Positions 1 through 64,000 of a stretch of 64,000 bases of DNA are shown here, one piece after another; within the stretch, counting starts at the first letter, position 1, and each line of letters begins with the position of its first letter. The notes beneath the pieces were generated by a model. The model was not told the origin of the DNA. It worked only from the letters and a program-made list of their open reading frames with translations, and did no database searches. Source of the stretch: a virus (Duplodnaviria > Heunggongvirae > Uroviricota > Caudoviricetes); IMG/VR virus record IMGVR_UViG_3300023179_004209, positions 167,832 through 231,831 of that record. One strand, written 5' to 3'. The position numbers and the translations under genes are program-made.

Positions 1-384
1 AACTGGATTATCATAAGTGTTATAAAATAGTTGTTTATTGGTATTATATACCAATCTCATATAAGTGCCATCAGTATTAGTTGGGTTGGATGCTGAATTA
101 TAATACTGATTTCCAACGGGAAAAAATGTGCCTGTAATATTTAAACCACGGTGATATTGAATAAAATCATCACTTTGTTGTTGTAATGCTAAATCACAAT
201 AACTGTTTGTTGTAGGCAAACTTGTGCCGTCACCATAATCAATATAAATATGAGATATCGACCCACTTAATGATCCGGACATCCATAATATCAAATCTGT
301 AGCTTCAATATTTGTAGGATTCCAGAGTTTTTTAGCAACAAATGGGGTAACTTGGACATCATCTCTATTTAAACTTTTTATCAT
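1..384 (-). CDS. Putative virion structural protein (partial, runs off window start)
   Basis: Manual translation from ATG at 384 (MIKSLNRDDVQVTPFVAKKLW...) is open to position 1; co-oriented with the baseplate module. Confidence 0.75.
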   Translation of the reverse strand, partial: MIKSLNRDDVQVTPFVAKKLWNPTNIEATDLILWMSGSLSGSISHIYIDYGDGTSLPTTNSYCDLALQQQSDDFIQYHRGLNITGTFFPVGNQYYNSASNPTNTDGTYMRLVYNTNKQLFYNTYDNPV

Positions 385-396
385 TTATCCATTAGT

Positions 397-1503
397 TTAA
401 AAATCAAGTCTAACTCTAATCAATAATTCACTATCAAAAGTTTTTTGTGTTGGTTGACTCAATTTTGCAACTGCTACAAGTTCATTATCACTATCATATA
501 AACCAACTGTGGTAATATATGTTGTAGGATTATTTACAAAATCACTAATCTTAATCGCACCTCTTGCTAATACTGTACCATTCAAACTATCCGTAGTACC
601 ATTAGCAATAAATGTTGGGTTATTTGTATAATTAAAGTCTTGGTTTTTTACTCTTACGAAATATTGAGAGGATGGTAAATATTCAGATTTTCTTACTTTA
701 AATGTTTTTGTTGTACATTTAGTAATTGCTTGGAACATAGTTCTTTGATTCAATGCGTATGTATTGGTTTGATCAGCAACACTTGCAAATGATCCAGTCA
801 AAGATACACCAACCGATGAACTAATCGCACCAGCGTTTAATACAACTGTACCTGTTTTTGGATAAAACAATCCAATTGAATTATATGTAATTACTCCACC
901 ACTTGAATATGCAGATGGTACGCCGTCATTTACACTACCACTAATGATATTATAAACATCCAATTGTTTCTTAACTACAGAAGAATCGTCGATAAATGTA
1001 AATTGTCCGTTAGCACCACTGATACTAAATTCGATTTGTCCTTCATCTACACGGTCTTTATATTTATCAGCTGAGAAATTCAAAACTACTATACCAGATG
1101 CGGTAACAGATGTAGTAGAATCGGTAGATGTAGCTACTGTATAATTACCAGATTTAAAATTAAAAAATGTATCGTCAGGAGTCAATAGTATATTCTTATA
1201 TTGATTATAAATTGCTTGTGTTGGACGAATATATAATGTAGTTGAATCTGTTACCGATGAACCAGAACCATAATAATCACCGTATGTTATTGAAAAATGT
1301 GGTTGATTTTGATAATATACATTGTAATAATACAATCCATTTTGAACATCATATTGGTTTGAACCAGTTAACACTACTTGAGTAGATGATGTTGTAAAAG
1401 ATGATTGTGTTACAGCATAATTGCCGTCAACCCAAAATCCAGAAGAAACCTTATTGATTCTTCCGGCTACTATATCTGTAGATTCAAAGTTTTTAAAAAT
1501 CAT
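397..1503 (-). CDS. Baseplate/tail-associated structural protein
   Basis: 368 aa; C-terminal YITTVGLYDxxNELVAVAKLSQP..K..RVRLDF motif typical of phage tail-collar/baseplate proteins; structural gene context. Confidence 0.6.
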   Translation of the reverse strand: MIFKNFESTDIVAGRINKVSSGFWVDGNYAVTQSSFTTSSTQVVLTGSNQYDVQNGLYYYNVYYQNQPHFSITYGDYYGSGSSVTDSTTLYIRPTQAIYNQYKNILLTPDDTFFNFKSGNYTVATSTDSTTSVTASGIVVLNFSADKYKDRVDEGQIEFSISGANGQFTFIDDSSVVKKQLDVYNIISGSVNDGVPSAYSSGGVITYNSIGLFYPKTGTVVLNAGAISSSVGVSLTGSFASVADQTNTYALNQRTMFQAITKCTTKTFKVRKSEYLPSSQYFVRVKNQDFNYTNNPTFIANGTTDSLNGTVLARGAIKISDFVNNPTTYITTVGLYDSDNELVAVAKLSQPTQKTFDSELLIRVRLDF

Positions 1504-1509
1504 ATTTTA

Positions 1510-2154
1510 TTAAGCGGTTGTAGTTGGAACTGTAATGGTCACTGGAATTGTCAAACTACCACCACTTTCATTTCCAATAATAGTTAATGTTGTAGTTATA
1601 GTAGATATCAAAGCGTTATTTGGTACAAACTTGAATTTGTTACCAACTACTACTTGAGAAGCAGCAGTAACAGCATCACCTGCAAAACTTGGAACTGTTG
1701 CACTAGTAGAATTAATACTATTTGTTTCAGTTACCAACAGTGTTCCTGCATTCTTATTACCCAATATAGCAGTATATCCTAATGTTGTATTATATGTTGG
1801 ATTGGTACTTGGTGAAATTATAAATTCACTTGTATTCAATCTGTCGGTTGTAATACTTGTTTGTGCGATAGAAATCACTGGAATTGCTGTAACACCTGAT
1901 GGTAATGTTACCAATTTATACTTCATTACTTGGGTTTCATCACTAAATGGTTCCAACACTGGAGTATTTCTGATAGCAATATCATAAAATGCACTGCCAA
2001 GTGGATGTGTTGAATTATATAAATTATAGTCAATTTCATCATCCGCAAGAGCAAATGATGTAATGTTCAACGAACCGTTCTTTGCTAACAATTGTCTACC
2101 TTTTTGGGTTAAAATCGCATCAACTGTTATTGTTTTGTTATCTAGATATGCCAT
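1510..2154 (-). CDS. Virion structural protein (baseplate region)
   Basis: 214 aa ORF, beta-rich Thr/Ser composition, contiguous with baseplate genes. Confidence 0.55.
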   Translation of the reverse strand: MAYLDNKTITVDAILTQKGRQLLAKNGSLNITSFALADDEIDYNLYNSTHPLGSAFYDIAIRNTPVLEPFSDETQVMKYKLVTLPSGVTAIPVISIAQTSITTDRLNTSEFIISPSTNPTYNTTLGYTAILGNKNAGTLLVTETNSINSTSATVPSFAGDAVTAASQVVVGNKFKFVPNNALISTITTTLTIIGNESGGSLTIPVTITVPTTTA

Positions 2155-2200
2155 ATAATATAAGTATATTTATCAATAAATATTATTCATTAAATCTTTT

Positions 2201-5200
2201 TTATGAACTAATCAATGAATTTTCAGAAACTTGTAGATTTATTTGAGTTCTTTCGATTGGTGATGAATTATCACTATTGCCTTTATCATCTACAGTTGTA
2301 TATCTAGTTTGACTAGATTTTTTATAAAATGATCCAGTTGATGAATTAACAAAATATTGATTGGTTGAAAATCTTGAAATTCTTCTCTTTAAAGAATAGT
2401 GTCCTACTGGATATGATTCTGTATCAAAAGTTGAAGAATTATTATCGTATGTATTAAATAAAGATGACGAATTTGTATTTACATAGGAATACGTATTTAC
2501 GAACTTACTGCTAGAATTTTCCAAATTAGTATTTGGGTTTCTACCAAACAAATACACCTTTTTATTGTTTCTATAGATATAATTACTTTCATATTTATCA
2601 AAAAACGATCCGCTGATATCAAATACACTCAATCTTTTATCATAGTTTAAACTAGAGAACTGGAATGTTGTATAGTTATTAGACGTATATGATGCAGGAT
2701 GCATCGATGATGTCAATGAACCATATGTAGAAGAAGTTAATGGGAAGTTTAATCCATTTTTACTTAAATTAACTTGACTAGTACTTCTATAATTTCTTTC
2801 AAATGATGCAGAAAAGTTTTTTAATGGTTGATAAGAACTACTTAAATCGTATGCAATAGCACTATTTATTGGACGGTTTTGATATTTATTTCTTTCTAAA
2901 AGACTTGGTTCAATTAATATTCCATCAATTACTTTACTTCTTGCTGGAAGCAATTGTCTTACAGTTTCAAAAAAAGATCCATCAAAATAATTCTTATAAA
3001 GAGTCATAAACTCTTGATATAAGACTTGTTCAGATAAATTATATTTGTTATAATTGTTTCTTAATGTTTGTAAATTTTCATAATTTTCGGAATAAATATT
3101 TGATGGATTACCAATCAAATCCATTATATCATATTCACCCAAGAAATTCAAAATATCATCATCTCTTACTTTAAATGGCGAAATATAGACTGCTAATAAA
3201 TTTGAATCGGTAGTTACTAAATTATTTACAACACTAGTTTCATTAGCCATCAATCTGGCTTCAACTGTTTGTGTTGCTTTATTAATCTTTACATTTTTAA
3301 ATTTATTAGGTCCGTATTGTCCCAATTTAATATTTTGATTAATTTCAATTTCATCAAATTGATATGGATATAAAGATGCGGATACAATTAAACAATTTGA
3401 TTGAGTAGTAGTATTTTGTGCGAAATTATAGGCAGAAGCACTATATTGTGAGTATAATTTATTGGCATTTCTTACAACAAATAAAGCAGGTGAAGAACCA
3501 GTGTACATATTAACTGGATAATCATAACTATATCTAAAATACAAATTGTCGTAAGTTGTACTATCATCGTTTGTTTTATATGAATCAAAATTCTTACAAT
3601 GTTCAATAAATGATTCGTCATCCAACTCATGTTTCCATAGATTTATTTTGTCAATATTTCCTTGGAATAAATTACCTCCACCTGTATAGTTTCCTATATA
3701 GAGCAAGCCAAATGAATTGAATGTTTCATTTATACCTTCAGTTCCACTAATAATTGATTTTGTATCATCAAATACAATTTCATCGTTATCAACAGATGTT
3801 ACTCTTAAAGAATATTGATATGGCAATTGTCCACCTGAACCAGTATCATAACTGGAAGATAAATTAATTTGTTTAATTAATACATTGAATACATTCCCAT
3901 TAAACAATGGTAAAGAATCCGTTTCAAGATAATCCGTTGGTCTTCCATATGGAGAAGACATATCAAATTTTAATTTTCCAAAAGTATCTTTAGATTCTTT
4001 AGTAATTGATACATCCCAATTAGTAGTTTTTAGAAGACTAACTTTAGTATTTTGTGGATAAATATAATCACTATCAATTCTGAATTTGAATTCTATTGAA
4101 TTGACATAATTTGATGACCCGGACACTGGAATTACTATTGCATCCCCATTTCTAGTATATTTTGTAAAATAATATTTGTTTTGGTATGTGTAGGATGAAT
4201 TATCCTCATCAGATATCTTATTACCACCGTATTCCTTAACATTCAATAAACTACGAGGAATTCCATATATATTAGATACTACTCTAATGCATTCTTCGGT
4301 TCCTTTGGTCTTATAAATCAATGGAAGAGTCTTTAAAATTCTATTCCAAATTATCTTTAATTTGTCATAATCGGAATAAGCGTTTGATCCAGTCAAGTAA
4401 TTAGATTCGATGGATGAATTGTCAAATGAACTGATTGGATTCCATCCAAATTGTTGTAATAATGTATTTGCTACAGTACTTACATAACTTGATGATAAAT
4501 TACTTTCAACATATTGTTGAGTTGGAAAGTTCTTAATGTACAAGTAAATATTATCAAAATGATGTCCGATCATTGATAAAAATATCAAATAATCAGTGTT
4601 ATTATCATCTAAAAGAATATATTCAGGCGTATTATTTACAAGACTATCTCTGTTATTTTTATCGAATTCAATTGCATTTTCAATATAATCCGGATAATTG
4701 TAATTTTGTACATATGCACCATTAACAAATGATGTTGTACTACCGCTTACTAATGTAATATTTTGATACAAATATGAATCATATCCATCAAATGAATTAA
4801 ATATAGTATTTAATTGTGATTGGTATTGATTTATTTCTTCTGCATATGATGCACTAATAAATGAATATGATGTTAATAGTGTATAAGATGACGCACTATT
4901 CGCAGCAGATGCGGATAGAGTAGTCAATATAGAATTAATTGACTTATTAAGTTGATTGATTGACGTAACTTTATTTAAAAATAACTTGGTTCTTAATTCA
5001 GCAGAACCGAATACAATGAAATTTGAGAAATCGGAATAATCTACATTAAGATTGTTTAATTTCTTATAAAATTCTACATCATTTTTTGTAGTATTATCTA
5101 ATTTCAAATCATTCGAATTTTGATAATTTACAGGAGAACTTTTATATGAATCGGTTGCTATTTTAAAATTTGGTCCTGATATTTTAAAATTTCTTTTAAC

Positions 5201-6439
5201 TATAGGAACGTTGATTACAAATTTTTGAATTACAGGTACAAGTGATATATTTGAAATCCAACATTTGTCTCTTAAAGAAACATTTAATGGTAGTTCGTCA
5301 AATAGTTTTACAATAACATTTGTATTACCGTTTTCTTCGACAAATGTGTAATTTAATATTGTATAAAATATATCGTTGCCAAAATTCAATGCGTTTTTCA
5401 AATACGCATACAACTTATTGTTATGATAAATTTGAACAGTATCAACTACATTTAAAATGAAATTTGTAAAAAATAAATCTGTAATGAAATTTTCAACTTG
5501 AGTAGTAAAATCAATATTACTAGTATAATAGGAATTGATTTGATTTAATCTAATTGATATTGACTTTTGAACAATATACTTAAATTGAGTTTTAATCTGA
5601 TCAAATGAATAAATTGATTTGTAATATGTATACAACCAATCCTTAATATAATTTTTAGTACCTTCAAAACTGTTTTGTATCAATTGTCCGTTTTGAGAAT
5701 TTACATAAGGACGATTGAATCCATTATAAGTATCATCTAAAAATGCAAGTATATCTGCATCTGATTTAAATCCAAAATTAGTTCTTAATAGTGTAAAAAT
5801 TGCTTTATTATTTTGAATTAATGAATCACTATTTTTATAGATTTGATATGAATCCAAAAAATAATTGAACAATGGAATTGTATCTCTAATCAATACTGCT
5901 TTTCTGGCAAATGCTTGATATTGAAGATTAACAAGTATGTTTTCTTCACTTGTTAAATCTAATTTAAATGATGGTGTAAGTTTAATTTCTCGTCTATTAG
6001 GAGAAATTTCTTTAATGTAGAGTTGATAATCAGGATTACCACCAACATTTCTAATAAAATTATAACTTGCAACGTGATTGCCGGAATTAATATTTGAACC
6101 GGAAAAATCTTGAAGTGTACTTAATAATATATTTTTATTGAACGCTATAGTATAACTGCTATTATATTGTTTGTAACTATAAGTTAATGTATTATTATCA
6201 ACATCTTTGTATGTTTTATTTAATACTGTATATGTTGTTGAAACTGGTAAATATTTCCATACATTTATGTTACCTTCAATGTCATATACACTAAATTCGA
6301 TTAAATCTTGTTCAGAATTTCCGAAATAATATTCTTGAAATGGTACATCAACGAATGTATCCAAATCGTTTTGTAAAAAGTAAGAACCACTATTTAGTGA
6401 TCCACTATTTGATGATATTGTTGGAAATGGAAATGCCAT
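2201..6439 (-). CDS. Large baseplate wedge-like protein with probable LamG/concanavalin-like domain
   Basis: 1412 aa; SIEFKFR...LYIG...FQGNIDKINLW segment resembles LamG; YGIP..LNVKEYGG segment resembles wedge proteins. Confidence 0.55.
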   Translation of the reverse strand: MAFPFPTISSNSGSLNSGSYFLQNDLDTFVDVPFQEYYFGNSEQDLIEFSVYDIEGNINVWKYLPVSTTYTVLNKTYKDVDNNTLTYSYKQYNSSYTIAFNKNILLSTLQDFSGSNINSGNHVASYNFIRNVGGNPDYQLYIKEISPNRREIKLTPSFKLDLTSEENILVNLQYQAFARKAVLIRDTIPLFNYFLDSYQIYKNSDSLIQNNKAIFTLLRTNFGFKSDADILAFLDDTYNGFNRPYVNSQNGQLIQNSFEGTKNYIKDWLYTYYKSIYSFDQIKTQFKYIVQKSISIRLNQINSYYTSNIDFTTQVENFITDLFFTNFILNVVDTVQIYHNNKLYAYLKNALNFGNDIFYTILNYTFVEENGNTNVIVKLFDELPLNVSLRDKCWISNISLVPVIQKFVINVPIVKRNFKISGPNFKIATDSYKSSPVNYQNSNDLKLDNTTKNDVEFYKKLNNLNVDYSDFSNFIVFGSAELRTKLFLNKVTSINQLNKSINSILTTLSASAANSASSYTLLTSYSFISASYAEEINQYQSQLNTIFNSFDGYDSYLYQNITLVSGSTTSFVNGAYVQNYNYPDYIENAIEFDKNNRDSLVNNTPEYILLDDNNTDYLIFLSMIGHHFDNIYLYIKNFPTQQYVESNLSSSYVSTVANTLLQQFGWNPISSFDNSSIESNYLTGSNAYSDYDKLKIIWNRILKTLPLIYKTKGTEECIRVVSNIYGIPRSLLNVKEYGGNKISDEDNSSYTYQNKYYFTKYTRNGDAIVIPVSGSSNYVNSIEFKFRIDSDYIYPQNTKVSLLKTTNWDVSITKESKDTFGKLKFDMSSPYGRPTDYLETDSLPLFNGNVFNVLIKQINLSSSYDTGSGGQLPYQYSLRVTSVDNDEIVFDDTKSIISGTEGINETFNSFGLLYIGNYTGGGNLFQGNIDKINLWKHELDDESFIEHCKNFDSYKTNDDSTTYDNLYFRYSYDYPVNMYTGSSPALFVVRNANKLYSQYSASAYNFAQNTTTQSNCLIVSASLYPYQFDEIEINQNIKLGQYGPNKFKNVKINKATQTVEARLMANETSVVNNLVTTDSNLLAVYISPFKVRDDDILNFLGEYDIMDLIGNPSNIYSENYENLQTLRNNYNKYNLSEQVLYQEFMTLYKNYFDGSFFETVRQLLPARSKVIDGILIEPSLLERNKYQNRPINSAIAYDLSSSYQPLKNFSASFERNYRSTSQVNLSKNGLNFPLTSSTYGSLTSSMHPASYTSNNYTTFQFSSLNYDKRLSVFDISGSFFDKYESNYIYRNNKKVYLFGRNPNTNLENSSSKFVNTYSYVNTNSSSLFNTYDNNSSTFDTESYPVGHYSLKRRISRFSTNQYFVNSSTGSFYKKSSQTRYTTVDDKGNSDNSSPIERTQINLQVSENSLISS

Positions 6440-6442
6440 AAA

Positions 6443-6895
6443 TTATTCATTTTCAGATTTTAAATTAAACGGAAATTGATCAGAAAAATCTTCTGATTTG
6501 GTTCCTTGTTTTAATTTAATTCTTAATTCTACTATTAAATCTCTTGCCGCACTTAATTGTGATTTTGAAGGATCTGACTGTACTTCATCAACCAATTGAT
6601 TTAATTTTTCCTTCAAACCTTGATTTTCATACAATACTTTATTATATTCAGTTAAGAAAGTTTGGTCAAATACTTGTTTTTGAACGATAGGTTCTGTTTG
6701 TATTTCAGTAATACCTACATCATATAAATTTTCAATTTCTTCTTTTTTATAATTAAAATTTATCAATTCAAACGCTATATATTGTTCATTTGCTTCACTT
6801 GAACTAATATATAAATTTACATTACCAAATTCATCAATATTATTAGTGAATTGGCCTGTTAATAAAAAATCATTTATTTGGGATTTTATACTCAT
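6443..6895 (-). CDS. Hypothetical protein with coiled coil
   Basis: 150 aa ORF in operon, ATGA overlap with upstream gene. Confidence 0.6.
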   Translation of the reverse strand: MSIKSQINDFLLTGQFTNNIDEFGNVNLYISSSEANEQYIAFELINFNYKKEEIENLYDVGITEIQTEPIVQKQVFDQTFLTEYNKVLYENQGLKEKLNQLVDEVQSDPSKSQLSAARDLIVELRIKLKQGTKSEDFSDQFPFNLKSENE

Positions 6896-8517
6896 CTTGA
6901 TACTTTAAATATGTTTCCATTATCAAATATTATGACTTCACCGTTAATTTCTGTTTTTATTAAAATTCTGTAATATCTTTCAACGGGTAAACCAGTTGTA
7001 TCTAATCTGAAATAATGAATTACGCCATCACAACTTAATTTTGTGTAATCATCAAAATCAATTACGAAATTTTCACTTTCATTATCTTTAATCGCATAAT
7101 ATGAATCAGATGGTAATAAACTTGAACTCAAATATTGACTTTGTTGATATCCTTTAACAAAGTTTTTAAGTGGTGCCTTTTCTCTCGCAAATATGTTTAT
7201 ACGAGGTATACTTCCAAATTTATACTCTCTGCCTACATTCTTAATAACTACGGTATATGGACTTAATCCTGTTAATGCTATTAAACTGCCTGTAGAATAT
7301 GTACTATCATCCCACTTGACATCCAAATATGGTTGATAAATGGTATTTGTTTCTTTACTAAAGAATCTAATACTAGAATTTATATCGTTTGATTGAATCA
7401 ATTCAAGTGAGCTAATCAAAATAAATCCGTTATTTGGTACACATCCACATATCCAACCTTTAACAATTGGTGTAACATCCATATAAATATCAGATGTACT
7501 GTATGAATATGATTGTGAACAAATCAATGAACTTCCGCTCAATGATGATGAACAAAATGAAGATATATAAACAGATGAACTCAACGTATTATAAAATGAT
7601 GATGATGTATTTGATGTTGGTTGCGAATATGTTGAAGGTACATTATAAAACCATGTCGCACCACCATTTTGGAATGATGATGATCCCAAACTTGAAGTCA
7701 ATAAATAATCACTGAAATTATATGTAACTGAAGATGCAGTTGGACTATACCATAAACTAGATGTATTCTGAGTAGTATTATAATACCAACTAGCACCAAA
7801 ACTACCTAATCCTTCAGTATCATATCTTCCCGTACCCATATCCCAACTCTTGCTAACTGGATATGCATATATTTTATAGTCCAATGGCACTTCACTTGTA
7901 GAAGATGCTTTTAACTTTAAGAAAAATTTAGAACCATTGTTTATATCTCCGGACAAAAGAGAACTTGAAATTGAAGTTAAATCAAATTGGATCAAAATTC
8001 TACTAAATTCGGGATCATTTGTAAAATTTGTAATTGGATCGTATACGCTTTGTGTTCCTTGTAATGTTCCATTTATACATCCATCAAAATTACTTAAAGA
8101 TCCACTAGCAAAGAAAATCGAACCAGTGAAAGATCCTACTATACTTCCACTAATACTACCTGTTACTGGACCATTATAATTAGTTAAACTTGATGTTATC
8201 GGTATACCTGCGCCATATGTTCCCGATACATATCCATTATAATTAATTGATCTGAATTGTGATGATCCACTGCCATATATGTTTGATGATTCTGCGGCTC
8301 CTGATATATAACTTCCAGAAATACTTCCTGTATAATTCAATACATCAAAAGTTGAGTAACTACCAGAAAGACTTGCTGAACTGTAAAAAGTTACATTACT
8401 TACTAATTGATTTTGTGCTTTTAATTCTAAAATTTCGTCAATTCCAAAATTTTTATCGGCATAACCAGTTTCGTTAGTTATGAATGTGTCTTGTTTTGGA
8501 AATATAAATGTGTGCAT
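6892..8517 (-). CDS. Virion structural protein (DNRLRE-like beta domain)
   Basis: 541 aa; KQDTFI...NFG..EILEL, RILIQFDL and YQPYLDVKWDD motifs; Ser/Gly-rich insert. Confidence 0.5.
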   Translation of the reverse strand: MHTFIFPKQDTFITNETGYADKNFGIDEILELKAQNQLVSNVTFYSSASLSGSYSTFDVLNYTGSISGSYISGAAESSNIYGSGSSQFRSINYNGYVSGTYGAGIPITSSLTNYNGPVTGSISGSIVGSFTGSIFFASGSLSNFDGCINGTLQGTQSVYDPITNFTNDPEFSRILIQFDLTSISSSLLSGDINNGSKFFLKLKASSTSEVPLDYKIYAYPVSKSWDMGTGRYDTEGLGSFGASWYYNTTQNTSSLWYSPTASSVTYNFSDYLLTSSLGSSSFQNGGATWFYNVPSTYSQPTSNTSSSFYNTLSSSVYISSFCSSSLSGSSLICSQSYSYSTSDIYMDVTPIVKGWICGCVPNNGFILISSLELIQSNDINSSIRFFSKETNTIYQPYLDVKWDDSTYSTGSLIALTGLSPYTVVIKNVGREYKFGSIPRINIFAREKAPLKNFVKGYQQSQYLSSSLLPSDSYYAIKDNESENFVIDFDDYTKLSCDGVIHYFRLDTTGLPVERYYRILIKTEINGEVIIFDNGNIFKVSR

Positions 8518-8572
8518 ACTCTATTATATAAATATAAGTATGAAATTTATAAGACTTTTAATGATAAATTTA

Positions 8573-10555
8573 TTAAATTACTGCTCCTCTAATGTCATTA
8601 TCTGGATATTTGACTTCAAATACAGAAGGATCTAATGATGGATATATAATTTTATTATGAGTTGCTTCGGACAAATTATATTCATGTGGAGAATAATCTC
8701 CATCATTTTGGGTAAGATTCTTAAACTTTACTTCCGCAACAGATTGTACACCTTCAACTTTAGCCAATTCTAATTCTAATTGATTAATATTGATTGGTTG
8801 ATTAAAATACCATTTATCAATATTAAAGAAATCTTTGGCTTTTTGAAGACATTGGTCCAAAACTTCCTTTTTATTAAAATTGTTATAAACTAAAATTTTA
8901 AAGTCTACACCGATGTTAATAATATAACCGTCGATTATATTAACACTATCTGAAATGATCTTATATTTTTGTAGATATTGTCTGATGTTGTATACCAATG
9001 CTTCATTAATTTGAGTCAAATTTTTGTTTGAATTATAACTTAAAACATATAAATTCAAACTAAATGGATTGGATACATCAAAATTTACTTTTCTGTAATT
9101 ATTTTCCGAACTATTATTAATTAATGTTGTTTGATTTTCATTATTTATAAATCCACTTAATAATGTTTGGTTTGTTGAAATTGATAAATCCGAATTTGGT
9201 ATTACCATTACTTTTGCAATTGAACCAAATCTTGGTGGTATTGAATATATTCTGGAAATATAATCATCTACCGTAACTGTTCTATTTTGAGAACCAAAAT
9301 TAGCCAAAGCATTTTGTCTTATTTCTTCTACACTTTCTTCGTTTTTTCCACCAATTGCAGGATTTGGGTTGGATATTCTCAATGAATTTTTAACAGTAGT
9401 TAATAAAGAATTTTGAGATGGTGTTAAACCTGTAGTATCATTTAAATATGTAACAGATGATATATTTTTGATAGTATCTGATGGCGAATTTGATAACAAT
9501 CCACCACCAACCAAATATTGTACAGTTAATACTGTATTAGATGGTGCTTGACCAAATGTTTCCGAATTTAATAATTTACTGGTATCATAATTCAAATTTA
9601 AATTGCTGATATTTGTCAGTCCTATACCTACCAATTCTGAATTTGGATATATTACTTCATCCGAAGTTGCATCTGTACCCGCACCAAATTCAAGATATGT
9701 TATATTATTAGCGGTAACATTTACAACAAATTTTCTTGATGTCTTGAAACTTTTAATTAACTTAGGAACTTCAGATGAATACTGAACATATGTATTATTA
9801 GTAAAATCAGTATTTTCTGTCTCAGTAAACACTAAATCTTGAGCCAAGTAATCAACTTCATACCATTTATTGTTATCACTATCTTTTACATCAATTATGT
9901 CAATAACATTAAGTTCAGACAGTGATATTTTATAAAATGGTACTGCGGCTCCTACCGTAAATGATTTAGTAGTAATTTTACCTGCAATAACTTTTACGGA
10001 TTTTTTTAACAAGAAAAATTGCGGTATACCATAATTGTCTCTTGAATAAACAGTAACTTCTCTGGGAGAAAATTTACTATCAAGAGAAAAATCAACAGGA
10101 TCAGTTGTAATGAAACTCACGCCGCTTTCATTAGAAACTTCCATATACTCTCTTATTTTTAGAGCATAGTTATTGTCGGGAATATAATTATTGTCGGAGT
10201 CTTTAGTAGAAGGAATTAATTGATATAAATCAATGGTTGTTGTAGCAGATTTGGTTGGTTTTGTTTTATATCCAAGATAGTTTGCTAATGCTAGAACATT
10301 CTTTCTTTCTTCTGCATATGGCATTAAACTTTCTTTAAATTGATAGTCAGTATAATATGAAAGAACATCTCCAATATAAGATGCCATTTCAATGAACATC
10401 ATACCAGGAGACGCATCACTAAAATCTTTATATGTTCTTGGAAAATAAGTCTTTGAATATTCAATTAAAGATGATTTAAAAGAAGAAAAGTCTCTGTTAA
10501 GATACTTAATTTCTCTGCTGGAACCATTAAAAGACTTTTGTATAATGTCTGCCAT
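8573..10555 (-). CDS. Baseplate wedge subunit (T4 gp6/baseplate J-like)
   Basis: 660 aa; DFSDASPGMMFIEMASYIGDVLSYY, GG..EESVEEIRQNA and QNRTVTVDDY motifs. Confidence 0.85.
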   Translation of the reverse strand: MADIIQKSFNGSSREIKYLNRDFSSFKSSLIEYSKTYFPRTYKDFSDASPGMMFIEMASYIGDVLSYYTDYQFKESLMPYAEERKNVLALANYLGYKTKPTKSATTTIDLYQLIPSTKDSDNNYIPDNNYALKIREYMEVSNESGVSFITTDPVDFSLDSKFSPREVTVYSRDNYGIPQFFLLKKSVKVIAGKITTKSFTVGAAVPFYKISLSELNVIDIIDVKDSDNNKWYEVDYLAQDLVFTETENTDFTNNTYVQYSSEVPKLIKSFKTSRKFVVNVTANNITYLEFGAGTDATSDEVIYPNSELVGIGLTNISNLNLNYDTSKLLNSETFGQAPSNTVLTVQYLVGGGLLSNSPSDTIKNISSVTYLNDTTGLTPSQNSLLTTVKNSLRISNPNPAIGGKNEESVEEIRQNALANFGSQNRTVTVDDYISRIYSIPPRFGSIAKVMVIPNSDLSISTNQTLLSGFINNENQTTLINNSSENNYRKVNFDVSNPFSLNLYVLSYNSNKNLTQINEALVYNIRQYLQKYKIISDSVNIIDGYIINIGVDFKILVYNNFNKKEVLDQCLQKAKDFFNIDKWYFNQPININQLELELAKVEGVQSVAEVKFKNLTQNDGDYSPHEYNLSEATHNKIIYPSLDPSVFEVKYPDNDIRGAVI

Positions 10556-10557
10556 AA

Positions 10558-10953
10558 TTATATATTATTTTGATTAATTCTCAAACTAACAGTATCAGTT
10601 TGGTTATTAATCGTAAATTGTATTTTTATATATAATATATAACTATCTGTAAGTTTATTTTTTTCTTGATTTGATACATTAATATCGACTTTATTTACTG
10701 TTACACCAGGTACATAATTTTTAATTTCATCCGTTATAATCTGTTTTATTATATCTGGAGATTCTTCTATATTTTGTTCAAATAAATATTCTTGTAGACC
10801 AGAACCAAAGTTGGGATTCATCCGTCTTTCCCCTTTTTTGGTTCTCAATAAATTAGTAATATTGGATTTTACTTGAGTTAAAGTATCATAACTCTGTTGA
10901 AAATATCCATTTTTACCAATTTGAAGTGGTAATGTTAGTCCTATTGGATTCAT
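10558..10953 (-). CDS. Baseplate wedge subunit gp25/GPW-like
   Basis: 131 aa; NLLRTKKGERRMNPNFGSGLQEYLFE motif; adjacent to gp6-like gene. Confidence 0.9.
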   Translation of the reverse strand: MNPIGLTLPLQIGKNGYFQQSYDTLTQVKSNITNLLRTKKGERRMNPNFGSGLQEYLFEQNIEESPDIIKQIITDEIKNYVPGVTVNKVDINVSNQEKNKLTDSYILYIKIQFTINNQTDTVSLRINQNNI

Positions 10954-10954
10954 A

Positions 10955-11428
10955 TTATCCCATTGATACCATACTAGAACCTAAAGTTCCGTGTTGTTTC
11001 TTTTTATCTACTGCTTTCATTAAACTTCTAAAGTCTCTATTAAGAACATTCATTACTTTACCTTGTTCTTCAGTAACAGGAGCAACAGGTTGTGGTGTTT
11101 CAACTGTTTCATTCATTTGCATACCAGCAAATGCTTGTGATTTAAAATTAGAATCGAGTCCAGCGATTGAACCTTCACTTGGTATTTTTACAACGGTTTG
11201 ATTCAAAATTTCATTTAAAACTGGATTGCTTGAATATTTCTTAATTTCTTTTGGTTTTTGTACTGATTCCTGAACAGTGTTTTTTACAACTTGATTAGAC
11301 TGAATCATTTCCGATGGTTTACCGGAAAGAATTTCAGTCAATACCTTTGGAATTAATGTAGGTAATGTTTTATCCAACTCTTCTTTAATTACTGATCTAA
11401 TTATCTCTTTTAATTCGTTGCTTTTCAT
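10955..11428 (-). CDS. Hypothetical protein (N-terminal MKSNELKEIIRSVIKEE motif)
   Basis: 157 aa ORF preceded by TAATTATA motif. Confidence 0.6.
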   Translation of the reverse strand: MKSNELKEIIRSVIKEELDKTLPTLIPKVLTEILSGKPSEMIQSNQVVKNTVQESVQKPKEIKKYSSNPVLNEILNQTVVKIPSEGSIAGLDSNFKSQAFAGMQMNETVETPQPVAPVTEEQGKVMNVLNRDFRSLMKAVDKKKQHGTLGSSMVSMG

Positions 11429-11445
11429 ATACTATATAATTATCA

Positions 11446-12390
11446 TTAAATATTGTCTATTGTATTATTTATTTTGTTATTTATCGCAGTCGTATCTGGT
11501 AATTTTGGTATTTTTACAACTTTTACACGTTTACCAATCGTTTCTTTAATTTTTGCTTGTGTTTTAATTCCTGTTTTTTCTCCTGCAAATTTACCTATTT
11601 TAGATCCTAATGTACTAGAATTAGAACTTATTACTCCTGCAATTTTATTATTAGGTAAATATCCTCCAACTGCGGCTCCTATTTTTGATCCAGCAATTTG
11701 TCCAATTTTAGATCCAACATATCCTCCTACTTTTTCACCTATACTACTATTTAAGACAGAATCTGTAATAGAACCTAACTTTTCATTTAATCCTCCGATT
11801 TTCCCTCCCGTTTTTTGATCAATTGAATTAATACTAGATGAAACTTTATCTGTAACGTTTCCAGTTATACGATCTATACTTTTATTTGATAAATTCGTAG
11901 CATCAAAATTATATGGACTATATTCAGTTACATCAACTATTCCATTTGTTTTTTCATTGATTGCATTTCCAACTACTCCTACTTTAGAAGTAATACCGCC
12001 AGCAACATCACCAACTTTTGATGAAATTCCACCAACAACATCGTTCGTTTTAGTTATTATACCACCTGTAACACTATCAATTTTTGATGATGCATTTCCT
12101 ACTACTCCATAAACTTTTGATGTAAGATTGCCTAAAACTCCAGTATCATTTCCACTTAGAACATCTTTAGTAAAATTACCAACACCTTGTATTGTTCCGC
12201 CAACAAAATTACCAGCTGTATCTCCAATCGCAGTTTGTTTTTTTAATGCAAATGCGTCAATTTTATTTCCAACTTTATTAGATACATCGGATTTTAAAGC
12301 AGAAACAAATTTTAATCCATTTGAACCTTCAGTTGGTGGTCCAGGTAATGCGGGATCAATATCAACTAATGATTTTAATTTATTAATCAT
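11446..12390 (-). CDS. Gly/Ser/Lys-rich low-complexity protein with imperfect repeats (GGITSKVG)
   Basis: 314 aa ORF between spike and gp25-like genes. Confidence 0.6.
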   Translation of the reverse strand: MINKLKSLVDIDPALPGPPTEGSNGLKFVSALKSDVSNKVGNKIDAFALKKQTAIGDTAGNFVGGTIQGVGNFTKDVLSGNDTGVLGNLTSKVYGVVGNASSKIDSVTGGIITKTNDVVGGISSKVGDVAGGITSKVGVVGNAINEKTNGIVDVTEYSPYNFDATNLSNKSIDRITGNVTDKVSSSINSIDQKTGGKIGGLNEKLGSITDSVLNSSIGEKVGGYVGSKIGQIAGSKIGAAVGGYLPNNKIAGVISSNSSTLGSKIGKFAGEKTGIKTQAKIKETIGKRVKVVKIPKLPDTTAINNKINNTIDNI

Positions 12391-12393
12391 AAT

Positions 12394-14058
12394 TTAATTT
12401 TCTTCATATTGAATTTCTACTGGACCTTCTCTTCTTACTTTTCCTTTGAAATTGCCAGGTAAACCAGCACCTGATACAATATTTACTGAAACGGGTTCTG
12501 TCCCATTTTTCATATTTGGTGGCAATTTACCATCCGCTCCTGGCGCATAACCACCACCTGTAACAAATACTCTTCTACTCATCAATTTATCAAGATTGTC
12601 TCTTAAAAACTTTAATTGTTGATCTTGAACCGATTCTTGCGTTTTATTTGGATTTGCATTACCTGTCTTTGGATGTGTATGATTATACCAATGAATGTGA
12701 TTTAATAACCAATTACATAAATCATATAACCAATCTACGGTTGTTTGACCTAATAATACTGGTTCATTGGTTTGACCATATTGTCCCAAATAAATTGCAG
12801 GACTATTAAATACGGTTTTATTATTTGTAGTCATTACAATTTGATCATGCGCATCAACTGTATATTCACTATCCGTTACAATTCCATATCTTTCTTTTGA
12901 AAAATGTAATGTTTCACCAAATCTACTGCTTAAAATTAATCTATCAGTATTAATTACAATTTGATCTCCTTTTAAATTTTCTATATCAAAATTAAATGCA
13001 GTAGAACCAATTGGTGAAAATAATGGTTGTTCTTCTTTTCCTTGTTGGAATATGGATTTATAACAGGTTGTTCTCCATTTTGATTTTGTTAATCCGGATG
13101 TAATATAAATTGAACTACCGTCATGATTTATATCTTCATCTATTAAACCACCAACATTTTTTTGTGAATCTACAATTCCAGGAATCGGTGGAAGCTTAGG
13201 ATGAACTGCTATAGGTTTATCTAAAGACAACTTTCTTTGTCTATTTCTAATTATAACCATAGGATTTCCACATCCTTCAGTAGGAGAATTTACTGTTGAA
13301 TCTCCTTTATAATCAGGATAAAAACCTTTATCATTATCTCTTACATTATCATAAGCACTAAAACGAATAGACTGTCCGTGACGACTCTCAAGAACTGTAT
13401 CTCCTTCGTATCTTCTCAATTTTCTAATTTTAGAATTTGCTAAAAAATATGAACCAAGTACTCCTTTTACTTGATTATTTGCAATTTTTTTATATGAATT
13501 TAATGATAATGGACCATCAACAGATTCTGTTTTTAATCCGTCTTCTGATACCAAATCTTTATTTCCATCATTATTACCATAAAATTTTTCAAGACGAAAA
13601 TTAGATTCTTGATTAATGAATCCATTTAAATTTAATTTTCTTGTATAAAAAAGTTTATCTAAATACTTTACAACAATTACAACTTCATTCAATAATGGAT
13701 ATTCTACTATACCTGTAGATTCCATCGGAAATGCCCACGATAACTTTTCTTTTTCCAATCCTTGTTGTGAAAAACACAATCTTACTCTACAAGCACCTAT
13801 ATAACTATAATCTACATCTTTTTGATCAGGCAATTCATTTTTATAATTTGCTGGGATATTTCTGACATCAACCAAATGTCTTTTATTTATTATTTCTGGA
13901 TGTGTTTCATCCAAAATTACATCCAATACAATTGCTGGTTCCAATTCGTAAAATTCATTTGTTGAAGATACATTACTTGATTGATTTCCAACAGACAATC
14001 CAATATTATTTAATTGTCCAAAACTAATTGGAGACGATTTAATATTAAAATATGGCAT
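12394..14058 (-). CDS. Baseplate hub/spike protein (gp5-like)
   Basis: 554 aa; N-terminal OB-fold-like YPLLNEVV segment, RYEGDTVLESRHGQSIRF motif, C-terminal HxHxHxH zinc-tip-like motif. Confidence 0.7.
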   Translation of the reverse strand: MPYFNIKSSPISFGQLNNIGLSVGNQSSNVSSTNEFYELEPAIVLDVILDETHPEIINKRHLVDVRNIPANYKNELPDQKDVDYSYIGACRVRLCFSQQGLEKEKLSWAFPMESTGIVEYPLLNEVVIVVKYLDKLFYTRKLNLNGFINQESNFRLEKFYGNNDGNKDLVSEDGLKTESVDGPLSLNSYKKIANNQVKGVLGSYFLANSKIRKLRRYEGDTVLESRHGQSIRFSAYDNVRDNDKGFYPDYKGDSTVNSPTEGCGNPMVIIRNRQRKLSLDKPIAVHPKLPPIPGIVDSQKNVGGLIDEDINHDGSSIYITSGLTKSKWRTTCYKSIFQQGKEEQPLFSPIGSTAFNFDIENLKGDQIVINTDRLILSSRFGETLHFSKERYGIVTDSEYTVDAHDQIVMTTNNKTVFNSPAIYLGQYGQTNEPVLLGQTTVDWLYDLCNWLLNHIHWYNHTHPKTGNANPNKTQESVQDQQLKFLRDNLDKLMSRRVFVTGGGYAPGADGKLPPNMKNGTEPVSVNIVSGAGLPGNFKGKVRREGPVEIQYEEN

Positions 14059-14059
14059 A

Positions 14060-14422
14060 TTATTTCTTAATTTCTATTGGTGTATTCATTGTTTCGGTGA
14101 TTTTACCAACTTCAGCCATTAACTGTTGTCTTTCTTCTTCTGACAATCCACCTACTTCTTCTGCACCTTTATTATCATTGCTTACTAATCGTTGTACTAT
14201 CGCAGCTAATTTTACTAGTTGTTCATCGTTCCTTACACTTACATCCAAGTAATCTTTAATGAGAGGAACAATGACAATAGCATCATTTGGTGTTTTAATC
14301 ATACTTCTTAAATCAGATACTAAGATATCAATTTGATCTTTTTTCTGTTCAGAATTGATTACAACATCTTTGAGTAAGTTTGAATATTTCTTACCCTTAT
14401 ATAGTTCAAAATCTAAATCCAT
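14060..14422 (-). CDS. Hypothetical protein
   Basis: 120 aa ORF with upstream TATTTATA motif. Confidence 0.65.
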   Translation of the reverse strand: MDLDFELYKGKKYSNLLKDVVINSEQKKDQIDILVSDLRSMIKTPNDAIVIVPLIKDYLDVSVRNDEQLVKLAAIVQRLVSNDNKGAEEVGGLSEEERQQLMAEVGKITETMNTPIEIKK

Positions 14423-14458
14423 ACCTATAAATAGATATGGATTTGAATAATTACACTA

Positions 14459-15379
14459 TCAATTTAATTTACCTCTATCTAAATAAGATTGAGCAATTAC
14501 CTTTTGGTAACTCTTCATTTTATTTATTACTTTGGTAATTTGTTGTGTCTTACATGATGAAATTTCTCTAATATAAAGATACAATGCTTTTTTATTAAAT
14601 GCATCAATTCTATCACAACTTCTAAACAATTCTATTACTGCATTAGCAATGTTCAAATCTCTTTGTTTAGTAAAAATACGACCAACATTTCTTTCCCAAT
14701 AATCAACCATTAATTTAAGAAATTCATTGGTTTCTGTATCTTTATGATGTGAATCAACAGTTTGTAAACAGACTGAAGATTCACTTGGAGTATCAGCAAT
14801 ATTTACATGTTGATTATATTTTTTGTAATTACCATTATTATGAAAAATAAGATAATTCTTAGCAACAATGCTGAAATAACTAAATGCTTTACCTTTACCT
14901 TCTTCAAACTTATTCATATTAGAAACCAAATGCGCAACAGTTTCTTTCTGAATTTCGATGGGGCTATTATCAAAATATGTAAATTTGAATGTGTTGAATA
15001 CATTTTCTACCAACTTTTCAAATGCATTCTTAATATGAGTTTCATAAATATCATTTCTAATATTTTGGTCTTCTTCTTTATTGTATTTGATAATATACAT
15101 TTCTGTATCTTTAGTAAAATACATCTTTTCTGTAGATTTCTTCTTGGGAGATTCTGGTTCTACATAAGGTTCTTCGATGATAATCTTAGGTGTTGGTTTC
15201 CTAATATTTTTTTCCTTTTTAAGTGGAATAACTTTTTTTTGTTTCTTAACTTTGTTTATAACCATTTTCTTTTTTTGTTTAGTTGATTTTAGGGAGATTT
15301 TTTTATTAAGATTTTTTACAACTTTTTTCTTAACATCTCTTTTTTTTAAAACCTTCATTTTTTTCTTGGATTTTTTCAT
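14459..15379 (-). CDS. Putative phage RNA polymerase sigma-like factor with Lys-rich N-terminus
   Basis: EIQKETVAHLVSNMNKFEEGKGKAFSYFSIVAKNYLI resembles sigma70 region 2. Confidence 0.55.
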   Translation of the reverse strand: MKKSKKKMKVLKKRDVKKKVVKNLNKKISLKSTKQKKKMVINKVKKQKKVIPLKKEKNIRKPTPKIIIEEPYVEPESPKKKSTEKMYFTKDTEMYIIKYNKEEDQNIRNDIYETHIKNAFEKLVENVFNTFKFTYFDNSPIEIQKETVAHLVSNMNKFEEGKGKAFSYFSIVAKNYLIFHNNGNYKKYNQHVNIADTPSESSVCLQTVDSHHKDTETNEFLKLMVDYWERNVGRIFTKQRDLNIANAVIELFRSCDRIDAFNKKALYLYIREISSCKTQQITKVINKMKSYQKVIAQSYLDRGKLN

Positions 15380-15642
15380 TTAGATTTTTCTTTGATTAAT
15401 TCAATCAGTCTAACTATCTCTGAAAAAACAAAACCAACATCGTCATCTTTTTCAAAAATTTGTTTATCATCAATTTCTTTTAATTTACGATATGTGTTTT
15501 CTACCAAATTTTTGTATTGGTCATTCCATTGTTGCATTGTTTCGATCACATCTAACAAATCATTCATTTTAATAAAAAAATAAATGTTTGCGCATATTGA
15601 AACCGTCAATACTACTGTGAGTATTATTATTAGTGTTAACAT
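15376..15642 (-). CDS. Small membrane-anchored protein
   Basis: 88 aa, N-terminal hydrophobic helix. Confidence 0.65.
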   Translation of the reverse strand: MLTLIIILTVVLTVSICANIYFFIKMNDLLDVIETMQQWNDQYKNLVENTYRKLKEIDDKQIFEKDDDVGFVFSEIVRLIELIKEKSK

Positions 15643-15645
15643 AAA

Positions 15646-15783
15646 TCAATCATAATCTGAACCGTCTTCATTATCAAGATATTCTTCCATAAATGATATT
15701 GCTTCATTCACTAAATCCCAATCTTGGTTTTTTTCTGCTTCCTTAAGAATATCCAATACTTCTTTTATATCAAATTCATCCAT
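15646..15783 (-). CDS. Small acidic hypothetical protein (45 aa)
   Basis: Manual translation MDEFDIKEVLDILKEAEKNQDWDLVNEAISFMEEYLDNEDGSDYD; fills the gap in the operon. Confidence 0.65.
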   Translation of the reverse strand: MDEFDIKEVLDILKEAEKNQDWDLVNEAISFMEEYLDNEDGSDYD

Positions 15784-15867
15784 AATATTTTAATAGTAAA
15801 CTGATAATTAAATATATCGTAAAAATTTCTAAAATCAAATAATTATTACTAATTTAGTAATTTTAAT

Positions 15868-16887
15868 TTAAAAACTAAAATGGTTAGGTTTATAACTATT
15901 ATCCACCACCACTTCTTTTATTACTTCCTTTTCTACAGGTACTTCCTTTTCGATATGAACAGGAACTTCTTTAATAATTTCTTTTATTATTTGACCCTCT
16001 TTAACTTCTAGTGTAGCTTCTTTTTTTGCTTGTTCAACAATTTCTTCTAATGTTGGTTCTTTTTTTGGATTTTCTTCCACTTTAACTGTAGGTTTTACAT
16101 AGATTACATCACCTAATGTAGTATTATAGGCTAATAATAAACAAATTGCAAGTGGGTCAAATACTGATATAAGACAAATAATAAACCATTTTACTACTTT
16201 ATTTATATCTACACCAAATTCATCCGCAACAAATTTAAATGTTTGTAAATCTTTTTGACCACCGCTTTTTATCTTAATATCTGATATTTGTTTATCCAAT
16301 TTTTGTATTTCATCAACAGTTGACTGAATCTTATTATTTTCAGTATCTATGTCCTTTTCACTCTTATCAATAAACTCTTTTGTTGATTGTTGTATCTGTG
16401 CTAGTTGAATTGGGTTACGACTGATGATTACATTGGTCATACTTTCATTCAATCTTTCTTCTTGACTAACCCTTAATTTAGTAATATTTTCAATTCTTTT
16501 CTTTGCATCACTTATTTTATCACTGTACATCTTTTTTTGGTCTTGTATATAAACAATTTTTTCTTCACTCAATTTATTTTCAATTGCCGATTGTTGATAT
16601 GCAGATGTTAAATAACCAAAAATACCTAAAGATGTAATAAACATCAATGCAACAACTGCCAAAATAAGATATGTCTTTAATAACAATTGTGATCTTTTCC
16701 AGTATCTATATAAAAATGTAGTAGCAACCAATTTACCAATTTCAAGTGAACTAGCCATAATCATAGATGCTATTGCCGATCCACTAAACAACATACCTAT
16801 ACCAATTATACTAAAAAATGCAGCGCAACTCGCTATAAATAACGAGGATAAGCCTACTATTCTTTCAAAGGTAAATTGTGTTTTCAT
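15868..16887 (-). CDS. Membrane protein with coiled-coil domain
   Basis: 339 aa; three N-terminal TM segments, heptad region, further TM, EKEV repeats. Confidence 0.7.
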   Translation of the reverse strand: MKTQFTFERIVGLSSLFIASCAAFFSIIGIGMLFSGSAIASMIMASSLEIGKLVATTFLYRYWKRSQLLLKTYLILAVVALMFITSLGIFGYLTSAYQQSAIENKLSEEKIVYIQDQKKMYSDKISDAKKRIENITKLRVSQEERLNESMTNVIISRNPIQLAQIQQSTKEFIDKSEKDIDTENNKIQSTVDEIQKLDKQISDIKIKSGGQKDLQTFKFVADEFGVDINKVVKWFIICLISVFDPLAICLLLAYNTTLGDVIYVKPTVKVEENPKKEPTLEEIVEQAKKEATLEVKEGQIIKEIIKEVPVHIEKEVPVEKEVIKEVVVDNSYKPNHFSF

Positions 16888-16904
16888 ACTGTATATATAG
16901 TCAA

Positions 16905-16945
16905 AAAAGAAAAAACCCTCTACTGTTTATAACAATAAAGGGTAT
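16905..16945 (-). terminator. Intrinsic terminator after hsp20
   Basis: Minus strand ACCCTTTATTGTT-ATA-AACAGTAGAGGGT followed by T tract. Confidence 0.65.
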
Positions 16946-16964
16946 ATAATAAATATATAACCAA

Positions 16965-17447
16965 TTACTTAATCGTAACTTTTCTTACTTCAGGTACCGA
17001 AGGTTTTACTTTATTGAGTGTAATTAATAGAATACCGTTTTCAAATGTAGCGGATACAGTATCTTTTTCTATATTATCTCCCAAAGTAAATGATCTTCGG
17101 AAACTAGATCGTTTCAATTCTCGTCTAATATACTTTCCACCTTGTGAATCTGTAACATTTTTGCTTTTTCCACCACTAACTGTAAGTACATTCTGTTCCA
17201 CTTCAACATTTACATCTTGTTTACTTAAACCTGGAACTTCGGCTTCTATAACAACTTTATCACTATAGTCAATAACATCTACTCTTGGATATGACCCTTT
17301 TTCAAAAAAGTCTGCACCAAAATCTTGACTAAAAGAAGGAGCATTTGCTTTGAAAAATTCATCGAAAATTTGATCAAATGGAGTTAAAAACTCATCACGA
17401 TGAACTGCACGAAATAACGGATTATTTTGATATTTTACTACTGACAT
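16965..17447 (-). CDS. Small heat-shock protein Hsp20
   Basis: 160 aa; PRVDVIDY..VVIEAEVPG, RRELKRSSFRRSFTL and ATFENGILLITL alpha-crystallin motifs. Confidence 0.95.
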   Translation of the reverse strand: MSVVKYQNNPLFRAVHRDEFLTPFDQIFDEFFKANAPSFSQDFGADFFEKGSYPRVDVIDYSDKVVIEAEVPGLSKQDVNVEVEQNVLTVSGGKSKNVTDSQGGKYIRRELKRSSFRRSFTLGDNIEKDTVSATFENGILLITLNKVKPSVPEVRKVTIK

Positions 17448-17575
17448 ATATATTTTTCCTTTCTTAAATGGTCTATTATAGACCCATTTTCATGTATTCC
17501 TTTAGGGACATACAAGGATTACCACATTAGTAATCTGTTCAATATATATCATTTACTTAAGAAAAAATCAAATTT

Positions 17576-18520
17576 TTATTCAATTGGATTTGGAGGAAAT
17601 AAATTATTTTTTGTGTATTCACTTATATAACGATCTTTAAATCTAATACCTGCATACATTTCATAATCTTCAATAGTTCTAACATTTCCAAAATTATAAA
17701 TCGAATCTATTAATTTATCAAAACCATCCATGCCAAATAACTTTTTATGTCTATTTGTGGAATCATTATCCATTTTACTCCAATCACTTCCTTCTATGAT
17801 ATGATCGTCCCAATGTTTTGGTCTTTTTTCTCTAGTATAATAATGCCAAGCAATAATTTTATTTGGATGATATAAATCATACCCATGTGTATAAGCTCTT
17901 ACACCAATATTAGTTTCTTCACCATAAAAATAATAGTTTGGATCATGTTGTACTAATTTACTAAATTCACCATCTGTAAAAGCAAAATGTCCACTATAAA
18001 ATCTTGATGGAATTGGATTATTATATGTTTCAGTTAATGGTTCAGGTATGAAAAACATCGGTCCTTCATCCATAAACTTTTCCAAATTCATTTTCCAGAC
18101 TTCTTGTAAAAATTCTTCTTTGTCTGGATCATAATGAGGTAAATAAGCAGTAATCAATGGTTTTTCACTTCCCATTTCTTTACATTTATTATACATTTTA
18201 ATCAATTCAATATCCCAATCTTGAATAAATCTATGATGACTATCCAATTGAAGTGTATATTCTTCACCGTTATATTTTTGTTGAATTAAATTTCTTGCCC
18301 AACATACACCTTTACTTTCAACATATGGTATATCAATAAATTCAATCAAATGTTTGATTGGTTCCAATGATTCATTGTCATCGTGTTGCCAAGCAACAAC
18401 AATTCTCAATGATTCTGGATTCTTAGCTTTTTCAACCAAGTCCAAAACTGTTGGAATTAATTCGGGATCTCTATAACTTGCTATTTGAACAAATATTTTA
18501 TAACCTATTTTATAACTCAT
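17576..18520 (-). CDS. Glycosyltransferase (GlcNAc-transferase, Skp1/Gnt1-like GT-A family)
   Basis: IFVQIASYRDPEL, GVCWARN, LQLDSHHRF and YFYGEE motifs. Confidence 0.75.
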   Translation of the reverse strand: MSYKIGYKIFVQIASYRDPELIPTVLDLVEKAKNPESLRIVVAWQHDDNESLEPIKHLIEFIDIPYVESKGVCWARNLIQQKYNGEEYTLQLDSHHRFIQDWDIELIKMYNKCKEMGSEKPLITAYLPHYDPDKEEFLQEVWKMNLEKFMDEGPMFFIPEPLTETYNNPIPSRFYSGHFAFTDGEFSKLVQHDPNYYFYGEETNIGVRAYTHGYDLYHPNKIIAWHYYTREKRPKHWDDHIIEGSDWSKMDNDSTNRHKKLFGMDGFDKLIDSIYNFGNVRTIEDYEMYAGIRFKDRYISEYTKNNLFPPNPIE

Positions 18521-18521
18521 T

Positions 18522-19637
18522 TTATGATAAACTTGCAGATCTTAATGTACCATTCGCACTTCTAGCAAATAAATACATAACACCATTATTTTCTATTACA
18601 GCAAAACTTCCAGATGAAAGTGAACTTGTATATGCAAAATTTGAACTGCTAATTACATTATATCCTGTGGAATATACTTGTCCACTACTACTTACACAAA
18701 AAGTTGTATTCAAACTGGAACTTCCATATCTTACTTCAATTGCTTTACCAAGATGATTTATTACAGGATTTGATGCATTACTACCACTATATACATCTAT
18801 TAAAAATCTAGTTGAAGTATTTTGTGTACCTGAATCTACACCAATATTAAATGTACTGTCCTTTGACAAAGATTGTACACTTGATAACGGCCAAAAATAA
18901 ATTCCACTAGATTTGACTCGCATCATTCTTGTAATATCTTGATATGTACCGGCTACAGTTGGTTGTTTTGATGAAAATAAGCTATTACTAGTATATGTTG
19001 ACCAATCCAACGCACCTTTAACTCCAGGAGATACTGCATCTTCTCCGTCACCACTAACTACCATTACCCAACTATCTGATGCCGTATTATAATTTCTTAA
19101 ACTTAATGAAGAATTATAATGTCCACTAACAATTAAAAATGATTGTCCACTTGTTGATTGTTCAATATTAAGAGCAGTATATGAAGTAACATTTTTTAAA
19201 TAATATTGTGACGAACTTAAATAAAATTTAGAATCACCTAATGTTTTAGTTGCTGTCCAAATTGGAAGATAATTTGTAGTTCCTGTTCCTGATAAATCTC
19301 CCGCATTTGAATTTAATGCATAACTTGCTGTTAATGCATTAGACGAACTCAATGCGTAACTACTACTATTTGAAAAATCGGAATATGAAGAACTAATAGA
19401 TCTACTAGAACTAATTGCCCAACTACTTGTTCCTACAAATTGAGGAGATGTACCTGTTCCTATAATTCTACCAGTTAAAGATCCTGTAAAACTTCCTGTA
19501 GAAAATAAATTTTGTAATTGTGTCAGACTAGCTCTATAAGTCTTTATTGAACTACTTTGGTCAATAGGAAAAAAATCGCTGCCAGTTAAACTAGCAATCG
19601 GATCTAATTGACTGATTTTTATACTTGTTGTTGGCAT
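18522..19637 (-). CDS. Tail fibre-like virion protein
   Basis: 371 aa Ser/Thr-rich; N-terminal IKISQL..LTGSDFFPI motif, GSFTGS repeats. Confidence 0.5.
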   Translation of the reverse strand: MPTTSIKISQLDPIASLTGSDFFPIDQSSSIKTYRASLTQLQNLFSTGSFTGSLTGRIIGTGTSPQFVGTSSWAISSSRSISSSYSDFSNSSSYALSSSNALTASYALNSNAGDLSGTGTTNYLPIWTATKTLGDSKFYLSSSQYYLKNVTSYTALNIEQSTSGQSFLIVSGHYNSSLSLRNYNTASDSWVMVVSGDGEDAVSPGVKGALDWSTYTSNSLFSSKQPTVAGTYQDITRMMRVKSSGIYFWPLSSVQSLSKDSTFNIGVDSGTQNTSTRFLIDVYSGSNASNPVINHLGKAIEVRYGSSSLNTTFCVSSSGQVYSTGYNVISSSNFAYTSSLSSGSFAVIENNGVMYLFARSANGTLRSASLS

Positions 19638-19654
19638 AGTCTATTTTTAATTAA

Positions 19655-20797
19655 TTATTTCCAAACTCTAATCCTATAATTCCATTTAGTTGTATTAACA
19701 TAATTCCAACCGCCACCAGTTTTATTTGGTATATAGAAATAACCTCCTGAATTGGCTATGGTTACTGACACACCAGCATAAGTTGAATTAGTCCACGCCG
19801 CAAATAGATTGGAATCATTAGCATCTATTTCAGCACTATTTACATCAACTTCATCACCAGTTACATATCCTACATTTGCATCATAACTATTACAATATAA
19901 TGTAGCCCTTATTAATGATGGCGTTACACCAAATCCATGTGCTACAGCATAACAATATGTACCTACACCACCTTCATTTGCACCAGCTAAGAACTGTCCC
20001 ACTGTGTTTGAACTAATTGTATTAGAAAATGTAGATGAGGGAAATTCTGATAATGATATTGAACTAATATAACTTGCAGTTACCGCATAACTTGCAGATG
20101 TAACAAAACTTGCAGATGTAGCAAAACTTGCAGATCTCGCATTAGAAGATGAAACAGAAAAACTTGCAGTACCAAAATAACCAACTGCATTTGTTACGCT
20201 AGAACTAAAAGTTGTAGAAGATACATTTCCTCCTACTGTTAATTTATTATTATTGGTTGTATCCCAAGAAAGATTAGAATTTCCACCAAATGTTCCCGCA
20301 TTAGAATTAAATTGAACATTTCCAGTTGCACCACCCGGAGATGTTAATGTACTTATTGCAGATATTTTTACAACATTATTATCACCGGTATCTAAACCAA
20401 TAAGTACATTATCTCCACCCGCAATTTTTTTAAATCGTAAATCCACTCCAACTTTATCTGTTACCAATCCATATCCATATGAACCAGTATTTGATGCAGT
20501 ATTGGCTTCTCCCGATCCACCTATCACTGAATCTGCAACTAAAGCCCTATTTGCCCAACTACTAGTACCATTTAAATCACCTTTAAAACTGCCAGTAAAT
20601 GAACCTGTAAAACTACCAGTATAATTACCATTAAAAATAGATGCGGACTTTGCACTAATAACATAGTCCGCAAGATCTATTGAAGTAATTTTTTTAGTTT
20701 CTTGCGCAGCAATATCTGTAATAAACAACAAGTCATTTGATTGAACTTGTGAATCAGTATAATCTGTTAAATCAGTAATTTTCTTACTATTGGACAT
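19655..20797 (-). CDS. Tail fibre-like virion protein
   Basis: 380 aa; KKITDL N-terminus, GSFTGSF and TSASYA repeats, HGFGVTP C-terminal motif. Confidence 0.5.
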   Translation of the reverse strand: MSNSKKITDLTDYTDSQVQSNDLLFITDIAAQETKKITSIDLADYVISAKSASIFNGNYTGSFTGSFTGSFKGDLNGTSSWANRALVADSVIGGSGEANTASNTGSYGYGLVTDKVGVDLRFKKIAGGDNVLIGLDTGDNNVVKISAISTLTSPGGATGNVQFNSNAGTFGGNSNLSWDTTNNNKLTVGGNVSSTTFSSSVTNAVGYFGTASFSVSSSNARSASFATSASFVTSASYAVTASYISSISLSEFPSSTFSNTISSNTVGQFLAGANEGGVGTYCYAVAHGFGVTPSLIRATLYCNSYDANVGYVTGDEVDVNSAEIDANDSNLFAAWTNSTYAGVSVTIANSGGYFYIPNKTGGGWNYVNTTKWNYRIRVWK

Positions 20798-20819
20798 ATA
20801 TCTTTAATAGATATATATA

Positions 20820-21596
20820 TCATTGTGGTTTGACATTTTTTAATTTTTTAACAATATATTTTACTAAACTGCTTCTAACAATATCTTCTTCAGTAAATTT
20901 AAATGTATAAATACCATTTTCTTTACTTTCATCGTCGTCAAAAGCATTCATTATCTTAGTAAAACCGCTTTTACCATTAATATCACTTTGATCTGGATCT
21001 CCCAATATAAACACTTTACTGAATTCACCTACTCTTGTAATCAAAGTAGTTAATTCTTTAACTGTCATATTTTGTGCCTCATCAGCAACAATACATTTGG
21101 CATTCCAGTTTAATCCTCTCAAAAATCCAAGGGGAATACTATCCAAACGATCTTCTTTTTGTAAAGTGTCAATGTCTCGTTTTGGTAACAATTCTGCCAA
21201 TTTTTCCAATAATGGTTGAATATATGGAGCCATTTTTTCATCGGCTTCACCAGGCAAAAATCCAATTTTGCTATCAGCGCTTTCTACAGCACTTCTGATA
21301 TAAAGTAAATCACTTACTTTCTTTTGATTTAATAATTTTAAAGCACTATAAATTGAAATATATGTTTTACTTGAACCTGCAGGACCACTTACAAAAATTA
21401 ATTTTGTGTCCTTATTTAATGCAATATTTAAAAATTCTTTTTGTTTTTCTGTTAATTCTCTTTCAAATATAGATAACTCATACTTTAATTTTGTTCTTTG
21501 ATATACGACTGGGCTTGTATCATGTTTATGTTCGACGCTGGTTTCGTTGTTGTTATTATCATTTTTTGACTTTTGAAGTTTTTTGCTTTTTTTCAT
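20820..21596 (-). CDS. phoH: PhoH-family ATPase
   Basis: GPAGSSKT Walker A, IGFLPG, LRGLNW, VADEAQN, GDPDQSD and DIVRS motifs. Confidence 0.95.
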   Translation of the reverse strand: MKKSKKLQKSKNDNNNNETSVEHKHDTSPVVYQRTKLKYELSIFERELTEKQKEFLNIALNKDTKLIFVSGPAGSSKTYISIYSALKLLNQKKVSDLLYIRSAVESADSKIGFLPGEADEKMAPYIQPLLEKLAELLPKRDIDTLQKEDRLDSIPLGFLRGLNWNAKCIVADEAQNMTVKELTTLITRVGEFSKVFILGDPDQSDINGKSGFTKIMNAFDDDESKENGIYTFKFTEEDIVRSSLVKYIVKKLKNVKPQ

Positions 21597-21915
21597 GCGT
21601 TAATTTATTTAAAGCTGAGTTTAACTTTTGTTCGACATTTTTAACTCTGATACATAACTCATAATGTTCCTTCTCAATATAATATTGATATACATTTTCC
21701 AAATTTTCTTTGAATTGATCTTTTGGTAATGTAACTACAAAATCAGAATCATTAAAACTAAATAATTCAACAAAACTTAATTTCTTGTCTATTGCATATT
21801 CAATCGACGAAACAACATGTTCCATCATTTGAATTTTATTGTGTTCAATGAACTTATTCATTTCATTGAAATTTGAAGGTAACGAGTATAATTTATGTTT
21901 GGATGCTTTTGGCAT
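21559..21915 (-). CDS. Hypothetical protein
   Basis: 118 aa ORF with upstream TATTTATA motif. Confidence 0.65.
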   Translation of the reverse strand: MPKASKHKLYSLPSNFNEMNKFIEHNKIQMMEHVVSSIEYAIDKKLSFVELFSFNDSDFVVTLPKDQFKENLENVYQYYIEKEHYELCIRVKNVEQKLNSALNKLTHEKKQKTSKVKK

Positions 21916-21944
21916 ACGAATATAAATATCAAAAACATTGTTAC

Positions 21945-21990
21945 AAAAAACAAAAAACGCTATTAAAGTTATTTTAATAGCGTTACATCA
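21945..21990 (-). terminator. Intrinsic terminator
   Basis: AACGCTATTAAA-(loop)-TTTAATAGCGTT followed by TTTTGTTTTT on the minus strand. Confidence 0.7.
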
Positions 21991-22008
21991 ATTTACTATT
22001 TTATTAAA

Positions 22009-22239
22009 TTATGATACTTTATGACGAGTTTCGTTGTATTCAACTAACTCAATTTTAGTACCATCAGGCCACTTCTTAACAATGCCAGACCAATGATCAA
22101 ATTCAGTCTTAGCATCATTCTTATTAGTATATACTAACTCACTTACTCTCAACCCACTTCGTGTAACTACATAACATTTTTGTTCTGTAGTAACATTACT
22201 TTCTGCACCGTTTTCTTTTTTATTAGTCTTTTTAGACAT
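22009..22239 (-). CDS. Hypothetical protein
   Basis: 76 aa ORF, plausible composition. Confidence 0.65.
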   Translation of the reverse strand: MSKKTNKKENGAESNVTTEQKCYVVTRSGLRVSELVYTNKNDAKTEFDHWSGIVKKWPDGTKIELVEYNETRHKVS

Positions 22240-22312
22240 ATTAACTATATAGTTTAATTGTTATTACTTTGGTTTTAATGTAAAAATTTATGATAACCAG
22301 TCATAAATTAAA

Positions 22313-22510
22313 TCATTCATCGTCACCTTCAATATCTTTTGAAGATGCCAATGGAAGTGAATTTGTTTCTTCAACAATAGCTTTAATTTCGCTCTCAATC
22401 TCTTTCATCTTTTCTTTATAACCAGCAGCTACATCCTTGAAATCTTTCTTCACAAAGATTAACTTTTCTGTCAACTCATACACTTTCTTTTCTGCTTCTT
22501 GTTTTGTCAT
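22313..22510 (-). CDS. Small coiled-coil hypothetical protein
   Basis: 65 aa ORF. Confidence 0.65.
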   Translation of the reverse strand: MTKQEAEKKVYELTEKLIFVKKDFKDVAAGYKEKMKEIESEIKAIVEETNSLPLASSKDIEGDDE

Positions 22511-22550
22511 ATACTATATTTTATTATTTGTTTTTACTTATTACCGAAAT

Positions 22551-22935
22551 TGGTGGACATAAAGGGAGTCGAACCCTTGTCTTTAAAACAGTATCATAAT
22601 CAGACTACGTGTGTATACATTTTTTAGTTGTTAAGAACAATTATATTAAATGTCAAAACTAATTGTCCTAAAGATTTACAAAATATTCAACCAACAACGC
22701 AAATCAAATTGTTGATATAGCCTGATAGTTTACACTCAATATTATTATCAGACATCATAATATCAAATGTGCAGCCAAATTAGGCTGCTAGTGCTACTGC
22801 ATCACGGGAGGTGAAGTTGTAGCTGATTACATTATCTTCAGCAGTTAATGTTTTGATAGAAGTTTTAAGAGGCCAACTATCATCCTCTACACGCCTAACT
22901 AGTCAATTGTCTTAAATCGAAACCAGTATATGCCC
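22551..22935 (-). ncRNA. ssrA: tmRNA; tag AEDNVISYNFTSRDAVALAA encoded at 22780-22842
   Basis: 5' GGGCATA pairs with 3' TATGTCC-ACCA with a G3:U70 Ala wobble; T-arm AAGGGTTCGACTCCCTT; tag ORF ends ALAA-stop within the GCAGCC/GGCTGC hairpin. Confidence 0.95.
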
Positions 22936-22943
22936 ATAAATTC

Positions 22944-23198
22944 TCAAAGATCAAAAAATTCTTTATACGAAATTGTTTCATCCAACCCTAATTCTCGTCT
23001 CATATTTGCAAATAACTCTTTACCTCTTTCAACAGAAACTGGTTGGTTTAATTCTTCTCTTTTAATATCTTTAATAACAATTTCTATCTCACGACGAATT
23101 CTATTAGATTCAATCGGATTATTATCCTTTGTTTCTAACTCGTCTTGTAATTGACTCAATTTATTTTTTAAGTCATTTAACTTTTTATTTGTATTCAT
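22944..23198 (-). CDS. Hypothetical protein
   Basis: 84 aa ORF between tRNA array 1 and tmRNA. Confidence 0.65.
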   Translation of the reverse strand: MNTNKKLNDLKNKLSQLQDELETKDNNPIESNRIRREIEIVIKDIKREELNQPVSVERGKELFANMRRELGLDETISYKEFFDL

Positions 23199-23226
23199 TC
23201 TTATAAATATATAAATATTTTAAAAA

Positions 23227-23300
23227 TGGAGCGGGTAGCCGGAATCGAACCGGCACATCGACCTTGGCAAGGTTGCAGGCTACCACTACATCATACCCGC
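23227..23300 (-). tRNA. tRNA-Gly(GCC)
   Basis: Cloverleaf, loop TTGCCAA, encoded CCA. Confidence 0.9.
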
Positions 23301-23309
23301 TTACAAATT

Positions 23310-23384
23310 TGGTGGACCGTAAGAGAATCGAACTCTTCCCTAAAGCTTGCAAAGCTCCCGTGCTACCACTATCACTAACAGCCC
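23310..23384 (-). tRNA. tRNA-Ala(TGC)
   Basis: Cloverleaf, loop TTTGCAA, G3:U70, CCA. Confidence 0.9.
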
Positions 23385-23443
23385 ATATCTATTAAAGAAC
23401 TTACACCAATATATAGTATAAGTCAAATCAAAAAACAAAAATC

Positions 23444-23559
23444 TATCAGACACCTTGACGGTTTTATGGGCATATTTAACCCACAGATTATTAGCCAAAC
23501 ACAGCCGTTGGTTATTGTTTCGGACCTAACCAAGTTCAAACCTCTACCTTTGTCTGATA
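23444..23559 (-). ncRNA. Putative structured non-tRNA RNA inside array 1
   Basis: Terminal 9-bp stem TATCAGACA/TGTCTGATA enclosing hairpins TTGGTTA/TAACCAA and TGGG/CCCA. Confidence 0.5.
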
Positions 23560-23566
23560 TAAAAAA

Positions 23567-23642
23567 TGGTCGGAATGACAGGACTCGCACCTGCAACCTC
23601 CTAGCTCCAAACCAGGCCGTCTACTATTGACATTACATTCCG
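23567..23642 (-). tRNA. tRNA-Pro(TGG)
   Basis: Cloverleaf, loop TTTGGAG, T-loop variant TGCGAGT, CCA. Confidence 0.88.
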
Positions 23643-23649
23643 ATTAAAT

Positions 23650-23723
23650 TGGCAGGGGATAAGGGAATCGAACCCCCACAAGAAGATTCAAAGTCTTCCG
23701 CACTACCATTATGCAAATCCCCA
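23650..23723 (-). tRNA. tRNA-Gln(TTG)
   Basis: Cloverleaf, loop CTTTGAA, CCA. Confidence 0.9.
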
Positions 23724-23730
23724 GTTAAAT

Positions 23731-23804
23731 TGGAGCGGGTAGAGGGAATCGAACCCTCTCATGGGCTTTGGAAGAGCCCCAGGCTACCGTTACATCACAC
23801 CCGC
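23731..23804 (-). tRNA. tRNA-Gly(TCC)
   Basis: Cloverleaf, loop CTTCCAA, CCA. Confidence 0.9.
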
Positions 23805-23811
23805 TTTAAAA

Positions 23812-23901
23812 TGGCGGAAAGAGAAGGATTTGAACCTTCGGGGGTTTTAAGGCCCCGGAGCTTTAGCAAAGCTCTGCATTAGACCACTCTGCCACCTTTC
23901 C
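23812..23901 (-). tRNA. tRNA-Ser(GCT)
   Basis: Long variable arm, loop TTGCTAA, CCA. Confidence 0.92.
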
Positions 23902-23984
23902 GTAAAATTTTGACAATCTCTGATTTCTTCATGGGACGATATTATCAGTCCTCAGTTCCAATGTCAAGTGGAGTTGTATTAAAA

Positions 23985-24071
23985 TGGCGGAAGCAGTAGG
24001 ACTTGCACCTACGAGGGTTTCTGGCCCCAGGCGTTTTCAAGACGCTTTCCTCGACTAGCCGGACTACTTCC
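23985..24071 (-). tRNA. tRNA-Ser(TGA)
   Basis: Long variable arm, loop CTTGAAA, atypical D-arm, CCA. Confidence 0.82.
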
Positions 24072-24082
24072 GTAAAATAAAT

Positions 24083-24160
24083 TGGTGGACCAGGTGAGAA
24101 TCGAACTCACATCAGATTGATTGCAAATCAGTCTCGCTTAGCCTTAGAACATGCTAGCCC
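24083..24160 (-). tRNA. tRNA-Ala(TGC), divergent copy
   Basis: Loop TTTGCAA, G3:U70, atypical D-arm, CCA. Confidence 0.75.
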
Positions 24161-24171
24161 ATAAAATAAAT

Positions 24172-24256
24172 TGGTGGGCATAGAGGGACTTGAACCCCCA
24201 CGGATTGCTCCACGAGCTTCTAAGACTCGCATGGCTGCCAATTACATCATACGCCC
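24172..24256 (-). tRNA. tRNA-Leu(TAG)
   Basis: Long variable arm, loop CTTAGAA, CCA. Confidence 0.92.
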
Positions 24257-24263
24257 AATAAAA

Positions 24264-24341
24264 TGGTCGGAATGATAGGATTTGAACCTACGACATCTTG
24301 CTCCCAAAGCAAGCGCTCTAGCCAAACTGAGCTACATTCCG
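24264..24341 (-). tRNA. tRNA-Pro(TGG)
   Basis: Canonical cloverleaf, loop TTTGGGA, CCA. Confidence 0.93.
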
Positions 24342-24348
24342 ATTAAAA

Positions 24349-24423
24349 TGGTAGGCGGTAAAGGATTTGAACCTCTGGCCTTGACCGTGTAAAGGTCCTG
24401 CTCTTCCACTGAGCTAACCGCCC
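24349..24423 (-). tRNA. tRNA-Val(TAC)
   Basis: Canonical cloverleaf, loop TTTACAC, CCA. Confidence 0.92.
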
Positions 24424-24455
24424 ATTTAAAAATCGTTATTTAACTTATTCCAATT

Positions 24456-24552
24456 ATCGCCAGTTGGGTTCTGCACTAAACATAACACCCAGTGACCGAT
24501 CAAGTGTTTTAACTTTCGTTGGGGACACCAGATAGAGTTTCAACCCCGAACA
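24456..24552 (-). ncRNA. Conserved structured leader RNA, copy 1 (5' of tRNA array 1)
   Basis: Homologous to 33477-33590: TTGAAACTCYATCTG, TTGATYGGTC, TGGGTGTTATGTT...TGCAGAACCCA...GGCGAT, with compensatory stem changes. Confidence 0.7.
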
Positions 24553-24559
24553 TGTATTT

Positions 24560-24587
24560 AATTTACCACACCTTCTCATTTTGTCAA
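24560..24587 (-). promoter_or_regulatory. Sigma70-type promoter of tRNA array 1
   Basis: TTGACA-16bp-TAAATT with extended -10 TG. Confidence 0.7.
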
Positions 24588-24592
24588 CACCT

Positions 24593-24635
24593 AAAAATCA
24601 AAAACCCGTCATTCTTTTTTTGAAGTGACGGGTTG
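24593..24635 (-). terminator. Attenuator terminator 1
   Basis: AACCCGTCA..TTC/GAA..TGACGGGTT stem plus TTTGATTTTT. Confidence 0.85.
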
Positions 24636-24662
24636 GTTCTTTAAGAGCAAACAACCTCGCAC

Positions 24663-24716
24663 TCAACTTCCGGATGGGAGTTGACTTGCTTGACTAGGTT
24701 GTGAAACTGAATTCAT
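24663..24716 (-). CDS. Leader peptide 1 MNSVSQPSQASQLPSGS (17 aa)
   Basis: Manual translation; preceded by TATATATT promoter-like motif; stop codon overlaps the antiterminator strand; composition matches array 1 tRNAs. Confidence 0.8.
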   Translation of the reverse strand: MNSVSQPSQASQLPSGS

Positions 24717-24758
24717 ACTATGACAATATATATGTAAAAATTTTTGAAATCAACAAAT

Positions 24759-26117
24759 TTATTTACATTTTATTAAATTTTTAAACTTGTCTAATACTGA
24801 TGACTTGGTTTCAACAATAAAATTATTCTTGTTATTAACCAATTTAATTTCATTAATCACTGGCTCATTTGGTACTGGACCTACAGGTACGGCATTACCA
24901 TATGAATTGATTGGTGGCCACCATCCACCCAAATTCTTCAATAAATTATTTGTATCAACATTAATATTATTTTCTTGAATTATAATATTTTTAAATGCAG
25001 GCGTAGATAAATTCAAATCTCTATCCATACTGTATCCCAAAAATATTCCATCCCATGGTGCATACTTTCCTGGCTTCCAATTCCATGTTCCTTTACCAGT
25101 TGTTTTAACATTATTGTTTCTAATAATCAAATCATGATGATATGCATAGTTTACCGCCCACCATTCATTGCCATATTGTCTTACATAGTTTTGCGCACTT
25201 AATCTAATAAAACAAGGAACTTCTAGTCCACTATTTTCTTCGACAATTGTTCCAATATTCATTCCAGTGTCAACATAATAACACATTCCTTGAAATCCAT
25301 CAAAGTTATTTTTTCTAATCACCGCACCTTTTGTATTAGCAACACTAATACCAGCTAATGGAGAAAATTGTGTTTTACCAGCGTCACCTCTAAATGTACA
25401 ATATTCAACTAAACATTGTGCAGCAAACACTTTACCAGCCAAATGTCCACCTACTTGTACATGTACAATTTGTTCTGTATCATGTTCTGGATATCTATTA
25501 TTTCTGCCTGGTGAATGAAAATCGCATCTTCTTACAGTAGTTCCTTTTGCACCATCTTTTGAATTCTTTGATAATAATGATATGATAATAAATGATGTGG
25601 CATTATCTTTACCCACATTAAATCCTTTAAATTCACAATCTTCATATAATGTATTACTACCAAATGTAGTACAACCGGCAGTGGTTAATTCACCGCCTTT
25701 AGCTTCATTTATTTCATCATAGTTACCGTCAAAAGTAATTCCTTTAAATACTATGTTCTTACAATCTACACTACCATCACCACCAGGTCCAACTGCCTGA
25801 ACCATAATCAATTGATTTCCATTTACCGCCAAATCTCTTCTACCACTTAAATATTTGGATAATTTTAAAATTGTTTTACCTTTACCCTTTCCAATTATTT
25901 GAACTCCTGATTCATTTTGTTTTGGATTCCAACCCCATAAAATACCACTTTTTAATACCTTTTCTGGATCATTTTCACTGATTCCTTCTCCACCAATATA
26001 ATATGTACCTTCATCAAGTTCACAAATATTATTTTCCATTATACACTTATTGATTGCGTATGCGGAGTTTACTTTTATATCATTTGGCTTTGCGCCATAT
26101 TGTTCTGGTTTACTCAT
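24759..26117 (-). CDS. Right-handed parallel beta-helix protein (pectate-lyase-like; possible depolymerase)
   Basis: 452 aa; N-terminal EQYGAKPND motif, G.GKGKTILK, repeated xExNxF/IxNN beta-helix rungs. Confidence 0.6.
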   Translation of the reverse strand: MSKPEQYGAKPNDIKVNSAYAINKCIMENNICELDEGTYYIGGEGISENDPEKVLKSGILWGWNPKQNESGVQIIGKGKGKTILKLSKYLSGRRDLAVNGNQLIMVQAVGPGGDGSVDCKNIVFKGITFDGNYDEINEAKGGELTTAGCTTFGSNTLYEDCEFKGFNVGKDNATSFIIISLLSKNSKDGAKGTTVRRCDFHSPGRNNRYPEHDTEQIVHVQVGGHLAGKVFAAQCLVEYCTFRGDAGKTQFSPLAGISVANTKGAVIRKNNFDGFQGMCYYVDTGMNIGTIVEENSGLEVPCFIRLSAQNYVRQYGNEWWAVNYAYHHDLIIRNNNVKTTGKGTWNWKPGKYAPWDGIFLGYSMDRDLNLSTPAFKNIIIQENNINVDTNNLLKNLGGWWPPINSYGNAVPVGPVPNEPVINEIKLVNNKNNFIVETKSSVLDKFKNLIKCK

Positions 26118-26139
26118 ATATTATATTCCTTCTATATAA

Positions 26140-26177
26140 ACTAAAAACCTGCCATCCTTTTTGAATGACAGGTTTAC
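26140..26177 (-). terminator. Intrinsic terminator
   Basis: AAACCTGTCATTC-AAAAAA-GGATGGCAGGTTT-TT. Confidence 0.75.
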
Positions 26178-26196
26178 AATTTATATTTTTATTTTA

Positions 26197-26301
26197 TTAT
26201 CTAGCTCCACTTGGTTTTGGAGTTCCACTTGGCTTTGGTGTGCCTGTTGGTTTTGGAGTTGAACTTGGAGTACCACTTGGTTTTGGAGTTGGTGTTGGCA
26301 T
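26197..26301 (-). CDS. Small TPKPSG-repeat peptide (34 aa)
   Basis: MPTPTPKPSGTPSSTPKPTGTPKPSGTPKPSGAR; AAAGGA upstream; synonymous variation between repeats; downstream terminator. Confidence 0.65.
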   Translation of the reverse strand: MPTPTPKPSGTPSSTPKPTGTPKPSGTPKPSGAR

Positions 26302-26344
26302 AAACTATATATTCCTTTCTTTAGAGATACATATTACTCAAAAA

Positions 26345-26380
26345 TAAAAAACCGTTAACTTTTTACGGTTAACGGTTGTA
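26345..26380 (-). terminator. Intrinsic terminator after outer-membrane barrel gene
   Basis: ACCGTTAAC/GTTAACGGT stem followed by T tract. Confidence 0.7.
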
Positions 26381-26402
26381 ATTCTTTATTTTAATTTTAC
26401 TA

Positions 26403-27089
26403 TTAGAATGTGTACTTAACACCTGCGGAATATAGAACTTCAGCAGTCAATTCTTCAGTAGCAAAACGGTACTTAGCAGTACTAAAGTTGTTGTCAATTA
26501 CACCAACTTCAGCATATGGTACAAAGTTACCAATTGGACGAGATACATTCAACTTGGCAGTAACTGCATCATATCGTTCAAACTTTACGAATTCAGCAGA
26601 TGGAGTTGCCTTGAATCCATATGGCAGACTAAATGTATGATACGCACCAAAACCTGCACCAGCTTGTTCTAGGTTAATGTCATAAGCACCACGAACATAT
26701 GGAGTCAACCATGGATTCTGTGCTTCCAATTTTACACCAAATTCAGTGGAATTCTTAATACCAAATCCACCGGCTTGGTGACGAGTAGCAGTTGCATCCA
26801 AACGAAGGGTCAACCATTCAAAGGTCTTTACACCCTTACCTGTACCAACTGTCCAGTGGGATTGATCAACACCATCCTTTGGCAATAACAAACCACTAAC
26901 ATATACATCCGCATACTTTAGTGACTTTACCGCAGCAAAACCAACATATGCAGAACCTTCTGCACGACTAACACCGTTAACGATGTATTGGTTATTGTAT
27001 CCAGCATCAAGAGTCAATGATGCAGTATCTTCTGCGGTTACGGCGACAGCTGCGAAAAGAGCAGCCAATACTAATACTAGTTTCTTCAT
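26403..27089 (-). CDS. Outer-membrane beta-barrel protein (putative porin)
   Basis: Sec signal MKKLVLVLAALFAAVAVTA, alternating amphipathic strands, C-terminal GVKYTF BAM signature; higher GC than neighbours. Confidence 0.8.
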   Translation of the reverse strand: MKKLVLVLAALFAAVAVTAEDTASLTLDAGYNNQYIVNGVSRAEGSAYVGFAAVKSLKYADVYVSGLLLPKDGVDQSHWTVGTGKGVKTFEWLTLRLDATATRHQAGGFGIKNSTEFGVKLEAQNPWLTPYVRGAYDINLEQAGAGFGAYHTFSLPYGFKATPSAEFVKFERYDAVTAKLNVSRPIGNFVPYAEVGVIDNNFSTAKYRFATEELTAEVLYSAGVKYTF

Positions 27090-27301
27090 ATTTATTTATT
27101 ATTTATCTTTAATGTTTTTGTTTAACTAATAAACTTCACTCAAAGTTTATTTACTTAACTTATTCATCATACATTGATCTTCAAGAATATCAACTTATTA
27201 TATAATGACAGTTCTGAACATAACTATCACTCCCATTTTATAAAAATTAAAAATAATTTTAACCCATTATTTATCTATATATAAAAAACTATTTTACATT
27301 T

Positions 27302-28114
27302 ATGGATAATATTACAACTGAAAAACCTTCGTTCATCAAACAATTAGATGCAAAAAAATTAGTAAATAATTTGATAGTACCCATCATTTTTTTAGGTCTA
27401 ATTGTTTATTTTGTATTCTTAAATAACAGTTATAAAAACCTAACAGGTAAATTCAATAAACAAACCGAAATCGTTTCAAATCAAAATTTGCTCATTACAA
27501 ATCTTAATTTAAAAAATTCAGAACTATCCACTGTAATTAAAAATTATGATCAAAAATTCAGCTTTTTACAAACAAATGTAGCACATTTACAACAACTTAC
27601 AGATAACTTAAAAAAGTCATCTGAAGACAAGGATATTAAAATTAAATTGCTTGAACAAGAAAAAGGAGCACTAGAATCTGATGTCAAATCACTTCGTAAT
27701 ACTATAGTAAAAATGACCGCAGAAATCGTAGAATATAGCGACGAATTGAAAAAAGCCAAAACTGAAACTGAGCAAAATGATCTAATAAACAAGATTACAA
27801 AGCTCACTGAAGAAAGAAATTTCCTACAAGATCAAGTCAAACAATATGAAAAAATCATCGACGACTTAAGAAAAGAAAACACCTTTTTAGCAGCAAAATT
27901 AAGAGAAAATCTCAAAAAAGAAGGTTATGAATTCAACTCTCCAATAGGTACTTGGCCGAAAGGAGCCGAAGCATTAATGAAAATTTCCAGAGAAAATCTA
28001 AAGAAAAAGCTGGATGAATTGAACAAAATCAAAGAAAAAGAAGAACCAAAAAAAGAAGAAAAAAGTGATGAAAAACCCAAAAAACAAGGGTTTTTTAGAA
28101 ACCTTTTCAAATAA
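27302..28114 (+). CDS. Membrane-anchored coiled-coil protein
   Basis: 270 aa; single N-terminal TM, long heptad region. Confidence 0.7.
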   Translation: MDNITTEKPSFIKQLDAKKLVNNLIVPIIFLGLIVYFVFLNNSYKNLTGKFNKQTEIVSNQNLLITNLNLKNSELSTVIKNYDQKFSFLQTNVAHLQQLTDNLKKSSEDKDIKIKLLEQEKGALESDVKSLRNTIVKMTAEIVEYSDELKKAKTETEQNDLINKITKLTEERNFLQDQVKQYEKIIDDLRKENTFLAAKLRENLKKEGYEFNSPIGTWPKGAEALMKISRENLKKKLDELNKIKEKEEPKKEEKSDEKPKKQGFFRNLFK

Positions 28115-28127
28115 ATAAATACAAATT

Positions 28128-28601
28128 ATGCCATACGAATACCACGCAAAAGTAACAGAAGTTGTTGACGGAGATACCATTGTCATTGATATTGATTTAG
28201 GTTTTGATGTCATCTTTACCAAACAAAAAGTACGACTTTTAGGAGTTGATACCCCAGAAAGTCGTACCGCAGATAAAACCGAAAAAGTATTTGGTTTAGC
28301 AAGCAAAGACTATGTAAAAAAATTTATTGAGTCTTGTCCTGATAAACATGTCATTATTAGAACCCATGTCAGTGATGATGTAGATAGTAACGGTAGAGAG
28401 AAATTTGGCCGTCTTTTAGGTGAAATCATACAACCTGACACCAAAAAAGTACTCAATGACGAACTTATCAATAACGGTTACGCCGTTCGTTATATGGGCG
28501 AAAATAAAGATAAAGTAAAAGACCTCCACCTAAAAAATCGTAAACGACTCATAGATGAAGGTCTCGTTAAAATGTCTTATAAAGACGCTGGTATACTATA
28601 A
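28128..28601 (+). CDS. Thermonuclease (SNase-like) family nuclease
   Basis: VVDGDTI, VRLLGVDTPE and KFGRLLGEI motifs. Confidence 0.9.
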   Translation: MPYEYHAKVTEVVDGDTIVIDIDLGFDVIFTKQKVRLLGVDTPESRTADKTEKVFGLASKDYVKKFIESCPDKHVIIRTHVSDDVDSNGREKFGRLLGEIIQPDTKKVLNDELINNGYAVRYMGENKDKVKDLHLKNRKRLIDEGLVKMSYKDAGIL

Positions 28602-28609
28602 AAATACCA

Positions 28610-30127
28610 TTATTCAATTACAGTAAACTTCAAACTTCTAATAAGGAGTTTGAAGTTTTTATCTTTTACATTATTCAAAACTAATTTAATTGATTTTGGA
28701 TATCCCACAAATTTAGTATTCAAATCAGTTGTCAATGACTGCGGTCCAGTTCCTATTGTAATTGGAAAATCATGAGATGTATCAATACCCTTATCTGGTT
28801 GTCTACCATCTAAAATATTAACACGACCAACATAATTACCATTTACATATACACTAATTTTAAATTTATCAACATATGAAATTGGACCAGTTTCAACCGT
28901 CAATATTGACAATTTTGACTTTAAATTTAGTAATTCTTTGATTTTATCACTTTCTGGAATATCCAACACAACTCCAGCAGATGTTAATGTTCCGGTAACA
29001 GGAACTGTAACTGTCTTCGGAATATTTGTATTAATATTAGAAATTAACTTAACAGGTTCATCAGATGGTGATTGATACTTTACATTAGTCATTTTAGTAA
29101 CAATATCTTTTACAGTTACCTTTACAGGACTACCATCAATATCAGTATATGTATATTCTTGTTTTCCCCAAGGACCATTGATATCTGGCATTTCATTTTT
29201 ATACAATGACCAAATACGATCTATATTTCCATGATGCATAAAGAATATAGGATCGTTAGCTGCATATCTCAATGTTCCCATCGTTCTATTACCACCATAA
29301 CGAGTTCCTACCCAATCGTGTCCATTGTTATGTGGTCCTTGTTCCAATAAACCTTGACCAGTATTTCTATCAGTGACTGACTTACCACCGAAAATTTCAA
29401 ATGGTGCCTGTAAAATAGCATTAATATAATCACTACTCATATACCACTTGGTTTCAATAATATGTTGTTTTGAATCTGGACTTACTTCATTATTAGGGTC
29501 CATAGTTGGTTCCGCAATAGATGGCTTTCTATTACCATCATATAATGCCAAATTATCAAAATCCAGATTATCTGCACTTACCATATCTTCTTGAGTCAAA
29601 TCATATCCAAATAATGGACTAGATAAACCAGATTGTTTACGATTCTTTGTATTAGGCATTTCTTGATGATTACTCCAATCCCAATATGGATATGCAAAAG
29701 CAACACCGTTCCATCCAAAATTAGTCTTTAAAATATTATCCAATATTCTTTCCAAGAAATAAATATATCCACGATGCCATGGCAAAAAGTACCAACTCCA
29801 ATGTACTTGATCCATAGGAACACCTGAATCTGTACAATGATACGCATGCAATTTAGCATAGTTTTCCCATTGTGTAGGACTATTCAATGGTACATTTCTA
29901 CGCATATATCCAACTGCACGACACAAATTCTTTACTTCATCATCCGTCAAATCATAAAAACTCTTACGAATTCTTGTCGGTTCATTATTAAAATTAAACC
30001 TCTTACCACCAACAGCAGGTCCACATGTTGGATCATTAATCGGTTGTTTAGATGCCGCATTTAAATTTAATCCAAGTGTACTAGTAAGTAACCCAGACTT
30101 TAAAAAAGTTCTTCTTGTTGTATCCAT
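28610..30127 (-). CDS. Tyrosinase/polyphenol oxidase with Tat signal
   Basis: TRRTFLK twin-arginine signal; CuA HAYHC...HWSWYFLPWHR; CuB HNNGH...DPIFFMHHGNIDRIW. Confidence 0.9.
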   Translation of the reverse strand: MDTTRRTFLKSGLLTSTLGLNLNAASKQPINDPTCGPAVGGKRFNFNNEPTRIRKSFYDLTDDEVKNLCRAVGYMRRNVPLNSPTQWENYAKLHAYHCTDSGVPMDQVHWSWYFLPWHRGYIYFLERILDNILKTNFGWNGVAFAYPYWDWSNHQEMPNTKNRKQSGLSSPLFGYDLTQEDMVSADNLDFDNLALYDGNRKPSIAEPTMDPNNEVSPDSKQHIIETKWYMSSDYINAILQAPFEIFGGKSVTDRNTGQGLLEQGPHNNGHDWVGTRYGGNRTMGTLRYAANDPIFFMHHGNIDRIWSLYKNEMPDINGPWGKQEYTYTDIDGSPVKVTVKDIVTKMTNVKYQSPSDEPVKLISNINTNIPKTVTVPVTGTLTSAGVVLDIPESDKIKELLNLKSKLSILTVETGPISYVDKFKISVYVNGNYVGRVNILDGRQPDKGIDTSHDFPITIGTGPQSLTTDLNTKFVGYPKSIKLVLNNVKDKNFKLLIRSLKFTVIE

Positions 30128-30128
30128 A

Positions 30129-30329
30129 TTATTTTATTTTAGTATTAACCCAACCAATTCGATGTTTACACATCCAATCAATCAATGCCTTTTCAAATCC
30201 TATATCATTACCTTTCTTTTCGCTTTCAATCCATTTATGTTTTTCTATTTCCTTCTTCAATTCCATAAATTTTTGATATAGATTAGAATTTTGCATACAA
30301 AAATAAATACAACTCTGAAACATAAACAT
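30129..30329 (-). CDS. DUF4032-like small protein
   Basis: EIEKHKWIESEKKGNDIGFEKALIDW motif; real start probably the later Met (MQNSNL). Confidence 0.65.
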   Translation of the reverse strand: MFMFQSCIYFCMQNSNLYQKFMELKKEIEKHKWIESEKKGNDIGFEKALIDWMCKHRIGWVNTKIK

Positions 30330-30351
30330 AACAAATTTATTTATCTAAAAA

Positions 30352-30426
30352 TGGAGTCCCGTGTTGGATTTGCACCAACCTAATACTGTTTTGCAGACAG
30401 TTGCCTAACTACTCGACCAACGAGAC
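30352..30426 (-). tRNA. tRNA-Cys(GCA)
   Basis: Loop CTGCAAA, U73, CCA. Confidence 0.88.
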
Positions 30427-30432
30427 ATTAAA

Positions 30433-30507
30433 TGGAGCCTGTTACTAGAATCGAACCAGTGCTTTCTCGTTACGAAGGAGAAGTGCTACCACTATCACTA
30501 AACAGGC
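30433..30507 (-). tRNA. tRNA-Thr(CGT)
   Basis: Loop TTCGTAA, C2-G71, CCA. Confidence 0.85.
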
Positions 30508-30515
30508 ATATTAAA

Positions 30516-30592
30516 TGGAGCCTCATTCCAGACTTGCACTGGATTCTCAAGTTTACCGAACTTGCATAATAAACTACTTATACGAATAAGGC
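30516..30592 (-). tRNA. tRNA-Thr(GGT)
   Basis: Loop TCGGTAA (C33 atypical), CCA. Confidence 0.78.
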
Positions 30593-30600
30593 ATTTAAAA

Positions 30601-30677
30601 TGGCACACCCGGTAGGACTTGAACCTACAACCTTCTCGGTAGAAACGAGTTGCTCTATCCAATTGAGCTACGAGTGC
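30601..30677 (-). tRNA. tRNA-Arg(TCT)
   Basis: Canonical cloverleaf, loop TTTCTAC, CCA. Confidence 0.9.
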
Positions 30678-30684
30678 GTTAAAA

Positions 30685-30761
30685 TGGTAGGGTAGAGGAG
30701 ATTCGAACTCCTGACCTTCTGTGTGTAAAACAGACGCTCTCCCGAATTGAGCTACCACCCC
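30685..30761 (-). tRNA. tRNA-Val(TAC)
   Basis: Canonical cloverleaf, loop TTTACAC, CCA. Confidence 0.92.
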
Positions 30762-30772
30762 GTTATATAAAA

Positions 30773-30846
30773 TGGTTGACCGTGCCGGTTACGCTCCGGC
30801 GTAGGACGATTATCAGTCGTCTATTCTGCTATTGAATTAACGGTCA
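30773..30846 (-). tRNA. tRNA-Ile(GAT)
   Basis: Loop CTGATAA; atypical T-loop AGCGTAA; CCA. Confidence 0.8.
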
Positions 30847-30853
30847 ATTGAAA

Positions 30854-30927
30854 TGGCGGCCATACGGGGTTACGCTCCCCGGACTTCCCTTAGACAGAGG
30901 GTTAGGTTACTATTACTTTATATGGCC
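30854..30927 (-). tRNA. tRNA-Asp(GTC)
   Basis: Loop CTGTCTA; G73; atypical T-loop AGCGTAA; CCA. Confidence 0.78.
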
Positions 30928-30932
30928 AAAAT

Positions 30933-31010
30933 TGGTGCTGTGCTCTCCACGCCGTCTCTGTGTTTTACCGATTGTACCGGTCGGCAGTCACTTATGGGGC
31001 CAGTTACCCA
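30933..31010 (-). ncRNA. CCA-ending non-canonical RNA in array 2
   Basis: GC-rich ~78 nt unit spaced like its tRNA neighbours and ending GCACCA, but with no cloverleaf; hairpins TGGG/CCCA, ACCG/CGGT and GCCG/CGGC. Confidence 0.4.
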
Positions 31011-31016
31011 TTAAAT

Positions 31017-31095
31017 TGGTGGAGCCAGTGGGTAATGCTCCCACACGAATCGTCCGGTTAAAAGCCGGCTGCCCGTCTATTGTGGCTTTGACTCC
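31017..31095 (-). tRNA. tRNA-Lys(TTT)
   Basis: Loop CTTTTAA; atypical D- and T-loops; CCA. Confidence 0.8.
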
Positions 31096-31101
31096 ATAAA
31101 T

Positions 31102-31217
31102 TGGTGGTCTAGGTATGGACTTTAACCATACATTCACTGCTTTCGTTTCGGATTGATTACCGTATCCAGCAGCCCTGCGTTTAAATTTCGCCCGATCTTG
31201 CGTTGATCTACTAGACC
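31102..31217 (-). ncRNA. Oversized tRNA-like RNA (116 nt)
   Basis: Perfect acceptor GGTCTAG/CTAGACC-ACCA, D-like GATC/GATC arm, T-like GTATGG/CCATAC arm, very large variable region, no standard anticodon loop. Confidence 0.65.
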
Positions 31218-31226
31218 ATCATAAAT

Positions 31227-31305
31227 TGGTGCAAGTGGTGGGTACTGCCCCCACACGAATATTCTGATTAAGAGTCAGATGCCCGTCTATTGTAGCTTCA
31301 CTTGC
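31227..31305 (-). tRNA. tRNA-Lys(CTT)
   Basis: Loop CTCTTAA; same atypical D-arm as Lys(TTT); CCA. Confidence 0.82.
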
Positions 31306-31344
31306 ATTAAAAATTGTATCTACTACTGTCAATGAACTATAAAC

Positions 31345-31372
31345 ATCTTAACACATTATTTAGTTCCGTCAA
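31345..31372 (-). promoter_or_regulatory. Internal sigma70-type promoter in array 2
   Basis: TTGACG-16bp-TAAGAT with upstream A-tract. Confidence 0.6.
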
Positions 31373-31388
31373 CAACTTTCTTAAAAAA

Positions 31389-31464
31389 TGGTCCCAGTTG
31401 TTGGTTCCGCCCCAACCTCTATTCGTCTTCAGCGAATCGCTTTCACTAGGTTAGCTTAACTGGG
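31389..31464 (-). tRNA. tRNA-Phe(GAA)
   Basis: Loop CTGAAGA; atypical T-loop; CCA. Confidence 0.8.
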
Positions 31465-31477
31465 ATTATAGATAAAT

Positions 31478-31556
31478 TGACAAGTCAAAGGAATCGAACC
31501 TTCTCGGAACAGAGTCGCCCGCTCCTTTACCACGCCATGCGCACTAGCACCTGTCA
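31478..31556 (-). ncRNA. Degenerate tRNA-like RNA (canonical T-arm, no CCA)
   Basis: TGACAGG/CTTGTCA stem, GAAGG-TTCGATT-CCTTT T-arm, no recognisable anticodon loop. Confidence 0.45.
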
Positions 31557-31561
31557 AATTC

Positions 31562-31667
31562 TGATTGCGTGGTTGGAATCGAACCAACGGCCCGTGCTTA
31601 TTCACACTTTTACGGTGTCATTTACCATCATAGTGAGCACTGATCTACCTCTGAACTACACACAATC
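31562..31667 (-). ncRNA. tRNA-like RNA with 37-nt expanded anticodon loop
   Basis: Normal acceptor, D- and T-arms; anticodon stem GTGCT/AGCAC closes a 37-nt loop with an inner ACAC/GTGT hairpin. Confidence 0.6.
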
Positions 31668-31672
31668 TAAAA

Positions 31673-31759
31673 TGGTGGGAGCAGTAGGACTTGCACCTAC
31701 GAAGGCCTTTCGGCCGGGAGATTTACAGTCTCCAGCAATTGCTACTATGCGATACTCCC
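31673..31759 (-). tRNA. tRNA-Tyr(GTA)
   Basis: Long variable arm, loop CTGTAAA, CCA. Confidence 0.9.
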
Positions 31760-31764
31760 AAAAA

Positions 31765-31890
31765 TGGCTCCAGAGGAGGGTTTCGAACCCCCAACCCTGC
31801 GGTTAACTTTGGCCTTGTGAGATTTGCACTCTCTATTAAATAATACTTTATGGCCCACAGCCGCATGCTCTACCATTGAGCTACTCTGGA
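31765..31890 (-). tRNA. tRNA-Asn(GTT) interrupted by a 51-nt insertion in the anticodon
   Basis: Removing GTGGGCC...GGCCAAA restores the canonical 75-nt tRNA with loop CTGTTAA. Confidence 0.75.
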
Positions 31891-31891
31891 A

Positions 31892-32368
31892 TTAAATTGT
31901 CAATAAACCTGCGTGAACTTCTCCGTGACAATTATGACATAATAACTCACACTTGTCAACTTCTAATTTTAACTTATCAAAACTAACAGATTGTCCACTA
32001 ATTTGAAAATCTTTTTGTAAAGGATCTTTATGATGAAATGTAAGATTACCAAAATAATTTTTGTATCCACACTTTATACACTTACCGCCTTTATATTCAA
32101 CTAATTTTTGTTTAGTTCTTACTCTCCAATCAACAACGGATTTTACTCTTCTGGTTTTTCTTTCTTCATTCGTTAATTTATTTTTGCCTACCGGTCTAGT
32201 ATTTAGATACTTTATCAGAGTTCCTCTACAATGTCCATATTTTTTTTGACAATCTCTTAAAGAATTTCCATCGTCATAAAATGCTTGAATTTCTTTAAGT
32301 TCAGAATCAGTGATTGTTTTAATCCCCGCTAAAATTCTTTTTTGTTTTATAATATCAGATGTTACCAT
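31892..32368 (-). CDS. HNH endonuclease (free-standing, inside tRNA array)
   Basis: CIKCGY...LTFHHKDP...KCELLCHNCHGEVH motif; N-terminal HTH-like segment. Confidence 0.9.
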   Translation of the reverse strand: MVTSDIIKQKRILAGIKTITDSELKEIQAFYDDGNSLRDCQKKYGHCRGTLIKYLNTRPVGKNKLTNEERKTRRVKSVVDWRVRTKQKLVEYKGGKCIKCGYKNYFGNLTFHHKDPLQKDFQISGQSVSFDKLKLEVDKCELLCHNCHGEVHAGLLTI

Positions 32369-32435
32369 ATAATTAACTTTCTATGTTAATAAATAGGTAA
32401 CAGGTTAACAAAACAATTATAATTTTATTAGAAAA

Positions 32436-32509
32436 TGGCTCCCAAGGAAGGACTCGCACCTTCACAAGAACGTTAACAGCGTTCCGTGCTACTTTGACAC
32501 TACTCGGGA
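32436..32509 (-). tRNA. tRNA-Asn(GTT)
   Basis: Loop CTGTTAA, G73, CCA. Confidence 0.88.
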
Positions 32510-32628
32510 ATTTTTAAAAATTAAACGTTTACTGGATTTCACTATGCTTGTTCCACCTACTAATCATAACCTCGTCAGATTATAACCTTCAATGTCTATC
32601 AGTGTCAATACATTACTTACTACTTCAA

Positions 32629-32701
32629 CTATTGATTCAGATTCGAACTGAATGACTCCTGCATATGGTGCAGTTGCTTTACCAGTTAAGCTACGTTCGT
32701 T
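32629..32701 (-). pseudogene. Pseudo tRNA-Met/Ile2(CAT)
   Basis: D-, anticodon (ACCATAT) and T-arms intact, but the acceptor strands do not pair and there is no CCA. Confidence 0.55.
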
Positions 32702-32726
32702 GCCTTCACCTAATGTATTTGAAAAA

Positions 32727-32804
32727 TGGCATCCACCGTAAGAATCGAACTTACCCACGGGCTTTTGGAGAGCCTGTCGCCTAATCCTTGGAACATTGGC
32801 GGAT
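32727..32804 (-). tRNA. tRNA-Trp(CCA)
   Basis: Loop CTCCAAA, G73, CCA. Confidence 0.82.
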
Positions 32805-32814
32805 ATACTATAAA

Positions 32815-32891
32815 TGGTAGTCGCATGGGGATTTGAACCCTATTCTCCATCTTGAGAGGATGGTGTCCTATCACACATAGACGATGCGACC
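32815..32891 (-). tRNA. tRNA-Glu(CTC)
   Basis: Loop CTCTCAA, CCA. Confidence 0.88.
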
Positions 32892-32901
32892 GTTAAATAT
32901 T

Positions 32902-32989
32902 GTGACGAGATTACCCCAGTAGGAATTACCCGGCATGCAAGGGCTCCTTCAATCTTTTGGGTTTAAGTCTCTTTGTTGCCCTCGTCACT
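32902..32989 (-). ncRNA. Putative structured RNA between the Glu tRNAs
   Basis: Terminal 8-bp stem GTGACGAG/CTCGTCAC enclosing a GC-rich interior. Confidence 0.45.
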
Positions 32990-32996
32990 TTTAAAA

Positions 32997-33074
32997 TGGT
33001 AGCCCCACGGGGAATTGAACCCACGATTTGTAGATTGAAAGTCTACCGTCCTATACCCATTAGACGATGAGGCC
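32997..33074 (-). tRNA. tRNA-Glu(TTC)
   Basis: Loop CTTTCAA, CCA. Confidence 0.9.
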
Positions 33075-33085
33075 ATTATATAAAT

Positions 33086-33163
33086 TGGCGCTTCAGTGAG
33101 GATTCGAACCCCAAACTCAACGTTCGTAGCGTTGCGTGATAAATCCATTTTCACCACCGAAGC
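33086..33163 (-). tRNA. tRNA-Arg(ACG)
   Basis: Loop CTACGAA, CCA. Confidence 0.9.
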
Positions 33164-33169
33164 ATAAAT

Positions 33170-33245
33170 TGGTTACCCCACTTGGATTTTCACCAAGGTT
33201 GATGTCTCAGAGAACACATCCGTCCTAAACCTAGACGATAGGGTA
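33170..33245 (-). tRNA. Atypical Glu-like tRNA with 10-nt anticodon loop
   Basis: Glu/Asp-type D-arm TCGTCTA..AGGAC, stem GATGT/ACATC closing GTTCTCTGAG, CCA. Confidence 0.55.
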
Positions 33246-33253
33246 ATTAAAAT

Positions 33254-33332
33254 TGGGGTGTACGGCGGGATTCGAACCCGTATCTGCCAGACTCACAATC
33301 TGGGACATTATTCCAGTTATGCTACATACACC
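33254..33332 (-). tRNA. tRNA-His(GTG)
   Basis: Loop TTGTGAG, G-1:C73, CCA. Confidence 0.9.
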
Positions 33333-33344
33333 ATTACTATAAAT

Positions 33345-33419
33345 TGGAGCCTCCTTCCGGGCTTGCGCCGAACTCTGGGGTTTACAAAACCTCTGCATCG
33401 CTGCCTATGCTTAGGAGGC
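33345..33419 (-). tRNA. tRNA-Thr(TGT)
   Basis: Loop TTTGTAA, C2-G71, atypical T-loop, CCA. Confidence 0.85.
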
Positions 33420-33476
33420 ATCTAGAAAATTACTTCATACTTGCCTTAACACAGTAATCACCTCAGTAATACTGTC

Positions 33477-33590
33477 ATCGCCCTATGGGTTCTGCATCTC
33501 AACATAACACCCACGGACCAATCAATTGATTTTCCCAGTCTTTAACCTTTGGTTACTGGCGGCGGCTCAACAGATGGAGTTTCAAGCCTT
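33477..33590 (-). ncRNA. Conserved structured leader RNA, copy 2 (5' of tRNA array 2)
   Basis: Homologous to 24456-24552, with covarying stems. Confidence 0.7.
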
Positions 33591-33605
33591 ATCTAATCTT
33601 CACTA

Positions 33606-33633
33606 AGTCTATCAGAACTTCAGAGTTCGTCAA
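33606..33633 (-). promoter_or_regulatory. Sigma70-type promoter of tRNA array 2 (second candidate TTGAAG-16-TAGATT at 33696-33723)
   Basis: TTGACG-16bp-TAGACT with upstream A-tract. Confidence 0.7.
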
Positions 33634-33727
33634 CAACTTTTTAAAATTTTCTTTTCATCATCCAATGAACTACTTACGTCGTTCACTGTTTAACTAATCT
33701 ACCACACTTACAAAGAACTTCAAGAAC

Positions 33728-33766
33728 AAAAACAAAAAACCGTCACTTTCTTCTCAGGTGACGGTT
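33728..33766 (-). terminator. Attenuator terminator 2
   Basis: AACCGTCAC/GTGACGGTT 9-bp stem plus TTTTGTTTTTG. Confidence 0.85.
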
Positions 33767-33796
33767 GACATTGTTTAAATTTCTCTACACTCAAGT

Positions 33797-33874
33797 TTAT
33801 ACAATATCACCGTCAACACATTCACAATTTGTAAATGTATCCCAACGCTTAATATTTGTATAATGTACTCTCAT
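33797..33874 (-). CDS. Leader peptide 2 MRVHYTNIKRWDTFTNCECVDGDIV (25 aa; alternative start 33883)
   Basis: Manual translation; TATATATA motif upstream; last codons form the antiterminator; composition matches array 2 tRNAs. Confidence 0.82.
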   Translation of the reverse strand: MRVHYTNIKRWDTFTNCECVDGDIV

Positions 33875-33918
33875 TATAATCATATATATAAACAAAAAAT
33901 AAAAAACACCAAACTATT

Positions 33919-34326
33919 TCATCTTTTTACACTTTTTCTCACCATACTCACCACACTGCTGCCATAATCCCTCTCTACCTCAAACCCAAACCGACCATAA
34001 AACCGCATCAACCGCTCATCACCTCCTCCATCATCATCACTACTAGGTATACACCGTATATCTAACCCATTAATATCCGCAAACTCACACAACCGCCCCA
34101 TAACCTCCCCACCTACGCCCTGCCCACGATACTCCTCCCTCACATACATATCACTCAAATACACACTGCCACTGTCATTTATATACACTCCAAACCTATC
34201 TATCTGTATATACTCATTTATCACATTTCTCTCAAATACCTCTATTTTCTCATTTATTGTATCCATATATCTATATATCCTTTTTTCCCATAAAAAAATT
34301 TTACCCCAGGATTTTTTAAGTTTCAA
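33919..34326 (-). CDS. GNAT-family N-acetyltransferase
   Basis: VYLSDMYVREEYRGQGVGGEVM motif A and LMRFYGRFGF motif B; true start probably downstream of the ORF-track start. Confidence 0.85.
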   Translation of the reverse strand: MKLKKSWGKIFLWEKRIYRYMDTINEKIEVFERNVINEYIQIDRFGVYINDSGSVYLSDMYVREEYRGQGVGGEVMGRLCEFADINGLDIRCIPSSDDDGGGDERLMRFYGRFGFEVERDYGSSVVSMVRKSVKR

Positions 34327-34632
34327 TACGAAAATTCAAAAAAATAGGGTACCAAAACAGTGTTTAAAACAATTATACATATGCTAAAATCCCCAAAGAA
34401 AAATTGACTCCGTATCTAAAAGAAGCATCGTTGGGCTGGGGGGGCTGCTGCGCTCTATGTTAAGCAGTAGGGGATGCTGGGTGGGTAGGGCCGTCAAGTT
34501 ATTATAAAGTGTAGCCTACCCTACCGGCATGGGGTTGTCAAGTATATAATGCGGATGGGGTGGCTGGGTGGTGGGGCGTGTAGGGTTTTGATATAGGGTG
34601 ACCCATAACCTATGTGTATATGTATATATGTA

Positions 34633-35133
34633 TTAGGCCCACTCAGTGAAGTTCATAGGTTGTCCGTTCCAAGGATATGCGGAAGCGTAACTGGCGATCT
34701 TGAAGCTGGGTTTGTTGTTATAGTAGTTGAGGCGCTTGGTGATGACCTTGTTACCTTTGTTGTTGAGGTTAGGAACGCAGTTACCTTGCATTGGACCAGT
34801 GTAAGTGCGATCTTCGCCGATGGAGACTACTTTGACACTGGATTTGGTTACTTCGACGACCATGTAGAAGTCAATGTTGGTTTGGTCGTAGCCCCAGCTG
34901 GAATAAAAGATATCATTGACTTTGACGGGGTTGGATTGGGGAACTTCCTTCAGGTTATCTTTGGTGGTGACGATGACATTGAAGCGGTGGTTTTCGTGGC
35001 TGCAGTAGACATAACCCTTACGGTTGACTTTGTAGACGGTGAGGGTTGAGCCAGCGGGGATGACGGTTTTGGAAGCGTCAACGGTGATGATGTCAACGAT
35101 GTTGGTGACGGTGGAGTAGCGTTTGATGGCCAT
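34633..35133 (-). CDS. Hypothetical early protein
   Basis: 166 aa; DIFYSSWGYDQTNIDFYMVV motif; own promoter. Confidence 0.75.
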   Translation of the reverse strand: MAIKRYSTVTNIVDIITVDASKTVIPAGSTLTVYKVNRKGYVYCSHENHRFNVIVTTKDNLKEVPQSNPVKVNDIFYSSWGYDQTNIDFYMVVEVTKSSVKVVSIGEDRTYTGPMQGNCVPNLNNKGNKVITKRLNYYNNKPSFKIASYASAYPWNGQPMNFTEWA

Positions 35134-35186
35134 GGTATTGTTTATTTTATCAGGTTTGACGGGGGTGATTCCCTTACCGTGAGAAC

Positions 35187-35215
35187 AAGGTACAGGATGT
35201 TGCTGCGGCTGTCAA
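35187..35215 (-). promoter_or_regulatory. Sigma70-type early promoter
   Basis: TTGACA-17bp-TACCTT with A-tract UP element. Confidence 0.75.
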
Positions 35216-35297
35216 AATCTTTTTAAGACTTTTTTTAAAAAGGTGAAGAGGGTTTTTGACTTGACTGGGTTACCCACAACCATTTACCTACTCAACC

Positions 35298-35867
35298 TTA
35301 GAGAGCCTGATAAACCAGTGCCGGCTTGCCACGGCCGCTCTCGTTACGAACACTATCCACCACACCAACCTTAGCCTCAGCAATCCACTTCTTGACAATC
35401 AGATATAGAGTAGGTTGAGGAAGTTGATATTCAGACATAAGCATCTTCATAGTGAACTTACCACTAGGAACATTGACGGTAGCAGTCTTGGGATTGGACT
35501 TACGGCCACGCTTCACTGGATTACCAGTCTTGACCGCTTCTTCCTTGGCATCTGCACTAGCCTTGACCTTCTCAACCAACTCAACAAACCGTTCCTCTGC
35601 ACGATCAATGGTCTTACAGTCAAAGGCAGTCTTACCAAAAGCAGCACAACCTGGATACTGTTCATAGGTTTCTTGGACAGTGTTACCACCAGGAAGTGCA
35701 GTTCCCTTGGGTACAACCTTCACAATAAACACTTCATAACTACGAGTAGTACCATCCATGTTCTGTCGTTCATAGATAGCAACACCGTTCTCCTTCTTAA
35801 TCTGGATAAACTTAGTGTTACCAACTCGGTCAAAATTACCAGTGAATTCCTTTTGGAGCTTCTTCAT
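35298..35867 (-). CDS. Hypothetical early protein, C-terminal winged-HTH-like
   Basis: 189 aa; FTMKMLM..QPTLYLIVKKW..GRGKPALVY. Confidence 0.7.
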   Translation of the reverse strand: MKKLQKEFTGNFDRVGNTKFIQIKKENGVAIYERQNMDGTTRSYEVFIVKVVPKGTALPGGNTVQETYEQYPGCAAFGKTAFDCKTIDRAEERFVELVEKVKASADAKEEAVKTGNPVKRGRKSNPKTATVNVPSGKFTMKMLMSEYQLPQPTLYLIVKKWIAEAKVGVVDSVRNESGRGKPALVYQAL

Positions 35868-35876
35868 GTTGTATAG

Positions 35877-35905
35877 AGTATAGGTTAAAATTGTGGTGGT
35901 GTCAA
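35877..35905 (-). promoter_or_regulatory. Sigma70 promoter, near-leaderless
   Basis: TTGACA-17bp-TATACT, ATG 9 nt downstream. Confidence 0.8.
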
Positions 35906-35916
35906 CTTATTTTAAT

Positions 35917-36243
35917 TTAGATAGTGCCCATGGAGTACACGTAGTCATATCGTCCAGCAGGAACAGCATAACTCTCTTCAGTGGTTTCTTCAACTACATT
36001 CAGAGCAGGAATCTCAGCCCGGATAGAAGCCAGAAACTCCATCTTCTCATTGTACCGAGCCAGCTGTTCCTCAGTAGCCACAGGCAGTTCAGCCACGGTG
36101 GCGGTCAGTTCATCCTGGATACGGATGTCGTCCATAGCTTCCAGTTCGGTTTCGGTCAGTTCGATGTCGGGAGTCATAGTTTCGGTGATGTCAACGGTGA
36201 TGAGGTTGCGGAGGTCAGAAGCGGTGTCGATCATGTCGTTCAT
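35917..36243 (-). CDS. Acidic hypothetical early protein
   Basis: 108 aa, Glu/Thr/Asp-rich. Confidence 0.7.
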   Translation of the reverse strand: MNDMIDTASDLRNLITVDITETMTPDIELTETELEAMDDIRIQDELTATVAELPVATEEQLARYNEKMEFLASIRAEIPALNVVEETTEESYAVPAGRYDYVYSMGTI

Positions 36244-36252
36244 TGTGAAGAT

Positions 36253-36281
36253 AGGTTAGACTAAGTTTAGGGTGGTGTCAA
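36253..36281 (-). promoter_or_regulatory. Sigma70 promoter, near-leaderless
   Basis: TTGACA-17bp-TAACCT, ATG 9 nt downstream. Confidence 0.75.
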
Positions 36282-36300
36282 AAAGTTTTTTTAAAATCTT

Positions 36301-36588
36301 TTAACGGGTGTAAATCGGGGTACCATCAGCACGACGGTTTTCTTTGCTGGCCAGCCAAGCGATACGAGCACGGCGTTCACCATACTGGATACCTTTAACC
36401 GAATTGGGTGAACCAATCAAAGCATTGAAGATCTGGACCAACTGCTTGCGATTATTCTGAAATGACTTGACACACAGAGGAAGGTTGTTCTTGGAAGCAT
36501 TGGCTTCTTGCGCCTTGAGCCACTTGATTTGAGCGGCAATCTGGTTGATTTGGGCCTTGGTGTTCTTGGAGTCAGAGGTCATCTTCAT
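36301..36588 (-). CDS. Basic hypothetical early protein (95 aa; start revised)
   Basis: ATG at 36588 lies 9 nt after TTGACA-17-TACTCT; the ORF-track start at 36639 runs through the promoter. Confidence 0.7.
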   Translation of the reverse strand: MKMTSDSKNTKAQINQIAAQIKWLKAQEANASKNNLPLCVKSFQNNRKQLVQIFNALIGSPNSVKGIQYGERRARIAWLASKENRRADGTPIYTR

Positions 36589-36597
36589 CGTGGGTAT

Positions 36598-36626
36598 AGA
36601 GTAGACTAGGTTTTGGTTGGTGTCAA
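36598..36626 (-). promoter_or_regulatory. Sigma70 promoter, near-leaderless
   Basis: TTGACA-17bp-TACTCT. Confidence 0.78.
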
Positions 36627-37363
36627 CAGTTTCGGCCAACTTTTTTTAAATTTTCTTACCGTCAACCGTTTCAACTGCTTCCCAACCGTGGATATAAGGT
36701 ACAGGAGGAAAGGGGTACCGTCAAGCCTTACCGTCAACTTTTTTTAAAAATCTTTGGTGTTGACCGCATCGGTTCCAAAATGGTAGTATCCTGATTGTTC
36801 CAATGGAATAGTAGTGTCCGACACTTACAAGGACGATGGGGATCATCCTCTTTTTTTTTGGAGTCCTAGCATGGGGTACCATGACCTGCGTATATATCGT
36901 TATCGTTAACCTAACAATGAATAAAATAAGTTGTTTTGACAATTATGGTTGACAAAGTGTGGTAAATGTGGTAAATGGTGGGTGAATATAAAAAGTCGTC
37001 AAAGCAAAAAATAATCCTGTACCGCAATAACCACACTACTAGACAACAACCACCACAACCGCATCATTAATATATACTCAATTACACAATTACAAAAAAC
37101 CCCAGAAAAAATATTGACAACCGCATCAATGACACGAATATATTTTATAATGATGCTTGTTGTAGTTGTCCATAACGGACACTATGAATGATTATAATTG
37201 TGTAAAGGTGTATATGTTGATATGAGTATTTATACAAATTGCGGTTAGGGTAATGGGTAAAAGGGTGTATAGGGGTATTGTTATATGAATTAGAATAAGA
37301 TAGTATATAAAAGGGGTAATAAGGGAGGATATGGGGTGAATAGGGTAGAAAGGTGTTGACTGG

Positions 37364-37933
37364 GTGAATGTAGTGGTTTATAGTGTAGGATATATGGGTA
37401 TTAATGGTGAATATGATAATAGTAAGATGGATATGTTATTGAGTAAGTATCCTATGGTTAATATGGGATGGAAGTATGTGGGTAGTAGTGATACTATAAG
37501 GTGGAGTTTGGGTGATGTGGTGGTGAATATGTATATTGGTAATGGAGGTAATTTGGTTAATAAGGATGGTATGACGCCATTTGATATAGTGAATGGGGAG
37601 TATATCAATGGTGCGGTTGAGAGGCGTGGGTATAACAAGGTGTATAGTTATTTTATTAGGCAGGTGGAGTATAGCAGGATGGTTAGTGTGAATGGAGGTC
37701 AGGAGTATTATATTAAACATCATAATGAAGTATCTGAGTTATTGACTGATCCGTGGGGACGGAGGTTTATTAGGTATATGGGGATAGTGCGTAATGATAT
37801 GGTGGATAAGTATAGTGATGTGTATGAGGGGTTGAGTATACAGAGTAGTAGGAACATTAAGAATGTGATATGTAGTGTGGATGTTACTAGTATAGAGGGG
37901 CATAGGGTGTATTGTTTGCATTTGTATCGTTGA
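37364..37933 (+). CDS. Hypothetical protein, paralogue A (probable start 37394)
   Basis: Shares LLxKYP..N..WKY and TSIEG..+YCL motifs with the next ORF. Confidence 0.65.
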   Translation: MNVVVYSVGYMGINGEYDNSKMDMLLSKYPMVNMGWKYVGSSDTIRWSLGDVVVNMYIGNGGNLVNKDGMTPFDIVNGEYINGAVERRGYNKVYSYFIRQVEYSRMVSVNGGQEYYIKHHNEVSELLTDPWGRRFIRYMGIVRNDMVDKYSDVYEGLSIQSSRNIKNVICSVDVTSIEGHRVYCLHLYR

Positions 37934-37987
37934 TGATTTAATATTTTTATAAGATTTGACGGGAGGATTTTTGGGGAAAGGGTATAT

Positions 37988-38398
37988 ATGGAGGGGTATA
38001 ATAGTGTTATGGGGGATATATTGATGAAGTATCCGGTGACTAATAATAGTCAGTGGAAGTATGAATGTGTGTATGGAATAACGTCGTATATTACAAGTTA
38101 TAATGATGTTGGATATGATAGTTTATTGGAACAGAGGTATGCTGGAATAAGGGGTATATTTGTTAGGCATAGTATGTATGATGATAACGAGGCTCATTAT
38201 AGGTATAACAATGTTGATCCGTGGTTTAGAAAGTTTAAGGCGTATAAGAATGGTAATAAGATTAATTATGTTAAACAATATGTGTGTGAACCTATATTTG
38301 AGAACAGTTTTAATGTGACACCCAAGGCGTATGTGTTGACTACCAGTATAGAGGGTAGTATGATATATTGTTTGGATGTGATAGAGCATATAAAGTGA
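37988..38398 (+). CDS. Hypothetical protein, paralogue B
   Basis: ILMKYPVTNNSQWKY ... TSIEGSMIYCL. Confidence 0.65.
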   Translation: MEGYNSVMGDILMKYPVTNNSQWKYECVYGITSYITSYNDVGYDSLLEQRYAGIRGIFVRHSMYDDNEAHYRYNNVDPWFRKFKAYKNGNKINYVKQYVCEPIFENSFNVTPKAYVLTTSIEGSMIYCLDVIEHIK

Positions 38399-38552
38399 TG
38401 GAGATAATATTTTTATAAAGGTATGACGGGGATGTTTTTGAATCAATCAAAACATTTGAAAATATTATTACTTTTTCAAACGGTTTGATAAATTATCTAC
38501 TATTTATATTTAGACTTTCAAATGGTTTGAAAGTTTTAATGAATATAAAAGT

Positions 38553-39398
38553 ATGGATAATAATATAATAAATGATGATATAATAGAAAAAGTTGTAATT
38601 AAGAGTGTGGCAATATATAAAGCAATGAGTGTATTGTCAGCGCCGCCATTTGAAGATAAATTTTTAAACAAACAAGATATATGCCAACAAAACGAGAATA
38701 TACAGAAACAGAGCTTAGAGAAATGCTTGAAAGAAACAGAGCTAAGCAAAGAGAACGAAATAATAGACACTACGAACGACATAAAGAAAAGCTTAGAAAA
38801 GAAAAGTTGGAAAGATATCACGAATCCAAAGGAAAGAAAGAAAGCATACCATAAAGTTTATTATGAAAGTAATAAACAAACTTTAAATGATAAACAAAAA
38901 GCTTACAATAAAGTTAACAAAGATAAAATAAAAGCTTACAATAAAGTTAATGAAGATAAAATAAAAGCGTATAAGAAGGATTATTATCAAGATAATAAAG
39001 ATAAAATAAAAGAATATCTGGATGCTAATAAAGATAAAATAAGAGTTAAAAAAAATAATTATTTTAAAAATAGGTTAAAAACAAATATACAATATAAATT
39101 AAGTCATAATCTAAGAACTAGATTAAATATCGCAATTAATCGTAATCAAAAAATTGGAAGTGCAGTAGATGACTTGGGTTGTAGTATACCAGAACTTAAA
39201 GTTTATTTAGAATCTAAATTCCAGACTGGAATGACTTGGGATAATTGGAGTGATGTTGGTTGGCATATAGACCATATAAAGCCACTTGCATCATTTGATT
39301 TAACAGATAGAAAACAATTTCTTGAAGCTTGTCACTATACCAATCTACAACCATTGTGGGCTAAAGACAATCTAATTAAAAGTGATAAGTTAATATAA
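38553..39398 (+). CDS. HNH endonuclease (copy 1)
   Basis: LGCSI..LES.F..GMTWDN..WHIDHIKPLASFDL..CHYTNLQPLWAKDN. Confidence 0.85.
   Translation: MDNNIINDDIIEKVVIKSVAIYKAMSVLSAPPFEDKFLNKQDICQQNENIQKQSLEKCLKETELSKENEIIDTTNDIKKSLEKKSWKDITNPKERKKAYHKVYYESNKQTLNDKQKAYNKVNKDKIKAYNKVNEDKIKAYKKDYYQDNKDKIKEYLDANKDKIRVKKNNYFKNRLKTNIQYKLSHNLRTRLNIAINRNQKIGSAVDDLGCSIPELKVYLESKFQTGMTWDNWSDVGWHIDHIKPLASFDLTDRKQFLEACHYTNLQPLWAKDNLIKSDKLI
38681..38854 (+). CDS. Overlapping alternate-frame basic peptide in HNH copy 1 (57 aa)
   Basis: MPTKREY...HYERHKEKLRKEKLERYHESKGKKESIP; same frame offset as in copies 2 and 3. Confidence 0.6.
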   Translation: MPTKREYTETELREMLERNRAKQRERNNRHYERHKEKLRKEKLERYHESKGKKESIP

Positions 39399-39421
39399 TT
39401 GTCATATATTTATAATATACT

Positions 39422-39676
39422 ATGACTAAGAATGAACTTAAGCAATTGATTAAAGAAGTTATTAATGAAACATTGACGGTTGAGAATTATGAGGATGGTA
39501 TTAAAGATGTCAAAGACAGAATGGCATATTTGGCGTTGAGAACGCAAGAAAAGGATTATATTAGTAAGAGTAAGCAAAGTAGTAGTCCTATCAAGAAGCA
39601 GCATTATATGGATATGTCCAAGCAAGTATTGGATAAAGCACTTGCAATTTTAAAGAAGCATAAAGTAATTGATTGA
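39422..39676 (+). CDS. Hypothetical protein, possible internal head protein
   Basis: 84 aa; MTKNELKQLIKEVINE N-terminus. Confidence 0.7.
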   Translation: MTKNELKQLIKEVINETLTVENYEDGIKDVKDRMAYLALRTQEKDYISKSKQSSSPIKKQHYMDMSKQVLDKALAILKKHKVID

Positions 39677-39680
39677 ATCA

Positions 39681-40340
39681 ATGATTAAGTTAAAAGACAT
39701 ATTATTAGAAGGTAAGCCGTCAAGCATTTTTGTTCCAAGAAGGTTGGAAGATAGAGTTGAGCGGATGATTAAAAACTATATTCGTAATGGTAGCAAAGGT
39801 AACTTAAGTTTAAGTGACTTGAAATTAACTAAGTTACCTGAGATATTAAAGGATATAGATGTTGGTGGAAGTTTTGTTTGTAGTGGTAATTTGTTAACAT
39901 CATTAAATAATTTACCTAAATATGTTGGTAAAAGTTTTTACTGTGATAATAATAAATTGACATCATTAGAAGGTATTCCTGCATATGTAAGTGGTAATTT
40001 TGTTTGTAGTAATAATTTGTTAACTGAATTACCATCTATTTTAAAAGATATAGATGTTGAAAAATTTTTTAATTGTTTTAATAATAAGTTAACATCACTG
40101 AATAATTCACCTAAGAGTGTTGGTGGAAGTTTTTACTGTGGTCATAATCAATTAATTAGTTTAAAAGGTGCTCCTACATATGTTGGTAAAAATTTTGTTT
40201 GTAGTAATAATCTATTAACATCATTGGATGGTGTTCCTAAGTTTGTTGGTGAAAATTTTATATGTAGATTTAATCCAGTGAGATTTACAGAAGAACAAGT
40301 AAGAGCAGTATGTGAGGTCAAAGGACATATATTTGTATGA
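39681..40340 (+). CDS. LRR-like repeat protein 1 (MIKLKDILLE tag)
   Basis: 22-aa LTSLxGxPxxVGxxFxCxxNx repeats. Confidence 0.85.
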   Translation: MIKLKDILLEGKPSSIFVPRRLEDRVERMIKNYIRNGSKGNLSLSDLKLTKLPEILKDIDVGGSFVCSGNLLTSLNNLPKYVGKSFYCDNNKLTSLEGIPAYVSGNFVCSNNLLTELPSILKDIDVEKFFNCFNNKLTSLNNSPKSVGGSFYCGHNQLISLKGAPTYVGKNFVCSNNLLTSLDGVPKFVGENFICRFNPVRFTEEQVRAVCEVKGHIFV

Positions 40341-41113
40341 TTAAACTTAAACAAATACTATTAGAGAATACCGCACCAGATATCTTTGTTCCAAGGAGAA
40401 TGGATGACAGACTTGAGCGGATGATTAGTGTTTATATTCGTAATGGAAGTAAAGGCGGTTTAAATTTGGCAAATAAAAATTTGACTGTATTACCTGCAGC
40501 ATTAAAGGATATAACTGTTAACGGATATTTTGATTGTAGTGATAATAATTTAACTACATTAGAAAACAGTCCTAAGATTGTTAATGGAACTTTTAATTGT
40601 AAAGAAAATTTGTTAACATCATTAAAAGGTGCGCCTATTAGTGTTAGTGAAGGTTTTATTTGTAGTGACAATAAATTAACATCACTGGAATTTACGCCTA
40701 GTAGTGTTGGTGGAAATTTTGGTTGTAGTCATAATTATTTAACATCATTAAAAGGTGCGCCTGAGAGTATTAGTGGGACTTTTAGTTGTAATGATAATAA
40801 GTTAACATCATTGGAGGGTGCGCCTAAGAAGGTTGGTAAAAGTTTTAGTTGTGCTAATAATCTATTAACATCACTAGAAGGTGCGCCTAAGAAGGTTGGT
40901 GAGGGTTTTTATTGTGGTTCTAATAAATTAACATCACTGGTTGGTGCTCCTCGTACTATTCCTGGATATTTTGCTTGTAATGATAATAAGTTAACATCAC
41001 TAGAAGGTGCGCCTAAGGATGTTAATGAATTTTGGTGTAGTGATAATCCAGTTAAATTTACAGAAAAACAAGTAAGAGCTGTATGTAATGTTTGGGGATA
41101 TGTATTTTTATGA
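40337..41113 (+). CDS. LRR-like repeat protein 2 (MIKLKQILLE tag)
   Basis: Same repeat family; ATGA coupling. Confidence 0.85.
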   Translation: MIKLKQILLENTAPDIFVPRRMDDRLERMISVYIRNGSKGGLNLANKNLTVLPAALKDITVNGYFDCSDNNLTTLENSPKIVNGTFNCKENLLTSLKGAPISVSEGFICSDNKLTSLEFTPSSVGGNFGCSHNYLTSLKGAPESISGTFSCNDNKLTSLEGAPKKVGKSFSCANNLLTSLEGAPKKVGEGFYCGSNKLTSLVGAPRTIPGYFACNDNKLTSLEGAPKDVNEFWCSDNPVKFTEKQVRAVCNVWGYVFL

Positions 41114-41574
41114 TTAAGCTTAAAGACATATTATTAGAAGGTAAGCCGTCAACTATTTTTGTTCCAAGAAGGATTGAGGATAGATTTGAGCGTAGAATTA
41201 GTCTTTATATAAAAAATGGTAGCAAAGGGTCATTTGATTTACAATATTCAAATTTAACTAAGTTTCCTGAAATATTGAAGAATGTAGATGTAGGAGGATA
41301 TTTTGATTGTAGTCATACTAATTTAACATCATTAGAAAATAGTCCTAAAAGCGTTAGTGGGGATTTTTATTGTGTAAATAATAAGTTAACATCATTGGTT
41401 GGTGCGCCTAAGATTGTTGGTGGTGATTTTTGGTGTAGTTATAATTTATTAACTACATTAGAGGGTGCTCCTAAAGTGGTTGGCAAAGATTTTTTTTGTA
41501 ATGGAAATCCAGGTAATTTTACATCGGAACAGGTAAGAGCTATTTGTGATGTTAAAGGAAGGATAATCGTATGA
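41110..41574 (+). CDS. LRR-like repeat protein 3 (MIKLKDILLE tag)
   Basis: Same family; start revised to the ATGA overlap. Confidence 0.85.
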   Translation: MIKLKDILLEGKPSTIFVPRRIEDRFERRISLYIKNGSKGSFDLQYSNLTKFPEILKNVDVGGYFDCSHTNLTSLENSPKSVSGDFYCVNNKLTSLVGAPKIVGGDFWCSYNLLTTLEGAPKVVGKDFFCNGNPGNFTSEQVRAICDVKGRIIV

Positions 41575-41972
41575 TTAAACTTAAAGAAATATTATTAGAG
41601 AATACCGCACCAAATATCTTTATTCCTAGAAGAATGGAAGATAGATTGGATAAATACATTCGTCTTTATATAAAGAACGGTAGTAAAGGCAAGTTAAGTT
41701 TACAAGATTTAAATTTAACTGTATTACCTGAAATGTTAAAAGATATAACTGTTAATGGAGATTTTTTTTGTGGTAATAATCATTTAACAACATTAGAAAA
41801 TTGTCCTAAGATTGTTACTGGAGTTTTTGGTTGTAGTAGTAATTTCTTAAAATCACTAGAAGGTGCTCCTAAGTTTGTTGGTGAAGATTTTTATTGTAGA
41901 TTTAATTCAGTTAAATTTACAGAAAAAGATATAAGAGCCGTTTGTAATGTAAAAGGAGATATATTTTTATGA
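41571..41972 (+). CDS. LRR-like repeat protein 4 (MIKLKEILLE tag)
   Basis: Same family. Confidence 0.85.
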   Translation: MIKLKEILLENTAPNIFIPRRMEDRLDKYIRLYIKNGSKGKLSLQDLNLTVLPEMLKDITVNGDFFCGNNHLTTLENCPKIVTGVFGCSSNFLKSLEGAPKFVGEDFYCRFNSVKFTEKDIRAVCNVKGDIFL

Positions 41973-42523
41973 TTAAACTTAAAGATTTATTAACAGAAGG
42001 TAAGTCACCTGACATCTTTATTCCTAGAAGAATGGAAGATAGAGTTGAGCGGATGGTTGCAACTTACATAAGAAATGGTAGCAAAGGTTATTTAAATTTA
42101 AGACAAATGAACTTAAATAAATTACCAGACATATTGAAAAATGTTAATGTTGGTGGATCTTTTAATTGTTCTGTTAATAATTTAACTTCATTAGAAAATG
42201 CCCCTATGAGTGTTGATGGTGATTTTTATTCTAGTGGCAATGAATTAACATCATTGGTTGGTGCGCCTAAGACAGTTGGTGGTGATTTTTATTGTAGTTA
42301 CAATTTGTTAACATCACTAGAAGGTGCGCCTGAAACTGTTGGTGGTGACTTTTATTGTGGTTATAATAAATTAACATCATTAGTTGGTGCTCCTAAATAT
42401 GTTGGTGGAATTTTTGTTTGTAATAGCAATCCTGGTAATTTTACAGAAGATCAAGTAAGAGCAGTGTGTGATGTTAAAGGTGAAGTGGTAGCTTTACCCT
42501 TAAAAAATCCTAAAAAAAGTTAA
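41969..42523 (+). CDS. LRR-like repeat protein 5 (MIKLKDLLTE tag)
   Basis: Same family. Confidence 0.85.
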   Translation: MIKLKDLLTEGKSPDIFIPRRMEDRVERMVATYIRNGSKGYLNLRQMNLNKLPDILKNVNVGGSFNCSVNNLTSLENAPMSVDGDFYSSGNELTSLVGAPKTVGGDFYCSYNLLTSLEGAPETVGGDFYCGYNKLTSLVGAPKYVGGIFVCNSNPGNFTEDQVRAVCDVKGEVVALPLKNPKKS

Positions 42524-42531
42524 AAAAAGTT

Positions 42532-42560
42532 TTGACGGCTGCGGTTCCGTGGTGTAAAGT
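42532..42560 (+). promoter_or_regulatory. Sigma70 promoter, leaderless
   Basis: TTGACG-17bp-TAAAGT, ATG 6 nt downstream. Confidence 0.75.
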
Positions 42561-42566
42561 CTTTGC

Positions 42567-43313
42567 ATGGTTAATGAACTGCTTTCCTTCCAGAAGGGCA
42601 ACGCCAAGCTTGGTAAGAAGATTTATACCTTTTCCATCGTTTCTGGTTACACCTGTCCCTTCGCCAAGGATTGTTTGGCCAAGGTGGACCGTTTGACCGG
42701 CAAGTTGACGGATGGACCTGATACCCAATTTCGGTGCTTTAGTGCTTCCCAAGAAGCTTTGTTTCCTGCGGTGCGTAAAAGTCGGTGGGATAACTTTGAA
42801 AAGATTAAGAATGCTATCAAGAATAATACCTTGGTTGAACTGATTCTGAATAGTATTCCCAAGAAAGCTACTGTTATTCGTGTTCATGTTGCTGGTGATT
42901 TCTTTAGTCAAGCTTATTTCAATGCTTGGATGGAAGTAGCTAAAAAGCGTACTGATATTATCTTTTATGCTTATACCAAGAGCATTGGTTATTGGGTTCA
43001 CCAACTTAATAACCTTAATAACATTCCCAATAACTTTAAGTTGAATGCTAGTTATGGTGGTGCGCAAGATAGTTTGATTGAACAGTATAACTTGAAGAGC
43101 GTTAAAGTTGTTTATAGTGTTGAAAAGGCTGGTGATATGGTGATTGATCATGATGATACCAGTGCTTTTATGCAGGATAAGTCGTTTGCTTTGCTTCTCC
43201 ATGGTGTTCAGCCTAAAGGCAGTGAGGCTTCTAAGGCTTTGAGTGTGTTGAAGAAGCAGGGAATTCACGGATATGGTAAGAAGAAGGATATTCGTGAATT
43301 GGCGGTTGGTTAA
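42567..43313 (+). CDS. Phage GP88-like protein
   Basis: GNAKLGK, TCPFAKDC, CFSASQE, RVHVAGDFF and YAYTKS motifs. Confidence 0.75.
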   Translation: MVNELLSFQKGNAKLGKKIYTFSIVSGYTCPFAKDCLAKVDRLTGKLTDGPDTQFRCFSASQEALFPAVRKSRWDNFEKIKNAIKNNTLVELILNSIPKKATVIRVHVAGDFFSQAYFNAWMEVAKKRTDIIFYAYTKSIGYWVHQLNNLNNIPNNFKLNASYGGAQDSLIEQYNLKSVKVVYSVEKAGDMVIDHDDTSAFMQDKSFALLLHGVQPKGSEASKALSVLKKQGIHGYGKKKDIRELAVG

Positions 43314-43358
43314 TTTATATATTAATAAGATTTAACAGTCATATATTTATAATGATAT

Positions 43359-44051
43359 ATGGCTAAAGTAATAGAAGGTGATGTAAGTTTAGAAAGTCTT
43401 TATTTAAAAGATATACCTGACATATTAAATGGTGTTGCCGTTAATGGTTATCTTTATTTATGTAACAATAAATTAAGTTCATTAAATAATTGTCCTATTA
43501 GTGTCGGAGGCAAGTTTGAAGTATTTAAAAATAAGTTAACATCATTGATTGGTGCGCCTAAAGTTGTTGGTAGTGACTTTGATTGTTATCATAATCTATT
43601 AACTTCATTAGAAGGATGTCCCCAAAAAGTAGGAGGAGAATTTGATTGTAGTCGTAACAAGTTAATATCATTAGAAGGTGGACCCGTTGAAGTTGGAGGA
43701 GCTTATGCGTGTAGTTATAACAGATTAACATCATTAAAAGGTGCTCCTAGAATTATTCACGGAAATTTTCTTTGCAGTAACAATAATTTAATAACATTGG
43801 AAGGCGCACCTTGGAAGGTTGGACTTGGTTATAGTGTTTTTAGATGTAGATTTAATAAAATTAGATCATTAATTGGAGCTCCTGAAGTTGTTTATGGAGA
43901 GTTTGATATTAGTAATAATCCTGAATTAGAGTCATTGGAAGGTATTCCTAAAAAAGTTACCGGAGACTTTATGTGTCATGCGTGTAAAGGTAAGTTTAAT
44001 AGAAAACAAATTGAAGCGGTATGTGATGTAGGCGGTACAATTTACTATTAA
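43359..44051 (+). CDS. LRR-like repeat protein 6 (untagged)
   Basis: Same 22-aa repeats; N-terminus MAKVIEGDVSL. Confidence 0.85.
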   Translation: MAKVIEGDVSLESLYLKDIPDILNGVAVNGYLYLCNNKLSSLNNCPISVGGKFEVFKNKLTSLIGAPKVVGSDFDCYHNLLTSLEGCPQKVGGEFDCSRNKLISLEGGPVEVGGAYACSYNRLTSLKGAPRIIHGNFLCSNNNLITLEGAPWKVGLGYSVFRCRFNKIRSLIGAPEVVYGEFDISNNPELESLEGIPKKVTGDFMCHACKGKFNRKQIEAVCDVGGTIYY

Positions 44052-44132
44052 CAAATAGTTTATAATTTTAATATTTCCTTGATTTTTATTCCTTGACTAT
44101 ATATTTATATAGACAAGGAAATATTTTTATTT

Positions 44133-44840
44133 ATGGAAAATATACAACACGAATTTTTTATATGGGAAGAAAACAATTATATAGAACAAAAGAAGAACGA
44201 CAAGAACAACAACGAATCCGTTCACTACGACACTACAACAGAAATAAAGAACGACTTAACGCAGAAAGACTGGAAAGATATTACAGATCCAAAGGAAAGA
44301 AGGAAAGTTTATCTCAAAACATACAATAAAAAATATCGCATTTCTAATAGAAAAAAAATAGATAAAACAAAAAAAGAATATTATAATAAAAATAAAGAAA
44401 CAATCAATTATAAAAATAAACTTTATAAAATTAAAAATAAAGATAAGATAAAACTTAATTGTGAACTTTATAAAGATAAAAGAAATGAAAAAAGAAGAAA
44501 AAGAATGAAATGTGATGTTAGTTATAAACTACAAGAATATCTAAGAAATAGATTATATTTAGCATTAAAAAATAATCAAAAAAATGGAAGTGCTATAAGA
44601 GATCTAGGTTGTAGTGTAGAAGAATTAAAACAATATATAGAATCAAAATTTTTACCTGGAATGACTTGGGATAATTATGGTTATTATGGGTGGCACATAG
44701 ATCATATAACCCCACTAGCCAGTTTTGATTTAACAAATAGACAACAATTATTAGAAGCTTGCCACTATACTAATCTACAACCAATGTGGGCTAAAGATAA
44801 TATGACTAAAAGTGATAAAATACTTACAATAATTCAATAA
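44133..44840 (+). CDS. HNH endonuclease (copy 2)
   Basis: Same C-terminal HNH domain as copies 1 and 3. Confidence 0.85.
   Translation: MENIQHEFFIWEENNYIEQKKNDKNNNESVHYDTTTEIKNDLTQKDWKDITDPKERRKVYLKTYNKKYRISNRKKIDKTKKEYYNKNKETINYKNKLYKIKNKDKIKLNCELYKDKRNEKRRKRMKCDVSYKLQEYLRNRLYLALKNNQKNGSAIRDLGCSVEELKQYIESKFLPGMTWDNYGYYGWHIDHITPLASFDLTNRQQLLEACHYTNLQPMWAKDNMTKSDKILTIIQ
44162..44329 (+). CDS. Overlapping alternate-frame basic peptide in HNH copy 2 (55 aa)
   Basis: MGRKQLYR...RNKERLNAERLERYYRSKGKKE. Confidence 0.65.
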   Translation: MGRKQLYRTKEERQEQQRIRSLRHYNRNKERLNAERLERYYRSKGKKESLSQNIQ

Positions 44841-44861
44841 TATTTCTATATTTATAGGAAT

Positions 44862-45593
44862 ATGAAATATACTGACTTTTATCCATCCGTACTACAAGAA
44901 AATAGAAAAGTTGCTAAAGAATTAGTTGTTCAAGGCAAGTTATCACCTACTGATTTTGAAAAATTGGTAGGAATAGATCCATCTCAAACAAAAAAATATA
45001 CAGGATGGATGGCAAAACAATGGATTGCTAAGAATGTTACAGACATTGATGAATTAAGAAACAAGATAGAAGAATATGACGCATTTGTAAAAAATGGTAA
45101 GGCTAAGACAAAAGATATCTATCAATTTCCATCATTTGCTGATTTGAAGAAGGAAGTTGATGAATTGAATGCGGCTGGTAGTGAAAGCAAGAGTGAATTG
45201 CGTGATGATTATGAAGTTATAATGGATACTGATAAGTTACTTATTGCTGTTCCTCATACGCATGAAGCTAGTAGATATTTGGGATTGAGTAAGTTTCAAT
45301 ATAGAGATTGTGAAGGTGGTGGTAAAGATAGTGCGTGGTGTACAACATATAAGGCGCCTGATCATTTCAATGATTATTATTTCAAACAACAAATTACTTT
45401 TTATTATATAAGAATCAAAGATGAAGCAATGATTGAGTTGGCAAAAGCAGCATTTCCAGCAAGAGGTGCAGCAATGGTTGTAACAGCATTATTGGTTGAC
45501 AAGAATGGTAAGGTAAGTAGTTGTTATGACGGCAATGATAAAATGATGAGTGGACCAGAAATAACCAAATTCCGTAAAATCATTGGTATTTGA
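44862..45593 (+). CDS. Hypothetical protein with AWCTT motif, possible internal head protein
   Basis: 243 aa; N-terminus MKYTDFYPSVLQE. Confidence 0.7.
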   Translation: MKYTDFYPSVLQENRKVAKELVVQGKLSPTDFEKLVGIDPSQTKKYTGWMAKQWIAKNVTDIDELRNKIEEYDAFVKNGKAKTKDIYQFPSFADLKKEVDELNAAGSESKSELRDDYEVIMDTDKLLIAVPHTHEASRYLGLSKFQYRDCEGGGKDSAWCTTYKAPDHFNDYYFKQQITFYYIRIKDEAMIELAKAAFPARGAAMVVTALLVDKNGKVSSCYDGNDKMMSGPEITKFRKIIGI

Positions 45594-45597
45594 TACT

Positions 45598-46059
45598 ATG
45601 ATTAAGTTGAAAGACTTATTATTAGAAGGCAAGCCGCCAAGTATTTTTGTTCCTAGAAGAATGGAAGATAGAGTTGAGCGGATGATTAGTCTTTATGTAA
45701 GAAATGGAAGCAAAGGTAATTTGAGTTTAAAAGAGTTGAATTTAACTAAGTTACCTGAGAGCTTGAAGGATGTAAATGTTACGGGTAACTTTCAGTGCAG
45801 TAGAAATAAATTAACAACATTAGAAAATAGTCCTAAAAGTGTTGGTAAAGATTTTTATTGTTACGCTAATAACTTAATATCATTAACTGGTGCGTCTGAG
45901 TTTGTTGGTAATAATTTTGATTGCAGTAGCAATTATAAATTGACATCACTGGAAGGTGCGCCCAAATTTGTTGGTGGAAACTTTTATTGTCTTCGTAATT
46001 CTTTTACAGAAGAACAAATAAGAGCAGTATGTGATATTAAAGGAAAGGTGTATGTATGA
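45598..46059 (+). CDS. LRR-like repeat protein 7 (MIKLKDLLLE tag)
   Basis: Same family; start revised. Confidence 0.85.
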   Translation: MIKLKDLLLEGKPPSIFVPRRMEDRVERMISLYVRNGSKGNLSLKELNLTKLPESLKDVNVTGNFQCSRNKLTTLENSPKSVGKDFYCYANNLISLTGASEFVGNNFDCSSNYKLTSLEGAPKFVGGNFYCLRNSFTEEQIRAVCDIKGKVYV

Positions 46060-46838
46060 TTAAACTAAAAGATTTACTGTTAGAAAATGAAACGCCTAAT
46101 ATCTTTGTTCCTAGAAGGATGGAAGATAGAGTTGAACGGATGATTAGTGTTTATATCCGCAACGGTAACAAAGGCAATTTGAGTTTAAAACAAATGAAGT
46201 TAACTAAATTGCCATCTATATTGAAGAATATAACTGTTGATGGACATTTTGATTGTTATAATAACCTTTTAACATCATTAGAAAATGCGCCTAAAAGTGT
46301 TAGTGGAGATTTTATTTGTTGTAATAATAAGTTAATGACATCATTAGCTGGTGCTCCTAAATATGTTGGTGGAGATTTTTGGTGTTCTTACTGTATGTTA
46401 ACAACATTAGAGGGTGCGCCTGAATTTGTTGACAAAAGTTTTATGTGTTATAATAATAAGTTAACTTCATTGGTTGGTGCGCCTAAAACTGTTGATGGAG
46501 ATTTTGATAGTGACAACAATTTGTTAACATCACTAACAGGTGCGCCTAACAGTGTAGGTGGAGATTTTTATTGTAATTATAATAAATTAACATCACTAAC
46601 AGGTGCGCCTGAAACTGTTGGTGGAGTTTTTCTTTGTAATAATAACCTTTTAACATCATTGGAGGGTGCTCCTATCAGTGTTGGTAGAGATTTTTATTGT
46701 AGTTATAATAAACTAATTTCATTGGAGGGTGCGCCTAAATATGTTGGCGGTGATTTTATGTGTCATCATAATCCTGTAAAATTTACTGAAGATCAAGTTA
46801 GAGCCGTTTCTGAAGTTAAAGGAAAGATATTTGTATGA
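46056..46838 (+). CDS. LRR-like repeat protein 8 (MIKLKDLLLE tag)
   Basis: Eight or more 22-aa repeats. Confidence 0.85.
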   Translation: MIKLKDLLLENETPNIFVPRRMEDRVERMISVYIRNGNKGNLSLKQMKLTKLPSILKNITVDGHFDCYNNLLTSLENAPKSVSGDFICCNNKLMTSLAGAPKYVGGDFWCSYCMLTTLEGAPEFVDKSFMCYNNKLTSLVGAPKTVDGDFDSDNNLLTSLTGAPNSVGGDFYCNYNKLTSLTGAPETVGGVFLCNNNLLTSLEGAPISVGRDFYCSYNKLISLEGAPKYVGGDFMCHHNPVKFTEDQVRAVSEVKGKIFV

Positions 46839-47728
46839 TTAAGCTTAAAGATTTATTGTTAGAAAATGAAACGCCTAATATCTTTGTTCCTAGAAAGATT
46901 GAAGATAGAAATGCTAGATATAATCAAATGACCCAAAAAGCGGTGAATAAAATAATTGATGATTATAACGCTAGCAAAAATAAAGGTGATTTGGATTTAT
47001 CTGCTCCTGGTACTGATGATGATTATTGGGATGAGACCAGTGACTTAAATTTAAGTGGTGAATTTATAATACCAGATACATTAAAAAAAGTAAATGGTGG
47101 ATTGAGTTTAGAAAATAGTAATGTAACTAAATTACCAGACAATTTAGCTGTTGGTGATTTTATTGATGACTATAGTCATTTGGATATTTCTTATTGTAAA
47201 AAATTAAAAGCATTACCAAAAGGTTTAAAAGTTCATAGAATTGACGCTTATAATAGTGGTTTAATTGAAATACCTGATGACCTACAATGTTCTTACCTGG
47301 ATTTACAACATACAAGAGTATTAAAACAATTGCCATTGTTCAAACATTTTATAAAAGGAATTGATTTAGAAGGTTGTAGATTTTTCAAAACATTACCTGT
47401 TGGATTTACCACTGGTAAAGTAACAATTCAAGAAAGTAATTCATTTGTATCAATTCCTAATAATGTAAACATAAAAGAACTTTGGATCAATGACTGTCCC
47501 AAATTTACATCAATTGGTTCAAATTGTACAATTGATCGTTTATTTATTGGTTATAGTTGTACTAGTTTTATTATATTACCAACTGATATTAAAGCAGATT
47601 TACTAAGCCTTACATACATTTATACACCATTAAGAATACAATTATTTAATAAATATAAAACTAAACCAAAAGTTTTAAAAGCATTGAAGATAATGTACCC
47701 TAATGTAAAAGAATTCCAAATTGGTTAA
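46835..47728 (+). CDS. Divergent LRR protein 9 (MIKLKDLLLE tag)
   Basis: NVTKLPDNL and LKALPKGL repeats. Confidence 0.8.
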   Translation: MIKLKDLLLENETPNIFVPRKIEDRNARYNQMTQKAVNKIIDDYNASKNKGDLDLSAPGTDDDYWDETSDLNLSGEFIIPDTLKKVNGGLSLENSNVTKLPDNLAVGDFIDDYSHLDISYCKKLKALPKGLKVHRIDAYNSGLIEIPDDLQCSYLDLQHTRVLKQLPLFKHFIKGIDLEGCRFFKTLPVGFTTGKVTIQESNSFVSIPNNVNIKELWINDCPKFTSIGSNCTIDRLFIGYSCTSFIILPTDIKADLLSLTYIYTPLRIQLFNKYKTKPKVLKALKIMYPNVKEFQIG

Positions 47729-47732
47729 ACAA

Positions 47733-48206
47733 ATGAAAATAATAAAAGGAAATGTTGATTTAGACAGTCTGCATTTGAAAGAATTGCCAGAGATTTTATC
47801 TACGGTTGATAAAATTGAAAGTTATTTCAGTGTAAGTTATAATGTTTTAGAATCATTAAAGAATTGTCCTAAAGAAATTGGTGAATCAGTATATTTTAGT
47901 TATAATCCTAAAATTAAAAATCTCGTTGGTGGCCCTTCAATTGTTGGTAAAGATTATAGTGTAACAAGTTGCTCAGAATTAATTTCCTTGCAAGGAATAC
48001 CAGAAATAATACCTGGTAATTTGAATGTTTCATCCAATTATAAATTGATTGATTTTACATATTTTCCTAAAAAAATTGGTGGAACTTTACAAGTAGGACA
48101 TTATTATGGTGGCAATCGTAGATTTCCAAGAGAATTTACAGAAAAATTCTTTAGATCTATTTGTGATATTGACGGTGAAATAGAAATTTATCGTTGGGAC
48201 TTTTAA
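47733..48206 (+). CDS. LRR-like protein 10 (untagged)
   Basis: MKIIKGNVDLDSLHLKELPEIL resembles protein 6. Confidence 0.8.
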   Translation: MKIIKGNVDLDSLHLKELPEILSTVDKIESYFSVSYNVLESLKNCPKEIGESVYFSYNPKIKNLVGGPSIVGKDYSVTSCSELISLQGIPEIIPGNLNVSSNYKLIDFTYFPKKIGGTLQVGHYYGGNRRFPREFTEKFFRSICDIDGEIEIYRWDF

Positions 48207-48208
48207 AT

Positions 48209-49072
48209 ATGATTAAATTAAAAGATTTATTATTAGAAAATGATGATATCTTTATTCCCAGAAGAATAGAGGACCGTCAAACTAAATACAATAATCGCAC
48301 TCAAAAAGAAGTAAATGCTATTGTTGATGATTTTATTGCTAAGCGTTACAATATGGCATTGACACTATCACCAAAAGATATAGATGATAATGGATATGAA
48401 TATGGTACATTACAACATAATGGAGAGTTTGTTGTACCAGATAAATTAAAACATACACCAAGTTCTTTAACATTAGACGATTCAAATGTAACAAAATTAC
48501 CAGATAATTTAACCATAGGAAATGATATCTATTCATCATTAAATGTTGCTAGATGTTATAAACTACACCAATTACCAAGAGGATTAAAAGTTAAAACTAT
48601 TCATGCGATTTCAAGTGGCGTAAGAGTTATACCAGATGATATAGAATGTGAGTATCTTAATCTTGATAGTGCAGCATATATCACTGAATTGCCATTGTTT
48701 AAACATTATATAGAAACTATTAATTTATTATTTGCGGTTAGATTCAAAACATTACCAGCTAAATTTACCTGCGGTACACTTAATATATGTGATACAATAG
48801 TTGAACACATACCAGCTGATGTCAAAATAAAATATTTAAAAGCATCTCATTGCCCTCGTTTAGTATCAATTGGTAATAATTGTGAAATTGATAATTTGAT
48901 ATTAATAAACAGTGAAGTTGAATCAATTCCTACAGACATCAAATGTAGTAATTATATGAATATCAGAAATACACCATTTGTAAATAAATTTCTAAAAGAA
49001 CATGGTACCCGTGACAAAGTTATGGAAGAATTGAAACGGTCATATCCATATGTAAATGATTTTGGTATATAG
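48209..49072 (+). CDS. Divergent LRR protein 11 (MIKLKDLLLE tag)
   Basis: Paralogue of protein 9 (SNVTKLPDNL, LPLFKH). Confidence 0.8.
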   Translation: MIKLKDLLLENDDIFIPRRIEDRQTKYNNRTQKEVNAIVDDFIAKRYNMALTLSPKDIDDNGYEYGTLQHNGEFVVPDKLKHTPSSLTLDDSNVTKLPDNLTIGNDIYSSLNVARCYKLHQLPRGLKVKTIHAISSGVRVIPDDIECEYLNLDSAAYITELPLFKHYIETINLLFAVRFKTLPAKFTCGTLNICDTIVEHIPADVKIKYLKASHCPRLVSIGNNCEIDNLILINSEVESIPTDIKCSNYMNIRNTPFVNKFLKEHGTRDKVMEELKRSYPYVNDFGI

Positions 49073-49123
49073 AATAAGTTACAGTGTTTCAAATCTGTAA
49101 CATACTATTTGATACTTATATAA

Positions 49124-49852
49124 ATGAAAGTAAGAGCATTATTTATAAGTGATTGTCATATAGGTAGTGATTATTGTAACCATGAAAAATTATTGAAGTT
49201 ATTGAGTGAGATAGAATGTGAATATTTATACATTGTAGGTGATTTTATAGATGGGTGGATATTGAGCAGAAAGTTCAAGTGGAATAGTAACTACAATACA
49301 ATATTACAAAAGATATTGCGTATGAGCAGAAAAGGTACGCAAGTATATTATGTGTGGGGAAATCACGATGATTTTATAGAACCATTTACTGGTATATACT
49401 TTGGTGACAATGTACAGGTTGTAAGAGAAACCAGTCATGTTACATTAAACAATGAAAAGATATTGATTATTCACGGGGATCAATTTGATGGTATAGTGAC
49501 TAAAAACAAGTGGATACAACATATTGGTTCTGTTATATATGATTATAGTTTGGCGGTAAATAAGTTATTTAGAGTATTTAAGTTTAGTTTCAGTAATTTC
49601 TTGAAACAAAAAGCAAAAGAAGCAGTTAAGTATATTAGTAATTATGAACAAACTGTTGTAAATTATTGTAAAAACAGTAATCATGACAGTATTCTTTGCG
49701 GACATATACATAAACCAGAATGTAATTTTATTGACGGTATAAACTATTACAACACTGGAGACTGGATTGAAAATAATACATTCATAGTAGAAACAACTGA
49801 CGGTAAAATTGAATTAATTAAATATGAAAATACTATTTGGAGCTTGTACTGA
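49124..49852 (+). CDS. Metallophosphoesterase, LpxH/PlcP-like
   Basis: SDCHIG, VGDFIDGW, GNHDD, IHGDQFD and CGHIH motifs. Confidence 0.88.
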   Translation: MKVRALFISDCHIGSDYCNHEKLLKLLSEIECEYLYIVGDFIDGWILSRKFKWNSNYNTILQKILRMSRKGTQVYYVWGNHDDFIEPFTGIYFGDNVQVVRETSHVTLNNEKILIIHGDQFDGIVTKNKWIQHIGSVIYDYSLAVNKLFRVFKFSFSNFLKQKAKEAVKYISNYEQTVVNYCKNSNHDSILCGHIHKPECNFIDGINYYNTGDWIENNTFIVETTDGKIELIKYENTIWSLY

Positions 49853-50843
49853 GGGAAACGGTCATTTGACACAAACAATTGCCTTAAAACAAATACTAAA
49901 AAATAACTATGATTACGACATTAGTTGTGCTTTGGTTGCTAAAAAAAATAAGGGATTGGCGAAATACTTCACGGATGAATTCAAAGTAATACAATTCGAC
50001 GGATTTGATTTTGTATTCAATAACAAAGGTAAAGTTATTATATACAGAACAATATTAAAGAATTGGATGGAATTACCCCGTTTAATCTATTCATTCATCA
50101 AAATTTGTTACATCATCAAAAAAGAAAAACCAGATGTCATATTCAATTTTTATGAACCATTGATAGGTTTAACCGCTTTGTTTTTCCCAAACATAAAATA
50201 TATCAGTGTTGCACATCAATACGCAATGGATGCTGATGTATATCCAAAAATCAAAGGGTTTTATATACAAAAAATGTTTATAAAGTTAATCAATTGGGTC
50301 ACAAGCATAAAAGCAACCAAATTAGCATTGAGTTTTTATGAATTTGAAGATGATAATCTAATACCATGTCCACCAATACTAAGAAAAGAAAGTTATACAT
50401 TCAATAATAATACAGAAGACTTTGTATTGGTATATTTGATGCATGAAGATATGGTTCCAAATTTGATAGTACAAGCAGTATACAATCCAAATATAAAAAT
50501 ACAATGTTTTACCAAATTAACCAAGAAATTTGAATGTCCATCTAATTTAACATTGAATAATTTGGACGGTAAACTATTTCAAGAAAAGATGAAAGTATGT
50601 AAAGCAGTAATTTGTAGTGGTGGGTTTGAAACTGCTAGTGAAGCAATATTACAAAAAAAACCGTTGTTGATGATACCAATGGAAAATCATTATGAACAAT
50701 ACTGTAATGTAAATGATGCTAAATTTCATGGTTATGCTGAATGGAGTAAGAAAATTGATTTGAGTAAGATTCCAAATATACAAAGAGGAAATGAAATTTG
50801 GTTTAATAAAGTAAATGAAGTGATTAATAAGGTATTACAATAA
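49824..50843 (+). CDS. Glycosyltransferase, MJ1255/VC2487-like (GT-B)
   Basis: TEGNGHLTQ, NFYEPL, VICSGGFET.SEA and P.ENHYEQYCN motifs. Confidence 0.82.
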   Translation: MKILFGACTEGNGHLTQTIALKQILKNNYDYDISCALVAKKNKGLAKYFTDEFKVIQFDGFDFVFNNKGKVIIYRTILKNWMELPRLIYSFIKICYIIKKEKPDVIFNFYEPLIGLTALFFPNIKYISVAHQYAMDADVYPKIKGFYIQKMFIKLINWVTSIKATKLALSFYEFEDDNLIPCPPILRKESYTFNNNTEDFVLVYLMHEDMVPNLIVQAVYNPNIKIQCFTKLTKKFECPSNLTLNNLDGKLFQEKMKVCKAVICSGGFETASEAILQKKPLLMIPMENHYEQYCNVNDAKFHGYAEWSKKIDLSKIPNIQRGNEIWFNKVNEVINKVLQ

Positions 50844-50846
50844 TAT

Positions 50847-51407
50847 TTGATATTTATAATAATGATATTATTATTAATTATACCGTTGCTCATTCTTTGG
50901 TGTTCAATATGCGAATGGTCAATACACAGATTTGTTATGCATAGACCACCATTTGGGTTTGAATATGCTTATACAGCTCATACCAAAGTACATCATAATA
51001 TTTATAAAGCAGACAACACTTATCACGCTCAAGAAGGTGATGATGGTAAAAAGATTCCTATGGCATGGTGGAACGGTATTGTCATTTCTACATTAGCTGG
51101 ATTACCTATGTTAGTATTTGGTTATAAATTGTTTATATTGACATTTGTTGTTGCAATGTGTTATTATGGTGTATATGAAACCATACATTGGTATATGCAT
51201 TTGCCTAACAGAAGAAGTGTAGAGTATGTATGGTGGTTTAGAAAGTTGAATGGACATCATTTATTACATCATAGATATATGCAAAAGAATTATAATGTAG
51301 TGTTACCATTTGCAGATTGGTTGTTTGGAACATTATTGAGAAGAAGTCCTGTAAAATTTATGCAATGCAGAGAAACATATTGTTTGCCAAATGTTCAGCC
51401 TAAATGA
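50847..51407 (+). CDS. Fatty-acid hydroxylase/sterol desaturase family membrane protein
   Basis: His boxes EWSIHRFVMH, HTKVHH, YETIHWYMH and HHLLHH; TM segments. Confidence 0.85.
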   Translation: MIFIIMILLLIIPLLILWCSICEWSIHRFVMHRPPFGFEYAYTAHTKVHHNIYKADNTYHAQEGDDGKKIPMAWWNGIVISTLAGLPMLVFGYKLFILTFVVAMCYYGVYETIHWYMHLPNRRSVEYVWWFRKLNGHHLLHHRYMQKNYNVVLPFADWLFGTLLRRSPVKFMQCRETYCLPNVQPK

Positions 51408-51447
51408 GGCAATTTTTAGGAAAAATAAAAAAAGTTAGAAAATTCGG

Positions 51448-51476
51448 TTGACTTCGTTGGAATTTCGGTGTAAGGT
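51448..51476 (+). promoter_or_regulatory. Sigma70-type promoter
   Basis: TTGACT-17bp-TAAGGT. Confidence 0.65.
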
Positions 51477-53660
51477 ATGGGACGAACAATGAATAACGTT
51501 GTGAAATATCCTAAACTTTACGCTTGGACAACTGAACTTTACCAGACCAAAAATTGGTTGAAGATTGGCGATACCATGTTTGATGTTGATAACCGTATCA
51601 GTAATACAGATACAACGGGCATGGCAGAGCCTCCTATCAAAAAGTTGGACTATGATCTTGAAAAGATCTGTATTCGTTATAATCTCCCACCAACTAATAA
51701 AGTTGATAAGTGGATTCATTCTCGTTTGGAAAAAGATTACGGTATCAATCGTATTCGTAATAATCGTGAATTCTTTGAAGTTACTGTTGATAAACTCAAG
51801 AGTATTTTGAATGATCTTGAAATTGGTGTTCTAAGACCCAATAGTTATGCAATGCGTCAAGAACAATCTGATGCTGTTAACAGTGCATTTAACTATTTTA
51901 ACAATGGTGGAAATGAGTTTCTTTTGAATTGTAAGTGCGGTTTCGGAAAGTGTTTTGTAACATATCAACTTATCAAGAAGTTTGGATATGATATGAATGT
52001 TTTGATTCTTACAAGCAAGCCTTCTGTAGAGGATAGTTGGAAGAATGATTTGGATAATCATGTAGACTTTGTTGATTTTAATTATAATTACATTAAAACT
52101 GATAAGGTTGTATTCAAGAATAATAGTACCAACATTGTTTTTGGTTCATTCCAAGATGCTATTGGAAAGAATCAAAATAAAGAAATGAAGTCTAAATGGG
52201 TTGAACTTACAAAAGTTAAGTTTGATCTTTTGATTATTGATGAAGGACATTATGGTGCCAACACTGAAAAGGCGCATGATTTTCTCAAGAATATTTCTTT
52301 TAAACATAAGATGATTCTTAGTGCCACTCCTCTTAAGATGTTGATGAGTGGACGTTATGATCATGAAAATACGTTTACATTTACTTATGCAGATGTTCAA
52401 CATTTGAAGTCTTCATATCCTAATGAAGAGGCTTATAAGTGGCATCCAGTGATGAATGTTTTCACTTATAACATTGGAGATAAAGTCAAAGATTCTCTTG
52501 AATATTATTCTTCAGAAGAAGGACTTACACTCAATAAGTTTTTCAGTAGTGATGACGGTGAAAAGTTTAATCATGCGTCAGCAGTAAATAAATGGTTGGA
52601 TCTTCTTGCAGTTGAAGACGAACGTATTTTTGCATCTCCATTTAACAATAATATTACTGCTGGAAAATTGAATCATACACTTTGGTTCATGGAGTCCGTA
52701 AATTCTGTTATGGCAATGAAACGGACGTTGAATAATCATCCATATTTCTCCAGTTATCGTGTTATTGCTGCTGCAGGTGATAATGATAATGAAGGAAATG
52801 ATACAATTGAATTGGTACGTACTTGTATCAAAAAAAATCCCAAGACAATTACTTTGAGTTGCGGTAAGTTGAATACTGGTGTTACTATCAAAGAGTGGAG
52901 TGGCGTGCTTATGTTGGACGATACCGTAAGTGCAGAAACTTATTGGCAAACTGTATTTCGTGTTGAACGTCAAAATGTAGGTGTAAAGAGTGATTGTTTT
53001 GTATTTGACTTTAATCCCAATCGGTTTTTGAAGGTTACTTACGAATACTGTCAATATACTGCTAAGAAGAATCAATCTACATCCGGTGTCATTCGTGAGA
53101 TGTTGGATACGATGAAGGTGTTTACTTACAGTGATAACAAACTTGTGAAAATGAACAACGAAGAGTTTGTTAAAATTATTGAACACTCTAATACCGTTGA
53201 TTCTATTGTTAGTAAGGCAGCATCTGAGACTATTGTTAATATTGTAGATGTTGATGATATTACTGATGAAGTATTTGAGATTCTTAATCTTTTGAAAAAC
53301 AATGCAGGAAAGAATGTTAAAGTTGTAAACATTACTAAGAGTGATTTGACAAAGGGTAAAAATTCAGTTGTTGTTGGTGGTAATAAATCACCTAATAAGA
53401 AACAAAAGAATTTGTTGAAAGATGTAATTTCAAAGATTACTTCAGTCACTCGTCGTATTCCAACATTTCTGTTTATTGATAACACTAAACGATATGAATG
53501 TCTTAACGATCTGATTACCAAATCTGATGAGGATATGTTTGAAACCGTGGTGGGGATCAGCCTGAGTAATTTTAAAATTTTGGTTGACAACCAAGTTTTG
53601 AATGTTAAACTTATAAATAAGATTATTGAAGCGTACACTTGCGCTTATAATAAAGTTTAA
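51477..53660 (+). CDS. GIY-YIG (T5orf172-like) plus SF2 helicase, restriction-subunit-like (probable start 51489)
   Basis: N-terminal LYAW..LKIGDT..REFFEV; CGFGKC Walker A variant, IIDEGH, LSATP, KLNTGVTI and QTVFRVER motifs. Confidence 0.75.
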   Translation: MGRTMNNVVKYPKLYAWTTELYQTKNWLKIGDTMFDVDNRISNTDTTGMAEPPIKKLDYDLEKICIRYNLPPTNKVDKWIHSRLEKDYGINRIRNNREFFEVTVDKLKSILNDLEIGVLRPNSYAMRQEQSDAVNSAFNYFNNGGNEFLLNCKCGFGKCFVTYQLIKKFGYDMNVLILTSKPSVEDSWKNDLDNHVDFVDFNYNYIKTDKVVFKNNSTNIVFGSFQDAIGKNQNKEMKSKWVELTKVKFDLLIIDEGHYGANTEKAHDFLKNISFKHKMILSATPLKMLMSGRYDHENTFTFTYADVQHLKSSYPNEEAYKWHPVMNVFTYNIGDKVKDSLEYYSSEEGLTLNKFFSSDDGEKFNHASAVNKWLDLLAVEDERIFASPFNNNITAGKLNHTLWFMESVNSVMAMKRTLNNHPYFSSYRVIAAAGDNDNEGNDTIELVRTCIKKNPKTITLSCGKLNTGVTIKEWSGVLMLDDTVSAETYWQTVFRVERQNVGVKSDCFVFDFNPNRFLKVTYEYCQYTAKKNQSTSGVIREMLDTMKVFTYSDNKLVKMNNEEFVKIIEHSNTVDSIVSKAASETIVNIVDVDDITDEVFEILNLLKNNAGKNVKVVNITKSDLTKGKNSVVVGGNKSPNKKQKNLLKDVISKITSVTRRIPTFLFIDNTKRYECLNDLITKSDEDMFETVVGISLSNFKILVDNQVLNVKLINKIIEAYTCAYNKV

Positions 53661-54849
53661 TATGAATTCAATCAGCAAATTGAAGACAAACCAAGAGTTT
53701 GTCAGTAAACTCTATTCTCCATCGTCATCGGAGGTTTATACTCCTTTGTTTTTGGTTAATAGTATGTTAGATAAATTGCCAAATGAGGTTTGGAAAAATC
53801 CCAATTTGAAGTGGTGTGATCCTTTTTGTAAGAGTGGTATTTTTCTTACCGAAGTTGTTATTCGTTTGTTTGATTCTCTTCGTGAATGGGAAAGTGATGA
53901 TACAAAAAGGTACAATCATATTGTTAAAAATATGGTTTATGGATTTTGTTATACTGATATTGGATATCTTGTTACAAAACGAGTTCTTAATGATATTTCT
54001 ATTAAGAATCAATCCGTAAAAGGTAAGTTTGATATTGTTGTAACCAACATGCCGTTTAATGAAACTGGCAACAAATTCAATACTATTTGGGAAGACAACT
54101 GTGACAAGATTCTGTCTAACATTCTTGTCAATGGTGGTTATCTGTTAACTACAGTATTGCCAAAATGGAGAAAGCCCAATAGTGATGTATGGGAATTGTT
54201 TATTAAAAAGAATAAACTTGTACATTCTAAATTTTACGGAATCAATAGTGTGTTTAAAACCGCTGTTGATTTTGTACTGGTGAAAAAGGAAAAGTCATCT
54301 AATTACAACTATGTTATTTGTGATGTCGATGACAATACCTTTACATTTTCCAACAAAGATTGGGATTTTCTTCCTAATTGTAACTTTGATATTGTTCGTA
54401 AGTTGACGGTATCAAATTTGACTGATTCTAACCGATTGAAGGTAATGAAGTGTGAGTATATTTATGATACTCATAAGACAAATAAGAATCAATCTATGGA
54501 AGAGAGTGAATTTCATAAACATCCTTGTTTGCACACCCTTCATAAGGGATATAAGCCTGTATTTTATTATACATCTAAAAAACGTGGACATTTTGGTGTA
54601 CGAAAGGTAATTCTCAGTAGAACTGGTACATTCAGAGCTTATAATGATTATGAAGGTAAGTTGGGAATGACTCAACATTGTTGTGCAATTGTCGTAGACA
54701 ACAATGATATGGCAGAAAAGATCTGTAAATTTATCAATACCGATAAGTTTGAAAAATTTGTTAAAAAAACATTTTGTTGGGCTGGTATTGAAATTGAAGA
54801 TGCTATTCTTTTTTATCTAAAGAATAACTTTTGGGAGAAAGAAGTATAA
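53626..54849 (+). CDS. Eco57I-like N6-adenine DNA methyltransferase
   Basis: EVYTP..LVNSML, WCDPFCKSGIF motif I, FDIVVTNMPF motif IV variant. Confidence 0.75.
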   Translation: MKRTLALIIKFNMNSISKLKTNQEFVSKLYSPSSSEVYTPLFLVNSMLDKLPNEVWKNPNLKWCDPFCKSGIFLTEVVIRLFDSLREWESDDTKRYNHIVKNMVYGFCYTDIGYLVTKRVLNDISIKNQSVKGKFDIVVTNMPFNETGNKFNTIWEDNCDKILSNILVNGGYLLTTVLPKWRKPNSDVWELFIKKNKLVHSKFYGINSVFKTAVDFVLVKKEKSSNYNYVICDVDDNTFTFSNKDWDFLPNCNFDIVRKLTVSNLTDSNRLKVMKCEYIYDTHKTNKNQSMEESEFHKHPCLHTLHKGYKPVFYYTSKKRGHFGVRKVILSRTGTFRAYNDYEGKLGMTQHCCAIVVDNNDMAEKICKFINTDKFEKFVKKTFCWAGIEIEDAILFYLKNNFWEKEV

Positions 54850-54895
54850 TATCTTGTATTTAGTAGTGTTATACTGTATAGATATTTAATAAATT

Positions 54896-55636
54896 ATGAA
54901 TGACTATTTAGATCCGAATTTATATTATATTGGACCAATTAAAAAAGATGACGCAAAGAAATTGATTGTTGCAAATCATTATAGTCATGCATGGACTAGT
55001 TGCAGATATGCTCTTGGAATCTTCAAAAAGAGTAAAGAAGAGGAATTCTTTATTGGATCGGGTGATAAAATAATTGGAACACTAATCTATGGATTTCCTA
55101 TTGGAAGACAGGTAATTAATGGATTATCTGATTTATTGACCAATGAAAATGTATTGGAGCTTACCAGACTATGGATTGAAGATGGTCATGGCAAAAATAT
55201 TGAAAGTTGGGCTATTAGTCAGAGTTTTAAATGGTTGAAGAAACACGACACTAATATTAAAGTATTAGTAAGTTATGCCGATCCTTCTCAAGGACATTTG
55301 GGTAAGATTTATCAAGCAACAAATTGGTTGTATCAGAAAATAGAAAATACACCGGATGAATGCGATTATCTCATTAGCTTTGAACCACCTCCTAATTGTA
55401 AATGGGTACATACCAGAACAATTGGAGCTAAATTGGGTGGAGTAAGAAATAAAGCAATTATTGAAGAAAAAATTCAAAAACCTTATTGGAAACGTTTCAA
55501 CAGAAGAAAGTTTAGATATATTTATATTCTTACTGATAAACGTGAAAAGAAAAAGATACTATCATCATTAAAACATCCAACAAGTGATTACCCAAAACAA
55601 CTGGAATATAAAGATGATATAATTAAAGTTGAATAA
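54896..55636 (+). CDS. Mom-like DNA-modifying acetyltransferase
   Basis: HYSH, LELTRLW, VSYADPSQGHLGKIYQATNWLY and KFRYIY motifs. Confidence 0.7.
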   Translation: MNDYLDPNLYYIGPIKKDDAKKLIVANHYSHAWTSCRYALGIFKKSKEEEFFIGSGDKIIGTLIYGFPIGRQVINGLSDLLTNENVLELTRLWIEDGHGKNIESWAISQSFKWLKKHDTNIKVLVSYADPSQGHLGKIYQATNWLYQKIENTPDECDYLISFEPPPNCKWVHTRTIGAKLGGVRNKAIIEEKIQKPYWKRFNRRKFRYIYILTDKREKKKILSSLKHPTSDYPKQLEYKDDIIKVE

Positions 55637-55661
55637 ATATTATATACTATTTATTTAGTAT

Positions 55662-56468
55662 ATGCAACAAATAGTAGTAATAGATAAAAAGACAGGTAAG
55701 AAAAAATTAGTAAATGTACCCAGCCATAATATTGGTGTAAATGAAGTTGGATGGGACAGTCATGGTGGATATAATGATTATGCCAATTTTTTATCTCCAC
55801 TATTATATTTGGATGCTGGTAGAAATGATAGTTACACTTCCAGTTTTGGAACAACTTGGGTAGATGTTGCTAGTAGTGGTAGTGCTGATAATGGTACATT
55901 AACCAATGGTGCGTCTTATAGTAGTGATAATTTTGGTACAATGAACTTTGTTAGTGCTAGTAGTCAATGGGTAAGTGTACCGGATTTGGGTAATTTACCA
56001 AGATTTACTGTTATTACTTTTGCTAAGTTTGATGTTGCTCCAGTTGCAGGAACAAATGCTTTAGTTACCAACAGATTTACTGGTGTAGAAACATATCTTA
56101 ACTTTGCTATTGGTTCATTTGGATTGGATAATAAGATTGTAGGTGGTTTTTGGACAAATACATTGGGGTGGAAATATCCAACTGGTTATACAGTATCAAC
56201 CAATACTTGGTATATGTTTGCTGTAAGTTATGATGCAAGTACAATTAGATTTTATGTAAACGGAGCTGAATATTCTAATTTAGCCGTTGCAACAACAGTA
56301 GGTACAAGTGCTAAAGGAATTAATATTGCTAAAAGATGGGATAGCAGTGTTGCTGGGGATTTCTTTGATGGTATGATTCCAGTTGTATTGATATACAACA
56401 AAACATTGAGTGCAAGTGATATTACATTAGTATACAATCAATTTGCACCACGATATAGATTATCTTAA
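55662..56468 (+). CDS. LamG/concanavalin A-like lectin domain protein
   Basis: LYLDAG..SY, WYMFAVSYD..IRFYVNG and IYNKTLS..I..YN motifs. Confidence 0.8.
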   Translation: MQQIVVIDKKTGKKKLVNVPSHNIGVNEVGWDSHGGYNDYANFLSPLLYLDAGRNDSYTSSFGTTWVDVASSGSADNGTLTNGASYSSDNFGTMNFVSASSQWVSVPDLGNLPRFTVITFAKFDVAPVAGTNALVTNRFTGVETYLNFAIGSFGLDNKIVGGFWTNTLGWKYPTGYTVSTNTWYMFAVSYDASTIRFYVNGAEYSNLAVATTVGTSAKGINIAKRWDSSVAGDFFDGMIPVVLIYNKTLSASDITLVYNQFAPRYRLS

Positions 56469-56882
56469 ACTATCTAAGTATTTGTTATACGCTACATAAC
56501 TGTCAAATACTCTATCAAATATAAATAAATTATTACCACCAGATAATTTAACTCCCTTTTTTGTAACAATAGGTGAGGTTTTATTAATATAAACTATCAT
56601 ATGAATTGATGGATTTTGTCTATGAATCTCCACTCCAAATATCATCAATCCAGTTTTTTTATTTTTAAACTTTTCTTCAAACACTGGTTTACCGCCAGGT
56701 GTTTTTGGATTTGATTGAGATTGATTCCAATCACTAAACCAACTTTTTACATAGGTTAAGTTGTCATCTGATAACTTACTCTTATCATCAATAAAATTAC
56801 GGGTGACTCTCATTCTATCACCGGCATTTTTTAAATATCTAAATGCCTTTTTAATAGTAACAGCTTCAATCAATTCAATCAT
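56460..56882 (-). CDS. Hypothetical protein
   Basis: 140 aa, ATGA-coupled to the upstream gene. Confidence 0.6.
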   Translation of the reverse strand: MIELIEAVTIKKAFRYLKNAGDRMRVTRNFIDDKSKLSDDNLTYVKSWFSDWNQSQSNPKTPGGKPVFEEKFKNKKTGLMIFGVEIHRQNPSIHMIVYINKTSPIVTKKGVKLSGGNNLFIFDRVFDSYVAYNKYLDSLR

Positions 56883-57091
56883 AGTATTTCCTCTATATTA
56901 TCAACCTCAATTGATTCATTTACTATACGGTTATATTCAGATTCGTTGATTTCAACTTCAGGAACAGAATTTAACATTCCTTTTTCCACCATTTCTTGAA
57001 TAGTAAAAACTTTTTGAGGTTGACTTTCATTCAAAACTTCATCCACACATTCCTTGATGAGGTCTTTGAGTTCGTTCTTGGTCATCTTCAT
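56879..57091 (-). CDS. Hypothetical protein (MTKNELKDLIKECVDE motif)
   Basis: 70 aa. Confidence 0.6.
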   Translation of the reverse strand: MKMTKNELKDLIKECVDEVLNESQPQKVFTIQEMVEKGMLNSVPEVEINESEYNRIVNESIEVDNIEEIL

Positions 57092-57211
57092 GACAATAAA
57101 TATCGCAGAAATTTCAAAAAAGTCAAGAGATTTTTTATATTTTTTCGTTGAAGTTCACAATATTACTATTAATTTAATTTTTATTTTAACTTTATATATT
57201 TATATAGACAT

Positions 57212-57574
57212 ATGACCAAAAGCGATCTTAAAAATATTATCAAAGGCTTAATCATTGAGTCTATCAATGAATCCAAATCCAAGAACTTTGTATCTCCAAA
57301 GAAAACAAAGAAACTCAAGGAACAAGATGAAATGCAACCAGTTGACCCACAAGCATCTGCTGAACCAGATGCAGGACAAATAGAAACACCACCGACAGCA
57401 GAAGAAACTGAGCACGCAGAACTATTGGCTCAAATTGAAAGTATCATTGGTTCACTAAATAGTCTAAAGACTAAATTAATTGGTCATTCAGAAGAAGGTG
57501 AAGAAGTAAGTGACGAAAATGAGCTTGGAGAAGAAGATTTAGAAGATGGTTCAGAAGAATCTGAACAAGTTTAA
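57212..57574 (+). CDS. Acidic hypothetical protein (MTKSDLKNIIKGLIIE motif)
   Basis: 120 aa, Glu-rich; upstream TATTTATA motif. Confidence 0.7.
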   Translation: MTKSDLKNIIKGLIIESINESKSKNFVSPKKTKKLKEQDEMQPVDPQASAEPDAGQIETPPTAEETEHAELLAQIESIIGSLNSLKTKLIGHSEEGEEVSDENELGEEDLEDGSEESEQV

Positions 57575-57596
57575 TAATTAAATAACATCATTATGA

Positions 57597-57626
57597 CCCC
57601 CCACCATAAGTGGGGGGTTTTTTATT
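57597..57626 (+). terminator. Intrinsic terminator
   Basis: CCCCCCAC-CATAA-GTGGGGGG-TTTTTT. Confidence 0.85.
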
Positions 57627-57706
57627 TAAAATGTAAAATAATTTAACTTTTCCTACATTTTATATCCTCTACATACTATTTATATATTGACAAAGAGATA
57701 ATAATT

Positions 57707-58435
57707 ATGGAAAATATACAACACGAATACTTTATATGGGAAGAAAAAAACTCAACAGACCTGAATCAGAACTTATTGAAGAAAGAAAAATCCGACAAAG
57801 AGAATTCTATCATAGAAACAAAGAACGACTCAACGCCGAAAGATTGGAAAGATATTACAGATCCAAAACTAAGAAGGAAAATACAGAAAAAAACTTGGCG
57901 GGAAAATAATAAAGAAAAAATAAGTGTTCAAAAGAAAAATTGGGATAAAATACATAAAAATGAAAGAAAAGCTTACCGTGAAGATAATAAAGAAAAAATA
58001 AAAATTAAACAGAAAATTTGGCGTGACGTTAATAAAGAAACGAGAAAAGTTAAACGAAAAATATATCGTGAAACTAATAAAAATAAAATAAAAGTTTATA
58101 ATAAAAGTAAATATAAAAACGACATTCAATATAAATTAAGTCGTAATTTAAGAGGAAGATTATACAAATCAATTAATGGCAATTTTAAAGTTGGTAGTGC
58201 GGTAAGAGATTTGGGATGTAGTGTAGAACAATTAAAACAACATCTTGAATCTAAGTTTTTACCAGGAATGAGTTGGGATAACTGGGCGCATGACGGTTGG
58301 CACATTGACCATATCAAACCATTGGATAGTTTTGATTTGACAGATAGAAACCAACTATTAGAAGCGTGTCATTACACTAATTTACAACCATTGTGGGCGA
58401 AAGACAATTTAGTTAAAAGTAATAAATTAATTTAA
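57707..58435 (+). CDS. HNH endonuclease (copy 3)
   Basis: Same HNH domain; MENIQHE start shared with copy 2. Confidence 0.85.
   Translation: MENIQHEYFIWEEKNSTDLNQNLLKKEKSDKENSIIETKNDSTPKDWKDITDPKLRRKIQKKTWRENNKEKISVQKKNWDKIHKNERKAYREDNKEKIKIKQKIWRDVNKETRKVKRKIYRETNKNKIKVYNKSKYKNDIQYKLSRNLRGRLYKSINGNFKVGSAVRDLGCSVEQLKQHLESKFLPGMSWDNWAHDGWHIDHIKPLDSFDLTDRNQLLEACHYTNLQPLWAKDNLVKSNKLI
57736..57909 (+). CDS. Overlapping alternate-frame basic peptide in HNH copy 3 (57 aa)
   Basis: MGRKKLNR...RNKERLNAERLERYYRSKTKKE. Confidence 0.65.
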   Translation: MGRKKLNRPESELIEERKIRQREFYHRNKERLNAERLERYYRSKTKKENTEKNLAGK

Positions 58436-58444
58436 TAATATTAT

Positions 58445-58477
58445 AACCCCACTAGTGTTTTATTGGTGGGGTTTTCT
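58445..58477 (+). terminator. Intrinsic terminator
   Basis: AACCCCACTAGT/ATTGGTGGGGTT stem plus TTCT. Confidence 0.65.
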
Positions 58478-58488
58478 ATTTAATATAG

Positions 58489-58860
58489 ATGTCTACAAAA
58501 ATTTACATAGATTGGGAAGATAACGATGTCTTATGGAATGAAGAAATAAGAGATTGGGAGGATGTTTATTATATTATATACGACTTGGGAGGCGCAAGAG
58601 ATCCCAGAGAATGGTGTGAACATCCATTTGATAATTATGAAAATGAATGTAAAGTAAACGAAATACGAGATCAGCTGCAAAGAAATCTAGATAGAATCAG
58701 TGAACAATATAAACAAAGACTGATTGAAGTGATGATACAGATGGGACCAGATAAGTTTAAAGATAAAAAACAATTTAATAAAAAAGATATAAAAATAACA
58801 GTTGATGACATTCAAAGTATAGCGAAAGAAGTAATTGTCAAATTAGATGAAATTAAATAA
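58489..58860 (+). CDS. Hypothetical protein
   Basis: 123 aa ORF. Confidence 0.65.
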   Translation: MSTKIYIDWEDNDVLWNEEIRDWEDVYYIIYDLGGARDPREWCEHPFDNYENECKVNEIRDQLQRNLDRISEQYKQRLIEVMIQMGPDKFKDKKQFNKKDIKITVDDIQSIAKEVIVKLDEIK

Positions 58861-58881
58861 AATTATAACTATTTATACTTT

Positions 58882-59418
58882 ATGTATACTATTCAACTTG
58901 ATACCGTTAAAAATTTTGAATGTACTTTGAAAATACAAGGTGCAAGTCTTACTAAATCCAAAGTTAACCTTGTAATTGAATCCAACGATATGGATATAAG
59001 ATGTAGGGGTACAATTAATGAAAAAGGTAAAGTATCAATACCAGTAAAGAAATTAAAAGGTATTCTTGATGAAAATTCAAAAGGTAAAATGTATTTGGAA
59101 GTAATAGCTGAAGATTCTTATTTTACACCATATAAAACAGACTATGTAACCGAATTAAGTAAAAAAGTTGATATTAGTGAAAATATAACGGTCAAATCAG
59201 TTGAAAAAATTGTAGAAGCAGAAACACAAGATATACAATGTCACGCAGGTAAAATTATAAAATCTATCACCGAGTCTAAGTTGAATATATATAATCCCGA
59301 TCATAAAGATAAAGTGTCAACATTAATTAGACAATATTTAAACAATACTAATCTAACAAAAGAAGAATATACTCAATTGATGGAAGAAGTTTTAAACGGG
59401 TTATCAATGATAATTTAA
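58882..59418 (+). CDS. Hypothetical protein
   Basis: 178 aa ORF. Confidence 0.65.
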   Translation: MYTIQLDTVKNFECTLKIQGASLTKSKVNLVIESNDMDIRCRGTINEKGKVSIPVKKLKGILDENSKGKMYLEVIAEDSYFTPYKTDYVTELSKKVDISENITVKSVEKIVEAETQDIQCHAGKIIKSITESKLNIYNPDHKDKVSTLIRQYLNNTNLTKEEYTQLMEEVLNGLSMII

Positions 59419-59419
59419 A

Positions 59420-59821
59420 ATGCAATACGATTTAACAAATAATAAAATCAGTTTTACTTACGGTAGAGTTGTACAAGTTGTATCTGGCAGTTATTATGAC
59501 GGATTTGGTAATCCATTAAATCTTCCAGGTTATCAATCCATATCTAATATTACCGCAAATACTTCCAGTTATAATGTAACATTTAATGATTATACAATAC
59601 TATGTGACGCTTCTAGTGGTTCTATGGATATTATATTACCTACACCATCATCTGGTAGCGGTAAACTATTTAATATTAAAAAAATAGACAATACTGGTAA
59701 TATGGTCAATGTATATTCCACCGATGGCTCTTACATTGATTTTTCATTAACACAAAGTCTAACAAGTAGAGGTACTAATTTAGCAGTTCAATCATCAACT
59801 ACACAATATTGGATACTATAA
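59420..59821 (+). CDS. Virion structural/fibre-type protein
   Basis: DYTILCDASSG...LP......GK.FNIKKID motif seen in phage fibre modules. Confidence 0.55.
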   Translation: MQYDLTNNKISFTYGRVVQVVSGSYYDGFGNPLNLPGYQSISNITANTSSYNVTFNDYTILCDASSGSMDIILPTPSSGSGKLFNIKKIDNTGNMVNVYSTDGSYIDFSLTQSLTSRGTNLAVQSSTTQYWIL

Positions 59822-59825
59822 TTTT

Positions 59826-61034
59826 ATGTCTTATTTTGAAAAAACACAAATACTCGCAGCAGATTCTCCAAGCATTGACGCATTTGGTAAATGGAGAGTA
59901 AGTAATCCATCCACTTTGTTTGATAGTAAACAAGTATTCAATAACAATTCATTCTTTTTTGACTCGTACAGTACAGGTTCATCCAATATAGTTTATAACA
60001 GTGGCAGCGCAAGTAGTAACTTGAATCTCACAGGCACAGGAAGAGCAATAAGACAAACAAAAAGATCATTTCATTATCAGCCTGGTAAATCTCAACAAAC
60101 TATTATTACAGGTATTTTTGGTGATGGCGTATCTGGTGTAACAAAAGGAATGGGAAGTTACGATGATAATGATGGTATTTTCTTTCAACAAAATGGAAAT
60201 AGTTTCGGCGTAACATTGAGAAAAACTATTAACGGTGTAAAAACAGATACATTTGTAAGTCAAAGCAACTGGAATGTAGATAAATTAAATGGAACTGGTC
60301 CATCTGCTCTAACATTGGATATAACAAAAGCTCAAATCTATTCAGTAGATTATGAATGGTTGGGTGTTGGTAGAGTAAGATACTATGTAGTTTTAAAAGG
60401 AGTACCAAGACTAATACACGAAATTACAAATTATAACGCATTGGATACTGTTTATATGCGTAATCCAAACTTGCCTATACGATTTGAAATAAGTGGTTCT
60501 GGTACAAGTACATTAACACAAATATGTTCTACTGTAATTAGTGAAGGTGGATTCAATGACAATGGTGAAAGAACAGTTGTACACGATGGTTACTCTGCAA
60601 TATCAGCAAGTCAATATTCAGTATTAATGTATGTTAGAATACATCCAAGTGCGTCAAATGTAACAATCATACCAGAACAATTAGATTTATTAGTATCACC
60701 TGGAAATAATGCAAAATACGGTGGTAGATGGGATTTATTATTGAATCCAACTACAACTGATACTCCAGTCTGGAGCACAGTAACAGGATCATCTGTTACA
60801 CAATTTTCAGTTCAACCTACTCCGGGATCAATTAGTAATGTTGGAAAAGTTATTGCAACTGGATACTTCGCTGGTACTGGTGGTTCCAATTTTGCAAATA
60901 ATGTCAAATTTGACCCATTTTTTGGATTGGGTAAAACATATCAAGGAACATCTGATGTATTAGCAATAGCAGTAAAACAAATTGACAATGCTTATGATAT
61001 TTACCCAACTCTGGTTGTAAGAGAACTTTTTTGA
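59826..61034 (+). CDS. Putative virion structural protein
   Basis: 402 aa; DAFGKWRVSNPSTLFDS and QTKRSFHYQPGKSQ motifs. Confidence 0.55.
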   Translation: MSYFEKTQILAADSPSIDAFGKWRVSNPSTLFDSKQVFNNNSFFFDSYSTGSSNIVYNSGSASSNLNLTGTGRAIRQTKRSFHYQPGKSQQTIITGIFGDGVSGVTKGMGSYDDNDGIFFQQNGNSFGVTLRKTINGVKTDTFVSQSNWNVDKLNGTGPSALTLDITKAQIYSVDYEWLGVGRVRYYVVLKGVPRLIHEITNYNALDTVYMRNPNLPIRFEISGSGTSTLTQICSTVISEGGFNDNGERTVVHDGYSAISASQYSVLMYVRIHPSASNVTIIPEQLDLLVSPGNNAKYGGRWDLLLNPTTTDTPVWSTVTGSSVTQFSVQPTPGSISNVGKVIATGYFAGTGGSNFANNVKFDPFFGLGKTYQGTSDVLAIAVKQIDNAYDIYPTLVVRELF

Positions 61035-61084
61035 TTTCGAGTGCTTGACTTTTTCTAAAACTCTAGTAGACTGTTGGAAGATGT

Positions 61085-61207
61085 ATGAAAACTACCATCA
61101 AAGTCCGCAAATTCTGGGGAAATCTCAATCCTGTTACGAAAAAAATTGATTCCAGCAAGATTTATTCCCGCAAACAAAAGTTTCAAAAAAAGTTTGACGG
61201 CGAGTGA
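61085..61207 (+). CDS. Small basic protein (40 aa)
   Basis: MKTTIKVRKFWGNLNPVTKKIDSSKIYSRKQKFQKKFDGE, downstream of TTGACT-16-TAGACT. Confidence 0.65.
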   Translation: MKTTIKVRKFWGNLNPVTKKIDSSKIYSRKQKFQKKFDGE

Positions 61208-61222
61208 ATCCTCCTGTATCTT
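61194..61222 (+). promoter_or_regulatory. Sigma70 promoter, near-leaderless
   Basis: TTGACG-17bp-TATCTT, ATG 9 nt downstream. Confidence 0.75.
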
Positions 61223-61231
61223 GTTTTCACG

Positions 61232-61465
61232 ATGAACGAACCAAGAATCGCTGTCAACAAGGTTACCGTCACCAAACCCATTTCCATCGAAGGCGACCTT
61301 TACATTGAAGTGCAGGTTCCTTATGGATGGGATGATGTTAAAAAGCTTGTAAACAAGGTTATTGAAGTCAATCAACTTGACTTTAGTTATACTGGTTGGA
61401 ACAGTGATAAGAATATTGCATATTTTAAACATAATCATAAGACTGTCGGTATCATCAAAAACTAA
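61232..61465 (+). CDS. Hypothetical early protein
   Basis: 77 aa with own promoter. Confidence 0.7.
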   Translation: MNEPRIAVNKVTVTKPISIEGDLYIEVQVPYGWDDVKKLVNKVIEVNQLDFSYTGWNSDKNIAYFKHNHKTVGIIKN

Positions 61466-61480
61466 CAATAAATTATCTAT

Positions 61481-61723
61481 ATGAGCATTAAATTCAATAA
61501 TGTTACCACCGCATCATTTAGTGTTAATAACTTCAAGGAAGAAATGGCAATGATGATGTTTGGTCGTAGTTTTGCACTGGCTCAAGCTGGAAAACAGTGT
61601 GTGGTTTGTGGTAAACGAGCTGAATTCTTTTCGTGTGACCGTGCTGCCCGTGAGTTCAAGATTAGTTCCATGTGCGAGCCGTGTCAGAATGAAGTCTTTG
61701 AATCTATGGCGGATGAAGCCTAA
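61481..61723 (+). CDS. Small zinc-finger protein
   Basis: CVVCG...MCEPCQ. Confidence 0.7.
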   Translation: MSIKFNNVTTASFSVNNFKEEMAMMMFGRSFALAQAGKQCVVCGKRAEFFSCDRAAREFKISSMCEPCQNEVFESMADEA

Positions 61724-61741
61724 AAATTTTTAAAAAAAGTT

Positions 61742-61770
61742 TTGACTTAGTTTGGGTTTTAAACTATTCT
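61742..61770 (+). promoter_or_regulatory. Sigma70 promoter, near-leaderless
   Basis: TTGACT-17bp-TATTCT, ATG 9 nt downstream. Confidence 0.78.
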
Positions 61771-61779
61771 GTTCTCGTT

Positions 61780-62505
61780 ATGAATGACGCTCTTATCTCC
61801 AAATTGAAGAAACTCCTTGCTCTGGCCGGTAACAACCCCAGCCAACAAGAAGCTGAAGCTGCTCTGTCCAAGGCTCAGGCTCTTGCCATTGAAAATGGTA
61901 TCGACCTGGCTTTGATTGGTTCCAATGAAAATGAGGAAGAAATTGTTCGTGAAAATATGGAGTTTGGTCAACGGCTTCCTACTGTCAATGTGTATGTTTC
62001 GAATGTTTTGACCAAGTTCTTTAATGTTCGTATTATCATTAGTGGCGGTCGTTATGGTGGTCGTAAGCTTATCTTTATTGGTAAGCAGAGTGATATCAAT
62101 ACCGCCAAGTATGTTTATACTTGGTTGAGTGAAACTATGGTCCGTTGTTGGCACAGTTATTACAAGGCCAATAGTTACACTGTTAACATTAAGCACAAAC
62201 AGAGTTATCTGTTTGGTTTTTACAATGGACTTATCAGTAAGTTGGAGTCCAATAAGAAGAGTGTTGAAAATGATAAGTTGAAGACCGAGGAACAGAAGAA
62301 TAAGTATTCTGTTGCTATTGTTAATTTGGAAAAGAAGATTCAAACTTTCATTGATAACGAGTTTGACAATCTTCGTAGTGGTGCTACTAAGCGTATTAGT
62401 ATGAATAAGGACAGTTATTCCCGTGGTTTGACTGACGGTATTAACTGTAACATTGCTAAGGGTGGTATTGGTGTTAGTAAGGCTGTTGCTCAGTTGGCTT
62501 ACTAA
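61780..62505 (+). CDS. DUF2786-domain protein
   Basis: LISKLKKLLALAGNNPSQQEAEAALSKAQAL N-terminus; C-terminal YSRGLTDG. Confidence 0.8.
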   Translation: MNDALISKLKKLLALAGNNPSQQEAEAALSKAQALAIENGIDLALIGSNENEEEIVRENMEFGQRLPTVNVYVSNVLTKFFNVRIIISGGRYGGRKLIFIGKQSDINTAKYVYTWLSETMVRCWHSYYKANSYTVNIKHKQSYLFGFYNGLISKLESNKKSVENDKLKTEEQKNKYSVAIVNLEKKIQTFIDNEFDNLRSGATKRISMNKDSYSRGLTDGINCNIAKGGIGVSKAVAQLAY

Positions 62506-62562
62506 GGTCCAAAAAGGTTTGGGGTGATCCTGAAAAACCCTGAAAATTTCTTAAAAAAAGTT

Positions 62563-62591
62563 TTGACGGATGGGTTGGTGGCTGGTATAGT
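62563..62591 (+). promoter_or_regulatory. Sigma70 promoter, near-leaderless
   Basis: TTGACG-17bp-TATAGT, ATG 9 nt downstream. Confidence 0.8.
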
Positions 62592-62600
62592 ATTCTCACG

Positions 62601-62927
62601 ATGAAGATCAAAGTTGCTGAGTACATCAAGAACAAGTTGGCGACCAATGAAGCTTGGGCTGTTAAGGCTCTGGTGAAGGTTTACACTCTTCAAACTCTGG
62701 ATGAACAGGCCACCGGTCAGACTTCCAATTTGAATGGTGTTGGATTCAACGGCCTTGATAGTAAGATTCTTTCCAGTTTTGCTGAACAAGTGAACAAGGG
62801 TCGTAATCTTAGTGCCAAACAGATGGCTATTGTATTTAAAAAGATGCCCCGTTATCATAAGCAGGTGGCTAGTTTTATTCCGGCAGAAAAGATGGTTGAG
62901 ATTGAGAAAAACTTGGCGGTTAACTAA
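62601..62927 (+). CDS. Hypothetical early protein
   Basis: 108 aa; NGVGFNGLDSKILSSFAEQ..LSAKQ. Confidence 0.75.
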   Translation: MKIKVAEYIKNKLATNEAWAVKALVKVYTLQTLDEQATGQTSNLNGVGFNGLDSKILSSFAEQVNKGRNLSAKQMAIVFKKMPRYHKQVASFIPAEKMVEIEKNLAVN

Positions 62928-62949
62928 TAACATTAAATAAACTAAATAT

Positions 62950-63162
62950 ATGAATGATGATTTGAAGGAATTGCTTGGTAAGTTGGTTGGATATACCATT
63001 GGTGTGTTGGTTGCTAATGGTATTATCATGTGGGTGTATAATATGGTTGTACCTGATGTATTTGGGTTGAAGCCTATTGGGTATTGGCAGTTGTTTGGGT
63101 TGTATATGGTTTGTCATTATTTGTTTAAGCCCCATTCGTATCCTAAGAACAAGAACAATTGA
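62950..63162 (+). CDS. Small membrane protein
   Basis: Two hydrophobic segments; WVYNMVVPDVFGLKPIGYWQ. Confidence 0.75.
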   Translation: MNDDLKELLGKLVGYTIGVLVANGIIMWVYNMVVPDVFGLKPIGYWQLFGLYMVCHYLFKPHSYPKNKNN

Positions 63163-63176
63163 TTAATAGTAATAAT

Positions 63177-63389
63177 ATGAATATGATTGATTTTGATATG
63201 ACTATTAAGGTTACCCACATTGTTTATGACACTATTGATAATGTGGATAAGGATCTTCCTACTGAGTTGGTGTTTGATATTGATGCTGATACAGATGATA
63301 TTGATGATGATATCGTTTCTGCTATTCACAATATTACTGGCTTTCGTAGGCGTGTGAAGAGTTACAAATGGACTGAGGTGGTTGATTAA
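63177..63389 (+). CDS. Small acidic protein
   Basis: ORF-track 63159-63389; ATG start at 63177 more likely. Confidence 0.65.
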   Translation: MNMIDFDMTIKVTHIVYDTIDNVDKDLPTELVFDIDADTDDIDDDIVSAIHNITGFRRRVKSYKWTEVVD

Positions 63390-63436
63390 TCAAAAAAACT
63401 GGTTGACTTTCTTTAAAACTCCTGTACTCTACATCT

Positions 63437-63607
63437 ATGAAAATTCGTTGGTATCATTGGATGGTATACCGTTTGTTTTATTGGGTATGGACTCCCATTT
63501 TCAAGAATAATCCGCAGATGGTTGAGGGCACGGTCAAACACATGACTATATGGCTCAAGACCAACAATTACCAAGTTTACAACAATAGTTTGGGTAAATT
63601 TGATTGA
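63437..63607 (+). CDS. Small hypothetical protein (56 aa)
   Basis: MKIRWYHWMVYRLFYWVW...; ATG 6 nt after TTGACT-16-TACTCT (63403-63430). Confidence 0.6.
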   Translation: MKIRWYHWMVYRLFYWVWTPIFKNNPQMVEGTVKHMTIWLKTNNYQVYNNSLGKFD

Positions 63608-63655
63608 CTTCTTAAAAAAAGCTGGTAAACTAAAAGAGTAAATTAAATAAAATAT

Positions 63656-64000
63656 ATGGCTACCCGTGGAAATATCGGTATTATCAATGAAGATGGCAGC
63701 GTTACTGGTATCTATGTTCATTGGGATGGATATCCTGAACATGTAGGAAAGCTTCTGTTGAAGTATTACAATACTACTGGTATTGTGTATGAGTTGATGG
63801 ATTTGGGTGATTTGTCTAGTTTGAACAAGAATCTCTATTGTGAAGACAACAGTCACTCGTTTGAGAATCCGGCCCCTGGAGTGTGTGTTGCTTATGGACG
63901 GGATCGTGGTGAGAAGAATGTTAATAGTAAGAAGTTTATTAGTGAGATTGAGTATAAGATGAATGGCAAAGGAGTGGATTATCAGTATCTTTTCAACAAT
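63656..64000 (+). CDS. Conserved phage protein, YxHWDGYP family (partial)
   Basis: MATRGNIG...IYVHWDGYPEHVG...LGDLSSL; open to window end. Confidence 0.75.
   Translation, partial: MATRGNIGIINEDGSVTGIYVHWDGYPEHVGKLLLKYYNTTGIVYELMDLGDLSSLNKNLYCEDNSHSFENPAPGVCVAYGRDRGEKNVNSKKFISEIEYKMNGKGVDYQYLFNN

What the first reader, a model, noticed from the sequence alone, without database searches (positions are those of the whole stretch)
23227..33900. Paired leader-peptide attenuators that read the amino-acid content of their own tRNA arrays
Seen: two minus-strand tRNA arrays, each preceded by the same architecture: TATATAT promoter-like motif, short ORF, alternative antiterminator/terminator, sigma70 promoter, shared leader RNA, tRNAs. 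Array 1 carries tRNAs for G,A,P,Q,S,L,V, and 15 of the 16 non-initiator residues of its leader MNSVSQPSQASQLPSGS are from that set, with all 7 represented. Array 2 carries tRNAs for T,H,E,R,W,N,Y,F,K,D,I,V,C, and 23 of the 24 non-initiator residues of its leader MRVHYTNIKRWDTFTNCECVDGDIV are from that set, with all 13 represented. Leader 2 has no S,Q,P,A,L. Val, the only tRNA present in both arrays, occurs in both peptides. Established: trp/his/thr-type attenuators couple ribosome stalling on leader codons to antitermination. Inference: the phage monitors charged-tRNA shortage across nearly the whole code and up-regulates the matching tRNA set. Triggers could be starvation or host anticodon nucleases such as PrrC, RloC or PARIS. 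I am not aware of such multi-amino-acid attenuators controlling tRNA arrays.
Basis: partly seen in the sequence, partly recalled or inferred. Interest (0 to 1): 0.96.

Follow-up and report, generated by a model that had tools for sequence, protein, structure and literature searches.

The report
Leader-peptide attenuators gating phage tRNA arrays
In this freshwater giant phage, each of two blocks of tRNA genes sits behind a tiny translated test gene spelled almost only in the amino acids those tRNAs carry and wired to a switchable transcription stop. The phage therefore probably boosts a tRNA block when ribosomes read those codons slowly, a control I could not find described for tRNA genes.

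Summary

Both short ORFs exist as described, and both composition counts are right (15/16 with all 7 amino acids; 23/24 with all 13).

- **Architecture.** Each ORF has its own conserved promoter 5-10 nt from the ATG. Each has an intrinsic terminator and an antiterminator strand that overlaps or abuts the stop codon. This combination occurs only twice in the 296-kb genome, at the two arrays.
- **Relatives.** About 50 related phage contigs keep it. ORF length changes stay in frame, and third-position changes are synonymous. In six terminator classes the antiterminator strand changes with its terminator.
- **Composition.** Very different array-1 leaders keep 75-91% in-set residues. The central part is 96% in-set, against 40% background.
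- **Leu codons.** CUN is used where only tRNA-Leu(UAG) follows. UUR appears where tRNA-Leu(CAA/UAA) sit in the array.

Caveats:
- Strong promoters lie behind each attenuator and inside the arrays.
- There is no synonymous-codon match beyond genome usage.
- Some tRNA relocations are not tracked by the leaders.
- RNA hairpins dictate part of each peptide.
- No raw RNA reads were available.

Earlier follow-ups in this scan reported the same logic in other phages. I found no publication.

The parts
24725..24753 (-). Promoter of leader 1: TTGATT, 17 nt, TATATT, inside the conserved TATATATT motif. The -10 ends 8 nt before the ATG, so the mRNA is leaderless or nearly so (inferred).
   Evidence: spacing and motif conserved in relatives
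24663..24716 (-). Leader ORF 1: 17 codons plus TGA. 15 of 16 residues come from the array-1 set.
24696..24702 (-). Segment 1 (ACAACCT, Ser-Gln-Pro codons). It can pair with AGGTTGT of segment 2 as a protector helix. A nested hairpin lies at 24664-24683.
   Evidence: this pairing is in the MFE of L007, L021 and L133 but not of the window copy; hairpin arms covary among relatives
24651..24665 (-). Segment 2: antiterminator 5' strand, starting at the stop codon.
   Evidence: duplex with segment 3 is -15.1 kcal/mol against -8.8 for shuffles; it changes with the terminator in L133, L007 and L021
24600..24634 (-). Intrinsic terminator 1 (segments 3 and 4 plus U tract).
   Evidence: -15.0 kcal/mol
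24560..24587 (-). Second promoter (TTGACA, 16 nt, TG-n-TAAATT) directly behind terminator 1.
24452..24548 (-). Shared structured leader RNA, copy 1.
   Evidence: covarying helices
23227..24423 (-). tRNA array 1: Val, Pro, Leu(UAG), Ala, Ser(UGA), Ser(GCU), Gly(UCC), Gln, Pro, Ala, Gly(GCC). An internal promoter lies at 23939-23967.
33883..33912 (-). Promoter of leader 2: weak -35 (TTGGTG) and a TATATATA -10 region 8-10 nt before the ATG. Relatives have TTGACA or TTGATA, 17 nt, TATATA.
33797..33874 (-). Leader ORF 2: 25 codons plus TAA. 23 of 24 residues come from the array-2 set.
33818..33838 (-). Hairpin inside ORF 2. Its Thr-Phe-Thr codons (ACA TTT ACA) pair with its Cys-Glu-Cys codons (TGT GAA TGT).
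   Evidence: replaced by a different compensated hairpin in the L127 lineage
33801..33817 (-). Segment 2 of attenuator 2: antiterminator 5' strand, formed by the last six codons.
   Evidence: -20.3 kcal/mol with segment 3; 0 of 300 shuffles reach it
33734..33774 (-). Segment 3 (33758-33774) and intrinsic terminator 2 (33738-33766) with its U tract.
33606..33723 (-). Two sigma-70-type promoters behind terminator 2: TTGAAG, 16 nt, TAGATT at 33696-33723, and TTGACG, 16 nt, TAGACT at 33606-33633.
33473..33590 (-). Shared structured leader RNA, copy 2.
30352..33414 (-). tRNA array 2, Thr(UGU) through Cys. It is interrupted by an HNH-like ORF (31892-32368; CxxC/HH motifs read by eye, no family hit) and by internal promoters at 32579-32608, 31931-31959 and 31345-31372.

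Best explanation
These are two ribosome-mediated (trp/ilv-type) transcription attenuators. Each is a self-contained unit: promoter, leaderless 17- or 25-codon ORF, and a terminator whose 5' arm can instead pair with an antiterminator strand lying at the ORF's stop codon.

Proposed mechanism (inferred):
- A ribosome that runs through to the stop codon covers the antiterminator strand. The terminator forms and the short transcript ends.
- A ribosome that stalls earlier, because a tRNA for one of the leader's codons is scarce or uncharged, leaves that strand free. The strand captures the terminator's 5' arm, and RNA polymerase reads on into the tRNA array.
- The sensing part of each leader is written almost only in the amino acids served by the tRNAs behind it. 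Each unit would therefore be a supply sensor that adds transcription of exactly the tRNA block whose products are short, and shuts itself off when they are back.

Shown: the sequence architecture, its conservation, the alternative pairings and the composition match. Inferred: translation, the leaderless start, stalling-dependent read-through and the physiological trigger.
For: **Architecture**
- It is specific. The combination of TATRTATW motif, ATG within 3-10 nt, ORF of 8-45 codons and a strong terminator occurs exactly twice in 296 kb, at the two arrays.
- The units have their own promoter. In L133, L007 and G002 the upstream gene has a separate terminator first.

**Signs of translation**
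- Array-1 leaders are 17 codons in five diverged lineages, and 21 or 24 codons in three more.
- Array-2 leaders are 24-28 codons, with all length changes in frame.
- Lys AAG/AAA, Arg CGT/CGC, Thr ACA/ACC and Val GTA/GTC/GTT changes are synonymous.
- In L157/L152 a 66-codon ORF is fused in the same frame to the same stop codon.
- About 20 long ORFs of the genome have the same TATATAT(T/A) motif 3-15 nt before their ATG, so near-leaderless genes seem normal in this phage.

**The switch**
- Full-length folds give protector plus terminator. Folds truncated at the terminator loop give the antiterminator in most lineages tested, including both window copies, but not in L007 or L127.
- Across six terminator classes the cognate segment 2:3 duplex is -12.6 to -25.1 kcal/mol. 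Non-cognate classes average -6 to -13, and 0-10 of 300 shuffles reach the cognate value.
- In all classes segment 2 overlaps the stop codon or begins within 8 nt after it.

**Composition**
- Window p-values are 1.5e-5 and 2.6e-4.
- Highly diverged array-1 leaders (53-56% nt identity) keep 15/20, 21/23 and 20/23 in-set residues with all 7 amino acids present. Neutral-drift simulation gives P = 0.045, <0.0002 and 0.002.
- Array-2 leaders keep all 13 amino acids at 15-24% divergence (P = 0.12-0.03 each), with the single His and Tyr relocated and not lost.
- Off-set residues sit at codons 2-4 and the last codon (19/32, about background). The central part is 110/114 in-set in eight array-1 lineages (read).

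**Codon-box tracking**
- The genome uses UUR for 73% of Leu codons and CUC for 2%.
- Leaders in front of arrays with only tRNA-Leu(UAG) use CUN in their central part.
- G002 has Leu(GAG, UAG, CAA, UAA) in array 1, and its leader has CTG, TTG, TTA, CTC and TTG. G003's leader has CTA, TTG and TTA.

**Other points**
- The third array, which lacks the architecture, carries Leu(UAA/CAA), Ile(UAU) and Met. Neither leader samples those codons.
- A distant phage (G001/L019) with one mixed 18-kb tRNA region has a 33-codon leader with 16 amino-acid types and the same stop-codon-overlapping antiterminator.
Against: - **Competing promoters.** A strong sigma-70-type promoter lies directly behind each terminator, and further near-consensus promoters lie inside both arrays. 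The arrays are therefore not dependent on read-through, and the attenuators can only add to their transcription.
- **Single sensing codons.** Each amino acid is sampled by one to a few codons, not by runs as in his, trp or leu. Sensitivity to partial starvation would be low.
- **No synonymous-level match.** Codons readable by the array's own anticodons are 11/16 and 22/24. That is what the same peptides would give with genome codon usage (10.9 and 20.9).
- **Counter-examples.**
  - The L139/L155 leaders have lost Cys although tRNA-Cys is in the array.
  - Gln(CUG) tRNAs in some array-2 copies are not mirrored in the leaders.
  - In G002 a possible tRNA-Cys sits in array 1 while the Cys codon is in the array-2 leader.
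  - The L157/L152 variant is a 66-aa ORF of mixed composition.
- **RNA structure dictates part of the peptides.** The Thr-Phe-Thr and Cys-Glu-Cys codons are reverse complements. The last 3-6 residues are set by the antiterminator, and Pro/Gly in leader 1 form a CC/GG hairpin. The residues are therefore not independent samples.
- **Limits of the statistics.** The relatives are homologous, so the effective number of independent cases is small. My core/termini boundaries were set after seeing the data.
- **Missing data.** No transcription start, ribosome occupancy or termination data exist. The RNA-library data were contigs only.
Confidence: 0.68

Rival explanations
1. The units are real ribosome-dependent attenuators, but they sense general translation capacity or transcription-translation coupling (ribosome availability, phase of infection), not particular tRNAs. 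On this view the composition match is a by-product of RNA-structure constraints and shared ancestry.
For: - Each amino acid is sampled by single codons.
- There is no synonymous-level match.
- Several tRNA relocations are not mirrored in the leaders.
- Hairpins dictate parts of both peptides.
Against: - Structure constraints do not explain why Thr and Arg codons (GC-containing, good for helices) are absent from array-1 leaders while Ser, Gln and Leu dominate.
- They do not explain why diverged leaders with different sequences keep 75-91% in-set residues against a drift expectation of 51-53%.
- They do not explain why the Leu codon box follows the array's Leu isoacceptors.
Confidence: 0.14
2. 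The short ORFs are independent micro-protein genes or small-RNA genes with ordinary terminators that happen to lie in front of the arrays. The antiterminator pairings are fortuitous.
For: - The array-2 peptide has a conserved core (I-K-R-W, T-F-T), as a functional peptide would.
- The arrays have their own promoters.
- The L157 variant encodes a 66-aa protein.
Against: - Array-1 leaders diverge almost completely in sequence while keeping composition.
- The antiterminator strand follows the terminator in six classes and always sits at the stop codon.
- The architecture occurs only at tRNA arrays.
- In L158 the frame over the homologous antiterminator bases shifts, so the RNA is conserved there and the peptide is not.
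Confidence: 0.1
3. The switch is operated by a protein or an RNA, for example uncharged tRNA binding as in a T-box or a TRAP/PyrR-like factor. The open frame is then incidental.
For: - Terminator/antiterminator switches of this kind exist without translation.
- No SD sequence precedes the ORFs.
Against: - There is no Rfam hit to T-box or any leader family at E <= 1.
- In-frame indels and synonymous substitutions point to translation.
- The stop codon keeps its position relative to segment 2 in all lineages.
- Many long ORFs of this phage also lack an SD and start 3-15 nt after the same motif.
Confidence: 0.05

Closest known systems
Multivalent leader-peptide attenuators of enterobacterial amino-acid operons (ilvGMEDA leader: Ile/Leu/Val; thr leader: Thr/Ile). 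From my own knowledge of the field.
   Same: Both have a promoter-proximal short ORF whose codons name several amino acids. Both have mutually exclusive 1:2, 2:3 and 3:4 pairings and an intrinsic terminator. In both, a ribosome that reaches the stop codon masks segment 2.
   Different: - The target here is a block of tRNA genes, not biosynthetic enzymes.
- 7 and 13 amino acids are sampled, mostly by one to three codons and not by runs.
- The mRNA appears leaderless.
- A strong promoter follows the terminator.
- The element is phage-borne and occurs as a pair that divides the code.
trpL, hisL, leuL and pheL single-amino-acid attenuators (Rfam RF00513, RF00514, RF00512 and relatives).
   Same: Same switch logic and similar geometry. 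About 60 nt separate the stop codon from the end of the U tract.
   Different: There is no sequence or covariance-model similarity and no run of one regulatory codon. The output is tRNA.
pheST (pheM leader) attenuator, which controls phenylalanyl-tRNA synthetase. From my own knowledge.
   Same: A gene of the decoding apparatus is controlled by leader-peptide attenuation that reads the state of the matching tRNA.
   Different: It senses one amino acid, controls a synthetase and not tRNA genes, and is cellular and not viral.
T-box riboswitches (RF00230).
   Same: A terminator/antiterminator decision is set by the supply of a specific tRNA, and it controls genes of aminoacyl-tRNA supply.
   Different: A T-box binds uncharged tRNA directly and needs no ORF. 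No T-box features or Rfam hit are present here.
Leader-peptide attenuators in front of tRNA arrays reported by earlier follow-ups of this scan in other phages (crAss-like, Bacteroidota-type and other giant phages). These are AI notes and I did not check them.
   Same: Same logic: mini-ORF spelled in the amino acids of the following tRNA block, plus a terminator/antiterminator.
   Different: They lie in other genomes and presumably use unrelated sequences. Here there are two cassettes plus one unregulated array, and a conserved structured RNA lies between the attenuator and the array.

Membership tests
Ribosome-mediated leader-peptide transcription attenuator | Short ORF at the 5' end of a transcript, with its own promoter | tested here: met
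   A conserved -35/-10 with 16-18 nt spacing lies 5-10 nt before the ATG at both units and in relatives. The transcription start itself is not mapped.
Ribosome-mediated leader-peptide transcription attenuator | The ORF is translated | tested here: inconclusive
   The evidence is indirect: frame and length are conserved, indels stay in frame, third-position changes are synonymous, and L157 carries a same-frame fusion. There are no ribosome-profiling data.
Ribosome-mediated leader-peptide transcription attenuator | Intrinsic terminator and a mutually exclusive antiterminator that uses the terminator's 5' arm | tested here: met
   Cognate duplexes are -12.6 to -25.1 kcal/mol, far better than shuffles and than non-cognate classes on average, and they covary with the terminator.
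Ribosome-mediated leader-peptide transcription attenuator | The stop codon is placed so that a terminating ribosome masks the antiterminator strand | tested here: met
   Segment 2 overlaps the stop codon, or starts within 8 nt after it, in all six structural classes.
Ribosome-mediated leader-peptide transcription attenuator | Regulatory codons correspond to the product of the controlled genes | tested here: met
   The match holds at the level of amino acid and codon box but not at the level of synonymous codons.
Ribosome-mediated leader-peptide transcription attenuator | Expression of the downstream genes depends on read-through, with no promoter between attenuator and genes | tested here: not met
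   Sigma-70-type promoters lie at 24560-24587, 33696-33723 and 33606-33633, and further ones lie inside the arrays.
Ribosome-mediated leader-peptide transcription attenuator | Read-through rises when the cognate charged tRNA is scarce | not testable with these tools
   This needs Term-seq or reporter assays. The RNA-library data available were contigs only.
Rfam leader families (Trp, His, Leu, Thr, Phe leaders) and T-box | Match to the family's covariance model | tested here: not met
   cmscan of 21000-36000 at E <= 1 lists tRNA and tmRNA matches plus a few weak sub-threshold chance matches, none to a leader family or T-box and none in the two leader regions.
Plain 3'-end terminator of the upstream gene | No separate promoter or ORF; the terminator serves the upstream gene | tested here: not met
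   In L133, L007 and G002 the upstream gene ends with its own terminator before the leader promoter.

The most novel reading that the evidence does not exclude
Large phages run a homeostatic decoding-capacity sensor. Mini-ORFs that spell the repertoire of the tRNA block behind them measure, codon by codon, whether those tRNAs suffice, and they top up just that block.

In this phage two such sensors divide 19 amino acids between them. Their TATATATT-type promoters are shared with baseplate-region genes. These promoters may make the attenuators the main route of tRNA transcription once host-type promoters are shut off.

The same principle seems to have arisen in unrelated phage groups, which would make it a general and undescribed layer of control of tRNA genes.
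Probability: 0.5. Interest if true: 0.92.

Novelty: new variant of a known kind. Interest (0 to 1): 0.85.

Why it matters
tRNA genes are usually taken to be controlled only at the promoter (growth rate, stringent response). Why phages carry large tRNA sets, and how they use them, is still debated: codon-usage compensation, replacement of degraded host tRNAs, or escape from anticodon nucleases.

A leader-peptide attenuator spelled in the repertoire of the tRNA block it precedes would be direct sequence evidence that the phage measures decoding capacity and answers with the matching tRNAs. It would extend the classic attenuation principle from amino-acid supply to tRNA supply.

It also gives a simple and testable design. 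Changing one codon of the leader should change which depletion opens the switch. It further offers a natural multi-input sensor of translation state.

Tried and rejected
- **Cultured relatives.** blastn (distant mode) of both leader regions against 50,697 phage records found no match. No named relative or host was obtained.
- **Loose DNA pattern.** The pattern TTGAAACTCNATCTG gave mostly chance hits. They were filtered afterwards by blastn.
- **RNA evidence.**
  - Four metatranscriptome runs were laid on 23000-34500. They are kept as contigs, so starts, ends and levels cannot be read.
  - Contigs of two RNA libraries bridge terminator 2 (33503-33833 and 33668-33905, at 93-95% identity, so from relatives).
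  - One run (X17) has no cover on several neighbouring protein genes, which argues against pure DNA carry-over.
  - I treat this only as a weak hint that read-through transcripts exist.
- **Synonymous-codon matching.** Leader codons match the array's anticodons no better than genome usage predicts.
- **Fine-scale co-evolution.** Leader content versus relocated tRNAs gave a mixed result. Leu supports it; Cys and Gln(CUG) do not; Gly is neutral.
- **'Just the 3' UTR terminator of the upstream gene'.** Rejected, as explained in the membership test.
- **GC-rich structured RNA as the cause of the array-1 composition.** Rejected, because Thr and Arg codons are missing.
- **Promoter class.** PHROGs and Pfam searches of neighbouring genes gave one baseplate hit only. 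The idea that TATATATT is a late promoter stays a guess.

Full report
**Setting.** The window is bases 167832-231831 of a 295.8-kb IMG/VR phage record with 31.7% G+C. Near-identical DNA is held mainly by freshwater, lake and river metagenomes. On the minus strand the genome carries a tmRNA gene and two tRNA arrays inside the window. A third array lies 46 kb beyond the window's end.

- Leader 1 runs from ATG 24716 to TGA 24665-24663, and leader 2 from ATG 33874 to TAA 33799-33797.
- I established the tRNA content with ARAGORN at default and lowered thresholds, Rfam tRNA hits and inspection of the uncalled ones.
  - Array 1: Val, Pro, Leu(UAG), Ala, Ser(UGA), Ser(GCU), Gly(UCC), Gln, Pro, Ala, Gly(GCC).
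  - Array 2: Thr(UGU), His, an odd tRNA with an 8-nt anticodon loop, Arg(ACG), Glu x2, Trp, a CAU-anticodon tRNA, Asn, Tyr, Phe, Lys x2, Asp, Ile(GAU), Val, Arg(UCU), Thr x2, Cys.
- So the two amino-acid sets, the counts 15/16 and 23/24, and the full representation of 7 and 13 amino acids are all correct.
- Chance is an unlikely explanation.
  - Among 876 ATG ORFs of 15-20 aa in the whole genome, only leader 1 reaches 15/16.
  - Among 634 ORFs of 22-30 aa, one contains all 13 array-2 amino acids. It is presumably leader 2 read from its upstream in-frame ATG; I did not print it.
  - iid probabilities are 1.5e-5 and 2.6e-4.
- The combination of TATRTATW motif, nearby ATG, ORF of 8-45 codons and strong terminator occurs exactly twice in 296 kb, at these two places.

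**Anatomy.** Both units have the same order of parts.
- First comes a promoter whose -10 lies in a TATATAT(T/A) motif 8-10 nt before the ATG. At unit 1 this is TTGATT, 17 nt, TATATT.
- Then comes the ORF, then an intrinsic terminator about 60 nt after the stop codon.
- One or two sigma-70-type promoters with TG-extended -10 elements follow.
- A shared RNA of 97-118 nt comes next, and then the tRNAs.
- No Shine-Dalgarno sequence precedes the ORFs. About 20 long ORFs of the genome, two of them in the baseplate-gene region, have the same motif 3-15 nt before their ATG. Leaderless or near-leaderless messages therefore seem usual for this phage. This is an inference, because no start site is mapped.

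**The switch.**
- Full-length folds give pairing inside the ORF plus the terminator.
- Folds cut at the terminator loop, which is the moment of decision, give an antiterminator instead in most lineages tested, including both window copies. It did not appear in L007 or L127.
- Unit 2: the last six codons (33801-33817) pair over 15 bp with 33758-33774, which includes the terminator's 5' arm. The duplex is -20.3 kcal/mol, against -12.6 for the terminator.
- Unit 1: the strand starts at the stop codon (24651-24665) and pairs with 24622-24636 (-15.1 against -15.0).
- A ribosome at the stop codon would cover these strands. A ribosome held further up would not.

**Relatives.**
- DNA patterns from the shared RNA found 51 related stretches in IMG/VR. 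Fetching three whole tRNA regions added more.
- The array partition is almost invariant.
- The leaders are present in nearly all stretches with enough upstream sequence.
- Array-1 leaders are 17 codons in five diverged lineages. They read, for example, MILSSQPSLVSQAPSGY, MLNTVSQPSSSQVPQGT and MLNNVQPSASSQSPNGD. They are 21-24 codons in three much more distant lineages: MNMKNSLQSSLLVLAGQPSLT, MKNQSVQSSVVAGQSSPALLPSLS and MNISSVQSSVANGQPSPSLLPSAS.
- Array-2 leaders are 24-28 codons, and all length changes preserve the frame. Lys, Arg, Thr and Val codons differ by synonymous third-position changes.
- In L158 the stop codon falls in a different frame over the homologous antiterminator bases. At the 3' end it is therefore the RNA that is conserved, not the peptide.
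- In L133, L007 and G002 the upstream gene has its own terminator before the leader promoter. This excludes the trivial reading that the terminator merely ends the upstream gene.

**Covariation of the switch.** I separated six terminator classes: three for array 1 plus the G002 type, one for array 2, and one for the distant phage G001.
- In every lineage the strand at the stop codon pairs with its own terminator arm at -12.6 to -25.1 kcal/mol.
- The mean with arms of other classes is -6 to -13.
- Only 0-10 of 300 shuffles reach the cognate value.
- In L098 one position changes in all three strands together: C to T in segment 2, G to A in segment 3, and C to T in segment 4.

**Is composition the selected feature?**
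- For array 1, yes, as far as sequence can show. The three most distant leaders share only 53-56% of their bases with the window's leader, and their peptides are barely alignable.
  - They hold 15/20, 21/23 and 20/23 in-set residues, and all seven amino acids.
  - A neutral-drift simulation from the window's ORF gives a mean of 51-53% in-set, with P = 0.045, <0.0002 and 0.002.
- Off-set residues cluster at codons 2-4 and at the last codon (19 of 32, equal to the 60% background). The central parts are 110/114 in-set, and all four exceptions are Asn. I set these boundaries after seeing the data, guided by where a stalled ribosome could matter.
- For array 2 the leaders are clearly homologous, so the evidence is weaker.
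  - The part before the antiterminator strand is 130/135 in-set.
  - All 13 amino acids are kept at 15-24% divergence (P = 0.12 to 0.03 per lineage).
  - The single His and the single Tyr are relocated, not lost.
- A codon-box signal adds to this.
  - The genome uses UUR for 73% of Leu codons and CUC for 2%.
  - Leaders in front of arrays with only tRNA-Leu(UAG) nevertheless use CUN in their central part.
  - Where tRNA-Leu(CAA) and (UAA) have joined array 1 (G002, G003), the leaders carry TTG and TTA. G002 has five Leu codons for four Leu tRNAs.
- The third array (Arg, Lys, Glu, Met, Ile(UAU), Leu(CAA), Leu(UAA)) has neither attenuator nor shared RNA. Neither leader uses ATA or TTR.
- The distant phage G001 has one mixed 18-kb tRNA region. 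Its 33-codon leader has 16 amino-acid types and the same stop-codon-overlapping antiterminator.

**What speaks against a simple story.**
- Promoters directly behind each terminator and inside both arrays mean the tRNAs are also made without read-through.
- The match stops at the amino-acid and codon-box level. Given the peptides, codon choice is what genome usage predicts.
- Some changes are not tracked.
  - One lineage has lost the Cys codon although tRNA-Cys is in its array.
  - tRNA-Gln(CUG) in some array-2 copies has no Gln codon in the leader.
  - A doubtful tRNA-Cys sits in array 1 of G002.
- One variant (L157/L152) has a 66-codon ORF of ordinary composition fused in frame to the last 13 codons of the leader.
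- Hairpins fix parts of both peptides. ACA-TTT-ACA pairs with TGT-GAA-TGT, so Thr-Phe-Thr and Cys-Glu-Cys come as a package. The last residues are dictated by the antiterminator.
- The RNA-library data are contigs. Two libraries have contigs that bridge terminator 2, which is at most a weak hint of read-through.

**Comparison with what is known.**
- In mechanism the units work like the multivalent ilv and thr leaders and like trp, his, leu and phe.
- They are not members of any Rfam leader family or of the T-box family.
- They fail one classical criterion: no promoter should lie between the attenuator and its genes.
- The target (tRNA genes), the breadth (7 and 13 amino acids, mostly single codons), the pairing of two units that divide the code, and the phage setting are new.
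- Six full-text searches found no description of leader-peptide attenuation of tRNA genes, viral or cellular.
- Earlier follow-ups of this scan reported the same logic in other, apparently unrelated phages. I did not check those notes, and they are not independent evidence.

**Verdict.** The attenuator reading is supported by architecture, conservation, covariation and composition, at a confidence of about 0.7. The physiological trigger and the quantitative weight of read-through are open. I class it as a new variant of a known kind, of high interest.

Noticed in passing
window 24452-24548 and 33473-33590 (minus strand); homologues in about 50 loci, e.g. L007:2257-2344 and L019:4090-4203: A conserved RNA of about 90-118 nt lies between the second promoter and the first tRNA of both arrays. 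RNAalifold finds helices with real covariation: one pair shows four pair types (GC, UA, AU, CG), and 4 of 20 pairs have double changes. There is no Rfam match. Its function is unknown; it could be a processing, stability or sensing element.
   Followed up: partly
window 33170-33245 (minus): A tRNA-like gene has an 8-nt anticodon loop, which ARAGORN reads as a 4-base anticodon 'ctct'. It is conserved at the same place in at least ten related contigs. It may be an Arg(UCU)-like tRNA with an expanded loop or a quadruplet decoder.
   Followed up: no
window 31765-31890 and 31892-32368 (minus): A tRNA-Asn(GUU) copy carries a 51-nt insertion in the anticodon loop, next to an HNH-like ORF (CxxC/HH motifs read by eye; no Pfam hit at E <= 0.001) inside array 2. 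Contigs of three RNA libraries skip exactly these 51 nt (31805 to 31857), and two skip the HNH-like ORF (31893 to 32432). This could be splicing, or relatives that lack the insertions.
   Followed up: no
window 22551-22935 (minus): A phage-encoded tmRNA (tag AEDNVISYNFTSRDAVALAA) lies about 290 nt downstream of array 1 on the same strand. It is possibly co-transcribed with the array.
   Followed up: no
whole genome; in the window upstream of 15868-16887, 19655-20797, 22944-23198 (minus) and 57212-57574 (plus): The motif TATATAT(T/A) lies 3-15 nt before the ATG of about 20 long ORFs without a visible Shine-Dalgarno sequence. TATAAATA (the T4 late type) does not show this. It is a candidate phage promoter class that gives leaderless messages.
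   Followed up: partly
genome 277362-280821 (outside the window): A third tRNA array (Arg, Lys, Glu, Met, Ile(UAU), Leu(CAA), Leu(UAA), Ile(UAU)) has a plain promoter. It has no leader ORF, no attenuator and no shared RNA.
   Followed up: partly
L157:8930-9237 (minus) and L152:1-249: In this variant a 66-codon ORF of ordinary composition is fused in frame to the last 13 codons of the array-1 leader. It ends at the same stop codon and keeps the attenuator structures.
   Followed up: no
L009, L011, L016, L018, L168 and G003 (L173, reverse strand): In one lineage a conserved 55-aa ORF (MENNVDKDTQYEY...) lies between the second promoter and the shared RNA. In most of these loci a tRNA-Val precedes it. 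The attenuator stays upstream of all of these.
   Followed up: no
window 26403-27089 and 28610-30127 (minus): Between the two arrays lie a signal-peptide-bearing ORF that reads like a beta-barrel outer-membrane protein (by eye only; no Pfam family hit) and a tyrosinase-domain protein with an N-terminus that reads like a twin-arginine signal. These are unusual cargo for a phage.
   Followed up: no

Follow-up and report, generated by a model that had tools for sequence, protein, structure and literature searches.

The window analysed here, a stretch of 64,000 nucleotides, derives from the 296 kb (295,831 bp) genome of an uncultured freshwater phage, which possesses two tRNA gene arrays, each headed by a leader RNA. 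Both leaders lie on the minus strand, the strand of the tRNAs, and they are paralogues that have diverged in helices P1, P2 and P3 (Table 1). A preliminary description had reported two copies, each behind a sigma70 promoter with a 16-nt spacer; the covariance model places both copies there, and both promoters are present, each with a TG preceding the -10 element (extended -10). In a scan of all 295,831 bp with the model, only these two copies were recovered, and since the next-best match scored just 16.5 bits, the leader is a two-copy family rather than a dispersed repeat. The same description had both copies directly 5′ of the first tRNA. This stands for copy A, which is followed by tRNA-Val after 30 nt, but not for copy B, which ends 55 nt 5′ of an unannotated, atypical tRNA-Thr(UGU)-like gene that was missed here by ARAGORN and Rfam. 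In relatives, tRNA-Val lies within 60 nt downstream of the type-A leader in 45 of 50 cases, and a canonical tRNA-Thr(UGU) occupies the matching place in 28 of 45 type-B relatives. A terminator and promoter-like sites are found directly upstream of the leader. A boxA-like 13-mer is located at 24637–24649, upstream of promoter A and outside the leader.

Table 1. Positions of the leader RNAs, their structural elements and the neighbouring features in the window.
Feature	Position	Strand	Remark
Leader RNA copy A, short type, 98 nt	24454–24551	-	covariance model 108.9 bits
Copy A P1 and its 19-nt loop	24521–24547	-	GGGG 24547–24544 / CCCC 24524–24521
Copy A P1 loop, 5′ half	24543–24534	-	UUGAAACUCU
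Copy A pseudoknot 5′ strand, 3′ half of P1 loop	24525–24533	-	AUCUGGUGU; pairs with 24507–24499
Copy A pseudoknot 3′ strand	24499–24507	-	ACACUUGAU; preceded by an A-run
Copy A optional hairpin P2	24511–24520	-	AAC-GAAA-GUU
Copy A 3′ hairpin P3-P4-P5	24456–24500	-	1x2 internal loop, GUUA/GA internal loop, variable tip
Promoter of unit A	24560–24587	-	TTGACA, 16-nt spacer, TG, TAAATT
tRNA-Val(UAC), first gene of array A	24349–24423	-	30 nt 3′ of leader A
Leader RNA copy B, long type, 119 nt	33475–33593	-	covariance model 101.2 bits
Copy B pseudoknot 5′ strand	33567–33575	-	AUCUGUUGA; pairs with 33529–33521
Copy B pseudoknot 3′ strand	33521–33529	-	UCAAUUGAU
Copy B hairpin P2	33535–33559	-	CCAGU/ACUGG around AACC-AAA-GGUU
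Copy B 3′ hairpin P3-P4-P5	33477–33522	-	
Extra hairpin P6, type B only	33450–33475	-	loop CUGAGG
Promoter of unit B	33606–33633	-	TTGACG, 16-nt spacer, TG, TAGACT
Atypical tRNA-Thr(UGU)-like gene, first gene of array B	33345–33419	-	read from sequence

In the leader, a short stem (P1) closes a conserved loop of 19 nt and is followed by the optional hairpin P2 and by a long hairpin on the 3′ side (P3-P5), which carries two conserved internal loops and a hypervariable tip. The 3′ half of the P1 loop pairs with the linker ahead of P3, after an A-run, and thereby forms an H-type pseudoknot which abuts the long P3-P5 hairpin; the 5′ half of the loop is unpaired, and P2 is placed within the third loop of the pseudoknot. 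All of the shared blocks named in the preliminary description are present, namely the GGGG/CCCC and GGC(U)/(A)GCC stems of P1, the AAC/GUU hairpin and the 3′ hairpin. The conserved loop is only partly single-stranded, and the pseudoknot made by its 3′ half had been overlooked.

The fold was evaluated on 76 distinct sequences, in which 97.8% of the cells are paired, compared with 30–50% when the partners are slid, and eight pairs change in a compensatory manner. These changes are spread over five helices, the pseudoknot among them. The strands of the latter occur in three sequence states (haplotypes), each fully complementary, and are 98.9% paired. The innermost pair of P1 is CG in 42 sequences, GC in 22 and UA in 10. 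The 3′ hairpin is 99.1% paired, with compensatory changes in P3 (CG 42, AU 34, the exchange already remarked upon in the two window copies; at another pair CG 72, UA 4), P4 (GC 73, AU 2) and P5 (GC 65, CG 5, UA 5). P2 reads GCU-GAAA-AGC in the relative G001. Type C lacks it, and type B has a longer version whose outer stem covaries among relatives (GCAGU/UCUGC, GGAUUA/UAAUCC, UGAGU/ACUCA). The stem of P6 likewise covaries across relatives while its loop is kept, a different loop being present in the most divergent B-like form.

The primary sequence of the loops and of P4 is very well kept and P2 and the tip vary freely; a pattern of this kind suggests that the leader docks to a conserved macromolecule. 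Within one genome, the two copies often share an identical hypervariable tip, rare tip types included. This exchange of tips shows recombination, and type B also holds a 10-bp DNA palindrome, ATCAATTGAT, both of which could speak for a constraint at the DNA level (an operator, an origin or a recombination site) or for a neutral duplicated remnant. However, the palindrome is absent from type A, conservation of the leader greatly exceeds that of the promoter spacer and flanks, and the U-G and G-U pairs are invariant in the 76 sequences. Because the opposite strand would be mismatched at these positions, the constraint acts on the RNA strand, and together with the compensatory changes in five helices this leaves the DNA-level reading, already disfavoured, highly improbable.

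On contigs of related aquatic phages, likewise uncultured, the same two leader types are found at about 180 places. In nearly all of 133 distinct contexts the leader sits ahead of a tRNA, with position and orientation locked, and every near-complete relative retains both paralogues, one per array. Among contexts with enough upstream sequence, the type-A promoter is conserved in 53 of 53; the type-B promoter is conserved in 48 of 48. In these promoters the -35, TGn and -10 elements are maintained and the spacer is variable. No similarity was found in the nearest cultured phages or in the sampled bacteria. Both window copies possess P1 with the conserved loop, the pseudoknot, a P3-P5 hairpin with the G(U/A)UA/GA loop and a location ahead of an array. 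It is nearly certain that they belong to an uncatalogued family of structured RNAs of 90–135 nt, which form the 5′ leaders of phage tRNA-array operons. We regard it as equally secure that the promoters of the family are strong and of sigma70 type, and that its carriers are a clade of uncultured aquatic T4-type giant phages. The preliminary description had proposed an Rfam search and a covariance-model scan of phage metagenomes as checks on an unassigned conserved structured RNA heading both tRNA transcripts. Both were run, and this assignment is fully upheld by the lack of an Rfam family match even at an E-value of 10, by the strong covariation that persists in the larger alignment of 76 distinct sequences, and by the pre-tRNA contexts.

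A scan of the whole window with Rfam 15 at the gathering threshold gave only tRNAs and tmRNA. With the E-value relaxed to 10, the two leaders returned only a truncated tRNA and three weak chance matches to eukaryotic snoRNA/lncRNA models. At this level, no leader match was obtained with the T-box model, with any known riboswitch class, or with the hammerhead, twister, twister-sister, pistol, hatchet, HDV-like and hairpin ribozyme models. The Y_RNA/Yrl models did not match the leaders either, and a TROVE domain is absent from the phage (positive controls were detected). These results bear on the idea that the leader trims the tRNA precursor at its 5′ end, either through self-cleavage, as a ribozyme class not yet described, or by offering a recognition hairpin to a host RNase such as RNase III or RNase E. 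In size, and in having a pseudoknot, it falls within the range of small self-cleaving ribozymes, and in the pistol ribozyme, too, the loop of a 5′ hairpin forms a knot with a segment before the 3′ hairpin, a loose resemblance; in T4, the tRNA precursor is reportedly cleaved ahead of the cluster in a manner that depends on RNase III. However, apart from the lack of any Rfam ribozyme match, RNase P already sets the 5′ ends of tRNAs, and sites for RNase III or RNase E do not require such sequence conservation. Furthermore, in G001 two methyltransferase-like genes (1.4 kb of coding sequence) lie between the B leader and the first tRNA, and the leader is kept at this distance. A role in trimming is therefore improbable.

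What, then, could the leader do? Since RNase P strips a tRNA of all sequence on its 5′ side, the leader can be of no use to the mature tRNAs and has to act either during transcription of the operon or as a freed RNA. Type-C contigs carry a new promoter, a tRNA-Val and an ORF of about 50 codons upstream of the retained leader, which, taken with the 1.4-kb gap in G001, means that the leader tolerates distance on both sides. Such tolerance would fit processive elements and not local processing signals. The preliminary description had suggested a processing ribozyme, an antitermination signal or an sRNA. The context favours a co-transcriptional role in cis over the ribozyme and sRNA functions, and we tentatively propose that the leader is a cis-acting element of the antitermination type. 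From its sequence, fold, copy number, position, promoter and conservation we infer the following steps. The nascent pseudoknot would fold just behind the host RNA polymerase, and the folded leader, alone or with a host factor, may alter the elongation complex. The altered polymerase could then escape early termination, whether Rho-type or pause-linked, on its way through the long untranslated array, in a mode that we liken to HK022 put, Bacillus subtilis EAR, lambda nut and the rRNA-leader elements, after which RNase P or RNase E would sever the leader.

In line with this proposal, each array has one copy locked in position and orientation ahead of the first tRNA, with a consensus promoter directly upstream, and RNA-derived contigs of four metatranscriptomes span both leaders, with near-zero RNA coverage of the neighbouring gene (25038–26339) in three of the four. 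Several observations count against it. These contigs extend about 40 nt upstream of the predicted start, and therefore read-through from the upstream unit also exists. No intrinsic terminator that the leader might override was detected in either array, and the transcribed strand is G-rich, not C-rich, and hence a poor Rho substrate. Candidate internal promoters lacking a leader head sub-arrays at 23967–23939 and 32608–32579, so that the units may be short and some tRNA transcripts may do without the leader. In addition, no NusG-like or Nus-like factor encoded by the phage was found, and the leader resembles neither the HK022 put region nor an Rfam family.

Alternatively, a freed pseudoknotted RNA of 100–150 nt, released by RNase P or by RNase E in the AU-rich spacer, might accumulate and act in trans, either through the unpaired UUGAAACUCY, in an antisense or decoy role, or by soaking up a host protein as a sponge. 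This 10-nt stretch is strictly conserved and opens with a YUNR-like UUGA, the promoter is strong, and a compact pseudoknot with a terminal hairpin should resist nucleases. There is also a precedent in T4, where stable RNAs are co-transcribed with tRNAs (rnaC and rnaD are annotated), and the identity of the tips in one genome could reflect co-selection with a partner. On the other hand, the leader has no terminator or other usual 3′ module of an sRNA, and a search of the phage genome for complementary targets gave nothing beyond chance, with the longest matches, of 11–12 nt, about as numerous as expected. A 10-mer occurring four times was rejected as a target of the leader, as it is a coding motif of paralogous genes. 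Model R1, run unfiltered on T4 66000–76000, found nothing in rnaC, rnaD or the leader there, with its best score of 14 bits inside gene e.6. A trans-acting RNA does not need two position-locked copies; because one copy is enough for a trans-acting gene, the two retained paralogues fit a per-operon need in cis better. We consider this alternative rather unlikely.

Another possibility is that the leader is a sensor, that is, a riboswitch or a protein- or tRNA-operated switch, gating read-through or processing of the tRNA operon in response to an alarmone, a metabolite, uncharged tRNA or a late phage protein. Its architecture is like that of small pseudoknotted aptamers, with an H-type knot, an A-rich third loop, conserved internal loops and dispensable hairpins. 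The same GAU is available to two mutually exclusive pairings, an extension of the pseudoknot (AUC with GAU) and the lowest pairs of P3, and a sensor could exploit this competition. As neither pairing varies among the sequences, covariation cannot show a switch. The terminator and promoter-like sites directly upstream would suggest regulated tRNA output. By contrast, no conserved expression platform is apparent, given that the 30-nt spacer between leader A and tRNA-Val is AU-rich and varies freely among relatives; nor does a terminator follow the leader, and no known riboswitch class matches. A sensor is thus unlikely, though less so than a role in trimming. Under a broader joint reading, which we hold to be possible but doubtful, the leader would be the first dedicated RNA device controlling the transcription of tRNA genes, being either a factor-independent pseudoknot that renders the host polymerase resistant to termination along giant-phage tRNA arrays or a riboswitch-like sensor that ties tRNA output to a cellular signal. 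With the same reserve, either device might work together with the unit just upstream, with its terminator and promoter-like sites.

In large phages, tRNA genes number in the tens; their control is, to our knowledge, almost unexplored, and we know of very few RNA-only antitermination elements (put and EAR). Here a compact RNA with very strong comparative support marks both array heads in abundant freshwater phages, throughout a whole clade. An action on the elongating polymerase would place it in a new class beside put and EAR; signal sensing would make it the first case of tRNA genes under riboswitch-like control; and as a freed RNA, it would provide a modern, sequence-rich counterpart to the T4 'species 1/2' puzzle. 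The leader is small enough for E. coli reporter and in vitro transcription systems, for which culture of the phage is unnecessary.

The leader shares features with several known systems. Like T4 species 1 and 2 (rnaC and rnaD), it is a small RNA, not a tRNA, that is transcribed together with the tRNA cluster of a T4-type phage, but the T4 species lie at the 3′ end of the cluster and the leader at the head of the array. With SAM-II, preQ1, ZTP and pistol it has in common the H-type pseudoknot, the A-rich loop, the conserved internal loops, the variable peripheral hairpins and the 5′ leader location, while it differs in having no Rfam match and no expression platform. As in lambda nut and the leaders of rRNA operons (boxB-boxA-boxC), it is the promoter-proximal leader of a long untranslated stable-RNA operon, and a conserved single-stranded stretch is followed by a small hairpin with a GNRA-type loop (types A and B′). 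Unlike these, it appears to lack a boxA consensus, and its small hairpin P2 is dispensable, being lacking in type C; the loop segment ACUCUAU agrees by eye with lambda boxA at 5 of 7 positions, and the boxA of the host may differ. The Bacillus EAR (eps-associated RNA) is a pseudoknotted cis-acting RNA of about 120 nt which can lie within an operon and promotes read-through. The leader resembles it as a pseudoknotted RNA of about 120 nt with a predicted action in cis, and differs in host range, in operon type and in matching no Rfam family at E-values up to 10. Finally, HK022 putL and putR, whose proposed mode of action is a factor-independent suppression of downstream terminators in cis, through contact with the host polymerase, form two plain hairpins, compared with the pseudoknot and long hairpin of the phage leader, whose operons are tRNA arrays; no similarity in sequence or structure is seen, the best score of model R1, run unfiltered on HK022 26000–31000 (the early/put region), being 9.1 bits (E 0.24). 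Nevertheless, the leader is like putL and putR in that there are two diverged copies per genome, each a structured RNA of about 70–120 nt in the leader of an early operon, shortly 3′ of a sigma70 promoter, with a predicted action in cis, and in that some separation from the promoter is allowed.

The two flagged stretches, read on the minus strand, agree with the preliminary description, and the leader they carry represents a genuine, strongly supported family of pseudoknotted RNAs that is absent from the catalogues and associated with phage tRNA arrays. With R1, a covariance model of the leader built from 24 relatives, the two copies score 108.9 and 101.2 bits and no other match in the whole genome exceeds 16.5 bits, so the leader is a two-copy family and not a repeat. 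Pattern scanning yielded 33, 46 and 94 stretches in three rounds on IMG/VR and at least 119 in one round on JGI metagenomes. After filtering by R1 or a strict core expression, at least 178 leader occurrences in at least 133 distinct contexts were retained from IMG/VR and the JGI metagenomes. The run index places the DNA of this phage chiefly in lake and river metagenomes. Long contigs contain two copies each, one per type, as in a contig of 303 kb (79321-79418 and 97571-97686) and another of 116 kb. Type A is short, its optional hairpin P2 having 3 bp and a GNRA-type loop; type B has a long P2, type B' a P2 with an additional GNRA-capped hairpin, and type C no P2. A distant B-like form scores 72 bits, and two distant forms at 50-54 bits retain P1, the pseudoknot and the 3' hairpin.

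The fold obtained with RNAalifold and the covariance model consists of a 5' stem (P1, 4 bp) and a long 3' hairpin in which P3 (7 bp, one G bulged out) is followed by P4 (5 bp) and P5 (2 bp). Of the cells counted over 76 distinct sequences, 97.8% are paired, with compensatory change at eight pairs, vs 30-50% when the partners are shifted by 1-3 columns. The last nine bases of the P1 loop, AUCUGNUGN, are complementary to the linker N'CAN'UUGAU directly before P3 and form an H-type pseudoknot with it. In 63 of the 64 unique parsable elements the combination is GGUGU/ACACU, GAUGU/ACAUU or GUUGA/UCAAU, and mixed forms are absent; the variable pairs are distributed as UA 42, GC 25 and AU 8, and as AU 42 and UA 33. 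This helix is 98.9% paired, and its terminal G-U is replaced by G-C in the distant form L041. A three-pair extension (AUC with GAU) and the two lowest pairs of P3 compete with each other, and covariation cannot choose between them because both pairings are invariant. P2 covaries freely (CCAGU/ACUGG, GCAGU/UCUGC, GGAUUA/UAAUCC, UGAGU/ACUCA), and type B adds a hairpin, P6, whose stem covaries and whose CUGAGG loop is conserved. Since U-G and G-U pairs are invariant, the constraint acts on the RNA of the minus strand; a DNA-level or neutral explanation of the element is hardly credible. The stability of the nested fold, calculated with the pseudoknot left out of the model, was no better than that of shuffles (z = 0.66 and -0.87).

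Across the family, the unpaired UUGAAACUCY, the pseudoknot, the A-run ahead of its 3' strand, P4 (UGGGU/ACCCA, with one full A-U replacement) and the G(U/A)UA/GA internal loop are all conserved. That the leader is a sensor switch is possible, and we consider it unlikely. The GUUA/GA loop does not fit the consensus of a K-turn, sarcin-ricin loop, T-loop or 11-nt receptor. A contact between the P6 loop (GAGG) and the CCUCC linker was likewise discarded, as such pairing fits type B' only and does not covary. In the distant relative L047 (4070-4110, plus strand), the nine bases preceding P1, GAUAGAGUU, are complementary to the conserved AAACUCCAUC of the P1 loop, and could possibly form a cis sequestering helix in this one lineage. 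The P5 tip is hypervariable and comes in about 20 versions, each 10-13 nt long. In 5 of 12 two-copy contigs, the tips of both copies are identical, two rare tip types included, and the bases immediately flanking P4 remain type-specific. We read this pattern as probable short-patch exchange between the leader copies; co-selection with a partner is a possible alternative source.

The IMG/VR record of the phage comprises 295,831 bp, is rated complete and has a G+C content of about 30%. Its major capsid protein is of the T4 type (Pfam Gp23). Among cultured phages this protein is nearest to those of Flavobacterium phage immuto (53% identity) and of Microcystis phage Mel-JY01 (50%), and the phage is thus without a close relative in culture. 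The minus strand carries 21 tRNA genes called by ARAGORN, two more found by Rfam and a tmRNA, in two arrays. Features of the region are collected in the table.

Coordinates of the leaders and neighbouring features in the window
Feature	Position	Strand	Remarks
Leader copy A	24454-24551	-	short type
Leader copy B	33475-33593	-	long type
Promoter A	24587-24560		TTGACA-16-TAAATT
Promoter B	33633-33606		TTGACG-16-TAGACT
Second promoter-like site	33694-33722	-	TTGAAG-17-TAGATT, with TG; between upstream terminator and promoter B
boxA-like site	24637-24649	-	UGCUCUUAAAGAA; directly before terminator upstream of promoter A
tmRNA	22551-22935	-	end of array A; 20-residue tag ending ALAA
Non-coding piece, array A	23430-23560	-	about 120 nt; long-range stem AUCAGACA with UGUCUGAU, then U-run
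Tyrosinase-domain gene	28610-30127	-	between arrays; 505 residues, tyrosinase central domain, E = 2e-36
tRNA with long Rfam match	31768-31890	-	match covers 123 nt
tRNA with 8-nt anticodon loop	33170-33245	-	four-base anticodon CUCU called by ARAGORN
tRNA-Thr(UGU)-like gene	33345-33419	-	7-bp acceptor stem, anticodon loop UUUGUAA, encoded CCA

The promoters with a 16-bp spacer that had been claimed for both copies were recovered by a promoter scan. Both carry TG ahead of the -10 element, and a strong intrinsic terminator lies immediately upstream of each. A TTGAC element with a -10 promoter precedes the leader in all 53 type A and all 48 type B contexts, and in 6 of 15 type C contexts. With the second promoter-like site, unit B may possess tandem promoters. 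The boxA-like site agrees at 11 of 13 positions with the boxA consensus of E. coli rRNA operons, and is partly kept in the related stretches L081 and L119. Between the non-coding piece of array A and tRNA-Ala there is a promoter-like TTGACT site, and the piece may itself be a further terminator or a leader unit. A staphylococcal-nuclease-like gene adjoins the tyrosinase-domain gene on the opposite strand.

The position of the leader relative to the tRNA genes is well preserved. A tRNA follows type A within 130 nt in 48 of 50 contexts, tRNA-Val within 60 nt in 45 of them, and type C is followed by tRNA-Val or tRNA-Pro in 14/14. For type B, tRNA-Thr(UGU) lies within 60 nt downstream in 28 of 45 contexts, and the remaining ones, where inspected, have an atypical Thr-like gene as in the window. 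The D arm of this gene is unusual and its T loop reads CGCAAGC, and both ARAGORN and Rfam missed the gene; it is kept in the relatives L026, L030, L035 and L039, and a canonical tRNA-Thr(UGU) is found there in others. In nine type C contexts a new promoter, tRNA-Val and an ORF of about 50 codons stand upstream of the retained leader, and the 303-kb relative has two methyltransferase-like genes between leader B and the first tRNA. A conserved small ORF within the leader was rejected, the 14-codon ATG frame being limited to copy A of the window.

Both leaders are covered by contigs of four metatranscriptomes. In three riverine runs the leader bins have a depth of 6-91 vs 0-2 at the neighbouring gene (25038-26339); such contigs give no transcript ends, strand or abundance, and their reach and uneven depth are hints only. 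Some RNA contigs extend past the predicted start by about 40 nt on its upstream side, to about 24590-24600, which makes it likely that transcription also reads through from the upstream unit. The tmRNA has the greatest depth by a wide margin. In contigs of all four metatranscriptomes (depth 470 in one run), 31805 is joined to 31857 within the tRNA with the long Rfam match and 51 nt are skipped, reflecting either excision of a short intervening sequence from the RNA or a strain allele that lacks it. In RNA contigs of two runs, 33337-33449, the region of the Thr-like gene, is replaced by 104 other letters.

The leader had been called unassigned, and this holds against Rfam, which gave no match over either copy at the gathering threshold or at E up to 10. 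Our literature search found no description of the element, and blastn of both leaders gave no match in 50,697 phage records and E. coli genomes. R1 found nothing significant in the T4 tRNA region (rnaC and rnaD included), in the early region of HK022 with its put region, or in the phages nearest by capsid protein (immuto, Mel-JY01, Rhodothermus phage RM378 and a 484-kb uncultured phage). An exact-core scan of 185,579 bacterial species genomes gave four matches and no leader in real bacterial chromosomes: two on 3-kb "MAG" contigs are identical to phage type C and probably misbinned phage, and those in Gillisia and a Burkholderiales MAG fail the covariance model. The single R1 match (31.8 bits) in 151 Flavobacteriales and 151 Burkholderiales genomes was rejected, as it runs antisense within an ORF of 780 codons and has no tRNA in its vicinity. 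Descent of the 3' hairpin from a tRNA was also discarded; it locally resembles the 5' part of tRNA-Val and matches no tRNA model.

RNase P discards the sequence preceding a tRNA, so the leader can matter only during transcription and processing, or as a freed RNA. A freed RNA acting in trans is somewhat unlikely: matches of the P1 loop or the tips to the phage genome stay at chance level. That the leader is a ribozyme or an RNase site seems to us improbable. No TROVE, NusG, RNase III or SmpB domain was found encoded in the phage, nor any pairing of the leader with the array end. Tentatively, we propose a cis-acting, processive, co-transcriptional element. Such a role is favored by the single, position-locked leader per array, by two diverged paralogues having both been kept over the long term, and by the tolerance of distance both to the promoter and to the first tRNA. 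Against this reading, no internal terminators were found in the arrays, candidate internal promoters occur without a leader, and the transcript is G-rich. For a cis-acting co-transcriptional role of this kind, the known models are put, EAR, nut and the rRNA leader.

Follow-up and report, generated by a model that had tools for sequence, protein, structure and literature searches.

Attenuation by a leader peptide is textbook knowledge for amino-acid operons and for a small number of synthetase genes, and the trp, hisL, leuL, thrL and pheL leaders are its classic attenuators, the choice made at trp being kinetic in the textbook view. The leaders of ilvGMEDA (Ile, Val and Leu) and thr (Thr and Ile) are multivalent, each responding to two or three amino acids made by the pathway it controls. 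T-box RNAs, elements of 200-300 nt with a specifier loop and a T-box motif, bind uncharged tRNA directly. The E. coli trp attenuator has been modelled (PMC1183508) and histidine leaders have been described ahead of hisS paralogs (PMC2965389). In a full-text literature search, we came across no account of attenuation by a leader peptide, either upstream of tRNA genes or in any phage. Here we describe a phage unit that, like the E. coli trpL, his, leu, thr and phe leaders, has a short ORF and four RNA segments capable of 1:2, 2:3 and 3:4 pairings. We interpret it as a ribosome-mediated attenuator that would feed decoding demand back onto a tRNA array, and assign this reading a probability of roughly 0.65; it would be a known mechanism in a new setting, with tRNA genes as its target.

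The unit belongs to an uncultured giant phage of about 30% G+C. The stretch analysed (the window, 64,000 nt) comprises positions 167832-231831 of its 295,831-base IMG/VR record, and the DNA runs in which the window occurs come from lakes, rivers and freshwater sediment, indicating a freshwater provenance. Every feature of the attenuator finding is on the minus strand (Table 1). Downstream of the unit, array 1 encodes, in order, Val, Pro, Leu, Ala, a probable Ser(UGA), Ser(GCU), Gly, Gln, a second Pro(UGG), Ala and Gly tRNAs, so that Pro (one gene at 23642-23570, minus strand), Ala and Gly are each present twice and Ser is represented by the GCU gene and the probable UGA gene. The identity of the latter is given as probable in the window; ARAGORN calls the counterpart gene in relatives.

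Table 1. Positions, in window coordinates, of the features of the unit, of its surroundings and of the parallel unit.
Feature	Position	Strand	Basis or description
452-aa ORF, upstream of the unit	26117-24759	-	ORF call
Small-unit promoter	24753-24725	-	Promoter scan: -35 TTGATT (24753-24748), 17-nt spacer, -10 TATATT (24730-24725)
Leader ORF, 17 codons + TGA, no SD	24716-24663	-	ATG 24716, TGA 24665-24663; product MNSVSQPSQASQLPSGS
Segment 1, ACAACCU, 5' strand of helix 1:2	24696..24702	-	Codons 5-7 (Ser-Gln-Pro)
Inner hairpin inside helix 1:2	24663..24684	-	Folds; 3' strand ends in the stop codon
Segment 2	24651..24664	-	Starts inside TGA; partners are segment 1 (via 24657-24651) or the terminator 5' arm
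Segment 3: terminator 5' arm (24634-24626) + loop-side bases	24622..24635	-	Antiterminator partner of segment 2
Terminator	24634-24593	-	Arms AACCCGTCA (24634-24626) and TGACGGGTT (24611-24603), then TTTTTGATTTTT
Segment 4: terminator 3' arm (24611-24603) + U tract	24593..24611	-	
Sigma70-type promoter between terminator and tRNAs	24587-24560	-	TTGACA, 16 nt, TGgTAAATT; 10/12 matches, with TG
Structured leader RNA, ~125 nt, promoter to tRNA-Val	24552-24424	-	Conserved in many relatives; no Rfam match
tRNA array 1	23227..24423	-	tRNA-Val first, at 24423
tmRNA, downstream of array 1	22935-22551	-	
Parallel unit	33882-33732	-	25-codon leader (conserved ATG 33874), in-ORF antiterminator strand, terminator, two sigma70-type promoters
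Leader-RNA paralog, ahead of other arrays	33592-33478	-	

BLAST of positions 22400-26200 against 50,697 phage records returned tRNA-level matches only and found no cultured relative, and a Pfam search of the neighbouring proteins left the 452-aa ORF without a family, giving no functional link. Three baits were used to fetch relatives: the protein encoded upstream, a DNA pattern from within the ORF, and the motif of the post-promoter leader RNA. Together they recovered more than 30 IMG/VR contigs. From these we parsed 33 units, and additional ones were obtained via a covariance model. Eight hits to the leader-RNA motif (L033, L038, L041, L043, L045, L046, L048 and L056) were dropped as high-GC chance matches in coding DNA. 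The genome's third tRNA array, which lies outside the window, is preceded only by a sigma70-type promoter and a 68-aa ORF; the absence of a mini-ORF and a terminator there counts against the attenuator reading.

The leader ORF stays open in all relatives. Its ATG in the window is 8 nt past the -10. In the diverged clades, the unit promoter has a TTGACA, TTGACG or TTGATG hexamer followed after 17 nt by TGATATATA, and the spacing from TATATA to ATG is 7-11 nt across the 33 units (7-9 nt in the diverged clades and 8-11 nt in units of the window type). Given that the ATG follows TATATA by so few nucleotides, it is plausible that the leader mRNA starts at or just before the A of the ATG and is thus leaderless. 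Leaderless or near-leaderless mRNAs may be widespread in this phage, as suggested by the scarcity of SD cores (ahead of 12% of 313 phage ORFs vs. 5% in the background), the T found at -1 in 74% and the TATATA located 3-9 nt before the ATG in many of the large genes of the phage genome. A T4-type late promoter label for the TATATA motif was considered and not adopted. Conservation sets in with the -35 of the unit itself, and the genes upstream of it vary among contigs; we therefore assign the unit to the array rather than to the 452-aa gene.

The composition of the leader peptide closely matches the content of the array. Fifteen of the 16 residues after Met fall within the array 1 set (V, P, L, A, S, G and Q), seven amino acids that account for 41% of the phage proteins, and a random peptide would reach this score with a probability of 1.4e-5. 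The score is unique among the 1613 ATG ORFs of 15-30 aa found in six frames of the 296-kb genome, and not one of 15,513 dinucleotide shuffles of the ORF body that were free of stops attained it. The other two frames of the leader contain stops and score 6-8/17. The composition is frame-specific and is not due to base composition. The first-pass annotation had listed codons for both Ser boxes, Gln, Pro, Ala, Gly, Leu and Val in the leader, and that list is correct as given. A possible correspondence between TTG leader codons and a tRNA-Leu(CAA) in the array was dropped, being inconsistent across units.

The same match recurs in six diverged leader types of 17, 18 or 24 codons, in which 12-20 of 16-23 residues belong to the set, each of them significant relative to shuffles, and all six diverged clades sit ahead of Val/Pro/Leu/Ala/Ser/Gly/Gln arrays. 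Units of the window type keep their composition and geometry across clades, while their sequence changes and their peptides are of low complexity. Within the close clade, most replacements stay in the set (Q to L, A to V, L to S or A, and S to L, V or P). Residues from outside the set, a point against the attenuator reading, include N in all leaders and I, T, R, K, F, Y or D in some. Leader-peptide attenuators are expected to carry codons cognate to what the genes behind them supply, and here such codons take the form of the 15/16 composition, recurring in six clades.

We also asked how common this arrangement is in the genome, defining a cassette by a TATATA-type -10, an ATG within 14 nt, 10-38 codons, and a hairpin with a T run 30-90 nt past the stop. 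Five cassettes of that form occur in the 296-kb genome and two of the five are located ahead of tRNA arrays. Another of the five (26301-26197, minus strand) has a 34-codon ORF, rich in Pro/Thr/Lys/Ser/Gly repeats, behind a TATATA; it is followed by a strong terminator (26175-26145) and sits ahead of the 452-aa gene. In two of the relatives (L050:133-252 and L055:8927-9046) the leader promoter and ATG are missing, and a longer upstream ORF with VTVSEP repeats reads into the leader's 3' half and shares its stop codon. This apparent fusion counts against the attenuator reading.

The RNA elements proposed earlier for the region are all present at the coordinates given. Segment 1 had been said to pair with AGGTTGT, and on the minus strand 24702-24696 is complementary to this motif at 24657-24651 over 7 bp (helix 1:2), a candidate protector helix whose segment 1 lies within the ORF. 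The inner hairpin enclosed by this helix occupies the same place in every clade with differing sequence, the stop codon always being its end and its loop varying freely among relatives. The terminator arms and U tract are likewise as described, consisting of a G+C-rich stem-loop (-15.0 kcal/mol, z -3.25) that leads directly into the U tract, and this intrinsic terminator is positioned between the leader ORF and the genes that it would regulate. The fold of the whole region has a z of -3.6, and in each of the 33 units the U tract follows the stop at a distance of 53-62 nt.

To evaluate covariation we used a model-based alignment of 27 units, which leans to the structure of the model. In this alignment, the off state (helix 1:2, inner hairpin and terminator) is 93.9% paired, compared to 86.1 +/- 0.6 in shuffles, and 16 of 27 pairs are compensatory, compared to 6.0 +/- 1.8 (0/500 shuffles as high); when partners are slid, pairing drops to 26-50%. 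Compensatory changes are seen at 7/7 pairs of helix 1:2 (27 units, the alignment being fitted to the model structure), and changes on both sides at 7/11 pairs of the terminator. An Rfam search of 24380-24800, whether at the gathering score or with the limit relaxed to E = 10, gave no match to a leader family (Trp, His, Leu, Thr and others) or to the T-box.

The antiterminator was described as a pairing of about 12 bp, with two bulges, between a segment 2 that begins in the stop codon and the stretch at 24623-24635. We recovered it as 24664-24652 paired with 24635-24623 over 12-14 bp with two bulges, at -15.2 kcal/mol (RNAduplex), with a z of -2.8; 2/300 dinucleotide shuffles matched or beat it. 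When no register is imposed, the best upstream partner of the terminator arm falls in a fixed place in 33/33 units, at stop+0 to +14/19 in all units of the window type and at -21 to -3 in most units of the second type, with duplex energies of -15 to -25 kcal/mol and z of -1.6 to -5.8. Cognate strand/arm pairs average -18.5 kcal/mol vs. -11.5 kcal/mol for non-cognate ones (seven units with distinct arms), an advantage matched by 2/5040 permutations for the window type and 152/5040 for the second type. Fixed-register covariation of 2:3 in a MAFFT alignment was not better than chance (79.5% paired vs. 78.3% in shuffles, 67/500), and the register-free energy test is the only significant one for this helix. 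Overall, the trp-like layout and its link to the array are supported by the composition, its recurrence in six clades, the covariation and the complementarity across 33 units.

The parallel unit precedes arrays 2 and 3. All nine amino acids served by these arrays occur in its leader, a property found in only two of the 1613 ORFs, and P, L, A, S and Q are absent from it. In relatives the ORF is kept, with TAA/TAG stop changes and synonymous changes. The last codons of the ORF pair with the terminator 5' arm, and one pair can be followed through relatives from A-U via G.U to G-C (GAC/GUC, GGC/GUC and, in L058, GGC/GCC). Across relatives, the arrays behind second-type units encode Thr, Arg, Trp, Asn, Phe, Lys, Ile, Glu, Asp, Tyr and His tRNAs, and these are the other residues of the second-type leader. 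As judged from these comparisons, the second unit shows the same apparent logic with a complementary amino-acid set.

Several unusual features were noted among the tRNA genes of this part of the window, all on the minus strand. A tRNA-Asn(GUU)-like gene (31890-31768) carries a 51-nt insert immediately past the anticodon. Four RNA libraries have contigs, at depths of up to 470, in which 31857 is linked directly to 31805 and the insert is missing; it is either spliced or absent from co-occurring strains. ARAGORN calls a tRNA at 33245-33170 whose anticodon loop has eight bases and whose anticodon has four (CUCU). Several CCA-ended tRNA-like sequences at 30762-31200 and 32720-32640 are called by neither ARAGORN nor Rfam, one of them having a 5-nt anticodon loop around CAU. 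An HNH endonuclease-like ORF (32365-31900) lies between tRNA genes, and it is probably missing in related strains because RNA contigs of several runs join 31893 to 32432 across it.

The chief rival to the attenuator is a stand-alone small gene acting in trans, in the form of a leaderless micro-ORF, a ~120-nt small RNA or both. The pairings and the array would then be incidental, or a trans role would exist on top of attenuation, as for rnTrpL/peTrpL. Such a gene would account for the unit's own promoter and terminator, for the covarying RNA helices, for the separate promoter of the tRNA array, and for the second-unit peptide, which is conserved in sequence with synonymous changes. There are also precedents from Sinorhizobium, where both attenuator RNAs and leader peptides have documented trans functions (PMC6614838, PMC7298713). 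We nevertheless consider this explanation unlikely. The window-type units conserve composition and not sequence, and their low-complexity peptides differ from clade to clade; two unrelated peptides share one architecture, each mirroring its own array; and the strand that can pair with the terminator arm is invariably adjacent to the stop codon, an arrangement for which a plain small gene has no need.

If, as the attenuator reading supposes, the ORF is translated and the ribosome is coupled to the polymerase, the unit could work as follows. The promoter would start an RNA with the AUG at its 5' end or within ~3 nt of it, and the ribosome would meet 17 codons, nearly all of which are predicted to be decoded by tRNAs of the array past the terminator. 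When decoding is fast, a ribosome at the UGA would cover segment 2, the terminator arms would pair, and RNA polymerase would stop at the U tract. When a charged tRNA of the set is scarce, an earlier stall would cover segment 1 and leave segment 2 free to capture the terminator 5' arm as it emerges, resulting in antitermination. Read-through would then continue via the next promoter, the leader RNA and the tRNA genes, as a demand-driven addition to the output of the constitutive sigma70-type promoter.

Folding calculations agree with the original proposal that ribosome position sets termination or read-through. Hiding the RNA to stop+15, to mimic a ribosome at the stop, leaves the terminator without a competitor. 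If the first 33-45 nt are hidden instead, as by a stalled ribosome, and the 3' arm is not yet made, 9-12 of the 12 arm bases end up sequestered. The step by which absence of translation would give termination fares less well. In most units, a naked transcript that still lacks the 3' arm already favours 2:3 over 1:2 in stability, and this step would thus rest on folding order and not on energy. Termination may depend mainly on a ribosome reaching the stop, with untranslated RNA giving read-through. The antiterminator is also the weaker state at equilibrium: with segment 1 masked, the terminator state of the window is ~9 kcal/mol more stable than the antiterminator state, and the switch must therefore be kinetic.

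That naked RNA can adopt both states, and that the helices covary, would also fit a ribosome-independent RNA switch, in which a factor, tRNA or small molecule selects between 1:2 + 3:4 and 2:3 and the ORF is a by-product. This seems improbable to us, as the region has no match to an Rfam family, T-box included, and no conserved loop or bulge for binding (the loop of the inner hairpin is free to vary), and the frame-specific composition and the fixed position of the stop would be left unexplained.

An attenuator at this locus would not be the sole control of the array. The hexamers of the sigma70-type promoter past the terminator are kept in every clade while its spacers vary, indicating that this promoter is real, and promoter-like sites also occur within array 1. 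With a conserved promoter past the terminator, downstream expression does not depend on read-through, which is not needed for tRNA synthesis and can only add to it. Tandem regulated and constitutive promoters occur elsewhere. The structured leader RNA that follows the promoter contains the motif GGSTTGAAACTCYATCTG and has a consensus fold of 20 pairs, 6 of them compensatory; in relatives L013 and L029 an unrelated leader takes its place.

In three river metatranscriptomes, contigs of the array, the leader RNA and the tmRNA have depths of 20-500, those of the array and leader RNA alone being 20-100, whereas the depth of the 452-aa gene is about 0-2. One RNA-library contig (X17 record 9) extends from the tRNAs past the sigma70 promoter to 24610, upstream of the expected start of this promoter, and is a weak hint of transcripts arriving from upstream, given that contigs cannot give RNA ends or levels. 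The listed RNA contigs lie outside 24611-24716. Contig ends at 24601 and 24610 were set aside as RNA ends, as they fall in the most variable part of the hairpin. At the tmRNA, a 390-nt RNA contig (22547-22937, minus strand; depth 518, one run) joins the end of the gene to its start ("goes back 391"), which would be a circular or tandem form.

An ordinary intrinsic terminator of the 452-aa gene that insulates the tRNA promoter, with the ORF and the complementarities arising by chance, would suit a gene that has no other terminator before this one and the terminator-then-promoter modules common in phages, but is very improbable given that the module begins at its own -35 behind differing upstream genes, that chance does not account for the ORF composition, that geometry and helices are kept across diverged clades, and that the array and leader RNA are far deeper than the 452-aa gene in the river metatranscriptomes.

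Extending the attenuator reading to both units, we lean slightly toward a broader proposal for large aquatic phages. Their tRNA genes could be split into arrays, each with a leaderless multi-codon test ORF that reports decoding, and antitermination would top up the matching tRNA set, for example when the host pool is exhausted, codon-mismatched or cut by tRNA-targeting defences; the two leaders together sample nearly all amino acids. If this is true, phage tRNA arrays are feedback-regulated by decoding demand and not merely expressed, which bears on the reason why phages carry tRNAs, be it codon-usage matching or escape from tRNA-cleaving defences (PMC11555353). The unit would also be a compact natural sensor of the supply of several tRNAs together, and could explain conserved phage intergenic mini-ORFs that annotation now ignores. 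At ~160 nt and with sigma70-type signals, it is directly testable in E. coli or in a cell-free system.

Compared to known systems, the unit resembles trp in that its stop codon adjoins segment 2, so that a terminating ribosome would favour the terminator, and in having an intrinsic terminator with a U tract and an antiterminator weaker than the terminator, such that the choice would be kinetic. It differs from trp in that the naked transcript favours 2:3 over 1:2 before the 3' arm exists. Unlike trp-type leaders in general, it has no SD, a nearly leaderless start and an extra hairpin inside helix 1:2, and a strong promoter stands between the terminator and the regulated genes, which are tRNA genes and not biosynthetic enzymes. 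As in the T-box, tRNA status would be coupled to terminator read-through via an antiterminator, here without a specifier loop, T-box motif or Rfam match. The pheST (pheM) and hisS leaders are similar in placing the translation apparatus under attenuation, with tRNA charging or supply as the signal; however, these serve cellular synthetases, with one amino acid each, whereas the genes here are tRNA genes and belong to a phage. Lastly, one leader would sense several amino acids, as in ilvGMEDA and thr. In place of the run of one regulatory codon found in trp-type leaders, however, the phage leader samples seven amino acids, a set that is given by the downstream tRNAs, and the second leader covers most of the others.

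Follow-up and report, generated by a model that had tools for sequence, protein, structure and literature searches.

Ribosome-mediated transcription attenuation is classically represented by the enterobacterial trpL, hisL, thrL, ilvL/ivbL, leuL and pheL leaders, in which a short open reading frame (ORF) stands before an intrinsic terminator and the RNA can adopt three helices, 1:2, 2:3 and 3:4, of successively falling stability. A component of the translation machinery is controlled in the same way in E. coli, where the pheM leader attenuates pheST, encoding phenylalanyl-tRNA synthetase, and senses charged tRNA. T-box riboswitches also choose between antiterminator and terminator according to tRNA status; they do so by direct binding of uncharged tRNA, without an ORF. 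To our knowledge, essentially nothing is known of how the tRNA arrays of phages are regulated. The purpose of phage tRNA genes is itself debated, with codon compensation and evasion of tRNA-cleaving host defences as the leading proposals (PMC10264068, PMC11464382), and our literature search on phage tRNA-array regulation found no attenuator on tRNA genes. Here we describe a unit with the enterobacterial layout of short ORF, intrinsic terminator and three helices of falling stability, placed upstream of a tRNA array in a 64,000-nucleotide stretch of phage DNA (the window). The virus record from which the window comes comprises 295,831 bp at 31.7% G+C, and the phage is a large freshwater one of a widespread lineage.

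The leader unit, its helices and its promoters

The window holds two tRNA arrays, both on the minus strand, and the features discussed below are collected in Table 1. A preliminary description of this DNA had proposed a 25-codon leader ORF whose coding region folds on itself and whose last codons form one strand of a 15-bp antiterminator overlapping a terminator stem. Re-examination found every coordinate and sequence of that description correct on the minus strand: the ORF runs from its ATG to a TAA; the coding region folds into one long imperfect hairpin (1:2); TGACGGTGATATTGT pairs with ACAATGTCAACCGTCA over 15 bp, with one G–U pair and one bulged A; and ACAATGTCAACCGTCA includes the 5′ arm of the stem AACCGTCAC / GTGACGGTT. 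Both ends of the putatively translated frame precede the terminator, which consists of a 9-bp stem followed by a U-tract. Hairpin 1:2 spans codons 4–25 and region 2 occupies codons 20–25, region 1 thus lying inside the ORF. Calculated energies are −22.3 kcal/mol for 1:2, about −20.0 to −20.6 kcal/mol for 2:3 and −12.0 kcal/mol for 3:4, so that the antiterminator, which is mutually exclusive with the terminator, is also the more stable of the two. The region as a whole folds better than its shuffled versions (z = −3.2), and the 2:3 pairing is above chance, its duplex energy being matched by 0.16% of dinucleotide shuffles of the ORF (P = 0.0016) and by 0.02% of random 78-nt genome windows (P = 0.0002).

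Table 1. Positions of the leader unit, its parts and the neighbouring genes in the window.
Feature	Position	Strand	Remarks
GNAT acetyltransferase gene	34326-33919	-	leader unit sits between GNAT and array 2
Promoter P1	33883..33912	-	TTGGTG 33912-33907, 18-nt spacer, TATATA 33888-33883; ends 8 nt before ATG
Predicted transcript start	33877	-	A of AUAAUG; placed from the -10 position; leader about 3 nt
25-codon leader ORF plus stop, MRVHYTNIKRWDTFTNCECVDGDIV	33797..33874	-	ATG 33874-33872; TAA 33799-33797
Hairpin 1:2 (protector / possible pause hairpin)	33797..33863	-	-22.3 kcal/mol; 5′ arm 33863-33830, loop 33829-33827, 3′ arm 33826-33797
Region 2, antiterminator 5′ strand	33801..33815	-	TGACGGTGATATTGT; codons 20-25
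Variable spacer, stop codon to region 3	33776..33796	-	21 consecutive variable columns and indels, 54 units
Region 3, antiterminator 3′ strand	33759..33774	-	ACAATGTCAACCGTCA; overlaps terminator 5′ arm; AACAATRTCAACCGTCAC conserved
Intrinsic terminator 3:4	33726..33766	-	stem AACCGTCAC / GTGACGGTT 33766-33738, then U-tract TTTTTTGTTTTT
Promoter P2	33696..33723	-	TTGAAG, 16-nt spacer ending TGTGG, TAGATT; directly after U-tract
Second promoter-like site, array 2	33606..33633	-	TTGACG-16-TAGACT; consensus scan only
First array-2 tRNAs	33254..33419	-	weak tRNA-Thr(tgt) 33419-33345; tRNA-His(gtg) 33331-33254
tRNA array 2	33331 to 30352	-	ARAGORN; weak tRNA-Thr(tgt) upstream at 33419-33345
tRNA array 1	24423 to 23227	-	phage tmRNA directly after

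We tentatively read the unit as a ribosome-mediated transcription attenuator with a leaderless message, controlling the read-through of P1 transcripts into tRNA array 2, a reading that we hold to be nearly an even call. Host RNA polymerase would start at P1, 0–3 nt before the AUG, and a ribosome would begin the 25-codon ORF while the RNA emerges. With no translation, or with a ribosome that runs on to the stop codon, region 2 would be sequestered in 1:2 or hidden under the ribosome, region 3 would pair with region 4 and the transcript would end at the U-tract. A ribosome lingering at about codons 6–15 (T-N/H/D-I-K/N-R-W-D/N-T-F-T) would mask region 1 and free region 2, and the 15-bp helix 2:3 (−20 kcal/mol) could then form before region 4 is made; with 2:3 in place the terminator (−12 kcal/mol) would be blocked and the polymerase would continue through P2 into the tRNA genes. 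P2 would provide basal transcription of the array, the switch adding a conditional part only.

Ribosome-footprint modelling was carried out at equilibrium only, and the dynamic steps above are what we infer. In this simulation the terminator probability drops from >0.9 to <0.2 when the A site is at codons 6–9 or 13–16, and the terminator forms without translation or with the ribosome at codons 1–5 or 17–stop. Most of the variants from relatives switch like the window's leader, with productive positions within codons 6–16; the equilibrium simulation gave no switch in variants L027 and L064, nor in leader 1, the sister leader in front of array 1.

P1 is preserved among relatives in some detail: across 54 distinct units that follow different genes, its −35 element (TTGNTG), the ATATATAT block and an A-rich stretch upstream of the −35 are all kept, the spacer measuring 17–18 nt and TATATA stopping 8 nt short of the ATG. 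The genes of this phage lack a Shine–Dalgarno signal and are depleted of G before their starts, and sigma70-like promoters abut start codons at ∼4 times the random rate in a scored scan, with modes at 6 and 9 nt. Given this habit, the absence of a Shine–Dalgarno signal and the 8-nt distance from P1 to the ATG, the leader mRNA is probably near-leaderless. In run X17 an RNA contig and a contig joint both have an end precisely at 33877, a weak hint in support of the predicted start, and RNA-library contigs from three studies span the ORF, the terminator and P2; such contigs cannot prove starts, ends or expression, DNA carry-over being possible, and uncovered parts were left uninterpreted. An X17 RNA contig also joins sequence just past the terminator U-tract (33728) to 33877, which may reflect a circular or tandem junction, or else an error of assembly. 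P2 is conserved in all relatives. Since it lies between the terminator and the array, array 2 is not dependent on read-through, in departure from the attenuator class, and the proposed switch would only add transcription.

Relatives of the unit and signs of coding

More than 120 metagenomic homologs of the GNAT protein were found, and 21 loci were reached via the GNAT gene, 20 of these being new from eight contig look-ups and the other being L001. These 21 loci are unbiased with respect to the leader, and a homolog of the unit was present in every one, at 81–97% identity. Two pattern scans on 20–31 nt inside the ORF added 71 loci, bringing the total to 92 units, 47 of which are distinct over the core (alignment A1); with 47 distinct variants, the homologous loci are not assembly copies of one sequence. 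A distant-mode blastn comparison of the region with phage records found no match.

Either the GNAT gene stands immediately before the unit or an insert intervenes, which is a carbamoyltransferase, a 270-residue gene or a pair of genes of 490 and 253 residues; in L001, the first relative found in IMG/VR through GNAT, the next gene differs and the unit is present further downstream. With at least four different genes upstream of it across relatives, the unit therefore travels with the array and not with the upstream gene. Cargo between GNAT and the unit was seen in L013 and L017–L021 (about 2886–4493), in L022 (2835–3647) and in L027 (6347–8577). In all of them the insert stops at one and the same A-rich junction ahead of P1, pointing to a possible recombination hot spot.

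Conservation follows the outline of the proposed helices. Only 14 of the 75 ORF columns vary, whereas all 21 columns just past the stop do so, with indels, after which AACAATRTCAACCGTCAC is conserved again; the 9 nt of region 3 that lie outside the terminator stem are thus conserved while adjoining a hypervariable spacer. Part of the ORF invariance is imposed, since 71 of the 92 loci were found by patterns inside the ORF. Strong conservation of the unit led us to reject the idea that it is the remnant of a decayed gene. Over the 47 sequences, helix 2:3 is paired in 705 of 705 cells and hairpin 1:2 in 96% of its own cells. Terminator 3:4 is 99% paired in the relatives, with changes from G–C to G–U and from U–A to U–G and one CAAC/GTTG extension. 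Covariation, proposed in the preliminary description as a check, gave a divided result: the variable paired sites of 1:2 all stay pair-compatible (A–U / G–U, and in one pair U–A / U–G / C–G), its remaining variable sites falling in the loop and bulges, while 2:3 lacks two-sided covariation. With 13 pairs unchanged throughout and one-sided changes in the other two, 2:3 draws its support from conservation and not from compensation. Pairing of AACAA with the U-tract is a conceivable alternative reason for the constancy of these bases; this pairing is present in only 79.5% of cases and is not conserved, and so cannot explain the conservation of AACAA.

The order of stability, dG(1:2) < dG(2:3) < dG(3:4), is kept in 46 of the 47 variants. 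The exception, L025/L026 (one variant in two assemblies; L025:6379-6519), carries a T-to-C change in the 5′ arm of the terminator that creates a C–A mismatch in 3:4 and gains a G–C pair in 2:3, and this leader is predicted by the model to read through constitutively (terminator probability 0.01).

Stops or frameshifts that would break the ORF in relatives were sought and the frame was found intact in 92 of 92 homologous units, all of which keep the ATG, the 25 codons and a TAA or TAG stop; two of them are exceptions in form. In one, L030, 6 nt are inserted in frame in the apical loop, and in the other, L061, the nine bases after the ATG differ with frame and length unchanged. Intactness is a low-power test here, because the antisense frame in the same register is equally open in 47 of 47 sequences. 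Synonymous changes among the relatives fall at V3, K9, R10, T15, E18 and V25, and the replacements interchange H, N, D, K, Q, E and R at positions 4, 7, 9, 12 and 16, with D to G at position 21. Taken together, the synonymous changes, the in-frame insertion and the 5′ replacement that keeps the frame are hints that favour a translated ORF. The two ends of the ORF also fall at the edges of promoter and hairpin, which limits the coding evidence further. A plus-strand ORF (33765-33863) was also considered and set aside: it is open in all relatives, but lacks a conserved start and crosses the indel-rich spacer.

Leader composition, the two arrays and the sister unit

With relaxed settings, ARAGORN finds in array 2 tRNAs for Thr, His, Arg, Glu, Trp, Asn, Tyr, Phe, Lys, Asp, Ile, Val and Cys. 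Arg(tct), Arg(acg), Val(tac), Glu(ttc) and Trp(cca) are detected at standard settings, and Lys(ttt), Asp(gtc), Ile(gat), Phe(gaa) and Thr(tgt) are called only at relaxed thresholds; the tRNA-Thr(tgt) call, weak in the window, is clear in relatives. Array 2 further contains an odd tRNA gene with an enlarged anticodon loop (33170-33245, minus strand), which ARAGORN reads either with a four-base anticodon, ‘ctct’, or as Gln(ctg) with a 3-nt insertion; as it recurs in the arrays of many relatives, it is not an assembly error. Also inside array 2 lies an HNH-endonuclease-like ORF (31892-32368, minus strand), adjoined at 31768-31890 (minus strand) by a 123-nt tRNA match with an insertion, called by ARAGORN as tRNA-Asn(gtt) with a 51-nt insert. 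Around array 1, a phage tmRNA with the tag AEDNVISYNFTSRDAVALAA follows directly (22551-22935, minus strand), and the array is preceded by a 452-residue gene upstream of which a small ORF encodes the repetitive peptide MPTPTPKPSGTPSSTPKPTGTPKPSGTPKPSGAR (26207-26301, minus strand), flanked by two intrinsic terminators at 26377-26350 and 26175-26145.

The preliminary description held that the leader samples the amino acids of its own array, with Gly as the single non-cognate residue. In the window this is so. Of the 24 non-initiator residues of leader 2, 23 belong to the array-2 set, Gly being the one outside it (P = 0.003, the null being all ATG-initiated frames of the genome), and array tRNAs were found for its Arg codons of both classes and for Lys, Val, Thr, Glu and Trp, those for Lys and Thr at relaxed ARAGORN settings only. 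For leader 1 the count is 15 of 16 residues in the array-1 set (P = 0.0009, same null). Base composition is not the explanation of the match, because stop-free mononucleotide shuffles reach it at 1.3e-3 for leader 2 and 1.2e-5 for leader 1. The match is the more noteworthy for occurring in two paralogous frames whose payloads differ. It is plausible that Gly is fixed by the antiterminator strand, and the change from GAC to GGC that yields a second Gly in relatives retains pairing in both 1:2 and 2:3.

Among relatives the claim fares less well. Most of them encode MRV(Q/N/E)YTHIKRW(D/N)TFTNCECVGGDIV, with 21–22 of 24 residues in the set (P 0.01–0.03), and carry Q4, G21 and G22, the closest match being that of the window. 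Whether leader codons co-vary with array content was tested for His and Gln, the other tRNAs being called too unreliably. A leader His codon and a tRNA-His gene in the adjacent array occurred together in 8 cases, the codon only in 23, the tRNA only in 5 and neither in 2, without positive association, and no association was seen between leader Gln codons and tRNA-Gln genes across the relatives. Replacement residues lie within the array set in 13 of 16 cases by hand tally, estimated as not significantly above background. The leader has no codon runs, its 13–14 amino acids each appearing 1–3 times, and only about ten stall codons are productive in the simulation. That the leader is deliberately built from codons served by its own array, such that a shortage of these tRNAs, whether through high demand or through host tRNA-cleaving defences, would raise their synthesis, thus strikes us as possible and on the whole doubtful.

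A paralogous unit stands in front of array 1 as well; its P1 shows the same geometry, and its terminator stem and P2 (TTGACA-16-TAAATT) are related to those before array 2. The ORF of this unit consists of 17 unrelated codons, MNSVSQPSQASQLPSGS, and is conserved as three variants in four loci; its antiterminator is weak. Between P2 and the first tRNA, both arrays have in common a conserved non-coding leader (33420-33690 and 24430-24580, minus strand) that includes GGnTTGAAACTCnATCTG and a hairpin, TGGGTGTTATGTTnAG(n)TGCAGAACCCA. A scan with the shared leader RNA returned array-1 homologs only, and a third tRNA cluster, from genome position 277362 onward, has a promoter and no leader ORF. On the composition of the two leaders one might suppose that both arrays carry paralogous near-leaderless attenuators, each ORF having diverged to the amino acids of its own array, through which the phage would sense tRNA supply by ribosome speed; we regard this wider proposal as rather unlikely.

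Competing explanations and comparison with known leaders

The strongest competitor to attenuation, somewhat unlikely in our judgement and still a serious one, is an autonomous small transcription unit, in which P1 would drive a ∼150-nt RNA ending at the terminator and acting as the mRNA of a 25-residue micro-protein or as a trans-acting small RNA. The single-stranded AACAAURUC before the terminator would be its seed, the terminator would both end the RNA and shield P2, and the complementarity of region 2 would serve RNA stability or seed masking and not read-through control. Bacterial small RNAs typically carry a conserved single-stranded stretch beside a terminator hairpin, and the unit does possess a conserved promoter of its own and a strong terminator with a second promoter right behind, terminator-then-promoter order and promoters at the ATG being this phage's normal gene style. 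The mostly invariant peptide positions with several synonymous changes, and the leader codons that do not co-vary with array content, point the same way. Such a unit would leave unexplained the exact complementarity between the conserved 9 nt and the closing codons of the ORF (a 15-bp pairing with P about 0.002, kept in 100%), the persistence of the dG order in 46 of 47 variants, and the presence of a paralogous unit with a different ORF at the other array, both ORFs being enriched in the amino acids of their own arrays; no target or peptide family is known for it, and Rfam yields no match.

Quite unlikely, in our estimate, is a ribosome-independent switch, with a protein of phage or host origin, a tRNA or some small molecule stabilising 1:2 or 2:3 and the ORF being incidental. 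Its appeal lies in conservation that is strongest in the helices, with all variable paired sites compatible and the other variable sites in the loop and bulges, and in the equally open antisense frame, given which the ORF could be a by-product. This reading sits poorly with an ATG that is invariant at a fixed distance from the promoter, a stop codon placed exactly at the conservation boundary, an indel that is in frame and a replaced 5′ segment that keeps the frame. It also finds no counterpart among curated cis-regulatory RNAs, T-box and known leaders included: Rfam searches in gathering and E-value modes gave no family at threshold besides tRNAs and tmRNA, and comparison of 33200-34000 with the Rfam Trp, His, Thr, Leu and Phe leaders, T-box and others gave chance-level matches only, up to E = 10. 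The bulge/loop motif of the T-box antiterminator is absent as well, which sets the unit apart from T-box riboswitches. A further possibility, very improbable, is that the structure simply terminates the GNAT gene, whose stop codon lies ∼150 nt before it on the same strand, and that ORF and complementarity arose by chance in a 3′ untranslated region. Against this, the unit is found whole downstream of four different genes, exceeds its flanks in conservation and possesses a conserved promoter, and its complementarity is above chance.

Should attenuation be the correct reading, this would be the first case of ribosome-mediated attenuation of tRNA genes. Ribosome progress on a test ORF would be coupled to tRNA transcription as demand-sensing control of the arrays. 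On the wider and rather unlikely proposal that each leader senses the tRNAs of its own array, the phage could boost just these tRNAs on demand, for example after depletion of its Asn, His, Asp, Lys or Thr tRNAs by anticodon nucleases of the host, and would have a feedback arm for phage tRNA counter-defence. With attenuation as such, leader-peptide control would be extended both to a new target class and to leaderless messages. Despite the phage being uncultured, the idea is directly testable in E. coli or a reconstituted system, because the element is small and self-contained and carries sigma70-type signals.

Set beside the enterobacterial leaders, the unit shares the order of parts of the trp and his attenuators, with an ORF that covers region 1 and ends at region 2, and the predicted outcomes are the same, termination upon no or full translation and read-through upon a stall in region 1. 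It differs from these leaders in being phage-borne, in having tRNA genes as its target instead of biosynthetic enzymes, in its probably near-leaderless message without a Shine–Dalgarno signal or a run of a single codon, and in the promoter between the terminator and the regulated genes; it also matches no Rfam leader. Where pheM senses one tRNA via clustered Phe codons and controls a synthetase, the phage leader is mixed and the product would be the tRNAs themselves. The leaderless polycysteine ORFs of mycobacteria, reported to act as cysteine-responsive attenuators (bioRxiv 10.1101/834739), resemble the phage unit in that a short regulatory ORF at or near the 5′ end of the transcript acts through its own translation, as we propose here. 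Those ORFs are cellular, contain runs of Cys codons and regulate genes of cysteine metabolism, in all of which the phage unit differs, and in the phage unit an intrinsic-terminator switch is explicit in the sequence.
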